DNA of 64,000 nucleotides, taken from assembly GCA_965649825.1 (NCBI GenBank), contig OZ287695.1:1035081-1099080 (forward strand). Direction: 5' to 3'. The stretch comes from Penicillus capitatus. Taxonomy: Eukaryota > Plantae > Chlorophyta. Each line of letters starts with the position of its first letter. Position 1 is the first letter of the stretch. Shown in pieces: positions 1 through 64,000 of the stretch. The position numbers and the translations under genes were made by a program. The notes beneath the pieces were generated by a model, which saw only the letters and a program-made list of their open reading frames with translations, did no database searches and was not told the origin of the DNA.

Positions 1-1778
1 CTTCAGCTGAACATTCTGAATGGACAGGGTTTGATCCCGATAGAAAGGGTGCGGTATATGACTTGCAGGTTGGCGTTTAGGTACAAGTCTTCTGTGGCGT
101 ATAATCGGTCACATGGATTCCGGCAGCAAGAAGCATCCAGTTCTGCATCGACCGAATTCCGATCGCGCTTAAAGGTAGATGACGACATTGACGATCGATC
201 GGGCACCTTGTACCTGGTTGCAGGAATATGGAGCGGAGAACATTGGAGTGGAGACTGAGAATGGAATGCACGGATTGCAAATCGAACTTGGCAATTCGAA
301 CGTCCGGGCGCCAGTAGCCAGTGATCCTTCAACAGGGCGTCGAGATGAAACAGAGGAGGAAGACAGACCACCGCTCCCGTTGACAGCGCCATCTGTTGAC
401 ACCATTCAAAGGGATTTGTATCAAACCTCCAATCCGTTCAAACTGGACCGCAGATGGAACACCATGCAGCTGGTGGAGCTCGGAACGAACAGGCTCGCCA
501 ACCGGCGGCTACAGATACCGGAATCCAGTCAACACGACACCATCGTCGAAGAGGAAACCCAAGAGGTGACCCGATTTGCCTTCTGCTCCTGAACGCAAGT
601 CTGCGCTTCTAGACATCGGAAACATTGCCGAGGCAGACGTCCGCTCGTTTGGACGGCCCGGATTCGGCAAATAAATCTCCGCGCAAGAATGCCCCGGGAA
701 AGATCACCACCCTCCGTCGATATCTTGCTTCTCTCTGGGATGGGCTCCGCGAAGAACCCGGACGCTTTCGCTACGCTGTTTGGATCAAGGCTGCATTCCT
801 GACCAGCGTCATCGTCCTGATCTACAAATGCATTCGCACGATATCCATCGTTTACCGTCTGGCCGATCGCTACGCAGAGAACCGAGAGAGGTTCACCAGC
901 AACATCGATGCATTTGATCTGTTCTTGAAGAGCTCTGGGTGGTCGAACGGCATCGAGAGCATAGAGGAAACCACCGTCGTCAAGGTCTACCTCGTCCTGG
1001 ACGCACTGCTCGTCGACATGAAGATTTCGGCACTTGTTGGGTACTGTCTGGGAACTGCTGTTGGACTCTGGAGCCTTGCCGCCGTGCTGATGCAGTACAA
1101 ACACATGTCACTGTGCATCTCGGAAGGGCTGCGCGCCTTCCGCAGGGAAGACTCTGCACAACGGCACGGGATAAGTCCCTGGGCCTCGTTTCAGAAAAAG
1201 TACCCCATTATGGGCGCCTGCGTGTTTATGGCCATCCTCTCGAGCACGGCAGTCATTCAATTGCACATCGTTGGCGTTCTGTTCTCTATCCTGGTTGGAT
1301 TGATCATCAACTATTCGAAGATTGTGGTCTTGCTGGAACTGTTCGGACTCTACGTCCTTGCGTTGATTTTAGTGATCGTTATCGACATCGTGATCAAGCA
1401 GTTTCTCACGAAGTGGCTCATCTCGCCAGACGGTGCACGGATCAAACGTCCCCGCTGGTTTAATTTCTTCGTCCTCGTCCTCTCCATGGTGCGCTCTCTC
1501 CCTGACAGATCGCAAGAGTGTATATCCCACCTTGTGTGCAGGTCAATTTGGTCGTGGGCTTTTTATTGGCACTCTATAGACTGGTCTACCTGCTCATCAC
1601 AACTCTCGTCATTCTGAACCGACTGGACATCTGTCTGTTTACTGCTGGGAAAGCACTCGACAATGGACACAATGCTTTCATGTCCATGCTGGTGTTAACA
1701 GTGCTCGTGCAGGAAGATCGCGAAGCCTGTGCTGCCCAGTCACATCGTCGCTGTTCGGCTCAGCTGTCAAACATCTGA
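1..1778 (+). CDS. STRA6/RBP-receptor-like multipass membrane protein (multi-exon; 5' end uncertain, may extend beyond window)
   Basis: ORFs 179-592, 625-1617 and 1518-1778 join through GT-AG introns (e.g. ...TCCATG|gtgcgc...gtgcag|GTCAAT). The C-terminal part RIKRPRWFNFFVLVLSM-VNLVVGFLLALYRLVYLLITTLVILNRLDICLF...ALDNGHNAFMSML resembles, from memory, the STRA6 C-terminal TM region (NRR...LNVLVG...WRVL...GQMDLSLL...LDPGY). Confidence 0.6.
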
Positions 1779-1859
1779 ACGAAGGACGTTGAAAACGCAA
1801 CTCGCTGTTTCTTTCTGAACCAATAATGTTGCTGTTCTGTATGTGGTATTATACTGACA

Positions 1860-2886
1860 ACTCCTGACGCAAAAAACGGCATCGCTGGGTTCTACTGTAA
1901 GATGCGTTCGTCGCATCTGATCTTGTCTTTGAACTCCAAGGTCTTCTTCCGGATCTCTCGAGCCTGGGCGATGCGGTGTCGTTCGGGGGTCACGTTCCTG
2001 GGGAGCATCGGCAGCCGTACCTTGCCTGACGGCGTCGAGGTAAGACAGGGAAGACAACGCACTTGTCGCAGGGACCGGGGATGGCACTGAAATCTGGTGA
2101 GTCAGGACACACTGCGTCTGCGTAGCGATGCTGAGGTAGAACAGCATTCAGGCGTGCAGTTCATGGCAGTGCCTCTGCAAATAGCCATTGATTCTGTCGA
2201 ACACTTATGGATGGCGCAAAAGGGTCGCTGTAGCTGTTTGAAGTTTGGGAGAATTTAGCCAAGCTGACATATGCCCGTTGTGTCCAGTGAAGTAGCAAAG
2301 CCAATTCGTCGGTACTGTTCCAAAAGCATACCACACTTCTCTCTTACCGTTCACTAAATGTGCACATCGATCTGCTGCGTCCATCACTCGGATCTTTTTT
2401 TCGCAAACTTGTAAAAACAAAAGACTTAACACATAAGCGCATCGGCGCGATCATCCAAGACATCTACTAAAGAAAGGGACTGAATGTTTCGCATAACGAC
2501 AATAGAGATAAATTTCTGCATAACATGCATGTCTGCATAACATGCATGTCTGCCTTGCCTTGCGACGCTTTGGAGACTTCTCGAGTGAAGTCCGATTACT
2601 TCGAAACACAAACACCCTGGCCTTCCCCTGGTGTGTCATATAAGTTTTGCTCCATTTCGAGAGTCTTGCGAGCATCATAGACACCCTGACCCGTCCATGG
2701 TTTGTCGTACAAATCAAGCGTCACGTTGAGACACTTGAGACCAGGACAGCATAAAAGTATCTTGTCTTTCTTCATCTCCTCCCCACTACCGATGGTATTC
2801 GCGACATCTTCGTCATCGGCTCGATGGCGTGTCTCGGTAGACTCTTCTAGAGCGATGGGTGACTTGCCTAGTGTGCATACGTTCAT
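1860..2886 (-). CDS. Hypothetical multi-exon protein, family not recognised
   Basis: Several adjacent minus-strand protein-like ORF pieces (2596-2886, 2451-2717, 2426-2611, 2205-2432, 1767-2147) are separated by intron-sized gaps. Boundaries are approximate. Confidence 0.35.
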
Positions 2887-3465
2887 CTAGGTCAGCAAAC
2901 AATCGAGATGAGAGATCGGCGGTTGGCTGCGTGTTCGCAAAGAGAGGCAACAGAACGCACGATACGCTGACAGCCTTCATGGTAGGTGTGCCCGGAAGCG
3001 AGGTGCGCGAGGGTGATGGCCAACAAGAGGAGGGGAAGAAAGATAAACGATCGACGAAGCATGTTCGGCAAACTCAACAAGACAAAACAATTTGACAAAA
3101 AGCGGCTTTTATGTGCACACGGGCGGATAAGTGACTGGACCAAAATTTAAGTCCTCGCATTGTAGCCGTACTGCGTACTGTGATGCTTACGTCGTCATCC
3201 AACGACCGAGATAAATAGAATGGCTGGCAACCGTAAAAAATGTGTGACCTCTCACTCAATCTTGAATGATAATATTGTACGTATTACATGAAGAACATCC
3301 GTAGTCTCTTCTCAAATCAAACGAGCAGACGAACGAACGATGGACACACGACAAGGCGTGCTGTGTTAATCGCCGATGAGGGTTTCGGACACTTTACTGT
3401 TCGTGCCTCCATTTCCATTGCTGTAAAGAGAAGGTGGGCGATCCTGCACCAGACATGACCGCATC

Positions 3466-4645
3466 TCACAATATTCGTCCATGCTGACCTACCTGCTCAT
3501 GCATGAATTCTTGTGGAAGAAATCCAAAGTCCAGAAACACATCCAACGGAGGCATGGTCTTTGGGAAATGGTAGTTGATGAAGAGTTCGTTGCCCGGTTC
3601 AAGTTCTCGCGGAATGCCACAGTAGAATGAACCCACGTAAGTCATTGGCACTCGGTCGTCGGACATTAAGCTGCTAAAGAAGTGCAGATGAAGCTGGGTA
3701 GAAGGTGAGGGGTACATACCCAAGAGGTGGCATCGCTTGTGCGTTGTGATTGATGAGATCGACAATCGGAACCAATGAGCAATCCTCACCGTAGGCGCGA
3801 GAACGGACATGCCCCAAAGCCCATGTCAAGTCTTCGGTCTCCAGTCCCAGCACATCGCCATAGTCTTCGATGGCATCTTCAATTTCTTGTCGCTGATGTT
3901 CGGCATGAAATCGAGCTGTCTCCAAACAATCTTCCGATCCCGTGATGTGACTGGGCAGCAGAGCCACCTCGATCCGAAGATCCTTATCGGGAAGCAACCA
4001 GGCACAAGATGGCATCTCCGGCAGCGTCTCGATGTAGGATGCCCAGAATGAATCGGATCCTGCACAGCTAGATGAGCCAAGAGGCACGATGGTGTGCGTC
4101 AATCACCTTTTCTTTTTTCAAACGCAAGTAAAAGGCTTGTCTGAATCTTGTCCGAGAACTTCTCGAGGGGAGGTAGATCACAGAGATCCACAATGGGGTT
4201 CAATCTGCGTTGAGATACAGCAGCGTTTATTCGTAAACAATCTGGAACGGCGATGAGGGGACCGCTTCGCAAGTCACTTTGAATCACATCGGCTTTCGCA
4301 ATAATACCACTGTAGCAAACGCCACTCCTCATACGTTACACTTCCTGTACTTTACCGCGTCCCCGTTGCCACAGAGTATCCAATACTTAAGGAAGGATGG
4401 ACATAACCTCCAAAAAATTCGACCCACTTCAGCACGTTCTCAAAGGAGCTCTCGTCCACTCGACAGGAACCGTTGTTTCGCCATGCCGTGCCTGAGAAAT
4501 GGAGTGAGAATGGGCCGTCAGGTGATGGAGTACCTGAGAGAGTCGCTCGGGTCTGACTGCGTTGGCGCCGATGACGCTGTTGCGTTTGCGATCGTACTGC
4601 AGCCACGCGCGCAGAAGGTGTCGCGCGTAACGGAAGGGGCGACAT
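3466..4645 (-). CDS. SET-domain protein, Rubisco LSMT/SETD3-like methyltransferase, with probable transit peptide
   Basis: Motifs FWASYIETLP, WALGHVRSRAY, LVPIVDLINHN and ELEPGNELFINY...DFGF are spread over ORFs 4352-4663, 4099-4332, 3674-4102 and 3466-3810. Start is at 4645 or 4663. Confidence 0.85.
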
Positions 4646-4691
4646 TTTCAGCAAAAACTTCATAAATCACGATCCCGTTCTCCAGGCAATC

Positions 4692-5350
4692 ATGGCGACG
4701 ATTGTCGTCAAAATCTTCGCACTCGCTCTGCGCACGGCGGCTAAGCCACTGGGTCATCAGTTCCAACAATGGGCAATGCAGCATCCGAGTTTCCGGCAAA
4801 CGGCCATCTCCATTGCCCAAGTGCACCAGAGAACAATCCAAAGGAGCACTTTGCCAGAAGCTTTCCTGGCAGATGCTGCATCGAATGGAGGTCAATATCT
4901 CCAGAGGAGCAGCCGGCAAGGAATCCAAAGCATTCGTGGGACGCATGTCGGATGAGAAGGCTCTAGAGATGGCGGCCAAAGTCGTCAGCGAAGGATTTGT
5001 CTTCAGCGTAACGCCTCTTCGATCACAGCTAGATCTCAGCAACGGTCCTACGGTATAGGTTGGATCCGGATTGCTGATCTGGGAGTATCTGCGCAGTCAC
5101 AGAGCAGATCTGCAGAAGAAGCAAAACGAAGAAGAACGCGCGCGTCAGCTGCGACAACTGGCCCTCGAGGAAAGACAGGTGTCTAAGAAAACACTGACTT
5201 TTCTTTCAGCTCGACCTCAATGCCTCGTGTCATGGTCTGCAGTCTCTGTTGCAAGTGAACAGCGAGCAGACGCAGAGGATACAAGAACTGAAGATGCAAC
5301 TCGATCGACTAGAGGAGAGATTCAATGGATTCAGTGGAAAGAAACGGTGA
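4692..5350 (+). CDS. OPA3: OPA3-like mitochondrial protein
   Basis: N-terminus MATIVVKIFALALRTAAKPL, then MSDEKALEMAAKVVSEGFVFSV, LLIWEYLRS and a coiled coil. Three introns; stop TGA at 5348-5350. Confidence 0.85.
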
Positions 5351-5478
5351 CATTTTCGCGAAAGACGACATGGAATCGGCTGCATCTAGACCCCGTCGAT
5401 CGAGCGCGTTGCACGAATGGAATAGATGCGCATGAAAGAAGAGACAAGTGACGCGGCGTCGATGCGTTAAGCAAGTGC

Positions 5479-8400
5479 ATGATGAAGAAGAAGGTCGATG
5501 GGCGCATTCGTACACTCGTGGAGAACTGCGTGAAGCTGCGCCATCGTGCGCTGTTTGTGGTGATCGGTGACCGAGCGCACGATCAGGTGGTGAACTTGCA
5601 TTACCTGCTGTCCAAGACGCTCGAAACGACGCGTCCTTCTGTCCTCTGGTGCTACAAAACGCATCTGCATCTCAGCAGGTAAGCAGACAGCGCTCGAGAA
5701 GGCATGCGATTGAGAGGAAGCTGTCCTGAAGTCACAAGGCCAAACGACAGAAGCAGATTCAGAAATTGACGAACAAAGGGTTGCTGGATGCTTCGAAGGA
5801 TGACCCCTTTGCTGTATTCATTGCCTGTACCAAAATTCGCTACTGCTATTATCACGAGACGCACAAAATACTGGGAAACACCTTTGGTATGTGCGTCCTA
5901 CAGGTCCTGTTCCTTGTCCCCGTGGATGCGCTTTCGATATTCGGTTGACAGGACTTTGAAGCGCTCACGCCGAACTTGCTGGCGCATACGATTGAGACTG
6001 TGGAAGGAGGTGGACTGATTGTTCTCCTCCTGTCAAATCTGCAGTCCCTGACACAGCTCTATCAGTTGACCATGGACGTCCATTCCCGATTCAAGACAGA
6101 GTCGTTCAGTCACGTGACTGGTGAGGATGGAAAGACGACAGAGAAGGTGTGGTGCATCTGAGTGGTGCCTAGGGCATTTCAATGAGAGATTGGTTCTGTC
6201 GTTGGCATCGAATCCGTGTTGCATCCTGATGGATGATGAACTGAACATCCTGCCCATTTCTTCACATGTCAAAAACATCATGCCTATTGAATTGGGCGAA
6301 GATGGTCGTCTGGTCGATGACCCTTCGAATGCTGTGCAAGAGGAGTTGAGACAACTTGTGGCAGAGCACAAGGGGAAAGAGGTTTCCCAGACACTGCTGC
6401 AGTATCACTCATGTCGAGTGTTTTTTTCTAGCCGTTGGGATCTTTGGTAGCCAAGTGCCGCACGAATGACCAAGCCAAGGCATTGATTGCGTTTGTGGAT
6501 GCCGCCAGCGAAAAGACGCTGAGAAGCACCGTTGCATTAACAGCTGCCAGAGGACGCGGCAAAGTGCAGTTCCATGTATTGGGTGATGCATTCTGACCCG
6601 TCGGTTGTGCAGTCGGCAGCGATGGGCCTGGCCATTGCGGGAACCATTGCGATGGGATACAGCAACATCTTCGTCACGGCTCCATCCCCAGAGAATCTCA
6701 AGACACTGTTCGAGTTTGTCTGCAAAGGACTGGACGCATTGGACTACAACGAACACACAGATTACGATCTCGTAGCATCGACCAATCCAGCTTTCAACAA
6801 AGCGATCGTGCGCATCAATGTCTTCCGTCACCACCGCCAAGTTCGTGTCATCTGTGTGCAGAGGAGATCTGCAAATGCTGTGCTCGGTGTAGACGGTTCA
6901 GTATCTTTTGCCTCAGCATCACGAGCAGATGGGTCAGGCAGAGCTGGTGGTCATCGACGAAGCCGCGGCAATACCTTTGCCACTGGTGCGATCGATGCTG
7001 GGTCCATATCTTGTGTTCCTGTGTTCGACAATCAACGGCTACGAAGGCACTGGTCGGAGTCTATCGCTCAAGTTGATCAAACAGATCCGAGAACAGAGTC
7101 GTGGCACAAAAAAGCAGCAAGGGATGGGCAGAATGCTGAAAGAAGTCATCCTGGAGCATCCAATTCGGTAAGGCATTCTTTCCCAGTCAACAATCGCAGA
7201 CTGTTTAGCAGATATGCCCCGGGAGACAAGATCGAGACGTGGCTGAACGAACTGCTTTGCCTCAACTGCGCTGACCACATTCCATCCATTCCAGAAAAGC
7301 TGCCGCATCCAGATCAGTGCGATGTCTTCTATGTGGAACGCAGCACGCTGTTTTCCTTCCACAAGCAATCTGAGTTCTTTCTCCAGCAGATGATGTCGCT
7401 CTACGTCGCATCACACTATAAGAACACGCCTAATGATTTGGTTCTCATCAGCGATGCCCCAGCACATCGACTCTTTGTGCTTCTCGGTCCAATCGATCCA
7501 TCGATCGTATCTTTTTTTTCGGGAGAGGCTTTCTGTAAGGGGGTGCGTTTGTGCAGAATGCTCTTCCGGACGTGCTGTGCGTCATTCAAGTGAATCTGGA
7601 AGGTGGTATTTCGAAAAGGACAGCTGCATCGACGCTGGGCAGAGGAGCCTCTCCCAATGGAGATCTCATTCCGTGGACGATCGGTCAGCAGTTCCAGGAT
7701 ACGGCATTTCCGAGTCTCTCCGGAGCACGCATTGTACGAATTGCCGTTCACCCGGACTTGATCCGAGTGGGATACGGTTCCAGGTATAACTGCCCTCTCC
7801 TCCTGCACCTACTCCTCAACACCTCTGTTCCTGCTAAGAGCACTGCATCTGCTGGAGAAGTACTACGAAGGTGGGTTCTACGATGCCGATCAGGAGACAA
7901 CGATCGCGGATGCATCGGAGCAACGAGAAGACAAGACAGGCGCGACGCCTTCGAATGAAAAACGACTCCTGGAGGAAAGGATCACTCTTAAAGAAGATCT
8001 GCCTCCTCTGTTCGTCAATCTTTCAGACAGGTCTTGCCCCAAGCCCCACGTGGGCAATGCTGAATAGAGTTATAGGCGGCCTGAGAGGCTGGACTATCTT
8101 GGAACGTCCTTTGGATTGACGCTGGAGCTCTACAATTTCTGGCATAAGGCTGGATATTTGCCTGTCTACATCCGACAGACCAGAAGTGAAGTGACAGGAG
8201 AGCATACAGTGATCATGGTGAAGCCCATCAAAAGCGATGGCGAAGAAGTGACGTCCGATTGGATCCGTCCTTTCGTCTCCGATTTTCGCAGGCGGTTCTG
8301 TACATTACTTGGTTTGATGACACCTCCGTCATTCTTCTCTTCTATGACGATGTGTGACAGGGGGAGCATTCCGAGAGATGGATCCCGTGCTCGCCCTCAC

Positions 8401-9232
8401 CATTCTGAATCCCAAGCTCACGTTCACAGACAGAGAAACGGACCAGTGCATTGCCGATGGAATCGGTGTCCAACGTGGCGACGGATCGGCACTAGATGCC
8501 TACGATCTTAAGCGTCTTCAAGTCCGCCGTCATTTTGTGGCAAAATCGCTTAGACTCTGAAATTTTGTGCGTGTGGCAGTCTTACGCAAACAACCTGATC
8601 GACCATCATCTGATCCTCGATTTGGTGCCGTGTCTGGCACGGATGTATTTTTCGGCGAAGCTGCCGGTGGCGTTGTCCTATGGACAGGCAGTAATTTTGC
8701 TTTGTCTTGGGCTGCAGATGCGTGACATCAGTCACGTCGAGAAAGCGATGGATCTTCCACTGAACCAAGTCCTCGCCTTGTTCAGCAAAGCTGTGCGTCC
8801 TTCTATGTTCATCTCACCTTTACACATGCTCTTTAAGCGTAGATTCGCAAAATGCATGCTCTGCTGAGAAAAACAGCTGCCCCACCATCCACACAGCGAA
8901 TACTGCCGATGAAGCCGTTGCCGTTTTCAAGCGAGAGGGATGGGGAGAAATCTCCACGCGAAGATGTTTGCACCCTGTCATTGGCCGAGGCTCGTGACTG
9001 TTTTCTGCAGGTACCTGTCGAAGCCATTTCCAGAGATCTTGAGAAATTCAAAGTTGCCGACGTCGACATGGACACTCAGGATGTCGCCTTGTGCGAAGGG
9101 ACTGTCTTCAGCGTCAAGCGAAAAAGCAATACCGTATCCGAAGCACCATCTCTTCAAAAAGAATCCAAAGATCCGTCGAGAAAGAAAAAAAGAGCCAAGA
9201 AATTCAAAAACGCTCGACAACAGGATACCTAG
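5479..9232 (+). CDS. NAT10: RNA cytidine acetyltransferase (NAT10/Kre33)
   Basis: MKKKVDGRIRTLVEN, RPSVLWCYK, Walker A TAARGRGKSAAMGLA, STINGYEGTGRSLSLKL, YVASHYKNTPNDL, RIVRIAVHPD and a Lys-rich tail. Many ~50-nt introns. Confidence 0.97.
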
Positions 9233-9358
9233 TCATACCAAGCACCGTTTCCGTCCAATATCACACTTTGTCTCACTCTTTGCAAACAGTCAATGACGTC
9301 CACTAGACGGACCCATACAAGGATCGTCGTGCATCCCGATCCAAGCAACGACGCTTCT

Positions 9359-11085
<1,727 letters not shown>

Positions 11086-11695
11086 TTATACGACAACGAC
11101 GATGTGTGTCGTAAGCAACGGCGTTCTCCGGTCCTTCGCTGACCAGAGAATAGATTTGCCTAGGACCGGTGTGTGTGCCATTGCAGCTTCTGCTTCCCTT
11201 TCTCCTGGCCTACGCCCATCAGCGAGGATACTTGACGTGGTTTCACGCACAATGGCTCACTTTCGCTTACTGGAGAGTGAGAATCGGCAGGTCATTCGGT
11301 TCTCACTCTTTTTTCCAGTTGGTGTGACCTTTCTTGTCTGTTCAGCTTTTTTGGCTCCCACCCGGTGAAGCAACAAGAAGACCATGACACAAAGTGCTGT
11401 TGTCATACAGAGTTGCACTCCCATTCCAAAGCACGAGACAGTCATCTGTACTTAAACACTCAGCTGTCTTTTATAGGAGTCCACAACCACGGACATGGAG
11501 GGAGACGACAAAAAACTGGATTAGTCTACATTGCTGCAGCCTGTTGTCCGTTTTCTGCCTCTGCGGTGTATTTCATAAGATGGTGTCTCATCTCTTCAAC
11601 GTGGAGGCCTGTAAGGCCGTCGTCCAATTGTATATGGCAGACGCGGCAGGCTGCTATCCCTGTTATCATTCCATCATTGCTCACTCTCTTTTCAA

Positions 11696-12133
11696 TTAAT
11701 AATGACGCGACGTGGACCTGTAAAAGAAGAGTTTAAGGCCAATGCCCAGGACCAGAACAGAATCCGTCATGTCCTGCACAAGGTCTCGCACTTCCATCTG
11801 GTCCATCTTACACGTCAGCATCATCGTGACCTTACAGAATATCTGAGGATGATCATTTGACACCGAGAAGAGTACTTTGACGAGCTGATCCCTTGCCAGG
11901 ATCTTGGCTATGCTGCCCAGCACGTTGGGAGAGAATCCTTCTCGACCAATCGTGACGTTCGAGATCTCGTTGTAGAGTTCTCGCCGCATCGCCATGTTTT
12001 TGAGCTTCTGCTTCTCCTCGTACGTTAAGGGACGTTGATGTTTCGGCACACTGTGGCCTTGACGCTGATAAAAACGCCTCGCGATGTCGCGGAGTAAGGA
12101 ACCGATCGGAGAACTTCGACGGCGCAATAACAT
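11696..12133 (-). CDS. CRS1/YhbY (CRM) domain RNA-binding protein with Arg-rich organellar targeting peptide
   Basis: LTYEEKQKLKNMA...VTIGREGFSPNVLGSIAKILARDQLVKV...LVLGIGLKLFFYR matches the YhbY pattern. ATG at 12133. Confidence 0.75.
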   Translation of the reverse strand: MLLRRRSSPIGSLLRDIARRFYQRQGHSVPKHQRPLTYEEKQKLKNMAMRRELYNEISNVTIGREGFSPNVLGSIAKILARDQLVKVLFSVSNDHPQIFCKVTMMLTCKMDQMEVRDLVQDMTDSVLVLGIGLKLFFYRSTSRHY

Positions 12134-12158
12134 CGAACACGATACAATGGAAAGGACG

Positions 12159-13668
12159 TTACGTCTTGGCGACCATAGGCAAGACTTCGTTCGTCAACGG
12201 CTGATCTAACACAGCAAAAGGAGTGAGAAATGTGTGATATGAATGATGATAAGACCTGTAGCAAATTCTGTGATGTTTTGAATGGTCGTGTTAGCGATGT
12301 TGTTAAGGGCTTCATGCGTTAAGAAAGCGGAATGCGGTGTGATCAGTACATTGGGAAAGCTCTTTAGCGTATTGAATTTGCGATCCCACCACGCCATTCG
12401 CTTAGTAGAAGTGATTCTGGTGAAGTCTTTGAAAAAGAGATTGCCTGGAAAGAGTGAGATCACACTCTATTGCTATGAAAAGAGTGAGAGAGGTCACCTT
12501 CGTTGCCATAGACATCCATAGCACATCCAGCAATGTGGCATTTTTCGAGCGCCCCGATAAGAGCATCAGTGTCAACCAAACCACCCCGACTTACATTGAT
12601 CAAAATGGATGACGGCTTCATCAACTCCAATCTAACACGATGGTCACTCTTTTCGATCGGAGGGACAGAACTCGTCTATGCACAGGCACCTACCTTTCTT
12701 CATTGATGATGTGAAAGGTCGACGGATTGAGCGGACAATGCAGAGAGACAATGTCGGCGACTTCCATCAATTCGTCCATCGAGACGTACTCGACACCCAT
12801 CTGACGACATTCCTCCTTCGGATAGAGGTCATAGGCCAGGACCCGACATCCAAATCCCTAAACGCAGTTCGTTGCATACCACAGTGTTCGATCGATGGCG
12901 ATGATGTGACCTTCATGATGGAACAGAAGGCAGTACCTATTGCGCCCGTTCCAATGACACCGACCGTCTTTTCATACATCTCCATGCCTTCGAGCCCAGA
13001 CAGGGTGTAGTTTCCATGCCAGACACGGTTGTATGCTAAGTGGATCGATCTGTGTGGCAACGGGAGGCATTGAGAGTGGACAGCTACTGTGGTATCTACC
13101 GATTGAGCGCCATTAGCAAGGCGACGGCGTGTTCTGCGACGGAGTGCGGGGCGTAGGTTGGCACCCTTGCGATTTTTATTCCGAGGTTGGCGGCGTAATC
13201 GACATCGACTCGGTCATAGCCGGCACAACGCAGAGCGATCAGTTTGACACCTCCCGCGTTCAGTGCATCCAATACCTTCAGTCACTCTTCTCACTGTCTT
13301 CCGATGAAATCGATATGGTACTTCGCTATCGACGGTGTCATTGACGAAGCAGATGATGGCATCGTGTTTTTCGGCCAAAGCTGCTGACGACTTGTCCAGG
13401 CGTGGCTGGAGACAAAGTATGTGATGAGAGTAACCGTCGTGATGTGACGTGCCGTGAGCATGGTAGACTTTGGAAATGCTGCTTTGAGAGGTGCCTCGAG
13501 GAAATTCAGGACATAAGGCCTGGCCGAGAACGCAGCGACGCGGAAATCGGCGACATTCGCGATCCCATTCCCCGTTGCTTCGCATACGATGCGTTTCTTT
13601 GACGAAGTACGACGCGATAGCGCCGCATAGCACCCTCGGTGATTCGGCAGACGGGCTGCGATGCGCAT
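12159..13668 (-). CDS. D-lactate dehydrogenase (D-isomer 2-hydroxyacid dehydrogenase)
   Basis: VAAFSARPY, AIICFVNDTVD, YNRVWHGNYTLSGLEGMEMYEKTVGVIGTGAIG, NVLITPHSAFLTHEALNNIA. Last exon DQPLTNEVLPMVAKT* has its stop at 12161-12159. Confidence 0.92.
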
Positions 13669-13760
13669 CGTTATGATGATCCACTACCACGTCTTTTCAT
13701 CGATGTCCACGTCATGTCTTGATATGTTCGCCACGTCCGTCTGTGGTGTCGCTTTTCGAG

Positions 13761-15233
13761 ATGCATTGTCGACTTCCGGTTGCAAAACGCACGCCTGGCG
13801 CCTTTGGTGTGCGCTCCAGTCCTTTGTCTGTCCGTGGCGGCGATGTGCGTTCATCACGATCGTCGCGGGTCGTCATCACTGCGGCCCAGCGATCGATGAA
13901 ACCGCCATCGATGCAACCTTCCGCGACGGAACTCGAATCTCTGCAGCGTCTCAGCACCATCGTCCCGGATACGCTCCTCCTGCGTGAGGTTTCGACCCTG
14001 GCCAAACCAAAGGCCGCTTCCGTCAGTCCACGGATTCTGGCCAGTATTCTGGCCAGTCAAGGAAACTTTCCTGTCTACGAAGCACGTCTCCAAGCAGAGA
14101 GCAGACGGATCTAAGGCATGGAAGTGTAGAATGCGATCGAGAAAGGAATGGCGTTCAGCAAGGATCCCAAAGAGCGATTGAACAAGACATTGGCCAATGT
14201 GGGTGCGATGTTCTCAACGGAGGTTGAGGGACGCGTGTCGACGCAACTGGATCCACGTTCATCCCACAATACAAGTGCGAAAAGCCGCAACGATAGACAT
14301 CACAGAAGTGTGAGAATATAGATGAGATGGTGCAGCAAGTGCAGGAGCTGTTGAAGATGTATACCAGTATGGATGTCGATCAAGACCGTCTGATCTTTCA
14401 GATCCCGGCCACGTGGGAAGGCATCTGCGCTATTGAGAAGCTGGAACAGACTGGCATCTGCACCATCGTTGAGCTTGTGTTCAGGTTCGCATACACGATC
14501 TGTTCGTTATGTTCGTTCGTGCAAATGATGACGTGTGTTTTGTGTGGGTGACAGTTTTTGTCAGGCGGTGGCTGCAGCGCAGGTTGGAGCCAGTGTGGTG
14601 CAGATCAACATTGGCCGTGTCGAAGACTGGTATCGCAATCATCCCGGCGTGATCCGCGATCCAACGGTACAGGTCACATCATCCACGAATGGCTCTTCGC
14701 AGGGGGTATGGTAAAGGGACCGCGGGAAGATGCTGGAGGCGCTAGTGATATCCATCCCGGACGGGCGCTGGTGAAGAAGTTTTACGGCTACTGTAAAAAA
14801 CACCATCCCAAAACAAAAATCATGGTATCCGGCATCCGCACAAGGGAAGATGCTTTGTCTATGGCCGGTGTGGACTACATCGTCCTCGGTCCAAAAGTTC
14901 TGAAGCTTCTGGACGAAGTGCCCACAGCAGAAGGCTACAATTACGACCTCTCTGGGGTGGATGACAAACTCGCTTTTGCGGGAGTGGAAGATCGGATCTC
15001 GCCGGCGTTAGGATTGGAAGATGTACAGGAGCTGCCGTTGGATAGAGTCACATACGACCACTTTGACGATTGCCTGGGCTATGCTGGAAACGACCTCTTG
15101 GCCAAAGTAACGCTCGAGACATGCATCTATGGCCGATATGTGATAATGGTCTGTCCAGAGTATTCAGCGGAATGTGGATAGCATCAACCAACTCCTGTCC
15201 GTTTTGTCTACCATGACTTTGGGAATGGAGTAA
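13761..15233 (+). CDS. Transaldolase-family protein, plastid-targeted (divergent type)
   Basis: Transit peptide, ELESLQRLSTIVPDTL, VEGRVSTQLDPR, DRLIFQIPATWEGICAIEKLEQTGI, FYGYCKKHHPKTKIMVSGIR. Multi-exon; stop TAA at 15231-15233. Confidence 0.85.
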
Positions 15234-15360
15234 ACAAACGAGCTCACTATTTGATCTGTGGCGATCTGAGACATGTGCCATGTATTTTGTATACCATCGA
15301 TTTACGCCGTTCAAAGACGAGAGCGAGGGGTAGCTGTCACATCATCATAGAGTCCAACTT

Positions 15361-16924
15361 ATGAATCCTGAAAGCGTGTTAATGGCGGAGCCACGTGGAG
15401 GAAGTACAACAGGAGACGAATGCTCCACGAGCGATGCCGCGACGCTGCGCGACACCGACGCCCTGCACGAGTCTACGACACAGGTGTCGGTCGAGACGTT
15501 CTTCGTCTGACCGTTCTTTCTCAGCGTCAATCCTGTTGTTCGTCAGAGCGCCGATCGCGATGCCCTTCAAAAAATGCAGGTCGCGTTAAGAACAAAGATT
15601 CAAGAGCTCGAAGCGGCGGAAGCTGAAGAGAAAGAGATGATGCGAGCCACAAAGAAAACCGTCCGCGACGTGCAGAAAGTTCTCTCCAGCAAAGAACTGA
15701 GTCTGGCAGAGAAGCTTGATATCTTTCAACAAAAATTCATCGAGCGTGTGGGTTCTGTTTTTTGTTACATCGCATGATGGAAAGGGGGAGGGATTTGGTG
15801 TTCTTAGGTCAATGAACACATCAAATCTGAGAAAGCTTCCGCTCAGCTGCAGAAGAAATTGGACAAAGTTACAGCCGAGCGCGCTGCCAGTGCGTGTTGC
15901 TGAGGGGGATGGGGGCGATGCGATGGGGTGTTGGTTGTAGTGTCCGAAGAAGTGCGCCGCTTGACCACGATGAACACCAAACTGCAAGACCTATGCAGAA
16001 CATTGCAGTCTCAGAACAAAGACGTGGTTCAGAGTGCGCAGGAAAAAGCAGCAGCCGAGGCGCAACAGAGAGAAGAATTGAGTCAACGCATGGAGAAAGC
16101 AATGAGAGATATCTCCACTCGACTCGAAGAGCACAGTGCTGAGTCGCAGAAGTGCATGACAGAGAATACAGAACTGAGAACGAAGCTTGAGCAAGTCGGG
16201 CAGTTTTGTGAAGAGTTGGATAGCAACCACAAAGAACAGGTGTGACGCCGGGAGGGGATTTTTGGGTGATGTGACGTGACATGTGTAGATCGCACGCAAG
16301 GAGACACAGATCGATTTTTTGCGCGAAAGGATGAAGGAACAATCAGGTTTGGTGGAGCATTATGTGAAAACGGAAGATCTGCTTCGCGAGAAGTGCCAGG
16401 CCGCTGAGGCCGCTCGAGATTCCTACGCTGGACAACTCGAGGAGGCAAAGGAGCGCATCAGCAGTCTATGCGATTCGTTTGAGAAAAGTAGCATCGCATT
16501 TAAACAACTGCAAGATCAAGTAGAGATGTCTCACAAGATCCAGAAAAAAATGCAACAGGAATCCGATTTGCTAAAGAGACGTAGCGATCTCGTGCAACAG
16601 AAATCGGAAAGACTCATGGCAGAGAACACAAAGCTATTGGAACAGGTAGGTGATGGAGGTGAGGATGCCGTAGTGAGTGTCTGTGGTGGTTAGGTCGACG
16701 GAATGCGTGGAAAGCTTGAACATTCCGTCGCATTAGCGGATCACAATAAAACGCTTCATCAGAAAGGGGCATTGGAAAAGCTCTGTCGTGTTTTGCAATC
16801 CGAGAACAAGGAGTTGCGAAAAAGGTTGCCCGATTTTTTGCCATCTCACCCTCTGCCGCCATCCAATTCGGTGGAAGGGCTTTCGGGGCCGGATAAGGAG
16901 CAGGAATCTGCGAGACGTGCATGA
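15361..16924 (+). CDS. Taxilin-family coiled-coil protein
   Basis: Long coiled coil with MNTKLQDLCRTLQSQNK, ENTELRTKLEQ and the taxilin C-terminal motif LEKLCRVLQSENK. Multi-exon. Confidence 0.85.
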
Positions 16925-17490
16925 AGAATATAAAGAACATAATGTTACCGCATTTATGATCTGTTTTATGAAAAGGATGGGTGACGCGACGAGGTGATGT
17001 GACTGCGATCGGCCATCGCCTGGGGCATTCTTGTTGCGTTGCACGGACAGATGGGTGAAAAGAGACTCTTTCCACCACATCCGCTTGAATCCGAGCCGTT
17101 TTGGACAACGGCGCTGCGTGAAGCGAGAAGACAGTACGCTGTGCATCCTGTACCGTTGTGCAGGTTTGACGCTGTGTACGTAGCTGGTATTTTATGGCGG
17201 GTTTCGGTATCGTTTTCCTCGGAGCGTTAAAGTTCTCTATGACGTTCACAGGCAAGCGATCGTCGTCATGGCTCCTTGATTTATAATAAGGTGTGTATTG
17301 TGTTAGAGGAGGATGTGAAGAAATCAAGTACTCGGGCGATCGGGTCGTTGTTTGGATCTGATTCGAGTGTCATGTGTGTAGAATTTGCCAATCCCAAAGG
17401 TCATGGTCACTGAGAACGAGGCCGTCAACCGTTTGGACAAAGCCTGTGTGTCGGATCGATACTTGTGTAAGGTGATGTTAAGAAGAAGAG

Positions 17491-18336
17491 ATGATGCTCT
17501 CATCGTCTCTGCGGCCGCATGAAACGGAATATCGATCGCCCTTTGACAGAAACGTGTTCTGTGAATCTCTGACATCGCGTTTTCCTGACGATGGGTATCT
17601 GAAAGCGGGTGACGAGGATCTGAGAACATTTTATACACTACAGAGGGAGAAAGGCGATACCATATCCCAATTACAGGAAAAATATAAGAAACGGAATGTT
17701 CTACTCCCCCAAAGAAGATTCGACAATTACTTGATTGAGGTGAACTGTCTCAAGAAGGGTGTACGTGAAATAATCCGTCTGCAATCTCGCGCTGTTTGGT
17801 GACTGTCCATGCAGACTTCTTGAGTATGGACTGGAAAAATAAGCAATTCTCAAGATAATCCTGTTGAATTCTACGCTTAGACTTCTCATTAAATCACGGG
17901 AAGATGGTGCAACAGCAATGACTTTATCGTCATAACAATCAACATTTCCGGGGTAGAATTGTAGAGGGCATGGATGTGCTGCCAACCTGCCAGGATTTCG
18001 TTGATTTAGAGGACTTAGCGTCATCGACCGGATGATGGGTGGGTGAAAAGATGGCGGAGTGGCAGGATGCCACGGACAACCATGAAAAGTCCATTTCCTC
18101 TGTACGACCTAGAATGTTCTCAAAAAACCGTGTCAGACTGCATCCGACGGCGTAGATCACCTTGGGCTTTAAGTTTCTTTATCGCAGAGCTTGCTCGCCA
18201 GCCACCGTCAACAACGCATTTAAGTTCGTCCTGCGTCACACGGGAGACATTCGCCGTTGCTGTGGCATCGGCGATAAATGGCACCAGGCGACTGCATCCT
18301 TCCGCCCGAGCAGTCGACTCAGTCCCTGTGAAGTGA
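17491..18336 (+). CDS. Hypothetical multi-exon protein
   Basis: Protein-like ORF 17491-17802 and further plausible exons to about 18336. No family recognised. Confidence 0.35.
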
Positions 18337-18769
18337 AGGTAGAGCCCTTTTTCTACACGTTAAGCGTTCTAGATGGTGGGCTGTGTCTCGTCTCTCAGGG
18401 AGACTGCCTCGGTTCGTGCTGGAAGGCGAATAGACGCTGACTCCCAGCGCATGCGCGCCAACCAGAGGCAGTCACATCGTGGCTGTCCCTAAACTAGGCC
18501 ACGAGAATCATCAGCAAGCTCTCCATGCAAGGCCAGCTGCCGGGACAACAGGCGACGGATACAATCAAGTCGGAATCAGTGTTCGTCAGCTGACGAGGCA
18601 GTGCCGAATCTGTACACGTCACTTCGCGTTTGCTGTCTGGATTAAGAACGCGACTTCCAGCTGCATGGTACAAATTCAAGCAGAATTCTCGACCTCTGCC
18701 ATTTCCCTTTACGCGTTTGTGTCTTCTGTCCCTCCGAAGTTTTTCGAACTCCGTTTCCGGCACCATGTC

Positions 18770-18975
18770 TAACGGGAATACATACGACTAGCGCGCCGCG
18801 GTCAGCGCGAACGCGCAGCGTCGGACGGAGGAACAGGACCTGAGTGAATGCAAACACTACAGGTTGAGGCGTACAGTCAGCTAAATAGTCCTCGGTCCCC
18901 GCGAACCGCCGTCCCATCAGGAAGCGGACAGCGTGTCCGGTCCGCGGGGCCGCAACCGTAAACGCGTACCCGTCA
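18770..18975. repeat. LTR copy 1 (206 bp)
   Basis: Identical by eye to 19541-19746. Confidence 0.92.
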
Positions 18976-19540
18976 GGACTCCCCCAGCGGTTGACATAAC
19001 GTCCTCGAGCCAACCGCTCCAACGGGGAGCGAACAGCCAACGACGCAACAGTACAGTAGTACGGCGCACGGTAGGAGTACGACGACAACAGAAAAGACAA
19101 CGACGCACTGGCCGTCCTAAACGGTCCAGCGCCACAGGAAAACGGTCGGATGGCGAAACGCCTCTTGCGTTTCGAATAAAATGTGTCGCTCCGCCGCGCA
19201 ATGCTGCCCCACGTCCACTGCGTTATTGGGGGCAGTGGCGGCGCGACTACTGGTCGCAGCTGCCTGCGCAGGACGGAGGACGGGACGGACAGGGAAACGG
19301 ATAGGGCCTAGGTGCAGTGGCCACGCCCGCGCTCGAGGAAGACACAGTCGCGCAGTCGGCCGCGCGTGTCTGTCGACTCGGCCGGGTCGGGACATCGTCG
19401 TCTCCGCAGCTGCAGCCGCAGCGTCTTCGCTTGGCCGCTGACGGGTCGGAAATCGCTTCGGCAGGGCTACCACTGACGGCAGCACCTCGCTCCTCCACGG
19501 TGGCATTGAGGGCGCCACCTACCCCGGAGGTCCACCACAC

Positions 19541-19746
19541 TAACGGGAATACATACGACTAGCGCGCCGCGGTCAGCGCGAACGCGCAGCGTCGGACGGA
19601 GGAACAGGACCTGAGTGAATGCAAACACTACAGGTTGAGGCGTACAGTCAGCTAAATAGTCCTCGGTCCCCGCGAACCGCCGTCCCATCAGGAAGCGGAC
19701 AGCGTGTCCGGTCCGCGGGGCCGCAACCGTAAACGCGTACCCGTCA
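19541..19746. repeat. LTR copy 2 (206 bp)
   Basis: Identical by eye to 18770-18975. Confidence 0.92.
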
Positions 19747-20274
19747 ATGTCCGCTAACGCAGCTCTGTTCGTCTTTGCCGCACTTCTCTGCCTCCACGCG
19801 GCAAGATCCCTTCCTCTACCAGAAACCCTTAATGGCGACTGTTTGCTGTTCTGGTAGGCGAGTGCCTACCGTCCCATCACAGAGTCCGTCGTCGACGAAA
19901 ATGGACACGTCGTCGGAAAACTGTTCTTGAAAGAAGGAGTCGCCAATCCAAGTATGGTTGGCTGTGTGGCGAAATCTCCCTCTTCTTGACTGTCCTCGCG
20001 TGTGTGAAGTCTACGATGAGAAGGACGACGACAATGACTACTACTTGCGTCCAGCGCGTACTTGGGAGGAATGCAGAGATATGATGTGCGAAAAGGGTAT
20101 GTTACTCGTTCTATTGAACCAAAGGACGAATGGCTGCATGTAGGTGAGGATATTGAATGGGAATTTCACCCTCAAGATTCAAGCGTCTTTTTAAACTGCG
20201 AGGGATTCGATGACACCGAATCCATCGACGAAATCAAGCCGGGTTGGATAAGAGGCAGGTGCAAAGAAAAGTAA
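19747..20274 (+). CDS. Small secreted acidic, Cys-containing protein of unknown function
   Basis: Signal peptide MSANAALFVFAALLCLHA|ASAYRP... with a predicted GC-AG intron 19801-19857, a GT-AG intron 19952-20009 and a third near 20090-20142. Ends ...GWIRGRCKEK*. Confidence 0.65.
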
Positions 20275-20850
20275 ACGCATCTCCTAACAAGAGAAGAGCC
20301 TATCTCATTCTATTCGGTATAAGTTCTGGAGATTTCGAATGACTCTCTGGATCCATCCGGTCACCTTACAGTATTCGATGTAATGATGAGCAGCGCAGCT
20401 GTTGTTTAGCCCGGACTCACGACGCGCGTCTTCTCCGACGAACATGCGAAGCGAACGAGGATCGCTATTCTCGCCGATTTCTTCCTATCCGCATGCTCAC
20501 CTAGCTTTTTTCGCGGCAGATACCCGGTCTTTGAAATCGGGACTGTCAGGAGGCCACATGCACGCCCGCGAAGATTGGTAGGCGACAGTACGAAATATCG
20601 AGGAGGATGGGTAGATACATGCTGCAGAGGTGAAAGGTTCTTTCGCGCAAGGCTATCGAGACGCTGAAGACGCTAATGACAGCATCCAATCATCGGCCAC
20701 CATCCAGAAGCACCATGTCTACATTGAGCCAGAACGCGTAACTCTTTATACTAATGCAACGACATCTTTTTGATCAATTGATCTGTAATTGTAGGCATCG
20801 GTTTCATCGAATTTCCGCACGTTAAGCAAGAACAGTGAAAAATATTAGTA

Positions 20851-20922
20851 GGTGTTAATCTAAAGATGTTATCCGGTGTTAATCTAAAGATGTTATCCGG
20901 TGTTAATCTAAAGATGTTATCC
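20851..20922. repeat. Minisatellite, 3 x 24 bp (GGTGTTAATCTAAAGATGTTATCC)
   Basis: Three exact tandem copies seen directly. Confidence 0.95.
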
Positions 20923-23709
20923 CTCTTTCTACTAATAGGCATCCCAACGGTAACCGATTGATCGTGTCGGGTCGCATCAATCATTTTATATCACCGTTTA
21001 CGATTTGGTCGGCTTGGACGATTCGACGTGTCGGAAAAAACCGAAACGCGAAAGTATAAGCTACTGTTAAATCGAAATCGGACGCCTTATGCTCTGTTCT
21101 GAGATCGATCAAAACGATTTCCTGATGCGATCATCGATCGCTCGTCGAAAATTGACAACGCGATCGAGCTGGTTCGTCTGCTCGAGTGCGCAAATGATTA
21201 CGCTAGATGATTATCACGTTCTTCGATAGAAGTGTGTTCCCGTCACAACATGATCCGAGTACATGGATGATCTTTTAGCATCTAACAGGTTCTCGCTCTG
21301 TGAACACAAAAGATAATCCGTTTTCTGACCTGTCGTCGTCTCGCGTCTCGACGGATCGTCGATCTTTAATCAGCGAATCGATCGTAAGTGAGTATTCTTA
21401 GTGGTCGATTTTTCTGAGGTCGGCCTCACGGGAATGTTAAGAGCACTGTCGCCAAGATTTTGGTCTGGCGATGTGACTGTCTTGTTCGGGAGGGGTGAAC
21501 CTTGCTTTGGGACTCTCGGGGTCTTGTCATTTGGGGGTTTGGATCGAAAAGGGGCCTTTTTCTCTGGTCCTGGAGCGGTGCTGAGTCACCTGCCTAGGCA
21601 TGTCACGTCACCACGGGGGTATTTAATGGACAAATCTGACCTTGTTTTCACCTTGCTCCAACAGTGTAAAGAAGTCTTCCGCTGACAGTGTTTTCGTCCG
21701 ACCCGACCGGCGACAAGCACATTGGATGATAGTTAGAAATTGATCGCTCGATTCGTGTCAAATTGTGATACACGCCGTGTCGATGTGTTGGAACATGGAA
21801 CGTCACAGTCAAGTGACGTGACGTTACCATATAAAACGATGTTCAGACTCATCTGTAAGAATACCCCGTCTGGCTCTCTTCGTATCGCGGCCTCGGAGCG
21901 CTCAGACCAATCGTCGACGCCCTCGGTCCTAACAGATGTTGCTCGAATTGGTGTCGGAAGTTATCGAAGAGCTGCACAGACACTAGTAATAAACTTAATC
22001 AACAGATCTTATTAGTGCAGCAAAATCAGATAGAAAGCTAAAAACCGAACAAGTGACAAAACCAAACGATCTACGTGACTGACTCTATGATGGTGAAGAC
22101 GATATATCAGTGATACGGGAAATTGATTGATCTAGAACGACAATCGATGCGATCGTCGATCAGAGCAGGCGATGAATGGCCAGAAAATTGCAGGGAGTAG
22201 CATATGATTACTATAAAAGCTGCAATCGATGCATTGATTCAACGCCTACCGTATGCTATGTTGGCTGAATCGAAGTTGTTAACAACTGCCATGGAATACT
22301 ATGCAAACAGAAAGAGAACATGCCATCGACGTTCAACAACAACCGAAGGATTTCGCGTAGGCTTTAAATAACCGAAAACATTATCGATTGTCAATGCAAC
22401 TAACTGCAAGTGATAGAGTATTGGTTTCCGACCCAACCTTACGCGCACAGAAAAAAAACTAGCGATCTGTTGAAGTCTTCTCAAGATAGTGACGCATCAC
22501 TCAAGGACCGCATGTTGTGAGTAATCCGGCGGAGGCTGGAGGACAATCCTTGGCCCATTAATCTCAGCTTCGGAGACACCACGAAGCTGAAGGTCCATAA
22601 GTTTATGTTAAAGGAAACGCAACAGATTCGACCATGTAAGCAGCAGCGCTGATCCTACGGATGGCTCGAATGAGAATTGCTGCAGATAAACTTTAGAACT
22701 GTCGCTGCCCTAAAAGACCTTTATGCTTAAAACTTACCCGATTAAAAGATGTTATTTGCTCCGTTCGGTGTTCTTCGAACACATCGTGATAACGTTATGT
22801 TGGAAATTTATACGTCGGTAACTGACTTATTACATCGCATCGATCATCAAAAAACGTAGGATTGATCCCTAAACACTCTTCCGACGAATCGATAGTCGTC
22901 GATGTTCTTTGTAATCGATCGATCGAAGATCGGCATGCTTGTATTCATCAAAACGTTAGGACGAAAGATAGAGATCAACAACGTTCGCTTTATACAAGTC
23001 GATTTATGAGGCCCAGTGTGGACAGGCATAGGTCATGTCAGCAATACGTTGAAGGTTTTTTGTGCAATTATCCAACGCTGTTCGGGTAAAGTCAAGTGTC
23101 CATAACGGAGATTGACCAAAAAAGAACTCTACAATCTTTTTCTGTCGATCGATAAACAATCGAAAAAAAGCATCGATTTCGCGTGTTACGCTTTTAATCG
23201 CACATCGTGATAATGAAATCGGGAAAATAGTTTTGCAATCGTTTAATCATACCGCTGTCACAGTTACGTAATGCCTAGCTCTGCGCGGTGGACCAACGAG
23301 TGGCCCAGGAACACTTGATGTGACCTGTTCATTCGTTCCTCGGGTATTTAACCTCTACCTTTCATTGTCTGACAGTCTTCTGTAAGCGATAAGCCTTCGT
23401 CGTCGACTGTTTCAACCCTTTCGTTCGACGGAGTGCGCGACAACCGCATAATTTCGATAAACGTGTGATCACTTACCAATTGTCTATCGGCGAATCGATC
23501 GTCAATACTTTTCGAAATCGAATGATCAAAGGCCGGAGTCGTAGTATCTATCAAAGCGCGACGCACAACAGAAAGAAATTGCTCGTTCAACTTTCGACAA
23601 ATTGACAGTCATACACGTTGTCTTGTTGCTTTCGTGTCGGCGTCGTGAGCTGTTGACGAATTTGTATGGACGACTCGAGTGCCCAAACGTCGAGCATTAC
23701 GACGATTTT

Positions 23710-24759
23710 TTATGAAGATTCGAGTGGCTTCTCATCTCGCTGGACGATTGATACATGATGACCAGCCGTTGATTTTTGTGGATCTCGCGACTTTGCCTCC
23801 AATGCCTTTTCATTCTCGCGCACAGAGTCGAGATAGATCACGCCGTCGTCCTTTGCACTAAAGGATGGCCATTCTTCTGCGGTACTTAACATCTCTTGTG
23901 CAGCTACAAGCTCTTCAGGCTCGTCCGTTGCCTCAGACGGCGTCGTGCTCGAGAATTGATCGAAGAAGGGGTCTGTGTCGCCAGGAGGCAAACCGAGAGC
24001 CTCTCTGCGTTTGCGCCATCCTTCTCGGCGAATATTTTGCAGATATTCAAAGTTGCGACGATCCTGTTCGCGCTCTTCTTCCTTGATACGTTCGCGTTCG
24101 AGTCGCTCGGCCTCGACACCTCCACGTGCCCAAGCGTCTGTCATGCGTCGCTCTGCATCGAAAACAGGTCGATCGTCGAGGTACGTCAACGATTTCAGAC
24201 GCGAGACGACGACGCGACGGTAGTTACGGATCTTGCCGACGACATCATTGCCCTTAAGGTACAGGCAGCGCAATGCGGGCAACGCTTCGAGGACGTCAAG
24301 AATAGCGACATCATCCAGTTTGTTGTTCTGTAAATCGACGGTGAGTAAAGAGGGGCACTGTAACAGGTGTTCGATGTCGGCTTTGCTCTGCATCTGATTA
24401 TCGGTCGCAATCAGTGTCGTCAATTTCGTCGCCTTGGTGAGATTTGACAGTTTCTCGATTCTATTGTTGCTTATGTTCAATGTATCGAGCAGCGGCAACA
24501 CCTCTAGACCCGACAGATCCGACAACAGGTTCTGCTGGACGAAGAGACATCGCAGCTCTTCCAGTCGCGGCATCTCCCGCAGCGATTCGAGAGCGTTGCC
24601 TTCGAGAAAAAGCGCCTTTAGATGCGTATAGGCAGCCAGAGCCGACGTTATGCATGTGAAGCCTTTGAAATTGCAGTAGAGCTTGTCATTGAGCTCAGGT
24701 GTCCTGTACAATTCATGCTCTTTGCACAACTGCACCAGCGCTTTCTTCGTCATCTCCAT
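23710..24759 (-). CDS. DNAAF1: Dynein axonemal assembly factor 1 (LRRC50/ODA7-like LRR protein), apparently intronless
   Basis: MEMTKKALVQLCKEHELYRTPELNDKLYCNFKGF, SDS22-like LRRs, an LRRcap YRRVVVSRLKSLTYLDDRPVFDAERR and AWARGG. Confidence 0.9.
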   Translation of the reverse strand: MEMTKKALVQLCKEHELYRTPELNDKLYCNFKGFTCITSALAAYTHLKALFLEGNALESLREMPRLEELRCLFVQQNLLSDLSGLEVLPLLDTLNISNNRIEKLSNLTKATKLTTLIATDNQMQSKADIEHLLQCPSLLTVDLQNNKLDDVAILDVLEALPALRCLYLKGNDVVGKIRNYRRVVVSRLKSLTYLDDRPVFDAERRMTDAWARGGVEAERLERERIKEEEREQDRRNFEYLQNIRREGWRKRREALGLPPGDTDPFFDQFSSTTPSEATDEPEELVAAQEMLSTAEEWPSFSAKDDGVIYLDSVRENEKALEAKSRDPQKSTAGHHVSIVQRDEKPLESS

Positions 24760-24962
24760 GATCCCTTGCCAACAACACGTTCCTCGCACCGTCGTGTCTT
24801 TTCTCTGTGGACAGACTGTGGTAAAAGATGGTCAATGGACACACCGTTGACGTCAATCGCGTTGCCGTTTGTTCGTTCGTTTGTCGTCGCACGAATGATT
24901 GACAATGACCAAGATGGATTTCGTACCCTGCATGTCCGTCATCCTATCCAGTCTTCACCAAG

Positions 24963-25843
24963 ATGTCGACTTCGAGAGAAGAGGAAACAGCCAAAGTGCC
25001 TTGCGTCGATGTCTATCGCGTCGATACCAATGCGTCGTTCTTGTCATGTAGCTATTCGGCACAGACCCAGTGCCGTCAGTCCCCGAGACGAGCGACCCAG
25101 TCGAGCCTGTCGCCCCAAGAAACGACACGCCGCCGTCTGAATTCCCGCTAGAAGACTACCGCGACAATACACTCGACGAATCGATAATGGCGACCTTCAA
25201 ACGCGACCTCATTCGGATCGGCCTCAACCTCAAACTCGTTCTGCTGCCTTTCCTCAAAAGCCAGCAGAAATCACGTTCCCTTGGCAACTGGGATCTGTGG
25301 GGACCACTGGTATACCCTCATGCGAACTCAATCCAATGAGATGTGTTCAATGCGCTAGCTATTCATCTTGCTGCTGGGAATCATTCTGTCATCGTCAAAC
25401 AGCGACAGCACCAGTGCCGTATTCACCATGGCGTTCATCGTTTTGGGCGTCGGCGCAGTGATTCTCACACTGAACATCCTGTTGCTCGGAGGCACAATCG
25501 TCTTCTTTCAATCGCTCTGTCTTCTGGGCTACTGCTTGTTTCCCATCGTCCTGGCCGCCTTCATTGTCTCCTTTGACAACAAATGGGTATGCACTGTATG
25601 AATCAAAGGGGAGACGCGATGGGTCTGTTTTCAGTTCATAGCATGGCCGATTACGATCTTAGGCGTGGCATGGGCCGACTACGCATCCTACACCTTCGTT
25701 AAAGAGGCTTCGCCGCCAGAGTCTGTACCGCATAGAGTGGAACATCGCATTCGATTCTGTGTCCTTCTAGGCGAAGAGGATTGGCGATGTATCCAGTGTT
25801 TTTACTCTACTTGTGCGTTGGCTGGATGGTGATTGTGATGTAA
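24963..25843 (+). CDS. YIPF6: Yip1-domain Golgi membrane protein (YIPF6-like)
   Basis: [49 protein letters not shown], and last exon [13 protein letters not shown]...*. Confidence 0.88.
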
Positions 25844-26029
25844 TGCTTTGATACATACAGACAGATATCCACGATGATAAATGCGCGAACATTTCCATCG
25901 TTCCGATACATGTCGCTGTCGCCTGTGCATGAGATTTTGCTGTATATCGCATCCAGTCAAGGCTGACGCGAAGCATCATCGTGTATCGTGCGTCGATCGC
26001 ATCCGTCGGCATTAGAGTGAATCGTCGAT

Positions 26030-29000
26030 ATGTCCGAGCTGCTTTGCGAATGGCTACGGAAGATTGGATGCGATGTCCCGCGAAGCCGTCTCGAGCATGT
26101 TTAGCCATCGGCTATATCTCGATAAAGACGGGGAGCTTTCATTTTCGTCTCAGGCGTTTGCCAATGGGTACCGCTTTGGTGAAGTTTTCGATCGATTTGG
26201 TCTGCAACCCGATCTGAAGCACTTTGACGATTCTCTCGAGCCTAAGGCGATCGTCGAAAACTACGAGCGACTTCATGTACCGATGGCGAAATCTGCGTCG
26301 ACTTGATATCGACGGATGTCGGCTTTTGTAGACGACACTGACCAACCTCGATATTACTTTCAGTGCACGAATGGTGGAGAGATTGACGAACGAGGACAAG
26401 GGAGTCGCCCCCAACTTACTTAACGCAATCAAGCAGACTTTGGAAAAACGACAGCGTCGAGGCGCCAACGTCGAGAACGTATAGTCTATTTGGTGTCGGA
26501 CATTGTTATTGCAGGATCCTTGGATTTGCCAAGACACTGGATTGACGCGAGAATTCTGCCAAACTCAAAGCTATCGTTCTGTGAGAGATGCTTACTATGC
26601 CAGCGAAGCGAGGTTTTGACACTTCGGCTTTGTGTGCATCGATAAGGCGCTCGTTTCAGGTCCTTTCGCGATGGTCTGGATCGCATTTCTAGCAACATGA
26701 AAGAGCAGAGCCTTAACACCTCTGCGAGATATAAGGACGCAGAGATACTTTCGAAAAACGACGACGAGTGGAAGAAGGATGACGAAGACGCTTTACAGGA
26801 GAATAGTTTAGCCGATCGACGAGCGGAATCGACGCAGAAATCTTCGGCGCCATCGCAGCGACAGGACCGACGATCCGCGACGGATCGCACATCCGTGAGA
26901 CATTTGCTTCGATGTGTCTCTCGACTCTTGTTTCTCCGCGTGATCAGAAGACATCGAAAAAATGGCAAACAGCGAAGCTCTCGTCTGACGTCGATGATCT
27001 AAACGACTATGTAGAGGAGATCTTCCGTTTCGAAGAATCTCGCAGGAAGTGTGTCGAAGATGAAGACGATAGAGGAAACAATCAACTTGCGAGCAGCAGA
27101 GAAGAGCTTCTTGCGCACTCCGAAGTCTGCTCAGTCATGTACCACTCAATTTCCATCACGATTATGGACAGGAGTATATGAACAAGATTTCTGAACGTCA
27201 TCGAGTAGTAGCGAGAGAGACAGTGGCTGTGAACGAGAGCGTGATGGACTTATCGATCGATATTCCGGCAATCGAGGAAGTGGAGATTTTGCACGTGGAG
27301 CTTCAAGAAACACTGAACCGTTTGAGCGTCTGCGAATCGACCATTTTAGAGAAGAAAAGAGCGGCAGAAAAAGAAAAGGAACTCGTCAAGGCGAACGTCG
27401 CTCGGAGACGCGAAGAACGTAGGCGAACACTCGAACGCGATCAGAAAGCATGTATTCAAAAAGAACTCGTCGTCTGGCGTCAGATTAAAAACGACATCCA
27501 AGAGCGTTTCTCGGATCTGCAGCGGAGCCGTCGACAGGCGCAACTGGCAGAAATGCAAAGCAAGAGAGTCGATTGCAAGCGAGCGTGCACGGCCATCGTG
27601 TGGAATCTTGTGCGACTGAGTGAATTGAAGAGAGATTATGGGGATAGACTCGGAAAGGGTCCCGTCCCGCTTCACACCCAGAGAGAATGGAAAGAACTGT
27701 TTGTCGCAGACGATCCACTCTTGCGTATCTTTCGCCTCGAAAGAGACAAGATTCCATCGAATCTACTAGATGCCCTCGTACATTCGGACATCGAAGACTA
27801 TCTCCGCTTCAACCGACGATGGCACGTCGACACTGTCAGAAAAACGAGCAGTGACCTGTTGGTCAAATGGACGGCGCAACTCGCGACGGAATTCTATTGC
27901 ATGGAAAAACGCGTCTGCGAGTACACGGAAGATGCGGAAAGCAGATCTCGTGGCATTCGTATCGCGGTGATCGGCCCTCCGTGTTCAGGCCGTAGCACCA
28001 TCTGCAAAAATCTCGGGACTCGCTGCGGGATAGAGCTTCTCAACCTCGATCTCGACCTGATCGATTCGAAAGGTGCGTCTTCGACACGCAAACCCTCGAT
28101 CGCCTTCCTTATCGCAGTCGAACGAGACGAATGTGACGATCCCGAATCGATCGATCGTGATCAAGTCGAGCAGCGGCTGCTTCAAGTCTTTGGCTCAAAG
28201 AATGAAAAGATAGCAGATGTCTTGTTTGCCTTTGCCTTTTTTACTGTACTCATTTATCTTTCACAGGGATTTGTGTTAGACGGTTTTCCTGCGACGTGTG
28301 GCGAGGCAGCTGCATTGGAGAAGCAGCTCACAGGACTGGATTTGGCAGCAGAAGCGGAGATGGCGGTTGCATCATCGAAACTCGTTCCTCCTGGATTAGA
28401 ATTTCTGCCGGATCTTCACCGAAAATGCACTTCGGGACTGGACGTTGTTTTTCTCCTGTGCTCAGTCGATGCGGACGTTCTCTTAAAGAGAGCCATCGAA
28501 CGCGAAAGATCCACCCCTCAGACAACAACGAAGATCCAGAGGGACGAGACGATCGACACGGTGATCTATCTCGACACAATCGAGTGCTTCCGTTGAGGGC
28601 GGTGTATAGATTGTCGAGGATTTATCTCGACGAGTTGAAGCAGAATGGACGCACCATCAAGAGCACATCGAGCGATTGCGATCTTGGTTTTCGCGTTTCG
28701 ATGGATTGCTTATCGAAATTGACGCTGCCAGTTCCGAGAAGGACGTTCTCTCCGCTGTCCAGAACCATGTGCAGCTGGCGATTGATGCAAAACACGCATC
28801 GAGGATCAGCAAAGAAGCATCCAGTGCTGCGACGGCCACCCTCGATGTCGTTTTACGTCTCCTACTGCTGTATGGCACATATACTTCTATAGGCAACGGC
28901 ACATACGCAGATAATCTCCGAAGAGAAGCTTGCACAGATTCGGAAAATGACAAGGGAGATGGTCGTCTTTAAGAAGGCCGAACTTGCGATCATCGAGAAT

Positions 29001-31522
29001 TTGGGAGCGAACTCGACAGATGGAAGCAAACAGATGTTGAAAAGCGAGACCTTTAAACTTTTGACGGATTTGTATGTCAAAGCCCAAAAAACAGTCGAAG
29101 AGATCCAAGCATGTGTCCAGTCTTGTCAGCAGTACAGGACAGAGGTGCATGAAAGGAGTGAGGCGATCGCAGCCATGATCGCCAAAGATAATATCCACGC
29201 CGAATCTAAACAATCTATACAGACGAACCGTGTGTGCCACCACAGGTCATGGCATTCCGTTAATAGCGGGTGTGCGGTGTTAGATGATGAACTGTTGAAA
29301 ATGCGAAAGCAATGCGAAGAGATCTGCGAGAAGGTGATGCGCACGTCCGATTTGGCCGATGGATATCTCGAACAGTTCAACGCCGCATTGAAATCGAACG
29401 ACGATTCATCGTCGTTCGATTTCCAATCGATGGATCTCGTTCCTCAAGACGATGCTTTCGAAGAGCCCAATCTACAAAATTCGCAGTCAGATCTGGAGAA
29501 ATCGCCGAAGGATTGGAGCAAAGAGAGCATCGATCATCTTTATCAGATGTGGAAAGTATGCACTCAAACGATGGATATGTCGATCGACTGCGTTGAATGG
29601 TTAGAATCTGGAGGCGAAGTATTTCGATCGTCTGTCGATGGCACTCAAAGCCTTGCACGAGGACAAAGCGTATCATCTCCGTCGCTGCATGGAAACGAAG
29701 GTTGAGTTCATCGAAGCCTTGGATCGTGAAGCAGAAGATGAGGCGATTTCCATCGCCGATTTCAAAAACGCCTTCAACGCCATTCATCAAGATCTCCGAA
29801 AAGAGGAGGACGTCAAAGGAGAATGGATGTTGCGGTGTGAAGAATTGCAGGAGGCGTTGTGGAAAATCTGCGATCGGAAGATCGCTCAACATGAGCAGTT
29901 GGTGCTATCTCTCTTCGACGATGTCGGCATGGGCATCCAGAACGATCTGTTCTCAGCTCTCCGACAACGTCACATCGATTTGATGCAGACGGAGGTCGAC
30001 AAGTGAATGACACTGTCTTTTGTCATAATCGAGATATATATGTGACGTTCTGTACTAGATGCCTATCCATCGCGGAGTTCTGCGTGCAACACGTTGCTCT
30101 TGCTCGTGGATTTAAGAATGTCGTGCTGCATGACGTTCTGGAGAGGACTTCATGGGACGTGCGTTCTTCAAGTCGTCCGACAACGCCAAAGACGAAAACA
30201 ACAGTTGTTTCGAATGGGGACGCAGCGAAATGGCTCGATTCGATCGGATCGGAATCGGCGGAGATCCTTGAAGCAGCTGAACGCAGTTTAGAATTTGCGG
30301 ACATCGCTGAGAAAGAAATCGCGTTTGATCCGGAATCGTCGATGAGCACTCGATCGAAATCTAAGTCCGGACAGATCGAGTCCCTACCTGATGAGACAGT
30401 GCCCGATCATGCAATCGTCCGAAATCTGATCCAGGAGATTATGATCTGTGAGCTCGAGCTTTTACGTAACAGGTGTGTTTTTATCGTATGTCAAACGCAT
30501 TCAGGACGAGCAGCTATCTCTGTAGAACGCAGGCCATCGTCATGCATTACAATCAATGTACACAGGAGCTCGATGCTGTTCGTTGTAGCACAAAGCAAGC
30601 GTGTCATGACACGTACGAGAGGAGATACAAGGCAAACTGCGAAACCGCTGCCAGAAGCGTCCACGCGTTTAGAAACGCGGTGATGATGGGAACAGCGCTT
30701 CCGCCTCATTTTTCTTTCGAGGTGCGACATGATCGCACGATCGTAGTCTCTGAAGGACCCTTTCGAAATGATTCGACTAGGGAAACGGCAATCTCGATCC
30801 GTCGGGCGACACATTTTCGCTTCCGGCAACTTCGAGTGCAATCGAATGCGACGATCGAGCGAGGCTCATGATACAGAGCAGACAGAAATCGTTATTTTCA
30901 CTCATCCACCGATTCCGATCCGCCCATGTCTCTTCCGTCATTCGATTGCATGATGTCGCACAGCTCATCTACGAGACGATCGTCCGGGACACCGATCTCT
31001 GGACTGCTCTCGTGCGGTCTTCAGATGACGATGATTCGCTGAAGGCAGCCAAGGAGACAATACCGTTCTCGGACGTTGTTTCGTACGTCGTCCAATTTCG
31101 TCCCGACGGCAGTAACGACATTTGTTGGCGACATATTCTTGTGCACTTAATTCTGGCGCCGTCATGTGATGCCGATCGCGCCTGCAATTCCGATCTGATA
31201 GATTCTCTCCAAGAAGTGAGATGATCGCTTAATAGGATGTCGGCGAAATCGATCGATTTCGATTTATCGTTCACAGGAAAGAAAGCGCAAGGGCGGGAAT
31301 GAAGACGATCGCTATAATATGGATCTGGGTACATGGCAAAGTCTTCCTGTATGGCACCGCCACACTGCATCTCTCAGCAATCTTCTCTGGGAAATCTTTA
31401 AAGACACGGAAGATGCTGCATCCAGTGACCAAGAGACTATAGATCTCTCTTGTGTCGTCGCTTCGCTGCGTCAAGTTTCGTACAACAGCAGACTTTCGCA
31501 TCTATTTAAACGCGACGACTGA
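26030..31522 (+). CDS. SPEF2: Sperm flagellar protein 2 / CPC1-like central-pair protein (CH domain, coiled coil, adenylate kinase-like domain)
   Basis: N-terminus MSELLCEWL...|AFANGYRFGEVFDRFGLQPD matches the SPEF2 CH domain. ADK-like GPPCSGRST and GFVLDGFP follow. Internal exon structure is approximate; the last exon ends ...HLFKRDD* at 31522. Confidence 0.8.
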
Positions 31523-31576
31523 TGGAATCATCGTTTCGCTTGAGCGGCAACGCGTTTTTCCGAACACGTCGATTCG

Positions 31577-34500
31577 ATGGCGTTCGATGATGAACACGAC
31601 GAATCTGGTCGCAAACGTAAGGCCACTAGTTTGATTGATGACGCAGCGATGGAGGACGACGATGTCGACGATGAAGACGACGAGGATGACGAAGACGATG
31701 ACTTCGAAGGTCCATCACGCCGCGGCGGCAGTCGCCGTGCCGTGCTCTATATCGACGACGATGTTGCCGTCGATGACGACGTCGAAGAGGAAGACGACGA
31801 AGAAGCCGAGCTTTCAGACGGCGAGCTTCTCCCCGACGTCACCGAACCCGTCGCAAAACCGAGTCATTACCGTCGTTATGAAGCCGCACACGACTTGCCT
31901 GAAGACTACGACAAGTTAGAAGCCTTTATCAAGGAGCGTTACCAGACAGTGGAGTACACAAGTGATGCTCCGACAGCCAATCAGCAGAGTCTGGTCCCCA
32001 CACAACTGGATCCCAAGCTCTGGGTCGTGCAATGTCGCCTGGGATTCGAACGGCAACTCTGTTTGCAACTCCTCAACAAATACAGGACGTTCCGTGGAAA
32101 AGGAACGCCGTTGCTGATCAAATCGGCCGTCAGTTTGGATCATTTGAAGGGTTACCTCTATGTCGAAGCAGAGAAGGAGTCACATGTGAGGGAAGCTGTT
32201 CAAGGCATGCGTTATATCCAACACAGCAGAGGGATCAAATTAGTGCCGTTGCGTGAAATGGTATCGGCTATCACGCCGAATCGTGGGGCGAAATTGCCGA
32301 TCGAAGAAGGCACGTGGGTTCGTGTCCGAAGTGGCCCCTATGCACACGATCTTGCCAAAGTCATTCACGTCAACCTCGCTCAGCAGAAGGTGGATTTGAA
32401 GGTCGTGCCCCGAATCGACTACGCCGAACTCGTGAATAAACAAGAGGGACGTTACATCAGCCGCCATCGCGATCCATTCGGCAAAAAATCAAAAGTCCGC
32501 CACGTTGCTCGACCCTTCAGTCGAGAAGAGTGTCGGTCACTGGGCTTAGTCGTGGAAAGAACTCGCGGTGTGAATGGTGAAGTGTATCTCACTGTCGGCA
32601 CTTATCGATTCCAAGAGGGTTACCTGATCAAAACCATGTCCACACGATCCATCATCGTTGAAGACTCGGTGCCACCGATCGAAGAACTTCATCGTTTTGA
32701 CGCGGCAGCCCACAGCAACACGGACACGCATGCGAACACGGAAGGTCGCAGTGGTCACTCTATTGACTTAGTCTCTGACACGTGTGCCTTGCTGTAGGTC
32801 TGCCAGAGATCCTGGAGTCGGTATCGAGCAAAAAGCACGGTCTTTTTAAGGGGGATTCCGTTCGCGTGTTGAGTGGGGATATGATGCGAATGACGGGTAT
32901 CGTTACAGATATTGCGTTGGATGGGAAAATTTTGGTGAAGATGGACAATCGCGATGTCTCCGGGTACATTCCGTTCGTCGCCACTGATCTGGTCAAGCGC
33001 TTTGAACTGGGCGATCATGTCTGCGTGCGCGAAGGCATGCATCGAGGGCAATTAGGAATGGTGATCAAGATCGACGATCGTAAATGTCTTATTCTGTCCG
33101 ATATGGACAAATTGGAGTTCTGGGCGACGGCACGGGATCTTTCGAAGACACAAGAGAGCCACCACGGCTATGATCACTTTGGTGACTACGAAGTTGAGGA
33201 TCTGGTCGAACTACAGCATCATCAGTTTGGCGTCATTGTTTTTGCCGATCGCGATTTCTGTTCTATTCTATTGGCAGCCGGATCACCAGAAAAGCCAGAA
33301 GTTAAGAAGACAGCATTGCAGGAGATCAAGTGCAAGTGTGAAGCGCGAAGAAACGTCACAAGTGACCGTTATACGAACCGTATCAAGGCGGGAGATATTG
33401 TGGATTTTACGATGGGGGCTTCGACGCAGAAGAGCAGTGGTACGGTGAAGTATGTCAGTTCTCCGTACCTCTTTGTCAAGATGAAGGATCGGACGGCGTT
33501 GCTTGGATACGTGGCCATTCATTCAAAACTGTGTATCGTGAGAGGAGGATACCGTCCCCCGATGACATCGGATGTCAACATCGGGCTCCGTTCTCCGGCG
33601 CCTCGACAGCTGGAAGGGTCTTTTCACGAAGGGGGTCGATTTCGAGGAGGACGCATGAGCCGAGGGAGGTCGTTTCTGAGAGGCCGCGGTCGAGGATACC
33701 GTGGCCAAAGGGAAAGCATCATGGTCAAAGTGATCCGGGGTGCACACCGAGGCTACCGAGGACGCATAAAGGATGAGACGGCCACACACGTGCGTATTGA
33801 ATTGGATGCTGGCTCACGGGTTATTACCGTCCTTAAGGACAACATCGAATGTCTGGAATCGAACACTGGAGGATACACTGCTGCAAATATGCATTCAGAC
33901 TATGGATGGAATGCACAAGAGAAGGGGACGATCTATACGCCGCCCAAGACACCTTATGGAGACAATCAGCCTCCGACGACACCCTACTCTGCCGGGAGAG
34001 AATCCAACACGAGTCCAGATTACCGTCCATCCCGCCCGCCGCCGGCGGCAGAACCTGAGGCGATTCAGGAAGAGACCGAGAGCGATGAAGACTTGTGCTT
34101 TGACGATGGCGATCCTCCTCCACCCGCTGTCCCGCCATCGAAACCCAAAACGCCGATGCCGGAACCCAGTCCCCAAATAGACATAGAGGAGACCACCACG
34201 CCGGCATCGGCACCGGCGGCGGCGCCGCCGCCTTTGCAGGAAACGGCTGCGATGACACCCTTGTCGTCTCTCGCTCGAAATCAGATGACCGATCTGGTCG
34301 TGGTCTTGCCCGACGGTTCTCTAGGAGTCACAAGAGACGTCTCCGATTCTCAGGCATGTGAGATCGAAGATGTGTCCGTGAGGGAAGACATCGAGGAGCG
34401 TTCGTTGACACCTGCTGGACAGAAACAACGCCAGTCGATGAACGCATTGAAACTGACCATGCCCCAAAAGGGAGACAGGGTGCGTGTGCTCGAAGGTATG

Positions 34501-34635
34501 TTTGCCGATTCGATCGGCCAGATGATCGCCGTCGATGGCAACGATTGCATTATCCGTCTGGACGACGGTCAGATTCAGATATTCTCCAGCGGGACCCTTG
34601 CTGTGACCTTGCCACCTTCCAATGCCAGTGTCTGA
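31577..34635 (+). CDS. SPT5: Transcription elongation factor SPT5
   Basis: Acidic N-terminus, NGN domain (DPKLWVVQC...DHLKGYLYVEAEKESHV), several KOW motifs and a C-terminal KOW GDRVRVLEG. One intron near 32750-32797. Confidence 0.95.
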
Positions 34636-34731
34636 CAATTCACCGATGCCAGTTTCATCTTTTAGATGATACAACATCATCACGTTGTGTCCCTTTCGAC
34701 TGTCTCACAATCGCGCCGTGTTCGATCGAAA

Positions 34732-34978
34732 ATGGCGACATTCCCGTTGCGCCGAGAAGACGTGATCGCCTTCTCAAAGAAAATGAGCAAGTGGCTGTCT
34801 TATCTGGAAGAGAAAACAAAAGTGCGTCGCGTCGGTCTACCCAACGACCCGCTCCTCAGCCTCCTCTTTCTTCTCTTCCTAGCCTTATATTCACTACGGA
34901 TTCGTTCCGGGCGTCGTCGTGTTCGGTATGCTCGTCACGGAGCCGCGTCCCTCTTTGGTACAACTGATCCTGAACTGA
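34732..34978 (+). CDS. TOM7: Mitochondrial import receptor subunit TOM7
   Basis: Two exons (34732-34821, 34883-34978) give ...EEKTK|PYIHYGFVPGVVVFGMLVTEPRPSLVQLILN*, matching the plant TOM7 HYGFIP...G...EP.P.L.QL motif. Not in the ORF track. Confidence 0.85.
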
Positions 34979-35891
34979 CGAAGGCGGGTTCGATCTTCCG
35001 TTGTGTGGATGAACGCTTATGCAATGGTGTATGATGACAGATATGAAGGTGATAGTGTTGTTGGCTATCAGGAAGGACTTATACGAATAGACGGACATAT
35101 GACGAACCTTCTCCGCGTTGTTGCGAGTCGATCCAACAACAGATCTTCTGATGGTTTAAAGAATCTTCAATAGTTATTCTTCTGATCAGTGTTCGGCAAG
35201 ATGTTGAGAGAGATTAAGCAGACATACCGTGGAATCATTCCTCAACGCCTGCCTAGATTCCATCAGCGTCGTTCCCACAACAACATCAATGACACAAGGA
35301 TAGACAGGACGGACTGTTCACTAATAGTACGGCAAAGATGCTACTCGAGAGAAGAGAAAAGGCAAAACAACAATGGAACAAACACCCAGCAGCGATCAAG
35401 GAATGTCAGTCAAGTGGAACACAGTGTCAGAGAATCAAACGAGATCAGAAAGATCAGGTACGAACAACGCCACAAAAAATATCAAAACTGAGATTGTGCC
35501 TGTCGATGTGGTGCTGAATGTGTTCCGTTGCCAATCTGCTAAACCTTGCCATATACAATAAGAAAAGGACTCGCCACATGGATAATAATGGCACTGGACG
35601 GCTACACGACCAAAATGGAAAATAAATCGCCACGGACGCATGACTGACATAGACGTTGTCGAAAAGGAGTCCATCATGTCCACAAAAATACATGGACATA
35701 ATACTCTGTTCAGTGATAGCAGCATTCGCCAAAAATGAGTTTTCACTCCATGGAAGATCTGTCAGGATTCTCAGTCAGAGCCTATGGAAGGCAAAATAAT
35801 GTAGAAAAGAAAGAAAACCTCGTTGTTGTTGAGATAGATAAGGGTCGTCTCATCATGACGATGTCGCACAAGTTATGGAATGCGCTACTGT

Positions 35892-38800
35892 CTAACACGT
35901 CTGCTCTATGGTGTGCGTCACTGCTACAGCGGCGTCATTGACCTCTGGAAGATCGACGGTGCTGCAGCTGTGCTGATGGCTAACGTCTTCGGATGACATT
36001 AACGGATCCTCACTTGTCTCTTCTTCATCAATGGCACTAATGGATTCATCGTTTCTCAGACTCGGGGGAACGAATTCTTCGGCGGTGGGACTGAGTGGGA
36101 ACTTCCGCACTTGATTCTCATAACTGCCCACTGGAGGTATTCCAGGAGGAAACCACTGACCGTAGGGCATGATTGGAAGATAAGGAGGCATAGGCATGTG
36201 CAGACTGCCAGGAGGCATCATGTGTGGAGGATAGAAGGGATATGGATGTGGATGCGGAGGAGGAGGAGCACTGGCTGACGGCGACGCCGGTTCAGAGGCA
36301 GTCGTTGTTGACGTGGTCACTGGCGAGGCGAGAGGTGGATGAAGTGGAAGAGGAAACTGCATCGCACTGGGATCCATCACTGGACGCGGTGGATGGCCAT
36401 AGAAATTGGGATGGAATGCAGGGATGTGTCCGACGGGTGGCGGCAGGCCCATGGGTGGCGGCATCAACGGTGGCCCGATGGTCACATGGGCCGGTTCCGG
36501 TGTCGGCGCATCACTGCTCCTGTCACTGCGTCCGGAAGCCACCTCTGACAGATCCTCATCGTCGTCTGTGAGCCCTTCATGGTGTGAAGCGGTATCCACG
36601 TTTGAATGCATGGCCTGGACCATGTTGAAGAACTGCTCTCCGTCTCCACGGAACGTCTCTGAAGAGACGTCGTGTTCATAGGCGTGCGATTTGACTTCCT
36701 GCGTGTCTGTTTGATGTGACAGGTCTGCCTTGTACGCCTCGATGCTTTTCGATGACGCATCCTTCGGCACTGGATCGCTCCGTGCAGTCTTCAGGCAATG
36801 ATCCACGTCGGAAGCATCGGGTGTGGTCGGCACATTGACACTGCTTTCAGATGCCGCACTCTGTTTGCCAGAGCTGGAACGCGGAGCATCGACAGGAGTT
36901 GTGCATGTCGGCTTCGGTTTTGCAATCACTGCTTTAGGGATGGCACCCTTGACCCATGCAGTCACACCTTTCTGTGTTTTCTGTTCTGCAGATTTGGTCT
37001 CCTCGGCGGAGCGCGACACCTCAGGCATTGAAGCGTTCTTGGGCAATCTGCTCTGTCCAGGAGAATGCGGTTTTTTCGCCTCTCCTTTAGCTGGTCGAGA
37101 ACTCGGCGCAAAACGAACGTCTTTGGGTCGATAGGCAAACGCCTTGGCTCCCTGGTACTGTCTGTTGGCAGGATTCGAAGCAGGACCACTCACACTACGC
37201 TTGATAACATGATCTTCTTCGACAGGACGCTTTGAAGAGGCATGGTATCTCTGCGAGACATTCGGCGCAGATCGCTTGGATGGCAACTGGTTCTTCTTCC
37301 GATCCCCACGCCGTCGGTTGAAAACACTCTGAAACTCTTTCGTATCTTCATCCATCAGCGTTGCTTCGTAGCGAACGAACGGTTGGACCTGTGCCGGATT
37401 CTCTGCAGAGGGACTTCCTAAGGAAGCTGCTGGCTCATGGGTGGATGGAGATCCCGACATCTCATCGGGCTTTGCGGCTTCCTCCTCTGTATGTTGATCA
37501 GGGCTTTCATCTGCCGTATCATCATGTGTCGACTCTTCGATCTGTGTCGAGGTGTCTGTCTGGGAAACGTTCTTTGGCTTTCTCTTGAGCTCTTTCTTCG
37601 CTTTCAGCTCCTTCTTCTCTTCCTCCATCCTCAGCAAAGCATCCATCGCCTCGGACGCCTTCTGCATGCTGAACTCCATGGCCTTCTTGTCCAATCTCTC
37701 CTGCAGCATTGGTAGAATGATGGACGTTCCCACAAGAGCTCCCGGATCGTCGCAGGCGACGTTGATCAAGAACATCTCCAGATGCTGCACAACGACAGCC
37801 CCCTCCTCCACGCGTTTCTCAACCGTCTTCAGTTCCGTCTTGATGCGGTTTGAAAAGGTCTGATCGTCTGCATCCGAGTAGAGCTGTTTCTTGAAGTCCT
37901 TGTGGAAAGCGGAACGGACTTTCTCCAACATCGTGTCGTCGATTGGCTTCTCTTCATCCAAGCACTTTTGGAGTTTTCCCAGAAGCTGTGTGACATTCTT
38001 GTGCCAGTTCTCCAGTTGATGGATCTCCTGTTCTCGCCGGTTCATTTCGAGCTCTGTTCGCTGACGCTTCTCATACATGCTTTGCAAACGGGTCCCCTGT
38101 TCTCGGAAGGCGCTTTGCACTTCCAGTTGATCTTCCAGGAGGGATTCGTTTACCTTTGAAGGGCGTTGGCGTTCCTTCTCCGAATTGCGCACCAGTGTCT
38201 TGGCATTTTCCAGTTCCCTTTTCAATCTCTCAAATTCTGGCTCACTCTGCATGAGCTCCGCACGAATGGTCTTCAGCTGAGTGCTCGCCATCAAGCGCTC
38301 ATATTTGAGAATGTGTAACTTTGCCTGTGTCAAAAGACTCTCTCGTCGTAACACTTCCTGTATGACATGATCTGGCAGTTCCTCACACGGGGCAGTTGCT
38401 GCCTTTGCTGCAGCCGTTCCTGGAATGGATACATCATGCTGTTTGGCCAGGGCAGCAATGCTCTTGCGAAGGATGCCCATCTCCTTCAGCAGAGATTTGG
38501 CACTCTTATATCTGGCATCCCATTCCGACTGTTCCTTCAGCATTTCTAGAAGATTCTGATAGGACTGCTGGACAGATGGATGCCAATTGCCCAACGGACG
38601 TTTGGCACCGTCTCTTGCTTTTTCAGCCGTCGACACAATCGAACCGTAGACCCACTCCAGCACCAACCCCACTCTACACAGGCAGATATATTAGAGACAC
38701 TGACGAGGCCAAAGCATTGCTCTTCACCTGTATGCATCTTCTCCCTCTTTCACTTTTCTGGGTTGTCCCTCGTCTGACAGTTTTCTGTCTTGCAAATGTT

Positions 38801-39958
38801 CCAACCACTTAGCATTTACTGTGAATGCTGTTTTATCTTCTGTCAAAGAAAAAAGATCGATATCGCCGACAGCTTCTTCATCTTCATCAATCTAACAAAG
38901 CAGGAATCGGTGAGACAGCCAAGGGGTGAGTGAGCAGGATAACGGACATCTTCGTCCTTTGGATCAGGTTTGAGTTTGGCGCATAGCGCATCCACTTTCT
39001 CTGTGAGCCACTCATACAGTTTTGCTACATCTTCAGGAGTAATCTTCTCAAAGTCTTCAAAAAAGAGTTCTGTTTTTGTGCTCTTTCTCTTTTTGGCTGG
39101 GACCAATGCACAGATGAATTCTGCGACTGGGGTCAGTATCGTATGATAGAGACACTGATGCTCGTGCTGCAGTGATTCCAGAATGGAGATCACAAGATCG
39201 ATATTGGCATCTCTTGTCTGCTCTCCGCCTTCCGGAACGGCACGTTGACCACGTCTCCATGCATCTTGTGCAGACTGCAACTGATGATGGATATTATTAA
39301 TCAATGCTGTCATCCTTTCGCGCAGCGCTGTTTCTGCCGGTTTCTCTGCTGATTTTCCTTCTTCTCGTGGCAGAAGCTTGCGCAGCTCCTCAGGAAGTCT
39401 CGTCTCCAACGCTTCCTTCTTGAATGTCTCCGCACAGGCGTAAGGTGCCTCGTTGGCATTCCATTGCCACACCTTCCATGTTCCTTGTGCACTCAGCCTT
39501 TCCAACCCGCGTTCATAGATCTTCTCACAGGTCACTTCCGTCTCAGTCCCATTGCAAACGTCTACGGCGCATGCGCGGCGTCGTCATTGCATGGACGATG
39601 TGTGACGTCACACCTTGTTTGGCAATTTCGACTTGATGTTGTTGCTGTTGTTGTTTCAGACGTGCCACGACATCGTCGACGCGCACCGTCAATAGCTCGA
39701 CGCGGTCTGCGTCGCTCAGACTCTCCCACAGCGGCCGCACAAATGCAACGCGGTCTTGAGGGTTAAGCTGCGACTGCTGAACGAGCTTGTTATCTAAGTC
39801 GGTCTACATCCATGCCACACGAAACCCTAGTTGGATGAAACCCTAATGGGGAATGACAGATCGACCTTCGCAGGTGACTTGTTTGCGTTCTTGCGTCCCT
39901 TCGTTGGTGGGGTCTTCTTCTTACTGCCATTACCGTTTTTTCCTTTCTTCGGTGCCAT
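35892..39958 (-). CDS. Large coiled-coil/low-complexity protein; N-terminal region weakly DUF629 (USP53/54-related)-like; C-terminal PAM2-like motif
   Basis: 926-aa ORF 35892-38672 plus upstream exons (38843-39535, 39543-39740) and a Lys-rich start MAPKKGKNGN at 39958. Pro-rich tail containing LSPTAEEFVP. Confidence 0.7.
39822..39845 (+). promoter_or_regulatory. Two telo-box motifs (AAACCCTA) 16 bp apart in the first intron of the upstream minus-strand gene
   Basis: GAAACCCTAG at 39821-39830 and GAAACCCTAA at 39837-39846. Function is inferred only. Confidence 0.3.
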
Positions 39959-40579
39959 ATGGCTGAATGAAGATCCGCAAGAACACACAGAGCGAAACCT
40001 AAAGAGACACACAAACGCACACTCTCTTCCGTCCCCCATGGTCATGCACGCCGCCGCCGCCAGAGGCAGCGACGCCGAGGACCGGGTGATGCACCGCGAC
40101 CGCGGTGGATGTCATGCTCACGAGGCTTACCGTCTCAAATCGTTCGTTTGTCGAAACAGTCGTTAGAAATCGGGAATCGGGTCGAGTTCGACAGCGCGTG
40201 CACGGGGAGACCAAACGACGTTGCAAACGAACTGAGGAATGTGGTGGTAGATCCGCGATGCGAAAACGTAAAAGCTTTATGACCACATCAGACCGAAGAT
40301 GAGGCTACTACGCGACAAGACAGTTCATGTACTGAGGCTGTCATCCTTACGCAATGCTCTTACAGGTGGATGTGCCTCGAGGACATTGTCTACTGGAAGG
40401 AGAGGAGGAGGATGGGGGTATGTTTGTGCAGGTGGGGGTGGGTCGCTGGTGATGCCGTTGAGATGCATGTGGAGTGCGACGATTCGGCCGATTGAGCGAC
40501 GACATCATCATTCGCTGACCCGTCGTTGTCTTTCGCCAAGAAATGTTGCGCGTCCATTCGACCCGCGTTCCCGTCGGTC

Positions 40580-42388
40580 ATGCGCGGCCTTTGGTCCATC
40601 TCCGAGCGCGGCCGTCGTTTTCGCGACGTCCTCGGTCGAGAGGGCAACGCCTCGAAGGAAGTTTCGTCCAGTACAAGTGCGCTGTTGTGGACGGTGGGCA
40701 GCGGCAGAGTATGTTCGTGCAGTAGATCTTTGGCCGGGCACGCTCAGACATGGAGATTGTCCCTGGATGGGGTGCGCGGTGTCAAGCCGTTGCGCGTCGG
40801 CGAAGATCGAGCCGTCGGAGATGCCAAAGTCACCGAAGACGCCACGCCATCCGCCGAGTCAACTCCCGAGACAAATGGCGCCGTATCATGCCTCCCCATT
40901 CAAGACCCTCGGAAAAAATGCGCTTATCTAGATGGCATCACCTGAGAAGAACTACTCGAGGGAGTTTGTCTTCCGACGTCTGATCGTCTTCGCAGGAATC
41001 GTCGTCGGATATTCTTCCTATTACCTGACACGCAACAGTCTAAACTATGCGGCACCAGTGATGGTGGCAGATCCGGCCCTCAGCATGGATATTACACAGA
41101 TTGGCACCATGACATCGGTGTTTCCAATATTCTATGGATTCAGTAAATTTGCGAGCGGTGTCTTGGGAGCCAAAACGGAGGCGAATGTTTTATTGGCTGG
41201 TGGTCTCATGGCAACGGCCATTGTCAATATCCTCTTCGGATTTGGCGCCTCTCTCACATGGTTCTGTTTCTTCTGGGCTATGAATGGTCTACTGCAAGGA
41301 CTGGGTGGGCCATGCTGCGCACGGATCTTGACAAATTGGTGGGCATCTGGCGAAAGGGGAACGTTCTGGGGAATGTGGAACATTGCACACAATATTGGCG
41401 GCTTCTTGGCACCGATCATCGTTGGAATGACAGCCAAGGCATTTGGATGGAGATGGGGTATGTGGACGCCAGGCATCATTGGACTATCGATCGGATCCTT
41501 CGTCCTCTGGGCTGCCAGAGATCGACCGGAATCTCTAGGATTCCCTCCTGTCGAAGACCCGACGGCCGTAAAGGTGATCGATCTCTCTCTGTGTCCTTGA
41601 TCTGAGGGTCTGGCGGTTAGGCGGCGGGAGATGGGGCACCAAAGGTCAAGAAAAAGGAAGAAGGGCCAGGGGTTCTGGAGATACTGATGGAGAATGTATT
41701 GAAGAATCCTTACATCTGGGGAATGGCTCTGACCTATTTCTTCATCTACGTCATTCGACAGGGCGTCACCACATGGTTCGTCTTCTTTCTCCTCAAGGAG
41801 AAGAACGTCGCCGATGTTGGAGCGGCCGCCGTACGTGTCTCTGGATTGGAATTGGGCGGATTGGCCGGCAGTCTATTGGCTGGACGATTCAGTGATCATC
41901 TCATTCGAACGGCCAAGAAAGGTCAAGGCGCTGTCGGAAAACGCGTTCAGGTCACACATCTCTCTCACTCTTTTTGATCTCACTAGAATCCTGTGCAGGT
42001 CGTGATGCTATACACTGTCGGTGTGGCGATTGCGCTGGCATGCTTCCGTGTTCTGCCCGCCTCCCTTGGCACCCTTCAGTGGGTCAATGTCTTCATGATT
42101 GGATTCTTCCTCTACGGACCCCAGATGCTGATTGGCCTGTGCGGAGCTGAGCTTGTGGGCAAAGAGTCTGTCGGCGCGTCCGAAGGCTTCTTGGGATGGG
42201 TGGCTTATCTGGGTGCAGCCAATGCTGGCATCCCGCTATCGATGATTGTGAAGAACTATGGATGGAATGCCTACTTTACGGCCTTGACGGTTGCATGCGG
42301 TATGGCATTGCTGCTCTTGTCACCTATGGTCAACTTGAAGAGCGATGTCCAAAAGCAAGAGGCCAAACTGGAAGCTGGCCTGGCGTAA
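40580..42388 (+). CDS. UhpC-type MFS sugar-phosphate transporter with N-terminal extension (probable plastid targeting)
   Basis: YYLTRNSLNY, FYGFSKFASGVLG, LQGLGGPCCARILTNWW..GERGTFWGMWNIAHNIGG, LELGGLAGSLLAGRFSD, GFFLYGPQMLIGLCGAE. Start at 40580 (ATG) is approximate. Confidence 0.9.
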
Positions 42389-43122
42389 ACTCATTGCATC
42401 TCACCCATTGCTTTTTGTTTATAACGGATTCTTGTTACGCTGACGCACACAATGGAGTCACCCTCTTCGAGTGTGATTTGTTCAATGGGGTTGTTTCTTT
42501 GGCGTGTATGCTTCTCCTCTTTTGTTGGGCAAGATGTGTGAAGTGTTTGTTGCCGCCGCCTTAACGAATCGATGATTCTAGGATTCTTCAAGCACTTGTG
42601 CTCATAAAGATCGAAAGACTTTACAGTACTAGACCGTTCATGCATTTAAAGCTTAAAAGAAAGATCATTTGAAGGACAAAGAAGACTCCACTGACGTCTA
42701 CCAGTCTTATATGGATGATTCATACACGAATTCGATGCAACAGCTGTCAGCGTGTGCTCAACTCCGTTTTTTTCTGTCGGTAGGTGTCCATAGGATATGA
42801 GCAGGAGATCTCTCGACGGTGCAAAGATCTGTTCTGCCTCTTGTCCACCTTCGTCGAGGAATCGACTGTCACTCGACCGATTCTCGTTATCTAGACGGCG
42901 AGGCCGTGCCTTGTATGTTACGGCACTTATCCGCTCTGCAGACCAACGATACGCAAAAGTCTGGCAGCAGTCACATCAAAGCCGTTTGATCGCACTCCTG
43001 CCCCATCGACAGAGTGTATAAATTCGGTTTGAGTCGTCGCGATATTCATTCACTCTTTGCTCGTGCCTTCGCCGTTTCGTCCTGCGATCGTTCTTTTTCG
43101 CTTTCGTGAAATACAAACACCG

Positions 43123-44164
43123 ATGTCGTATCAACCCGAAGACCTCTGCAGCGGATTCGACATTCTCTATGACTTCGGAAAACCCTCCAGTTATGCACAT
43201 CGCGGTATGACGCTCGAAGAGGCATATCGCCGCGGAGAAAACCCATTCCGCGAGCTGGTCTACCACGGGCACGTGCCCAACTTCGTTAGAAAACTAAAGG
43301 CCCGTGAAGATCTTAACCGTTTGCGTCCTGGACACGCCAACGGCACTCTAGAAACCAACGAGACGCTCCGTCGCCAACAAGAGGTACAGCGCGACTCGCA
43401 ACAATTCCCATCGGTCACATATGTATCCCTGAACCTAGGAGGATTGGCTGATCACTGTCGACGAAGATCCGACGATCATGAAAGATGCCGATGCTCTCGT
43501 TGCCAATAAAGTATGTTCTTGTTTCCTGGATCCCATGGGCGACATCTCGTTGTCTGTCTGCGATTAGGTGGAGGCGCTTCGGGAGAAGGCGAAGGCTAAT
43601 AAACACTTCAAGCGTTGCGATTATGCAACCGCCGTTCATCACTACTCCAGATGCATTGAACTGGACCCAATGTATGCGTCTCCCATCTCTTTTTGGCTCG
43701 GTGACATCGATGTCTGTGTAGAAACGAGGTCTACTTTAGTAATCGTTCTGCAGCGTATCAGAACTTGAATGCATTTGAGAAATCGATGCAAGATGCGCAG
43801 AGAGTGGTAGAATTGAATCCTGATTGGATGAAGGGATGGGGGCGACTGGCAGTGGCGCAGTATAAACTGGGTTTGTATCGGTATGCCAAAAAATCATATG
43901 AAAAAGCACTTGAACTGCAACCAAACTACAGAATGTTCCTTGAAGGCCTCCAAAAGGTGCATATCTCCCCTTTGCATGAACAATAAACAAGCGTGTGCAT
44001 TTTTCAAGGTCCTTGAGGCAGAGCAGCAGCAGAATAAGGAGAACAGAGAGAAAAACGATGATAGAAAGAGAAAAGCCAGTATGATTGATTTTCCGGATGA
44101 CGCTCCTCCGGAGAAGCATCCTCGCATCTGGAAGGTAGCTGAGAATAAACAGGCACAGAGATAG
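43123..44164 (+). CDS. TPR-domain protein (STI1/SGT-like three-TPR unit)
   Basis: KANKHFKRCDYATAVHHYSRCIELDP, SNRSAAY...DAQRVVELNPDWMKGWGRLAVA...YEKALELQP. Multi-exon. Confidence 0.85.
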
Positions 44165-44813
44165 GCCTTTAGATGATCAGGGAGTCCACTCTCTGCCATA
44201 AGACCGTGCGACAGACATATCGAGCAGAAGTGCGTGATTCTGTGTCCATGCGGATTTCCATCCCAAAAGCAATATTCAAAGCCGATCGAGATCCACAACG
44301 GCAGCCGGTTTTGAAACTGTGGTTCAGATTCGTGAAGACATGCAGCGCTTGGTGGTGGTAGCAAAGAGCCTGTGTCTAAGTGACTACATTCGTGAACTGT
44401 TTCCAGCACTTGGTTCAAACAAATAACATTTTTGCTTCGTCCCGTCCTGATGAGAAACCACCCAACAAACACGTGACAGCAGCAGAGTGTATTTACATTC
44501 TTTGGGACAATGTTTGTTTTACTGAATCGGTTTTAATTTCAGTCTCGGAATTTCACATTCTACAATTCGCGAGGATCACTTTTGGCCAATCGTGACAGAA
44601 GTCGGAATGTTCGAACACCTGTTGTATGCTAAACTGCCCTTCCCGAAATCAAAAACCATTCCTCTCAAATGTCCGTCCACAGTGTACAGAACTCCATATC
44701 GACTGCTCTTTTCATCATAGCTGATCACCAATCCATCTGGATAGAATTTCCCACTTATCCCCAGAGATTCCAATGTGAGCCGATTGGGCTGAAGAACGAA
44801 AGTCAATCCTATT

Positions 44814-45200
44814 TTGACGAACTGCGGAAACGAAGACCTGCATATGTACGATCACTCGTTCGATGCCTAAGAACAGAAGGTTACGATTGGATAAGCTGAA
44901 CCGGAAAACAGGATAAGGTGGCAGAAGAAAGACGTGCTCTTCTCAAGAAGCAAGAGGTTTGCATTCGATGCAATAGAGCGGTAGCACAGTGTGTTGTTCA
45001 TCGTTCGTCCTTAAGTGCTCAACTGCGGAAACGACGACCTAGGACTGAACTACCACTCATTTGACGTCCAAGAACAGAAGTTCAAGATTGAATGGGTCGG
45101 CTCAAAGAACAGGATAAGGCGGCAGAAGAAAGACGTGCTCTTCTCAGGAAGCAAGAGGTTTGCATTCGATGCAATAGGGCGGCAGCATAGTGTGTTGCTG
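44814..45200 (+). pseudogene. Diverged ~200-bp tandem duplication encoding a stop-interrupted AEERRALLxKQEVCIRCNRA segment
   Basis: 44814-45000 and 45016-45198 align by eye (CTGCGGAAACGA.GACCT...AAGAACAGAAG...GGCAGAAGAAAGACGTGCTCTTCTCA.GAAGCAAGAGGTTTGCATTCGATGCAATAG). The second copy has in-frame stops. Confidence 0.45.
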
Positions 45201-45969
45201 CGAGTCCCACAGCGTGAATGGACTCGGCCTGTCGAAGACATGGTGCAGGTCTACGATGTCAACAACACCGACAAAGCGCATTTCTCGCGTCTTTTAAAAA
45301 TGTTGACGGCGCAGACCGTTTCTTGCGCGAAACTGTTCGTGTGCGACGCCATGGTTTGGCAGCATGAAACAGTGGCGTCGCATCATCGCCACGGAAAGAG
45401 TTCATCAAAACGGAAGATGAAGAGTGCGCGCCGCCAACAAACCAACTTCCCACATATATTTTCCAACTGCTTCACGACTCCACTTCGACGAACGACGGCG
45501 ACGTTGTTGCATGAAAACGCCGAAGTTCACACTGTGAAAAAGGATGCGCGTTAAGAAGTTCAGGCTGATTTCATGGAATCACTCTTGTGGTCGCTGCATT
45601 GAAAATGGTGTAAAAGCTACAATGCAGCTTCATGTCAATGTCAGTTGCAGTCGGGTAACTCTTGCAGAGGTATAAAGTCCGTTCACTTGAGCATCGCAAA
45701 TAAGCATTTCTTCTCCCTGACGCCCTCCTCCCTTACCAATACACCAGTAATTTGACTTAACAATCAACCATCGCCGAACTTGTGCGTGGAGGTTATTCTT
45801 GCTAACATCCCCGTAACGTTTTTCACCGTTTTTCTTGGATGTTAAAGAACGCGAGGCAGCCAAGGAAGCGAGTGCGCTTCAGACATCGTCTGTTAGCTTT
45901 CTCGAGACGTTTGCAAGGAAGAACGTTTCGCCCAAGACCTTACGGTGCAGCGTTCCGAATAGCGATCGA

Positions 45970-48900
45970 TGAATCTACTGCAACGCACTCCTCTGAGGGT
46001 CTTTAGAGGTCGTCCGCAAATGCGTCTTTTGAACACTGGTGTAGGTTTTTTGGTTGCTATGCCTCTGCGCCTGCGTGAGTCATGCATACGTGCCGGTGAT
46101 TTATCCCTCCATGATCGAGCAGCACGGATTCGTCTATCACGAGGTTTGTCTTGCCAAGATGGAACTGCCATACGATCTGTTCTTCACCAGGATTCCAGAA
46201 GGGTGTTGAGTCTGCCAGGGGGAGTGGAACCGCTCCTGTGCAGACAGGGAGAAACGAGACCGTTTGATGAGGCAGACCGCGAATGCTCGGATGTTGTCGT
46301 CTTCACCAGTTCCGAGTCCATCACATTTCAGATTCTCAACCTGTCCACAAACGGCGTCATTCAGCCATTTACTTCCATACCAGAGGTCAGCTGCGATGCA
46401 AGAAATCGCTCGTATCGTAGCTGACATGTTTAGGTGATAGTACCTGCAGGCATAGATGACCAGATCGTAATGTCTGCCTATGGATCGGCGGGTTTGCTTT
46501 ACACTGTGGTATCTCAACGGGCAGTGGATAATTTTCATTATGATACTGCAACAGAATCGACAGTTGAAGAATCGGAGGCAGCCAAATCTGGTTTCTATGG
46601 ACCACAGTTCGTTTATGAACCAGTAGAGTCTGCAATCAGCGAAGAATTTGACCTGGAAAAAGACTCAGATCAGGGTGAAGGGATTGTAGGCATTGGTGCA
46701 GAAGCAGCAAAATTGTCCGAGATCAGCAGCACGGAGGACGAGGCAGATCCGTCCGAGATCAGCAGCACGGAGGACGAAACACGGGGCTCCGAGGTCAGCG
46801 AGCCGCCTCCATCGCCGTCATCCGAGGTCAGCGAGCCGCCTCCATCGCCGTCATCCGAGGTCAGCGAGCCGCCTCCATCGCCGTCATCCGAGGTCAGCGA
46901 GCCGCCTCCATCGCCGTCATTCGAGAGGAGCAGGTCGCCTCCATCGCCGTCATTCGAGAGGAGCAGGCCGCCTCCATCGCCGTCATCCGAGGTCAGCGAG
47001 CCGCCTCCATCGCCGTCATCCGAGGTCAGCGAGCCGCCTCCATCGCCGTCATCCGAGGTCAGCGAGCCGCCTCCATCGCCGTCATCCGAGGTCAGCGAGC
47101 CGCCTCCATCGCCGTCATCCGAGGTCAGCGAGCCGCCTCCATCGCCGTCATCCGAGGTCAGCGAGCCGCCTCCATCGCCGTCATCCGAGGTCAGCGAGCC
47201 GCCTCCATCGCCATCCGAGGTCAGCGAGCCGCCTCCATCGCCATCCGAGGTCAGCGAGCCGCCTCCATCGCCGTCATCCGAGGTCAGCGACCCGCCTCCA
47301 TCGCCATCCGAGGTCAGCGAGCCGCCTCCATCGCCGTCATCCGAGGTCAGCGAGCCGCCTCCATCGCCGTCATCCGAGGTCAGCGAGCCGCCTCCATCGC
47401 CGTCATCCGAGGTCAGCGAGCCGCCTCCATCGCCGTCATCCGAGGTCAGCGAGCCGCCTCCATCGCCGTCATCCGAGGTCAGCGACCCGCCTCCATCGCC
47501 ATCCGAGGTCAGCGAGCCGCCTCCAGCGCCGTCATTCGAGAGGAGCAGGTCGCGTCCATCGCCATCATTCGAGAGGAGCAGGCCCATCGAGTCCTTGCCC
47601 TCGCCATCTGACGAAGCAGACACTTCAGTGACACCCCCTGTTTGCCTTCATGAGTCATGTTTAACTCGATCAAGAACGTCCAATAATTCCAGAAATTTAA
47701 TCGTCGCAGAAGATATAAACTCGGGAACAGACATTCAAGTAATACCCGCTGAATGTAATTCCTTGTTGTCTTTGTCTCGATTCCTGAATGACGTCTTTAG
47801 GGTTCTCTGAAGAAGAAGAAGAAGACTCGGCAGAGAATGACGATGAAGACGAATCTCAGTCTTTGCGGAAGCTTTTGAGAGAGCTCCCGGAAACTATCGA
47901 GACAACTGGACCTGACAGTGTCGACATCAGTGTCATCGAAGCGAACAGCACTGCCGATTTCCTTCATCCAGATGGAAGAATCAAAGAAGATCGCGTATTA
48001 CTGATGGAGTTGCATGTGAGCAAGATTCCGTCAAACACACTGATTCCTGTAGCTGTGCAATTCGGAAGCAACGTCAGTCGTAATATCTTCGTTTATCGAT
48101 GCACGTCCCCAGTGAGAGCAAAGATCGGATTGGTCCGGAGTCCTAAAAGTCAATCAGACACTGGTACTGACGAGCATTTCCAGTATCGAGTGGATTTTTC
48201 AAACTACATTCTTAACCCTCTGAATGGCGACGAGATGGATTGTTCAGATGTCCGAAATGCATTAGCAAAGTTCACGTCGCAGCACTTGACAAGTGGATCC
48301 GATCTCAAAGCCAATGACTTGCAATCTGTGAGGAATGCAGCGAGAGATCTGTCTGACTGCTTCTCGCAGCCATCATCTACGGTTCCAGAAGAAGTCGTCC
48401 GAGTGACTGGTGTCTCGGCAGAGATTAACGGAACGCAAAATCTACAGCTGCAAAATCTCCGAAAAGGCGAAAGCCCGCAGACGTCTGTACTGATCTCCTT
48501 TGAAGCCAATGTGGAGAGGCGTACGAGGATGGAGATTAGCATTCAGCCTCCGGCAGGCGTTGTTGATCTTGCTGGACAGCCGATTGAGGAGCAATCGGAA
48601 TCGTACAGAATTGAACGAAGAAATCGGGCGACACAGAGAGCAGTAGACCAAGCAGAGAAACTTGGAATAGCGTTTACAGTAATGGCCAGCACTTCTGTGG
48701 CCACTTCCGTCGCAGTGTCTGTTGGATCACCTGTAGTCATCTCCGTGTCACAATCGATGATTGCCAGTGTTGCGGAAGCGATGACATTTGCCAGGAGGTC
48801 CATGTCAGCCGCTCTTGAGTTACTCAGAGTGTGTCAGCACATTTATCTCGTATCCAAGATGGGCGTGCCAAACATGCCTGAGAATTTTGAAGCATTTGGA

Positions 48901-50659
48901 GAGGCTCTGAGCTGGACAATGCTCTACATCAAAGTGCCATGGAGAAACGACACCGAGGATCAGAGAGTCTACCTACTCGGAAATGAGACAGAAGACGGAG
49001 ATGGACAATCTGAGGGAGATACCGCATCAGATGTCGTTGTCTTCGAACGAGAGTGGCCGTACAAAAGACTCGTGCTGGTCCTCTTCTGGGCACTGATTCT
49101 GTTTGTTTCTTTGGTCACCCTGCATTGCATAATCATAGCAATCCTTTTCGGCCTCCGCTTGTCCTTACACGACAAGTTGAGATTTCCCCGTCTCGAGCTT
49201 TACTTCCTTTGCTGGGCGATTCCAGCCACGGCAGGAGGTTGCGCGAGTCTCTTTACTGGAAATATAAGTACAACACACTCAGTTGCATCAATTTTGCCAA
49301 AGAGAGCTGTTTGTTTGGCTGTACAGACCAGGTAGCTTTGGGGATCGTGCTGCTCTTTATGATACCTCTGGCTTTTGTTTTTTGGATTACTTACCTGCTC
49401 ATATCCACCTTCTCGAAGAAGCCTGAAACATACAGCGTCTTCTATGAAGTCGAAGAGGGCAGTCCTTTGACAATGACGACGAGAAAGGCGGATGATGAAG
49501 AAACTGGTGCCGCTTCACTGCGATACCTTCGCACCTCTGATGTCATGATGTGTATGTAGTTGGAAGACCTGCGAATGAGCATGACCAAAGAAAGAAAGTG
49601 GACAAGAGTATCAAGGTGTATGCACTCATCGAACGATACTTCTGGACTCCACTTCTCGGACCGCCTTATGCCTGTGGCGATTGGAAAACGATCGAGGGTC
49701 CAGCGAATAAGTTTGTGGACCGTTTTGGACCTATCTTTGAAGATTTCCGACACATTCCCGGACAGAGAAGGTGTGGATCTTTCCCTCTCGTATGTCAATC
49801 GAATCTCCTGACGAGTTGTCTGTTGCAGAGATGCTACACTTGAGATATCTTCGGATACCAATCGCGTTGAACGCGGCTACTTTTCACCCTTCGACAGCAC
49901 ATGGAATTATACACGCGTTGTTAATGGCATACAGGTTAACGGGTCAGTGTTGCGTTTACTGCGTATGATTTTTATCGCTTGTTTTATCTTGGGACAAGAC
50001 GACCCTAGCAACAATAGTCAGGGTATTGTCCTTCTAATTTTGACAATTGCTTATCTTCTTTTCCTCAGAATATTGCGCCCTAATGACGAACGGTAAGTCT
50101 CTCGCCTCGTCTCCCCTGTCGAAACATTTCACTCTTCAGGTGGAAACTGGGTATCACGTTACTTGGAGAACTATTAAACGTGGCAACCTATTGTATTGTA
50201 CTGTATCTCCTGAACAACGATAGGACGGATGAGCAAGATGTGAGACGTAACCTTGGATTGTTGATGATCTGCTTCGAGGCTTTTGGGTTCATCCTCATCT
50301 TCTGCGAACAAACGCACGGGTTCTGTCGTGTGGCCAAGGTCTGTGTTCTGCAATTTGAATGTCTGTTTCTACTCTTCTGTTTTTAGATCGCAGCCGCACG
50401 TTTCCTGCGTCGTTCCAGACGCCCTCAGATTATGGAGATTATTCGCAGAGTCCAAATACAGAACCCGCGTTATCTGGAGCGAAAATACTTCAGTAGATGG
50501 GTGAAGCGCACACTCGGAAAGGGCATTTATCCTGGGGTGTTGAGGCGAGACAAGAGAGCTCCTTTCGAAGAGTTGTTCTGGATACACCCTCCCGCAGCGT
50601 TGAGTCGCACGATGCTTCCTTATTTGGTCGGAGATAAACAAAAAGCGAAACAAAAATGA
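45970..50659 (+). CDS. Large multipass membrane protein with extracellular Ser/Pro/Glu repeat stalk (HRGP-like) and a C-terminal multi-TM domain
   Basis: ORFs 46434-47810 and 47788-49335, then TM-rich exons to 50659. First TM is followed by STSVATSVAVSVGS...QHIYLVSKMGVPNMPENFEAFGEALSW. 5' end uncertain. Confidence 0.7.
46786..47590 (+). repeat. Coding VNTR, ~25 copies of a 33/30-bp unit (TCCGAGGTCAGCGAGCCGCCTCCATCGCCGTCA = SEVSEPPPSPS)
   Basis: Counted from the translation. Variants are 30-bp units, EVSD units, and FERSR-type units in pairs near both ends. Confidence 0.97.
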
Positions 50660-50959
50660 AAATCTCCGCCCTGAGTACATCCCAGAATTTCATTGTTGTT
50701 CGTCAATATTCACACATGTCTTCAACACATTTCTCAAACATCGCAATACGACACAGAATGTTCATGTTTTTCTATTTGAATTTGAGCAGGTGGGTATTGA
50801 TAGACTATCTCAATCTATGCCTGCGAAACGAAAATTTGTCGGAACGAAGATTTGTAAGGGCTCTGTTAGGATCGACCTGGACTAGTCTTATTGCGTCTTC
50901 ATCTGCGGATTGTGCTTCTTCCCTTCACAACAGTTGACGTGTCTGTCGTTTGCGTCAGA

Positions 50960-51965
50960 TCAATTCGATTGAAACGAAAAGCATCGAACAGACTTCCCCA
51001 TAGACGAAAGATTCGAATGCTGCCTTCTCAATGGCGTCATATGTCGCCTGATCAGACGACTGTCAACGTTCCCGCGTCCGAAAAGACTCGCTCTTTCCAT
51101 CGATGTTCGCCACACGTACAATGACAAAAACTCGGCGACGCACGGTGTGCAGAGGAAAGTCTTAAGTCGCCATCTCCACAGGCCAAACGCATACAACACA
51201 CGACTGAACACATCCATTGTCGCAGGAGAATGCGAAAACGAGGAACGCCTCAGCGAGATTCTGCTCGATGAAGGCGTGAACCGACCTTGTGTGTGACTGT
51301 CGATGTCCGTGCTTTTCGAGTGGCTAATCGCGTGTTACGCAGAGAGCAAGAGCAGATCACAGTGATCTCGGTATGGCCATTGCGCGGCCGAGAAAAGCAG
51401 CGCGTGCTCCGCTGGATGATTGGTCCTTCTCCGCATCTCGAACAGTTGGCGTTCTTCTGTTTGGCACACATTGAACGTTCCATCCGGCTTCGCTTTGCCG
51501 AAAGCATTATCTGTCTGTTCTGTGCCACGAATGCAAGCAAGTGCATTCTGGCTTTGACTGTCTTATGTATGCGAGAAGGACATTGTGTCTTGTTGCAGCT
51601 TCTTTTGGCGTTGAACATATCTCCCGTAGACACGAACGAATGCTTGGCAGATACCGAATATCCGCTGACAACCCATACAATAACGGACGGCTAATCGAGA
51701 TTCGCCCGGCTTCGACCGCAGTGTCGTTGCATAAATGTACTGTTCGGGAATAACAGATACGAATGGTCCATTCGCGTCGCCCACGCAGTCTGTCTGAGAC
51801 GATATCGGGTTGCTGGTGCTGCCGCTGACCATCACAGATTTCTGTTTTTTCGATATCCATATCAACATCCGAAAGCGTGTGGTTCACGTGCATCTGCTCA
51901 AGCGATATTCCAGAAAAGACTTGGGAAATAACAAATGCGACAAGCAGCTGTCGGAAAGCAGACAA
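50960..51965 (-). CDS. Putative secreted Cys-rich hypothetical protein (multi-exon)
   Basis: Signal-peptide-like MSAFRQLLVAFVISQVFSG followed by Cys-rich minus-strand ORF pieces. Exon structure not resolved. Confidence 0.4.
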
Positions 51966-52188
51966 TGAACGGAGGACCGCAGATCGGACCCTGTTACCTC
52001 ACCAGACAACCAGGACGATCCTTTTGTGCCTGCCCTATTGACTGTCTTTGTGTAAGACGGCGAATCTTTTGCGTTCTTCTCGCAATCGAGGCCAGTGGGC
52101 CAGACATTTGACGGACGCGTGATTCAAGAATTCTGTACGACAGTTGAGAGTTAACCTTCTCGCTTGTCGCCGTGTTACCTTGGCCATC

Positions 52189-55100
52189 ATGGCAGAGTTC
52201 GGATGGGAGGCTGCCGTTGCGATTCTGTGCATAGTGGTAGCGATCGTCATCCTCTTCAAGGACTGGGCTGGGGCAGATTTCGTCTTCTTGGGTCAGCCGC
52301 CAATCTTCGAAAAGCGGAAACGCGACGTTCTTACCCGCAGGGGTTCTTTCTGTGCTCATGGTGACGCGCATCATCAGCGTGGACGAGGGGTTGGCAGGAT
52401 TCTCCAACGAGGCGCCTCTTACTGTCGCAGGTGAGCAGACAGGTGCCATCGACCCGTGGGGAAAGACGTATGTGTCCAGTGCTGTTCGTTGTGGCGATGG
52501 GCATCTCAGAAACGGGATGTCTGGACGCTCTCTTTCAAGTCGTCCTGGGAAATCCGACGAGTACGGGATCGGCCATGGTCCGCATGATGCTGCCCGTGAC
52601 CATCCTCTCCGCCTTCATGAACAACACACCAGTTGTGGCCATTATGATTCCCATCGTCAAAGTGTGGTGCCAGAGATCTCATCTACCTCCAGGACAGGTA
52701 GGCACAAGATCTCGGTGGTGGACACTATCCAGATGCTTTCTCTCCAGCTGTACATCCCACTGAGTTTTGCATCGATGCTCGGCGGAACCTGCACTCTCAT
52801 CGGCACGTCGACCAATCTGGTGGTGGCAGGTAAACTGGCGACTGACGGGAGAGGACACGTGTTAGTTCGTGCGGTTTCTAGGTCTGATTGACGACATGGC
52901 AGAAAGCGCCGAAGAGGGTGAGGAGATACCCAAGCAGAGCTTCTTCGACATTGGCAAGTTCGGAGTCCCGGTGGCCGTCGGCGGACTCATCTACATGTAT
53001 CTCTTTTCTCCGCTGCTTCTCCCTGGCCTCTCCGAAAGCCAAGTGCAATGTTTGGGCGAGCATCGCAACGCATTCCACTTCGATTCCTCTTTCTCTAGAC
53101 ACTCAGAGTTCTTTCCTCGTTGGACTGGAGGTGACGGAGAACTCGCGTGCGATTGGCTGCACGGTGGACGAAGCTGGTCTGCGTGGTCTGGATGGACTCT
53201 TTCTCGCATCCGTCAGGTAGGATCGATTCAGCAGTATCCCTCGAGTGAAGGCACTGCACTGTGCGGCAGACGTGGACAGCACATTATCAGTGCCGTGGGT
53301 CCGGAGTTCGTCATTGCCGCCCAGGACATCCTCTACTTCACAGGTTCCCTCCATTTGATGCATTGCTGGAGACGACAGGGTGCTGCTAGGTGTCATGGAC
53401 GGACTGCAGAACGTTGTGGACACCTTTGCGCTGCGACCCGTCACAGACGAAACGGAAGAGTGCGTGCCTGATAGTGAGTTCCTTACAGTTTACTGAATGA
53501 CCCCCGTGTTGTGAAAGATTAATGCCAGCTTTGTTGGGATCGCCCGTTCAACATTCTCCGTCGCTGAGTTCTCCAAATACATTCAACGAGGAGGTCGAAA
53601 GATACCACCGTCAGCAACGGATTCCTCCGTCCTCGAGCAGTCAGACGCGACCAATGCTGGACCGTTCCAGCGTTGCTCCTCTCAACCGTCTGCTGCAAGC
53701 AGAGGTTCTCTGAGACGCAACACACGACAGCTTCTTTCAGTTTCGAGAGTGCTGCAGATCGCAGAGGACGCTCCGGTTGTCGGCCACACTGTCAGAGACG
53801 TCGGTTTTCGATCCAGATTTCAAGCTGTAGATAAGCACCCTCGTGCATCTCTGGGTGCTGAGTTCTCTGTTATCAGGCCATTCTGGCCGTCTCCAGGAAC
53901 GGAGAGAAAGTCCCGGGGACGCTGGGGAGAATCGTCCTGCAAGCCAAAGACCTCCTCGTCCTCGACTGTTCACCCGTAAGACACCCGTCCTCCCGCAACG
54001 CCTGTCTGGACTTCCTGCCTTTCTCAGTCCTTCGACGAACACTCGGACGATGTTAAGGCGAATCTTACCCGCATCAGGAAGTCCGATGCCAAGTCCGAGA
54101 GGGAGTTCATGGTTGCCATGGAGGTCGAGACGCGCGGCCCAGTCAAGTGTGCATCTAGCACCGGCATCTGCTGACGGCGTGCCCCGTAGCTCGTGAACAA
54201 GTCCATCGAGAAGGCAGGTCTGCGCGGACTGCATCAGCTGTATCTGGTGGAGATTGAACGCCGAACGGGTCATCGGATTCCGGCCGTATCGCCGACGGAG
54301 ATTCTGGAGGCGGGCGACGTTCTCTGGTTCTCTGGAGTGCTCGAGAGTGTCGCCTCTCTGCGAAAGATCGCCGGTCTCGTCCCGCACGGAGACCAGGTGA
54401 AGAAGTTGAACCACTCTCACCAAGAGAGGAGGCTCGTCGAGGCCGTCATCTCCCCGATCTCCGTTCTGGTCAGTGCCACGACACGCCTTAACCTGCGCTC
54501 CCGTGCCGTTGTGACCAGGTCGGCAAGACAGTGAGAGAGAGTCGATTCCGAACGCGATTCCACGCAGCGATCATCGGTGAGTTGCCTGCTTTTGTGAGAA
54601 CGGAGGAGATGGCGGCGGCACAGGTGTCCATCGTCAAGGCCACCGCCTGAAGGAGAAAATCGGAGACATCGTCCTCCGAGGAGGCGATGTCTTGCTTCTG
54701 GACACGGGTTCTCAGTTCGCCATCGAAAACAGAAACAACCGGAACTTTGCCCTCGTCTCGGAAGTGGCCAACAGCCATACTCCAAGGTGCAATGTGCCGT
54801 ACGCCGCGATGACCGATCCAACATCTTTGCTTTCAGATTCGATCGCGCCTTGGTGGCGATGCTGGCATTGGCGGCGATGGTCTTGTCTCAGCTGGTGGGC
54901 GTGGCGTTCGATCGCACGTTTGTGGAGTTGATCACCGCCGCTTTGATCACATCTGCCATCATGCTGATGGCGCAGTGCCTCACGGGCGAACAGGCCAGGG
55001 CCTCCGTCAAGTGGGATGTCATCATCACCGTTGCTGCTGCGTTTGGCGTCAGCACTGGCATCGAGAACAGCAACGTTGCCAGTCTCATCGCCGACAGCCT

Positions 55101-55752
55101 GGTCTCCGCAGGTGCCGTTCTCGAGTCCGGCTAAAGCGAAATGGCGGCGCTGTCTGACAGGAAAAGCCATCGGAGGGAATTTCTTCGTGATGTTCGCCAT
55201 CTACTTCGCCACGATGTTGCTGTCCAATCTCGTGGCGAACAATGCAGTGGCGGCGCTGATGTTTCCTGTTGCCATGAACGTCGCCAGACGTAAGTAGCTT
55301 CTGCACCTTCACGATGTTCTGTTCCGATCACCTGTCTCGCAGAGAACGACATCTCTCTGAACCGCATGGCCGCGTTGCTGATGCTGGGCGCATCCTCCGC
55401 CTTCATGTCTCCCTTCGGGTATCAGACGAACCTCATGGTGTTTGCTTCGGGCGGATATACGATCGTCGACTTCGTCAAGTTCGGGGCTCCGATGCAGATC
55501 TGGCAGATGGCCGTTTCGCTCATCGTTCTCTTCTTGGAAGACCAATGGCCGCTAGTATGGATCGCCTCCTTTCTCGTGGCAGGTCTAGCGATTTCGTTGA
55601 GAAAGATCAAGGAGTCCTGCTGCATGTCAAAGAAAAAGAAGGCGCTTACACACGTCTCCTCGAGAGAACAATCAATGACGCAGCTCATCGTCACATCCAT
55701 CCGTGGAGGAGGGGGCACGCAGAATGGAAGCGATAGAAGAATCCGCGCTTAG
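52189..55752 (+). CDS. SLC13-type Na+/sulfate cotransporter with TrkA-C domains (algal SLT/SAC1-like)
   Basis: FGWEAAVAILC...DWAGADFVF, SAFMNNTPVVAIMIP, LSFASMLGGTCTLIGTSTNLVV, RCK-C repeats (SIEKAGLRGLHQLYLVEIER), LGASSAFMSPFGYQTNLMVFASGGYTIVDFVKFGAPMQ. Confidence 0.9.
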
Positions 55753-56535
55753 TTCTGGGCGAGTGGGCGCATTCATGTCTCCGTCTGTTTTTGAAATGTT
55801 TGGCATCAAGCGCTCTCTCTCTCTGTTGTTGCTGGAAGGCTCGAGTGGAGTTTTCAGTGCCTACGCATTCTTTATTGGAATCGACCTTTCTGAATTCGCT
55901 TAAGTATCTGTTTTGCAGTTTCAAGATATCTGTGGCCCCAGTTCGTTTATGTTACTGTCTTTCTGTTTGCTTGAACATGACAGCTGGCACTGAGTTTCAT
56001 GATCTTGGCGCGACAAACGATCGTTGAAGGATCATTCTGAGTGTAGCGGCAGGCACCGTGCGTGAAGAGACAAGGAAGAATCTAGGCAGTGGACAGCTAA
56101 CTGGCAAAACTAAAGTCAGTGCAGTGCCAGAAACTGGACCTCTCTGTGTTGCGTGAGCTCTCGGACGACTAGAATCCGCCTTCTTTGCATTCGTGTTTTA
56201 ATGGGCGTCCCTTTGTCTAACAGTTTACCGTTTTCTGATAACCAATGGCGATGAAAAGCGCTCGATCGGCTGTCTGCACCACCAAAGAAAAACGAAAGTT
56301 CTTCGACTGCGAGTGAAAAGACGTTCGTTGCGTATGCATTGACAGAGAGAAAGCGTCTGTCGGACAAGCGTTACTGCAACCGCCTGTCATGTCACCATTG
56401 CGGGCGTCGAAACTTCGGCTCTGTCTTCTGTCTCTCTCTTTAAGCCATCAAATCGGCGTCTTACGCAAGACATCGCCGAGATCCGATGGACATTTCAGAG
56501 AGAGAAGCGCGAAGCGGCGTCAGCATCGACGTTTA

Positions 56536-56579
56536 TCGATCGAATAATCACACAACTTCGATCGAATAATCACACAACT
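56536..56579. repeat. Exact 22-bp tandem duplication (TCGATCGAATAATCACACAACT x2)
   Basis: Seen directly. Confidence 0.9.
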
Positions 56580-56697
56580 GTTGACATTGTAACAAACGAC
56601 TGTTTGCGACAACACCTCACACATGAACTGCACAGGTCCAGACACACAGAGACAGATGACTAGTCGTGATTATTGCCAGACACAGAGCTTGTTCTTA

Positions 56698-57063
56698 TCA
56701 GAAACCTCCCGTCGTTCTCAGCGTCTGCAACAACGCTGCAGCACATTACACAAATGTCACATCGACCGCCGTCTCATCGTGGCTGCCTACCTGACCCAAC
56801 CACCACGAAAATGAAGAACCCCAGGACCACCGGGCCAACCGGAAAGCGCTTCTTCTGCGAGCACGGTCACAGAACTGAGACCTGCTCATCGAAGAGGGGT
56901 CTCTCTCACCTCCACGGACGAAACGATGGGGTGTCCTCGACGGTGGCCGTGGAATTTGTCGTTCTTGGCGCCCTGCACTCTCTTTGACACCGTCTAGAAG
57001 AAGACAGTTTGTCCGCGGCGGTGTCGAGGAAACTGGGATGTAGCTGTGGTGCAGACGAACCAT
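56698..57063 (-). CDS. SERP1: Stress-associated ER protein (SERP1/RAMP4)
   Basis: Four exons, the first being ATG only, give M|TVSKRVQGAKNDKFHGHRRGHPIVSSVE|KKRFPVGPVVLGFFIFVVVGS|ALLQTLRTTGGF*. This matches the RAMP4 PVGP.LLGFF.FVV.GS motif. Not in the ORF track. Confidence 0.88.
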
Positions 57064-57213
57064 GGTAAAAGTAGAGATACTCTTGGCTCGGGATGCAAGA
57101 AGAACAGTTGCTGATGTTATTTAACTCGAAGACGGAGCGACGGTAAGTAGTTCGAATCTTTCGAGACGGATTTTGATAACAGCGGAATTTCTAGATCGAA
57201 TATTTGTACGCCA

Positions 57214-60200
57214 TCACGCATTCATCTCTGTCCATTTCCTCCACATCTTCCTGTACTCGAATTCCAGGCGCTGCACGTGTCCTCTGGCATTGCAGAGCTC
57301 AGAGCTGAGCATCCGGACGCGCAGATGCATGTGCAGCTTGGACAGGGCCTCGAAATCGGATGCCTTCTCCACGGCGCGTTGCTTGTAGTCTTCGATCGAT
57401 GTGGCAATCCAGCTCTCATCCAAACCCACCGCACGGATCAGACTCACTCCGACGTTCTGCGCGTGACACCTTCCGGCCATCGTCAAACAGGGTACACCCA
57501 TGAACAAGCTCTCGCAGGTTGTGGTGGTGCCTACAGGCAGAGGAAGCTGCAGACGAGGATCCTGCAGGGAATGGTGGCTTGCCAGCATACGGCCACGCGT
57601 CCAGACTGATGTCCATGAGCGAGTACAGGGACAGGTGCTCTTTGGTTTGCACGGAGAGGGGCAGCAGATCGATGCGCCAGGAGGCAATGCCCTCCAGTTC
57701 GAAGCGCTGACTGAACTGCGCTCGGGTGGACGCACATGCAAAGCTCTTGTTCTTGAGAACGAGACGGGCTTCGGGAATGGCCAGCAGGATTTCGGACCAG
57801 GTCTACGTCACTCTTCTCGTGTGAGGAAAACGAGAGACAGATATCTGACGACTCACTCTGACCACTTCGTCCGTGATCTTGGCGAGATTGTTGAACGACC
57901 CGAACGTCACGTATCCATTCTCCAGACACGGAGCTGGCGTGGGAGGCGGAGGATCGATGTACGGCGTGTAGCACAGGAAACAGTGGGGCAGCCGGACGAG
58001 CGCCTCAGAAAAACACTGTCGACAGGAAGCAACTCATACAAGGATGATGCAGTTTGTGAGATCCAAATCACCTGTGTTGTCTCTTCTGGGTCACAGTGGA
58101 CATCTGTAATGCGATAGTCGATCTGCGTCAGACCCGTGGAATTGGGATAGCCGATCCACGTAACCTGAACGACCAGAGCAGTTCTTTCTGAGATAGAAGT
58201 GCCGGCGTCACTTGAACGGGAGCCGGTTTCATGGCCAGCGTTCCCAGTCTGTTGTGCGAAAAGTGTCCGCTGAGTTCCACGAGGATGTCCACTTCGTCCT
58301 GGCGAATCTGCTCTGCCAGTCCCTGTTCGGTCAAATGCGTCACCTCCTTCCACGTCCCTTTGATCCCTTTCACTTTGCCTTTAAGCAACGCCGTCTTGTC
58401 ATCCGACTAGAGAACAGTCCATGTCACTCATCGAAGAAAATTGTTTGGCTTGCTCTGGGAGAACAGTTGTACACGATCAGCTCGAACTGACCCGGATCGT
58501 GTTCGGACAGTGGCGCTTCGGCAAAGTACGATACGGAGTGCGTGCACAGGTCGCCGGATATATAACCAACCTACTCCGCGAATACATCCTGCTGGCATTC
58601 TTCCGGAACGTATGGCCTCACTCTGAGAACCCTGTCCGGACTCAAGTCTCTTGTGGAACGGTCAAGAGGTGGGAGCTGAGGGATGCGTTCCGAGAAGGCG
58701 AGGCCCCACTCCAAGTGATGATCGCTAACTTCTGGGGATGCTCCGCATATCACGTAGTTCAATCCAAGGAGGAAGTTGTCCGCTGGACTTCTGCTTTCCG
58801 GTGCAATGATAAGACACTTCTTGTAGGACTCCAGTGACTAGGGCATAGCAGAAAGGAATCATGCCGAGCACAGACGAAACGATCGAAACACTTCGTGCGA
58901 CAGCCCGATGTCCTTCTTAACGACGCCCAAGTTGTTGTAGGCTTCGAAGTACTGCGGATTAGATCGAATGGCAGCCTCGATGTTGCTGATGGCCGCTGCC
59001 GCCTGTCCTTGCATGGCATAGAGCAGTCCTAGATTGCTCAGACTCTGGGAACAACAACACGTCTCTTCGAGAACCTTCATTCGAAGAGAGGCACCATGGC
59101 GAAGTCGGGCTGTATGGCGAGGGCGTTCTGGTAGCACTGAATCGCCTTCTGATCTCTGCCCATCTCCTTGTACAGGACGCCGAGGTTGTTGTGGACTTCG
59201 GGGAGACGCTTGTTGTGATGAATCGCTGTCTCGTACATGAAAATCGCTTTCTCCTTTTCTCCGTTCTCGGCCAGAGCAACACCCAGATTGTACATCGCCT
59301 CGACGCACTTCACTTTCTCTCGCACACCTCGAAAAGGAGTGAGATGTGTGACTTACGGCTGGGTTCTGCGAGAGGGCTTCGTAGTAAAGTCGGAGGGCCT
59401 CTTCTGTGTTCCCCTCCGCTTTTGACTGTGCTCCTATGGCAACGAGCAGCCGCGAGCAGCTCTGTCGCAGCTCGTCCGATTCTGGCTGCACTGCCAGTGC
59501 CTGGCGATGACAGTGGAGCGAGTCTTGAAACTGGCGGCGATCGAAGTGGATGGCTGCCATGTTCCCCCAGGCCATGATGTGAGAAGGATCCTCTTCAACT
59601 GTCATCCTGTAATACTCCATTGCCTTGTCCACCTGGCAATGCTAAAACCCTCCATCAGCTCAGTGAAGGCGATGCTCACCTGCTGGGATTCTGCATAGGA
59701 CACTGCAAGATTGTACAGAGCTGGAGGGAACCCAGGATGGGCCTTCAGTGCTTCCCGGTATCTGCTCGCCGCTTCGTCTCCTTTCCCTGAGGTGCTCGAT
59801 TGCAGGACAGCGTCACGATGTGTGACATGGAGTACCTTCGTTCTTGAGAACTGTTCCTTGATCGGTCAACACTCCTGCCAATGTCTTCTTGAACTCCTGC
59901 GCATTTCTCACACTGTAAGCTTTTACACGAACGGTTATGGCACTGAACGTTGTTTTCTGGCTTCAAATCGCAGGCTCTCTGCACGAGTTCGAGACACGAT
60001 CGGAGATTCCCTTGCTGGTGATGAACATCAGCCAGATGCATTACGGTTTCTGCATTTCTGGCATCATAAGCCTCCGCTTTCGCAAAGCAAACTATGGCCT
60101 GAGACTCCACACTGCGCTTTCGCACAGGTAACCTCGTGCAGAAACGACCTTTGTCAGATTCCCCGAGTGCTTCAGACACTCTCCTTCCAGCACTAGCAGT

Positions 60201-60436
60201 TCGGCGTGCGTCGGATGTTTGAGAAGGATCTGTTCAGTCTGTCGGAGGGCTTCTTCGAATTTCTCGCTCTTGATGAGCAGTCGGCACACACGCAAGACAC
60301 GTCTGATCTCCGTTTCTTCCGACGAAGTGACTTCTGCCGAAGATGACGATGAATGGACTTCCAACGTCGAATCGGGATCCAGAGAAGAGCACTGCTGCGA
60401 CTGCGCAACCATCCTTGCTTCCTTATCGTCGTTCAT
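57214..60436 (-). CDS. SPY: SPINDLY protein O-fucosyltransferase (TPR repeats + GT41 catalytic domain)
   Basis: Many TPRs (YNLGV, HNNLGVLYKE, AYNNLGVVKKD), [69 protein letters not shown]. Confidence 0.93.
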
Positions 60437-61323
60437 AACGAATAGCGACGAGACAGAAGCCGAAAACAATCGGTCAAACTGAAGTGAAGTGACTGCAGAC
60501 GTAACTGGCCTCGATTCGACAGAGTAATATGACTGCTCAATGGAAACGGCTTAAATGAGTTCATGTTTCGCACAGACTCCGATTCACATGTCCTAATCAG
60601 TGTTGCCTGAAGACAACATGCTGAAGAAGATATGAAGTCTTGATCTATGCTGCTTTTTCGTCTCCTTCTTCTCTGTTCTCCCTCCGTGGTTTATAAGGCG
60701 ATCTTAGTTCTCTCTTCTGCGATGCTTGTGAGATTCATCGTTCTGCAATCAGAGATAGCCGCTTTTGGGTTGTGCTTCCCGATGGAGCATACTTGGAACA
60801 GACATGCACTGCTAACGGCGAGATTTGAACGACAACGGCACAGTCACTGTTGTCGAAATGGGCTACTAATTTCCACAATGCATTGCTGGCATCGTTGATG
60901 GTCACTGTCCATCATCCAATCTCGGCCTGGCTGGAACAGAAACCGTTTCACCAGGAGCACATGCTGTCAACGAAGAGTTCAAAACTCCTGGATGCATCGA
61001 TCAGCAGTGTTTTCTTTGACATCTTCGCAGCCAATGATTTATATTCATTATCCACCGAAGCATTAGATGCATAGACTGCTGGATTTGATATGTGACAACA
61101 CAGAGAAGAGTCTGTGCAGAGACAACACGGAAGGCACAATGCCCATGCATATCAGCTCAATACCAGCAAATTCAGACCGATAAACGAGACGTGTGAACCG
61201 GTTTGTCTCTTCGCGACGTCTGGCAATCATCAGACAGCGACAGGGAAGCAAGTACGTTAATGGCGCAATCACTCCATTACTTAAGCGCCCGCCATTGCTG
61301 CAAAACACATTCTTGTCTCCAGC

Positions 61324-64000
61324 ATGAAGCTTTTCTGTGATTCGCGTTGCCGTCTCGGCTTTCATTTCTCTCTGTTACTTCTTCTCCTATTCTTCCACGT
61401 AGCAGCATGTCAAGAGAAAAAAGGTACTGTCACCTGGGTTGGCATTTCCCGACGCGGGTATGTGTTTTTACGGTTCAGAAGCATCGGCCTCCAAGTCGCT
61501 CGTTCATCTTGTCATCGTGAGTTTATAAAGCGCGAATTGATTCAGGTTTCAACACCTGTTCTTCTCACAGGGTGAAGAGGCGCCTAGAGGACGGTTCCCG
61601 TACGTTTGTAGTCTCTCCAGACGTGAAGACGGAGTGCATCGCTGCGGCGGATTCCTTATTCGACCACAATGGGTGGTCACTGCAGCACATTGTGTCGCCC
61701 CAGACTGTCCGGGCAGCATCGGCAGAAATCCGCTTGTCCGATGCGGTATTCACGAACTCGATGTAAACGACCCTGAAAAAGTAACCTGCTTACGTTTCTT
61801 TACTTTCCTGTCGCGACGGAAGTCTGTAGGTATTCAGCGGAGAGCAGAGCTACTGGCCCGGATCGTGGACCGGCAACGCGAACGATGGATGCGACATTGC
61901 CGTCGTTAAACTAAACAAAGAAGCGAATCTCACGCTGCCGTCGATTAATAAGCAGAGCGGTGGATTCCGCTCAGGCAAACTATTCACCGCCCTCGGTTGG
62001 GGACTGGATGAGAATGGAAGCGTTCCAAACTCCCTACAGATGGCAAACAGTCTTGTTTATACGAAACACGACCATTGCAAAGATTTCCTGGGAAACGCCG
62101 TCAAGAATCACTCGATCTGCGCTGGATTCTCGAACGAGAATACATGCAAAGGTTTAATGCCTAATGCATTACTCTTCTGCCAAGCCATCTCTGTTGAAGG
62201 TGATTCTGGTGGTCCGTTGTTGATTCCTTATGTGTTTGAAGGCAAATTAGCAGCTGGGAATCCAGAACACGACATGATTTTCGGCGTAACATCCATAGGG
62301 TCCGAAGATTGCATCGATGATCCATCACCGACCATCTACACCAGTATCGGTGCATTCTGGGACTGGATTGAGGAAAGAATCGGCGAAGGTCCAAAGGTGA
62401 TTAATCGGTTCTCCGAATTTTTTCCTCGTGTCTGATCGCCGAGAACATGAAAAGATCGACAGAATTCTGTTTAGTGACCTTCATCAGATAATGTACGTTC
62501 TTCATAGGTGGACGATCCTGAAACTGACGATCCGTCAGTGAGCCCAGAAGAACAGGAACTTAGAGAAGAGCGCAAACGGCTGAGGGGACTCTCTCGGACA
62601 GAACTGATTAAGGTTGGTTGGCAATAAAGAATGATGTGAAGGGACAGACAGTTCCATAGGAAGCGTATCGCTGCACAAAAAAGGATAGTGCATTGAAGTT
62701 GGAAGCCGCTCTGCTGGAGGGACTCGAACCAGATTCTTTCTACGCGTCTTCCGTCTGGTCAGGATATTGGGAACGGAAGCGTTTTGCTCTGTTGCACTGG
62801 TCGGCGTATTACAATGCGGAAAAATGCACTGAGGTAGTGTATTCTCTTGGCCTACTCTGGAACACAGAGTCTAGACGCTTCGGTTCTATCTATTGAATCT
62901 CTGTGATTAAAGGTTCTTTTGGAATATGGCGCAAGCGTGGACAAGCGCGGCACATCCAGAACAACTCCTCTGCATGTGGCAGCGTGGACAGAACATGCGG
63001 TGGTGAAGGTAAACCAGAAAAGCGATCTTTAATCGTCCACTTCAACGTCTATTGTCAGATGCTGCTAGACGCAGGGGCCGATGTCGATGCGGTCGATGAC
63101 GATGGAAGAACTCCACTTCATGAAGCCGCTTACAACGAAAACCCCGAAGTTGTACAGGTGCATGTCGATTTGCCTTAGTTCTTATGTCCACGTTGTTGCT
63201 GGTTGCAGCTGCTGCTAGACGCAGGGGCCGATGTCGATGCGGTCGATAAATATGGAAACACTCCACTTCATGAAACCGCCTACAATGAAAACCCCGAAGT
63301 TGTACAGGTGCATGTCGATTTGCCTTAGTTCTTATGTCCACGTTGTTGCTGGTTGCAGCTGCTGCTAGACGCAGGGGCCGATGTCGATGCGGTCGATAAA
63401 TATGGAAACACTCCACTTCATGAAACCGCCTACAATGAAAACCCCGAAGTTGTACAGGTGCATGTCGATTTGCCTTAGTTCTTATGTCCACGTTGTTGCT
63501 GGTTGCAGCTGCTGCTAGACGCAGGGGCCGACGTCAATGCAGTCGATAAATATGGAACCACTCCACTTCATGAAGCCGCCTACAAAGAAAAACCCGAAGT
63601 TGTACAGGTGCATGTCGATTTGCCTTAGTTCTTATGTCCACGTTGTTGCTGGTTGCAGCTGCTGCTAGACGCAGGGGCCGATGTCGATGCGGTCGATAAA
63701 TATGGAAACACTCCACTTCATGAAGCCGCCTACAAAGAAAAACCCGAAGTTGTACAGGTGCATGTCGATTTGCCTTAGTTCTTATGTCCACGTTGTTGCT
63801 GGTTGCAGCTGCTGCTAGACGCAGGGGCCGATGTCGATGCGGTCAATAGAAAGGGAGAAACTCCACTTCATAAAGCCGCTTACTTCAACGAAAAACCCGA
63901 AGTTGTACAGGTGCATGTCGATTTGCCTTAGTTCTTATGTCCACGTTGTTGCTGGTTGCAGCTGCTGCTAGACGCAGGGGCCGACGTCAATGCAGTCGAT
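61324..64000 (+). CDS. Secreted S1 (trypsin-fold) serine protease fused in frame to an ankyrin-repeat array (runs off the window)
   Basis: Signal peptide; catalytic triad TAAHC / DIAVVKL / GDSGGPL. Predicted phase-0 splicing: ...EGPK(62396)|62508-62612|62660-62833|62913-63008|63059... leads into ankyrin exons with no stop. The 62397-62507 intron is the least certain junction. Confidence 0.78.
63059..64000 (+). repeat. Tandem array of 150-bp cassettes (99-bp ankyrin exon + 51-bp identical intron), at least 7 units
   Basis: Exons start at 63059, 63209, 63359, 63509, 63659, 63809 (102-bp exon) and 63962. The intron GTGCATGTCGATTTGCCTTAGTTCTTATGTCCACGTTGTTGCTGGTTGCAG is identical in all six complete copies. 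Confidence 0.97.

Follow-up and report, generated by a model that had tools for sequence, protein, structure and literature searches.

An S1A protease gene of Penicillus capitatus with a signal-peptide-like N-terminus and an amplified array of ankyrin exons

The window analyzed here is a 64,000-nucleotide stretch of Penicillus capitatus DNA (contig OZ287695.1, positions 1,035,081 to 1,099,080), and all coordinates below refer to it. An open spliced frame occupies positions 61324-64000 of the plus strand and encodes 626 amino acids in 1878 nt before it is truncated by the window end. It is part of a single protein-coding gene, of which the region covers at most the 5' three quarters. All 15 exons are open, every splice site is intact, and the exons are separated by 14 GT-AG introns of 47-111 nt each. 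The domains are encoded in the order signal-peptide-like N-terminus, S1A protease, charged linker exon, N-cap exon and ankyrin repeats, with the following features:

61278..61294, plus strand: 17-nt motif TACTTAAGCGCCCGCCA, 30 nt upstream of the ATG; candidate element of the family's promoter or 5'UTR
61324..61423, plus strand: exon 1 (100 nt), start codon and signal-peptide-like N-terminus, QEKK end, phase-1 donor GTACTG
61479..61516, plus strand: exon 2, a mini-exon of 38 nt with a short pro-segment and residues aligned to chymotrypsin 12-18
61571..61780, plus strand: exon 3, N-terminal barrel of the protease, with His86 (61688-61690) in TAAHC and the Cys42-Cys58 pair
61830..62151, plus strand: exon 4, with Asp138 (61893-61895) in DIAVV, an NLT sequon (from 61926), Cys168-Cys182, Asn189-Thr190-Cys191-Lys192 and a phase-1 donor
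62200..62396, plus strand: exon 5, end of the protease domain, with G-D-S-G-G-P, Ser226 (62205-62207), Gly216, Cys220 and Thr226
62508..62612, plus strand: exon 6, charged linker, conserved at the protein level in all paralogs with the same donor position
62660..62833, plus strand: exon 7, N-cap exon, its last part supplying the helices of a degenerate first ankyrin repeat; conserved in all paralogs
62913..63008, plus strand: exon 8, ankyrin repeat, 96 nt, phase 0
63059..63157, plus strand: exon 9, ankyrin repeat, first unit of the amplified array
63209..63307, plus strand: exon 10, ankyrin repeat of the amplified array
63359..63457, plus strand: exon 11, ankyrin repeat, DNA identical to exon 10
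63509..63607, plus strand: exon 12, ankyrin repeat of the amplified array
63659..63757, plus strand: exon 13, ankyrin repeat of the amplified array
63809..63910, plus strand: exon 14, ankyrin repeat, 102 nt, one extra codon
63962..64000, plus strand: exon 15, partial ankyrin repeat cut by the window end, its first 39 nt identical to exon 12
63056..64000, plus strand: tandem array of 150-bp units, each a 99-nt ankyrin exon with its 51-nt intron; 6.3 or more copies, continuing past the window end

A preliminary description of this DNA had proposed a continuous frame through phase-0 splicing. The single frame holds, as do the four junctions it named (62396/62508, 62612/62660, 62833/62913 and 63008/63059), all of which have GT..AG ends and are phase 0. 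Two other introns, 1 and 4, are phase 1, however, and the mini-exon had been missed. Splicing exon 1 (61324-61423) straight to 61571 was rejected, as the join reads G+GG and then TGA, and the 38-nt mini-exon at 61479-61516 is therefore needed to maintain the frame. Both the paralog L001 and the ortholog L012 have a counterpart of 41 nt that shares its GTGAGT donor. Intron 4 (62152-62199, 48 nt) is in frame and free of stops, and interrupts the sequence C-K | G-D-S-G-G-P. The preliminary description had also placed a linker between the protease and ankyrin parts, N-cap-like ankyrin helices and at least seven ankyrin exons. Each of these was found: the linker has its own exon (62508-62612), the end of exon 7 matches positions 6-31 of the Pfam Ank profile in a hit that spans the exon 7/8 junction, and the N-cap exon is followed by seven full ankyrin exons and one partial one. 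Searching the 64-kb window for the upstream motif with up to 3 mismatches returned no other match. The same motif lies just 5' of the start ATG in four paralogs (L001 5440; L010 4318, 9373 and 13427), and L012 retains its core, TAAGCGCCCGCCA.

The protease part was correctly labeled as trypsin-fold, and is a single S1A domain. Residues 46-280 match Pfam Trypsin (PF00089) with an E-value of 3e-37 and 129 bits against a cut-off of 20.6, with nearly the whole profile covered (positions 3-220 of 220). Among solved structures chymotrypsinogen A (1acb, E 3e-23) is the closest, and 366 PDB sequences, kallikrein and factor XI included, match at E<=1e-10. Alignment to chymotrypsinogen confirmed the intact His/Asp/Ser triad that had been claimed; it is complete and in order, with His86, Asp138 and Ser226 equivalent to His57, Asp102 and Ser195 (GDSGGP, which also supplies Gly193 and Asp194). 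Judged by these residues, the domain is a catalytically intact chymotrypsin-fold (S1A) protease. Three disulfide pairs also align, namely Cys71/87 with 42-58, Cys199/213 with 168-182, and Cys222/261 with 191-220, while the chymotrypsinogen alignment shows no 1-122 or 136-201 pair. The S1 pocket is composed of Asn189 (Asn220, 62139-62141), Gly216 and Thr226. As the Asp189 of the trypsin-like subclass is missing, a trypsin-type specificity for Arg/Lys is not expected. In the activation region His43|Leu44-Val-Ile-Gly aligns to Arg15|Ile16-Val-Asn-Gly and is non-canonical. This site is not conserved in L001, which reads ...Pro-Tyr-Ile-Ile-Gly, and a Lys|Ile-Val-Gly-Gly activation sequence was found only in P0009, a relative from Logan. 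The Ser195 motif is followed by a family-specific insertion with a conserved G-x-P-x-x-D, and the protease domain has three extra conserved cysteines, with a further one encoded by the N-cap exon in ECT[EK].

The N-terminus has three K/R residues among its first 12 and a maximum Kyte-Doolittle 11-residue mean of 2.84. Its n/h/c-type layout is conserved in five paralogs and in most family members, and the c-region encoded by exon 1, AAC/AGC-[QR]E, is common to the paralogs and the ortholog. The NLT sequon is likewise conserved with the ortholog. In complete family members the array closes with a capping repeat, behind which comes a tail, usually with 2-4 cysteines, and no KDEL or HDEL was found at family C-termini. 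The conserved signal-peptide-like N-terminus, the three S1A disulfide pairs, the NLT sequon and the tail cysteines together give export into the secretory pathway good, though indirect, support. The preliminary description called the protein secreted outright; on composition and sequence we keep this as a plausible prediction, and a signal anchor is another candidate role for the N-terminal hydrophobic stretch. The cytosol is where ankyrin repeats mostly fold and work, and the oxidizing compartment that we infer for those of the window protein would be an unusual place for them.

Pfam Ank (PF00023) matches the C-terminal part in seven stretches (E 2e-77), and Ank_2 (PF12796) matches it at E 1.5e-70; the tandem repeats of about 33 residues show the TPLH motif of helix-turn-helix and hairpin. 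Each of the at least eight repeats is encoded by its own phase-0 exon of 96-102 nt. Tandem Repeats Finder (TRF) analysis of 63056-64000 returned a period of 150 bp, 6.3 copies, 95% matches and a score of 1646. The introns of the six complete units are 100% identical, whereas the exons vary at 18 of 99 sites (Fisher p 0.0004), an excess based on six short copies. These exon changes are confined to two patches, codons 13-17 and 22-28, and include the binding-face repeat positions 2, 3, 5 and 14, which are among those randomized in designed ankyrin binders. Synonymous change is also high within the patches (pS 0.14 versus pN 0.19), and the variation is compatible with patchwise gene conversion as well as with selection. 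In older paralog arrays exon and intron divergence are about equal. The array had been called expandable, and the relatives bear this out: the paralogs carry from 5 to about 15 ankyrin exons, in arrays with the same period and 72-81% identity, and the ortholog L012 contains the 150-bp unit once (11792-11937, 78-80% identity) where the window has at least 6.3 copies. Since one repeat corresponds to one phase-0 exon of ~99 nt plus an intron of ~50 nt, the reading frame survives the gain or loss of whole repeats. Such gain and loss most likely would proceed by unequal crossing-over between 150-bp units, and the window copy would have amplified one unit at least 6-fold after its split from the related species.

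The gene belongs to a tandemly duplicated multigene family of the same layout, as the preliminary description had predicted. At least seven paralogs with the same domain order occur in tandem clusters, and besides a syntenic ortholog there are related genes in Bryopsis and Ostreobium. The alga itself is a chlorophyte, probably of the siphonous order Bryopsidales: a neighbor-joining tree of phytoene desaturase, drawn without support values, puts the window clade beside Bryopsis, though identity is 75% to Bryopsis and to Chlamydomonas leiostraca alike. ENA ERZ25074695 ctg340449_36x_l matches the window at 98.9% identity without being the same sequence, and exact matching of four window ORFs gave no hit; its contig coordinate equals 442,442 minus the window coordinate, which puts the window end at 378,442. 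L001 comes from the same assembly as this window-like contig; it was therefore rejected as a relative's locus and is a paralog or a duplicated segment. The syntenic ortholog is L012, from a different assembly than L001. Exon ends were checked by hand for L001, and those of the first eight L012 exons by comparison with the window; the other exon chains are predictions from a program that retained some in-frame introns and ran past one stop, and serve as a guide only.

Of 1.84 billion representatives searched, bryopsidalean Trypsin+Ank proteins had the closest trypsin domains. The results were top-heavy with giant multi-protease proteins, from which ankyrin carriers were picked by local profile, ten of them Pfam-confirmed. 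Annotated Ostreobium quekettii Trypsin+Ank proteins are P0006 and P0017 ('Peptidase S1 domain-containing protein'). Those of Bryopsis sp. KO-2023 are BSKO_04685, 04697, 04699, 04794 and 05102 (GMH36812.1, GMH36824.1, GMH36826.1, GMH36921.1 and GMH37229.1). Like the window gene, the proteins of both algae combine a signal peptide, an S1A domain, a linker and ankyrin repeats (2-11 in their case); they end in a capping repeat with a D-x-[IV]-C tail, and their genes are clustered. They are, however, only 27-33% identical to the window protein overall. The linkers also differ from that of the window, being Pro/Ser-rich in Ostreobium and a 6-Cys module in the Logan members P0008 and P0009, and a near-identical amplified repeat block is found in the window gene and in none of the Ostreobium or Bryopsis members. 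The C-terminal cap can be aligned across paralogs, Bryopsis, Ostreobium and Logan members. Its motif, ...GA[SDN]K...[TA]P.D.[IV]C... with further Cys and an ...L..LL-type end, is shared by all of these and by the ortholog (L012 12007-12150). On the contig of an Ostreobium Trypsin+Ank member the next gene is another trypsin. Neither the literature on Bryopsidales, searches by accession number nor the genome papers on Bryopsis, Ostreobium and Halimeda yielded a description of a trypsin-ankyrin fusion. On that coverage, this family of signal peptide, S1A protease, ankyrin repeats and Cys tail is undescribed.

We favor a reading in which the fused gene product enters the ER, acts outside the cytosol and uses its ankyrin domain as an exosite that directs the protease, and we consider this whole reading somewhat more probable than its negation. 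The protein would fold in an oxidizing compartment and then act in the wall or seawater, or in endomembrane or vacuolar storage. The ankyrin groove would probably bind a protein partner, be it a substrate, a target or an anchor, and would thereby direct a protease that has its own non-trypsin-like S1 pocket. Differences among paralogs in repeat number and in binding-face residues would then give different partners.

It is also conceivable, if unlikely, that the gene is fused as described and the ankyrin part is instead an intramolecular inhibitor, an oligomerization scaffold, or a tether to a wall or membrane protein. The non-canonical activation site suggests that activity would need some other control, and the conservation of cap and tail from Ostreobium to the window alga suggests a constant partner at that end. 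The N-cap cysteine (ECT[EK]) and the three extra protease cysteines could even bridge the two domains. Such roles nevertheless leave unexplained both the spread from 5 to ~15 repeats and the clustering of recent differences on the binding face.

Siphonous green algae are single giant cells that survive wounding and regenerate from extruded cytoplasm. A role in defense, allorecognition or wound response, as the preliminary description put forward, is speculation. In its most developed form, which we offer tentatively as an improbable proposal, the family would be a germline recognition-plus-effector system of coenocytic algae whose exon-modular ankyrin arrays, diversified on the binding face, aim a stored or secreted protease at foreign proteins or at cytoplasmic proteins of the alga itself that a wound exposes; the foreign targets could be those of pathogens, epiphytes or grazers. 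Clotting and immune protease cascades would offer an analogy, with the difference that here ankyrin repeats would work outside the cytosol.

More doubtful still is a nutritional or matrix-degrading extracellular protease whose ankyrin array binds the material to be digested. S1 peptidases are expanded in Ostreobium, the genome preprint listing 189 'Peptidase S1, PA clan' genes, of which ~40% encode a signal peptide, and suggesting a role in external protein degradation (bioRxiv 10.1101/2020.07.21.211367). That this alga has Trypsin+Ank members, one with an adjoining trypsin gene, is consistent with the same role for the family. The family is also clustered, however, in free-living Bryopsis and in the window alga, neither of which bores into skeletons, and bulk digestion would not require a diversified recognition array.

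We do not believe that the locus contains two genes, or a transcript that must terminate early, with the protease ending after exon 5 or 6 and the ankyrin array transcribed separately. The unspliced protease frame does stop at 62433-62435, intron 5 is the longest of the gene at 111 nt, and intron 6 contains an AATAAA (62622-62627). Yet intron 5 of the ortholog measures just 47 nt, the AATAAA is missing from the L001 intron, and the 17-nt motif and an ATG with signal peptide are found only before the protease part. The ortholog L012 (ENA ERZ26696514), from a related assembly, is collinear with window positions 51876-63011 and has its splice sites in the same places throughout the first eight exons. 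The lengths of these exons are 97/41/210/322/194/177/177/102 nt in L012 and 100/38/210/322/197/105/174/96 nt in the window, exons 3 and 4 having the same 210 and 322 nt in L001 as well. All differences are multiples of 3, including the 72 nt of the linker, while intron differences are unconstrained and introns are 69% identical. Between window and ortholog the protease has a dN/dS of 0.22, the linker 0.33, the N-cap 0.38 and exon 8 0.82; the protein sequences of linker and N-cap are conserved throughout the paralogs and in the ortholog, and their length changes all preserve the frame. L012 continues with five more ankyrin exons, then a C-cap and a stop. In the paralog loci L001, L009 and L010 a single strand encodes the whole series, from signal peptide and trypsin through linker and N-cap to ankyrin array and C-cap; neighboring genes lie ~2-3 kb apart, and introns within a gene measure only ~40-110 nt. 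Uninterrupted Trypsin+Ank frames occur on transcript-like Logan contigs of 2-3 kb, that of P0008 in five separate sequencing runs, and intact fusions also appear in Bryopsis gene models built partly from RNA-seq. Together the conserved ortholog, the paralogs, the Bryopsis and Ostreobium proteins and the transcript-like contigs make two separate genes very unlikely. An additional isoform that ends after the protease is a candidate, with possible ends at 62433-62435 (intron 5 retained) or at the AATAAA of intron 6.

Least credible is an assembly artifact in the array or a decaying pseudogene. Tandem 150-bp repeats do pose a difficulty for assembly, the array runs off the window, and the N-cap exon (182 nt) of the first L001 gene has a 1-nt frame break. 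The 15 exons here, however, are open with all splice sites intact, codon-specific differences between copies with identical introns are not expected from collapse or mis-polishing, and arrays of the same period recur in the paralogs at 72-81% identity.

Comparison with known proteases places the fused gene closest to the chymotrypsin/elastase-type S1A enzymes. With bovine chymotrypsinogen A (PDB 1ACB) it shares the triad, three disulfide pairs, and a signal peptide and pro-segment; it differs in the Asn189/Gly216/Thr226 pocket, the absence of an Arg/Lys-Ile activation junction, the insertion, and the long ankyrin extension. To our knowledge green plants and algae have few S1A enzymes, but the group is expanded in Bryopsidales. 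HtrA/DegP proteins are likewise trypsin-fold proteases that act outside the cytosol with C-terminal binding domains that catch substrates or regulators. They are, however, S1C enzymes with PDZ domains that form cage-like oligomers, and have no sequence kinship to the window protein beyond the fold. Pfam found no PDZ domain in the window protein and scored Trypsin_2 at 22.6 bits against a threshold of 27.6, and the gene is not a member of HtrA/DegP. The animal mosaic proteases (complement C1r/C1s/MASP, factor XI/kallikrein and arthropod CLIP proteases) also combine a secreted S1A domain with recognition modules in tandem-duplicated families. Their modules are N-terminal and disulfide-rich (CUB, EGF, CCP, apple or clip) and activation is at Arg-Ile, whereas the window protein has a C-terminal ankyrin solenoid and no CUB, EGF, CCP, apple or clip domain by Pfam. 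We know of no animal cascade protease with ankyrin modules.

The top PDB matches of the ankyrin part are Ankyrin-1 (E 1e-164), DARPins and latrotoxins. Canonical 33-residue repeats are common to the array, ankyrin-R/B, DARPins and spider latrotoxins, and human ANK1 has many 99-bp exons that each encode a single repeat. The constant framework of the array, with variable positions 2, 3, 5 and 14, mirrors DARPin design, and the latrotoxins demonstrate that ankyrin arrays are able to work beyond the cell that makes them. All of these proteins lack a fused protease, and ankyrins and DARPins are cytosolic or made in the cytosol.

If the exosite reading is correct, the family would provide a natural ankyrin binding domain in the secretory pathway or outside the cell, fused to a protease. 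Engineers couple designed ankyrin binders to effector domains, which is an artificial version of the same arrangement. The locus also suggests a simple genomic route to new binding surfaces, in which phase-0 repeat exons are amplified, lost or exchanged in frame, and the window copy appears to have amplified its repeats within the time that separates two closely related algae. The family, clustered and expanded in siphonous green algae, offers a candidate set for studies of wound response, defense or wall remodeling in Bryopsis, these roles being candidates. RNAi is reported for Bryopsis (PMC12961179). At the ortholog, an NB-ARC/TPR gene lies 4 kb downstream (L012 16336 onward), a single observation that would fit a defense neighborhood.

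The protease and ankyrin parts form one gene by four independent lines of evidence: a syntenic ortholog, paralogs, transcript-like contigs and annotated proteins. These support the single continuous gene proposed in the preliminary description. The region is eukaryotic, with many short introns, and its ORFs alone give fragments; GT..AG splicing produces a single frame that begins with the ATG at 61324, stays open to the window end (1878 nt, 626 aa) and has the following exons.

61324-61423 (+), exon 1
61479-61516 (+), exon 2
61571-61780 (+), exon 3
61830-62151 (+), exon 4
62200-62396 (+), exon 5
62508-62612 (+), exon 6
62660-62833 (+), exon 7
62913-63008 (+), exon 8
63059-63157 (+), ankyrin exon in the array
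63209-63307 (+), ankyrin exon in the array
63359-63457 (+), ankyrin exon in the array
63509-63607 (+), ankyrin exon in the array
63659-63757 (+), ankyrin exon in the array
63809-63910 (+), ankyrin exon in the array
from 63962 (+), last exon, cut by the window end

The introns are 47-111 nt long. The four junctions named in the preliminary description were correct, the spliced frame being open through them, but its exon set lacked the 38-nt exon 2, and its phase-0 splice sites apply to all introns except 1 and 4, which are phase 1. The mini-exon is required because exon 1 otherwise reads into a TGA at 61574-61576; it is conserved in paralog and ortholog (41 nt there) with an identical GTGAGT donor. 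Intron 4 (62152-62199, 48 nt) splits the C-K/G-D-S-G-G-P motif and is in frame and stop-free, such that retention would add 16 residues between Lys192 and Gly193. Splicing is expected, since continuous-ORF relatives carry C-x-G-D-S-G-G-P without an insert. The equivalent intron is 48 nt, in frame and stop-free in every copy examined (the window gene, paralog locus L001, ortholog locus L012 and ORF calls P0002, P0004 and P0005), and the translations resemble one another. Retention would place the 16 residues in the oxyanion-hole loop and could make an inactive isoform; alternatively, the shared length and frame could reflect chance among related copies.

The ortholog locus, L012, comes from assembly ENA ERZ26696514 of a related species (phytoene desaturase 94% identical to that of the window, flanks 83% identical in nucleotides). 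It is collinear with window positions 51876-60513 (82.7% nucleotide identity) and 61195-63011 (73%). All splice sites of the first eight exons lie at homologous positions. Exon lengths are 97/41/210/322/194/177/177/102 in L012 and 100/38/210/322/197/105/174/96 in the window, all differences being multiples of three, while the introns differ by 0, 0, 0, 0, 64, 11 and 9 nt and are 69% identical. The dN/dS ratio rises from 0.22 in the protease to 0.33 in the linker exon and 0.38 in the N-cap exon, and reaches 0.82 in the first ankyrin exon. Together with the frame-preserving exon lengths, these ratios indicate that the linker and N-cap are translated in this frame. Downstream of the eighth exon, the ortholog continues with five further single-repeat exons, a capping exon (ILVDAGASKTITNISLEKPFDVICVQAYPKCSRSERASLKRLLRP) and a stop.

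The predicted paralog family was borne out in assembly ENA ERZ25074695, where locus L010 holds four copies in tandem, L009 one and L001 two. Each contains, on one strand, a signal-peptide exon, trypsin exons, a linker, an N-cap, ankyrin exons and a C-cap, and the signal peptides are alike (MKLF...AAC/[QR]E). In L001 gene 1 the N-cap exon (6844-7025) is 182 nt and its frame is off by one base. The remainder, read in the shifted frame, shows good conservation, and either an assembly indel or recent pseudogene formation would account for the break.

Uninterrupted Trypsin+Ank ORFs occur in two proteins from Logan contigs, P0008 (579 aa; five different sequencing runs, on contigs of 1.9-3.0 kb) and P0009. 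These contigs are most likely cDNA assemblies, because the genomic family copies examined are interrupted by roughly 12 introns or more and the gene in Ostreobium occupies 7.2 kb for 631 aa. The annotated Ostreobium quekettii proteins P0006 and P0017 have the same architecture as the window gene. With these four lines in agreement, two separate genes, as the fragmentary ORFs alone might suggest, are unlikely. An assembly artefact in the repeat array is likewise unlikely.

Screening 1.84 billion representatives with a profile, then scanning the hits locally for ankyrin repeats and checking them in Pfam, added at least 15 Trypsin+Ank clusters. Among them are the Bryopsis sp. KO-2023 members BSKO_04685, 04697, 04699, 04794 and 05102, which all lie on one 7.4-Mb contig. 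The capping repeat and tail can be aligned across Ostreobium, Bryopsis, Logan and window-alga members, and all the named proteins nearest to the protease come from Bryopsis and Ostreobium. Ostreobium is reported to have an expansion of S1 peptidases, with 189 'Peptidase S1, PA clan' genes against 57 counted in Caulerpa lentillifera (bioRxiv 10.1101/2020.07.21.211367). The closest trypsin-domain relatives in the representative search (P0355-P0368) include giants with many protease domains, such as P0355 (4066 aa, 14 matched stretches). P0008 (about 394-449) and P0009 (about 354-409) carry a six-cysteine module between the protease and ankyrin domains (C-x-C-x4-G-I-S...G-C-H...C-Y...C...F-P-G-A-x-W-x-x-C-E-D) that had no Pfam match at E<=1.

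Residues 46-280 of the window protein match Trypsin in Pfam (E 3e-37), and among solved structures bovine chymotrypsinogen A (1acb, E 3e-23) is the nearest. Aligned to it, His86, Asp138 and Ser226 correspond to His57, Asp102 and Ser195, the cysteine pairs 42-58, 168-182 and 191-220 are all present, and the S1 pocket consists of Asn189, Gly216 and Thr226. By established S1A structure-function rules such a pocket would not be expected to support cleavage after Arg or Lys, although the enzyme has the trypsin fold. His43/Leu44 occupies the place of the Arg15/Ile16 activation bond and is not conserved in the paralog at L001.

The linker exon encodes an acidic stretch and then a basic one. The following exon ends in helices, and Ank positions 6-31 were matched across its junction with the first ankyrin exon, confirming the N-cap-like ankyrin helices described previously. 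Ankyrin families matched the spliced window protein in Pfam at E 2e-77 to 1e-47. Tandem Repeats Finder (TRF) reported a period of 150 bp in 6.3 copies at 95% identity, each unit comprising a 99-nt exon (102 nt in one) and a 51-nt intron. The unit is present once in the ortholog (L012 11792-11937, 78-80% identical to each window copy), and the amplification is therefore specific to the window lineage. Paralog arrays have the same period at 72-81% identity, with 5 to about 15 ankyrin exons per paralog, all single-repeat and phase-0. GC-AG introns (GCGAGT, GCAAGT) recur at ankyrin exon donors of the paralogs and ortholog (L001 7358 and 7654; L010; L012, e.g. 11366 and 11966); the window copy donors are all GT.

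Within the window array the intron sequence is identical in 6/6 units, whereas 18 of 99 exon sites vary (Fisher p 0.0004). The changes fall in codons 13-17 (D-K-Y-G-N / D-D-D-G-R / N-R-K-G-E) and 22-28, and in the usual repeat numbering include positions 2, 3, 5 and 14, which are among the hairpin-tip and helix 1 positions randomised in DARPin design. Summed over unit pairs, pN/pS is 1.3; pN and pS are 0.19 and 0.14 in the two variable patches and 0.015 and 0.038 outside them. Because the patches are also where synonymous change is concentrated, the exon pattern is explained as well by patchwise conversion from other repeats as by point mutation under selection. The partial seventh unit has the same three variants as the fourth, a possible sign of a 450-bp repeat of higher order.

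In the N-terminus, basic residues precede a hydrophobic core of 15-17 residues and a c-region of small residues, all conserved in paralogs and ortholog, and most full-length family members have an N-terminal hydrophobic stretch. An NLT sequon is conserved. Most complete members have 2-4 cysteines directly after the last repeat (D-x-I-C-x-C...C-x-E-G-x-C-G in Bryopsis and Ostreobium); these and the Logan six-cysteine module would be typical of folding in an oxidising compartment. No KDEL or HDEL ends were found among family C-termini. Considered with the S1A disulfide pairs, these sequence features make entry into the ER likely and are compatible with a final site outside the cell, in the wall or in the vacuole. 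They support the secretion proposed earlier as far as entry into the ER.

S1A proteases and ankyrin repeats are each ordinary, and 99-bp single-repeat ankyrin exons occur in human ANK1; their combination and setting are not ordinary. Functionally the window gene resembles HtrA/DegP, in which binding domains lie C-terminal to the protease, and the mosaic proteases found in animal cascades, but by their defining traits it belongs to neither. Public databases already contain the architecture, in unnamed hypothetical proteins from Ostreobium and Bryopsis, and a literature search found no paper mentioning the Trypsin+Ank fusion. We rate the window copy a new member of an uncharacterised family, whose architecture is real, unusual and has a clear evolutionary mechanism.

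We show that one gene joins an intact catalytic apparatus to a canonical ankyrin solenoid, and that family members vary in repeat number and binding-face residues. The protein would be exported from the cytosol, and its ankyrin groove could bind a protein partner, thereby directing or anchoring the protease, with different paralogs perhaps having different partners. Alternatively, the ankyrin domain may regulate or tether the protease and not target it, or the family may be used for external digestion, as suggested for Ostreobium peptidases. The gene may act in defence, allorecognition or wound response, as put forward in the preliminary description, although a recognition-plus-effector role for the family is given a low probability.

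A 17-nt motif, TACTTAAGCGCCCGCCA (window 61278-61294), lies directly upstream of the ATG in five copies, the window gene and four paralogs (L001 5440; L010 4318, 9373 and 13427), and its core is kept in the ortholog (L012 about 9461). With up to 3 mismatches allowed, it was not found elsewhere in the 64-kb window, and it may act in the promoter or 5'UTR as an element specific to the family. Just upstream and head-to-head with the protease gene is a TPR-repeat gene (58859-60469, -), with copies at L010 2801-3922 (84% identical, upstream of paralog B) and L012 7630-8351; the duplicated segment therefore includes TPR(-) and Trypsin-ANK(+). About 4 kb downstream of the ortholog lies an NB-ARC and TPR (NLR/STAND-like) gene of > 1576 aa (L012 16336-20669, past the locus end). 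Near the L009 paralog are a 3.7-kb array of 43/72/157-nt tandem repeats (1-3720) and a gene with VWA_2 and C-type lectin domains (16330-17853). Window ORF 46434-47810 (+) contains 24 copies of a 33-nt repeat (46788-47573; TRF score 1306) encoding (SEVSEPPPSPS)n and resembles a wall protein of the Pro/Ser-rich, extensin- or HRGP-like kind.

A phytoene desaturase exon (9359-10672, -), an uninterrupted 437-aa ORF, provided a taxonomic marker. Its best named relatives are from Bryopsis sp. KO-2023 and Chlamydomonas leiostraca (75% each), and a simple neighbour-joining tree, without support values, places the window clade beside Bryopsis; the alga is probably bryopsidalean. Window 7359-12579 is 98.9% identical to a contig of ERZ25074695 in reverse orientation (L011; 57 mismatches and 2 gaps in 5.2 kb), which is therefore another haplotype, individual or assembly version.
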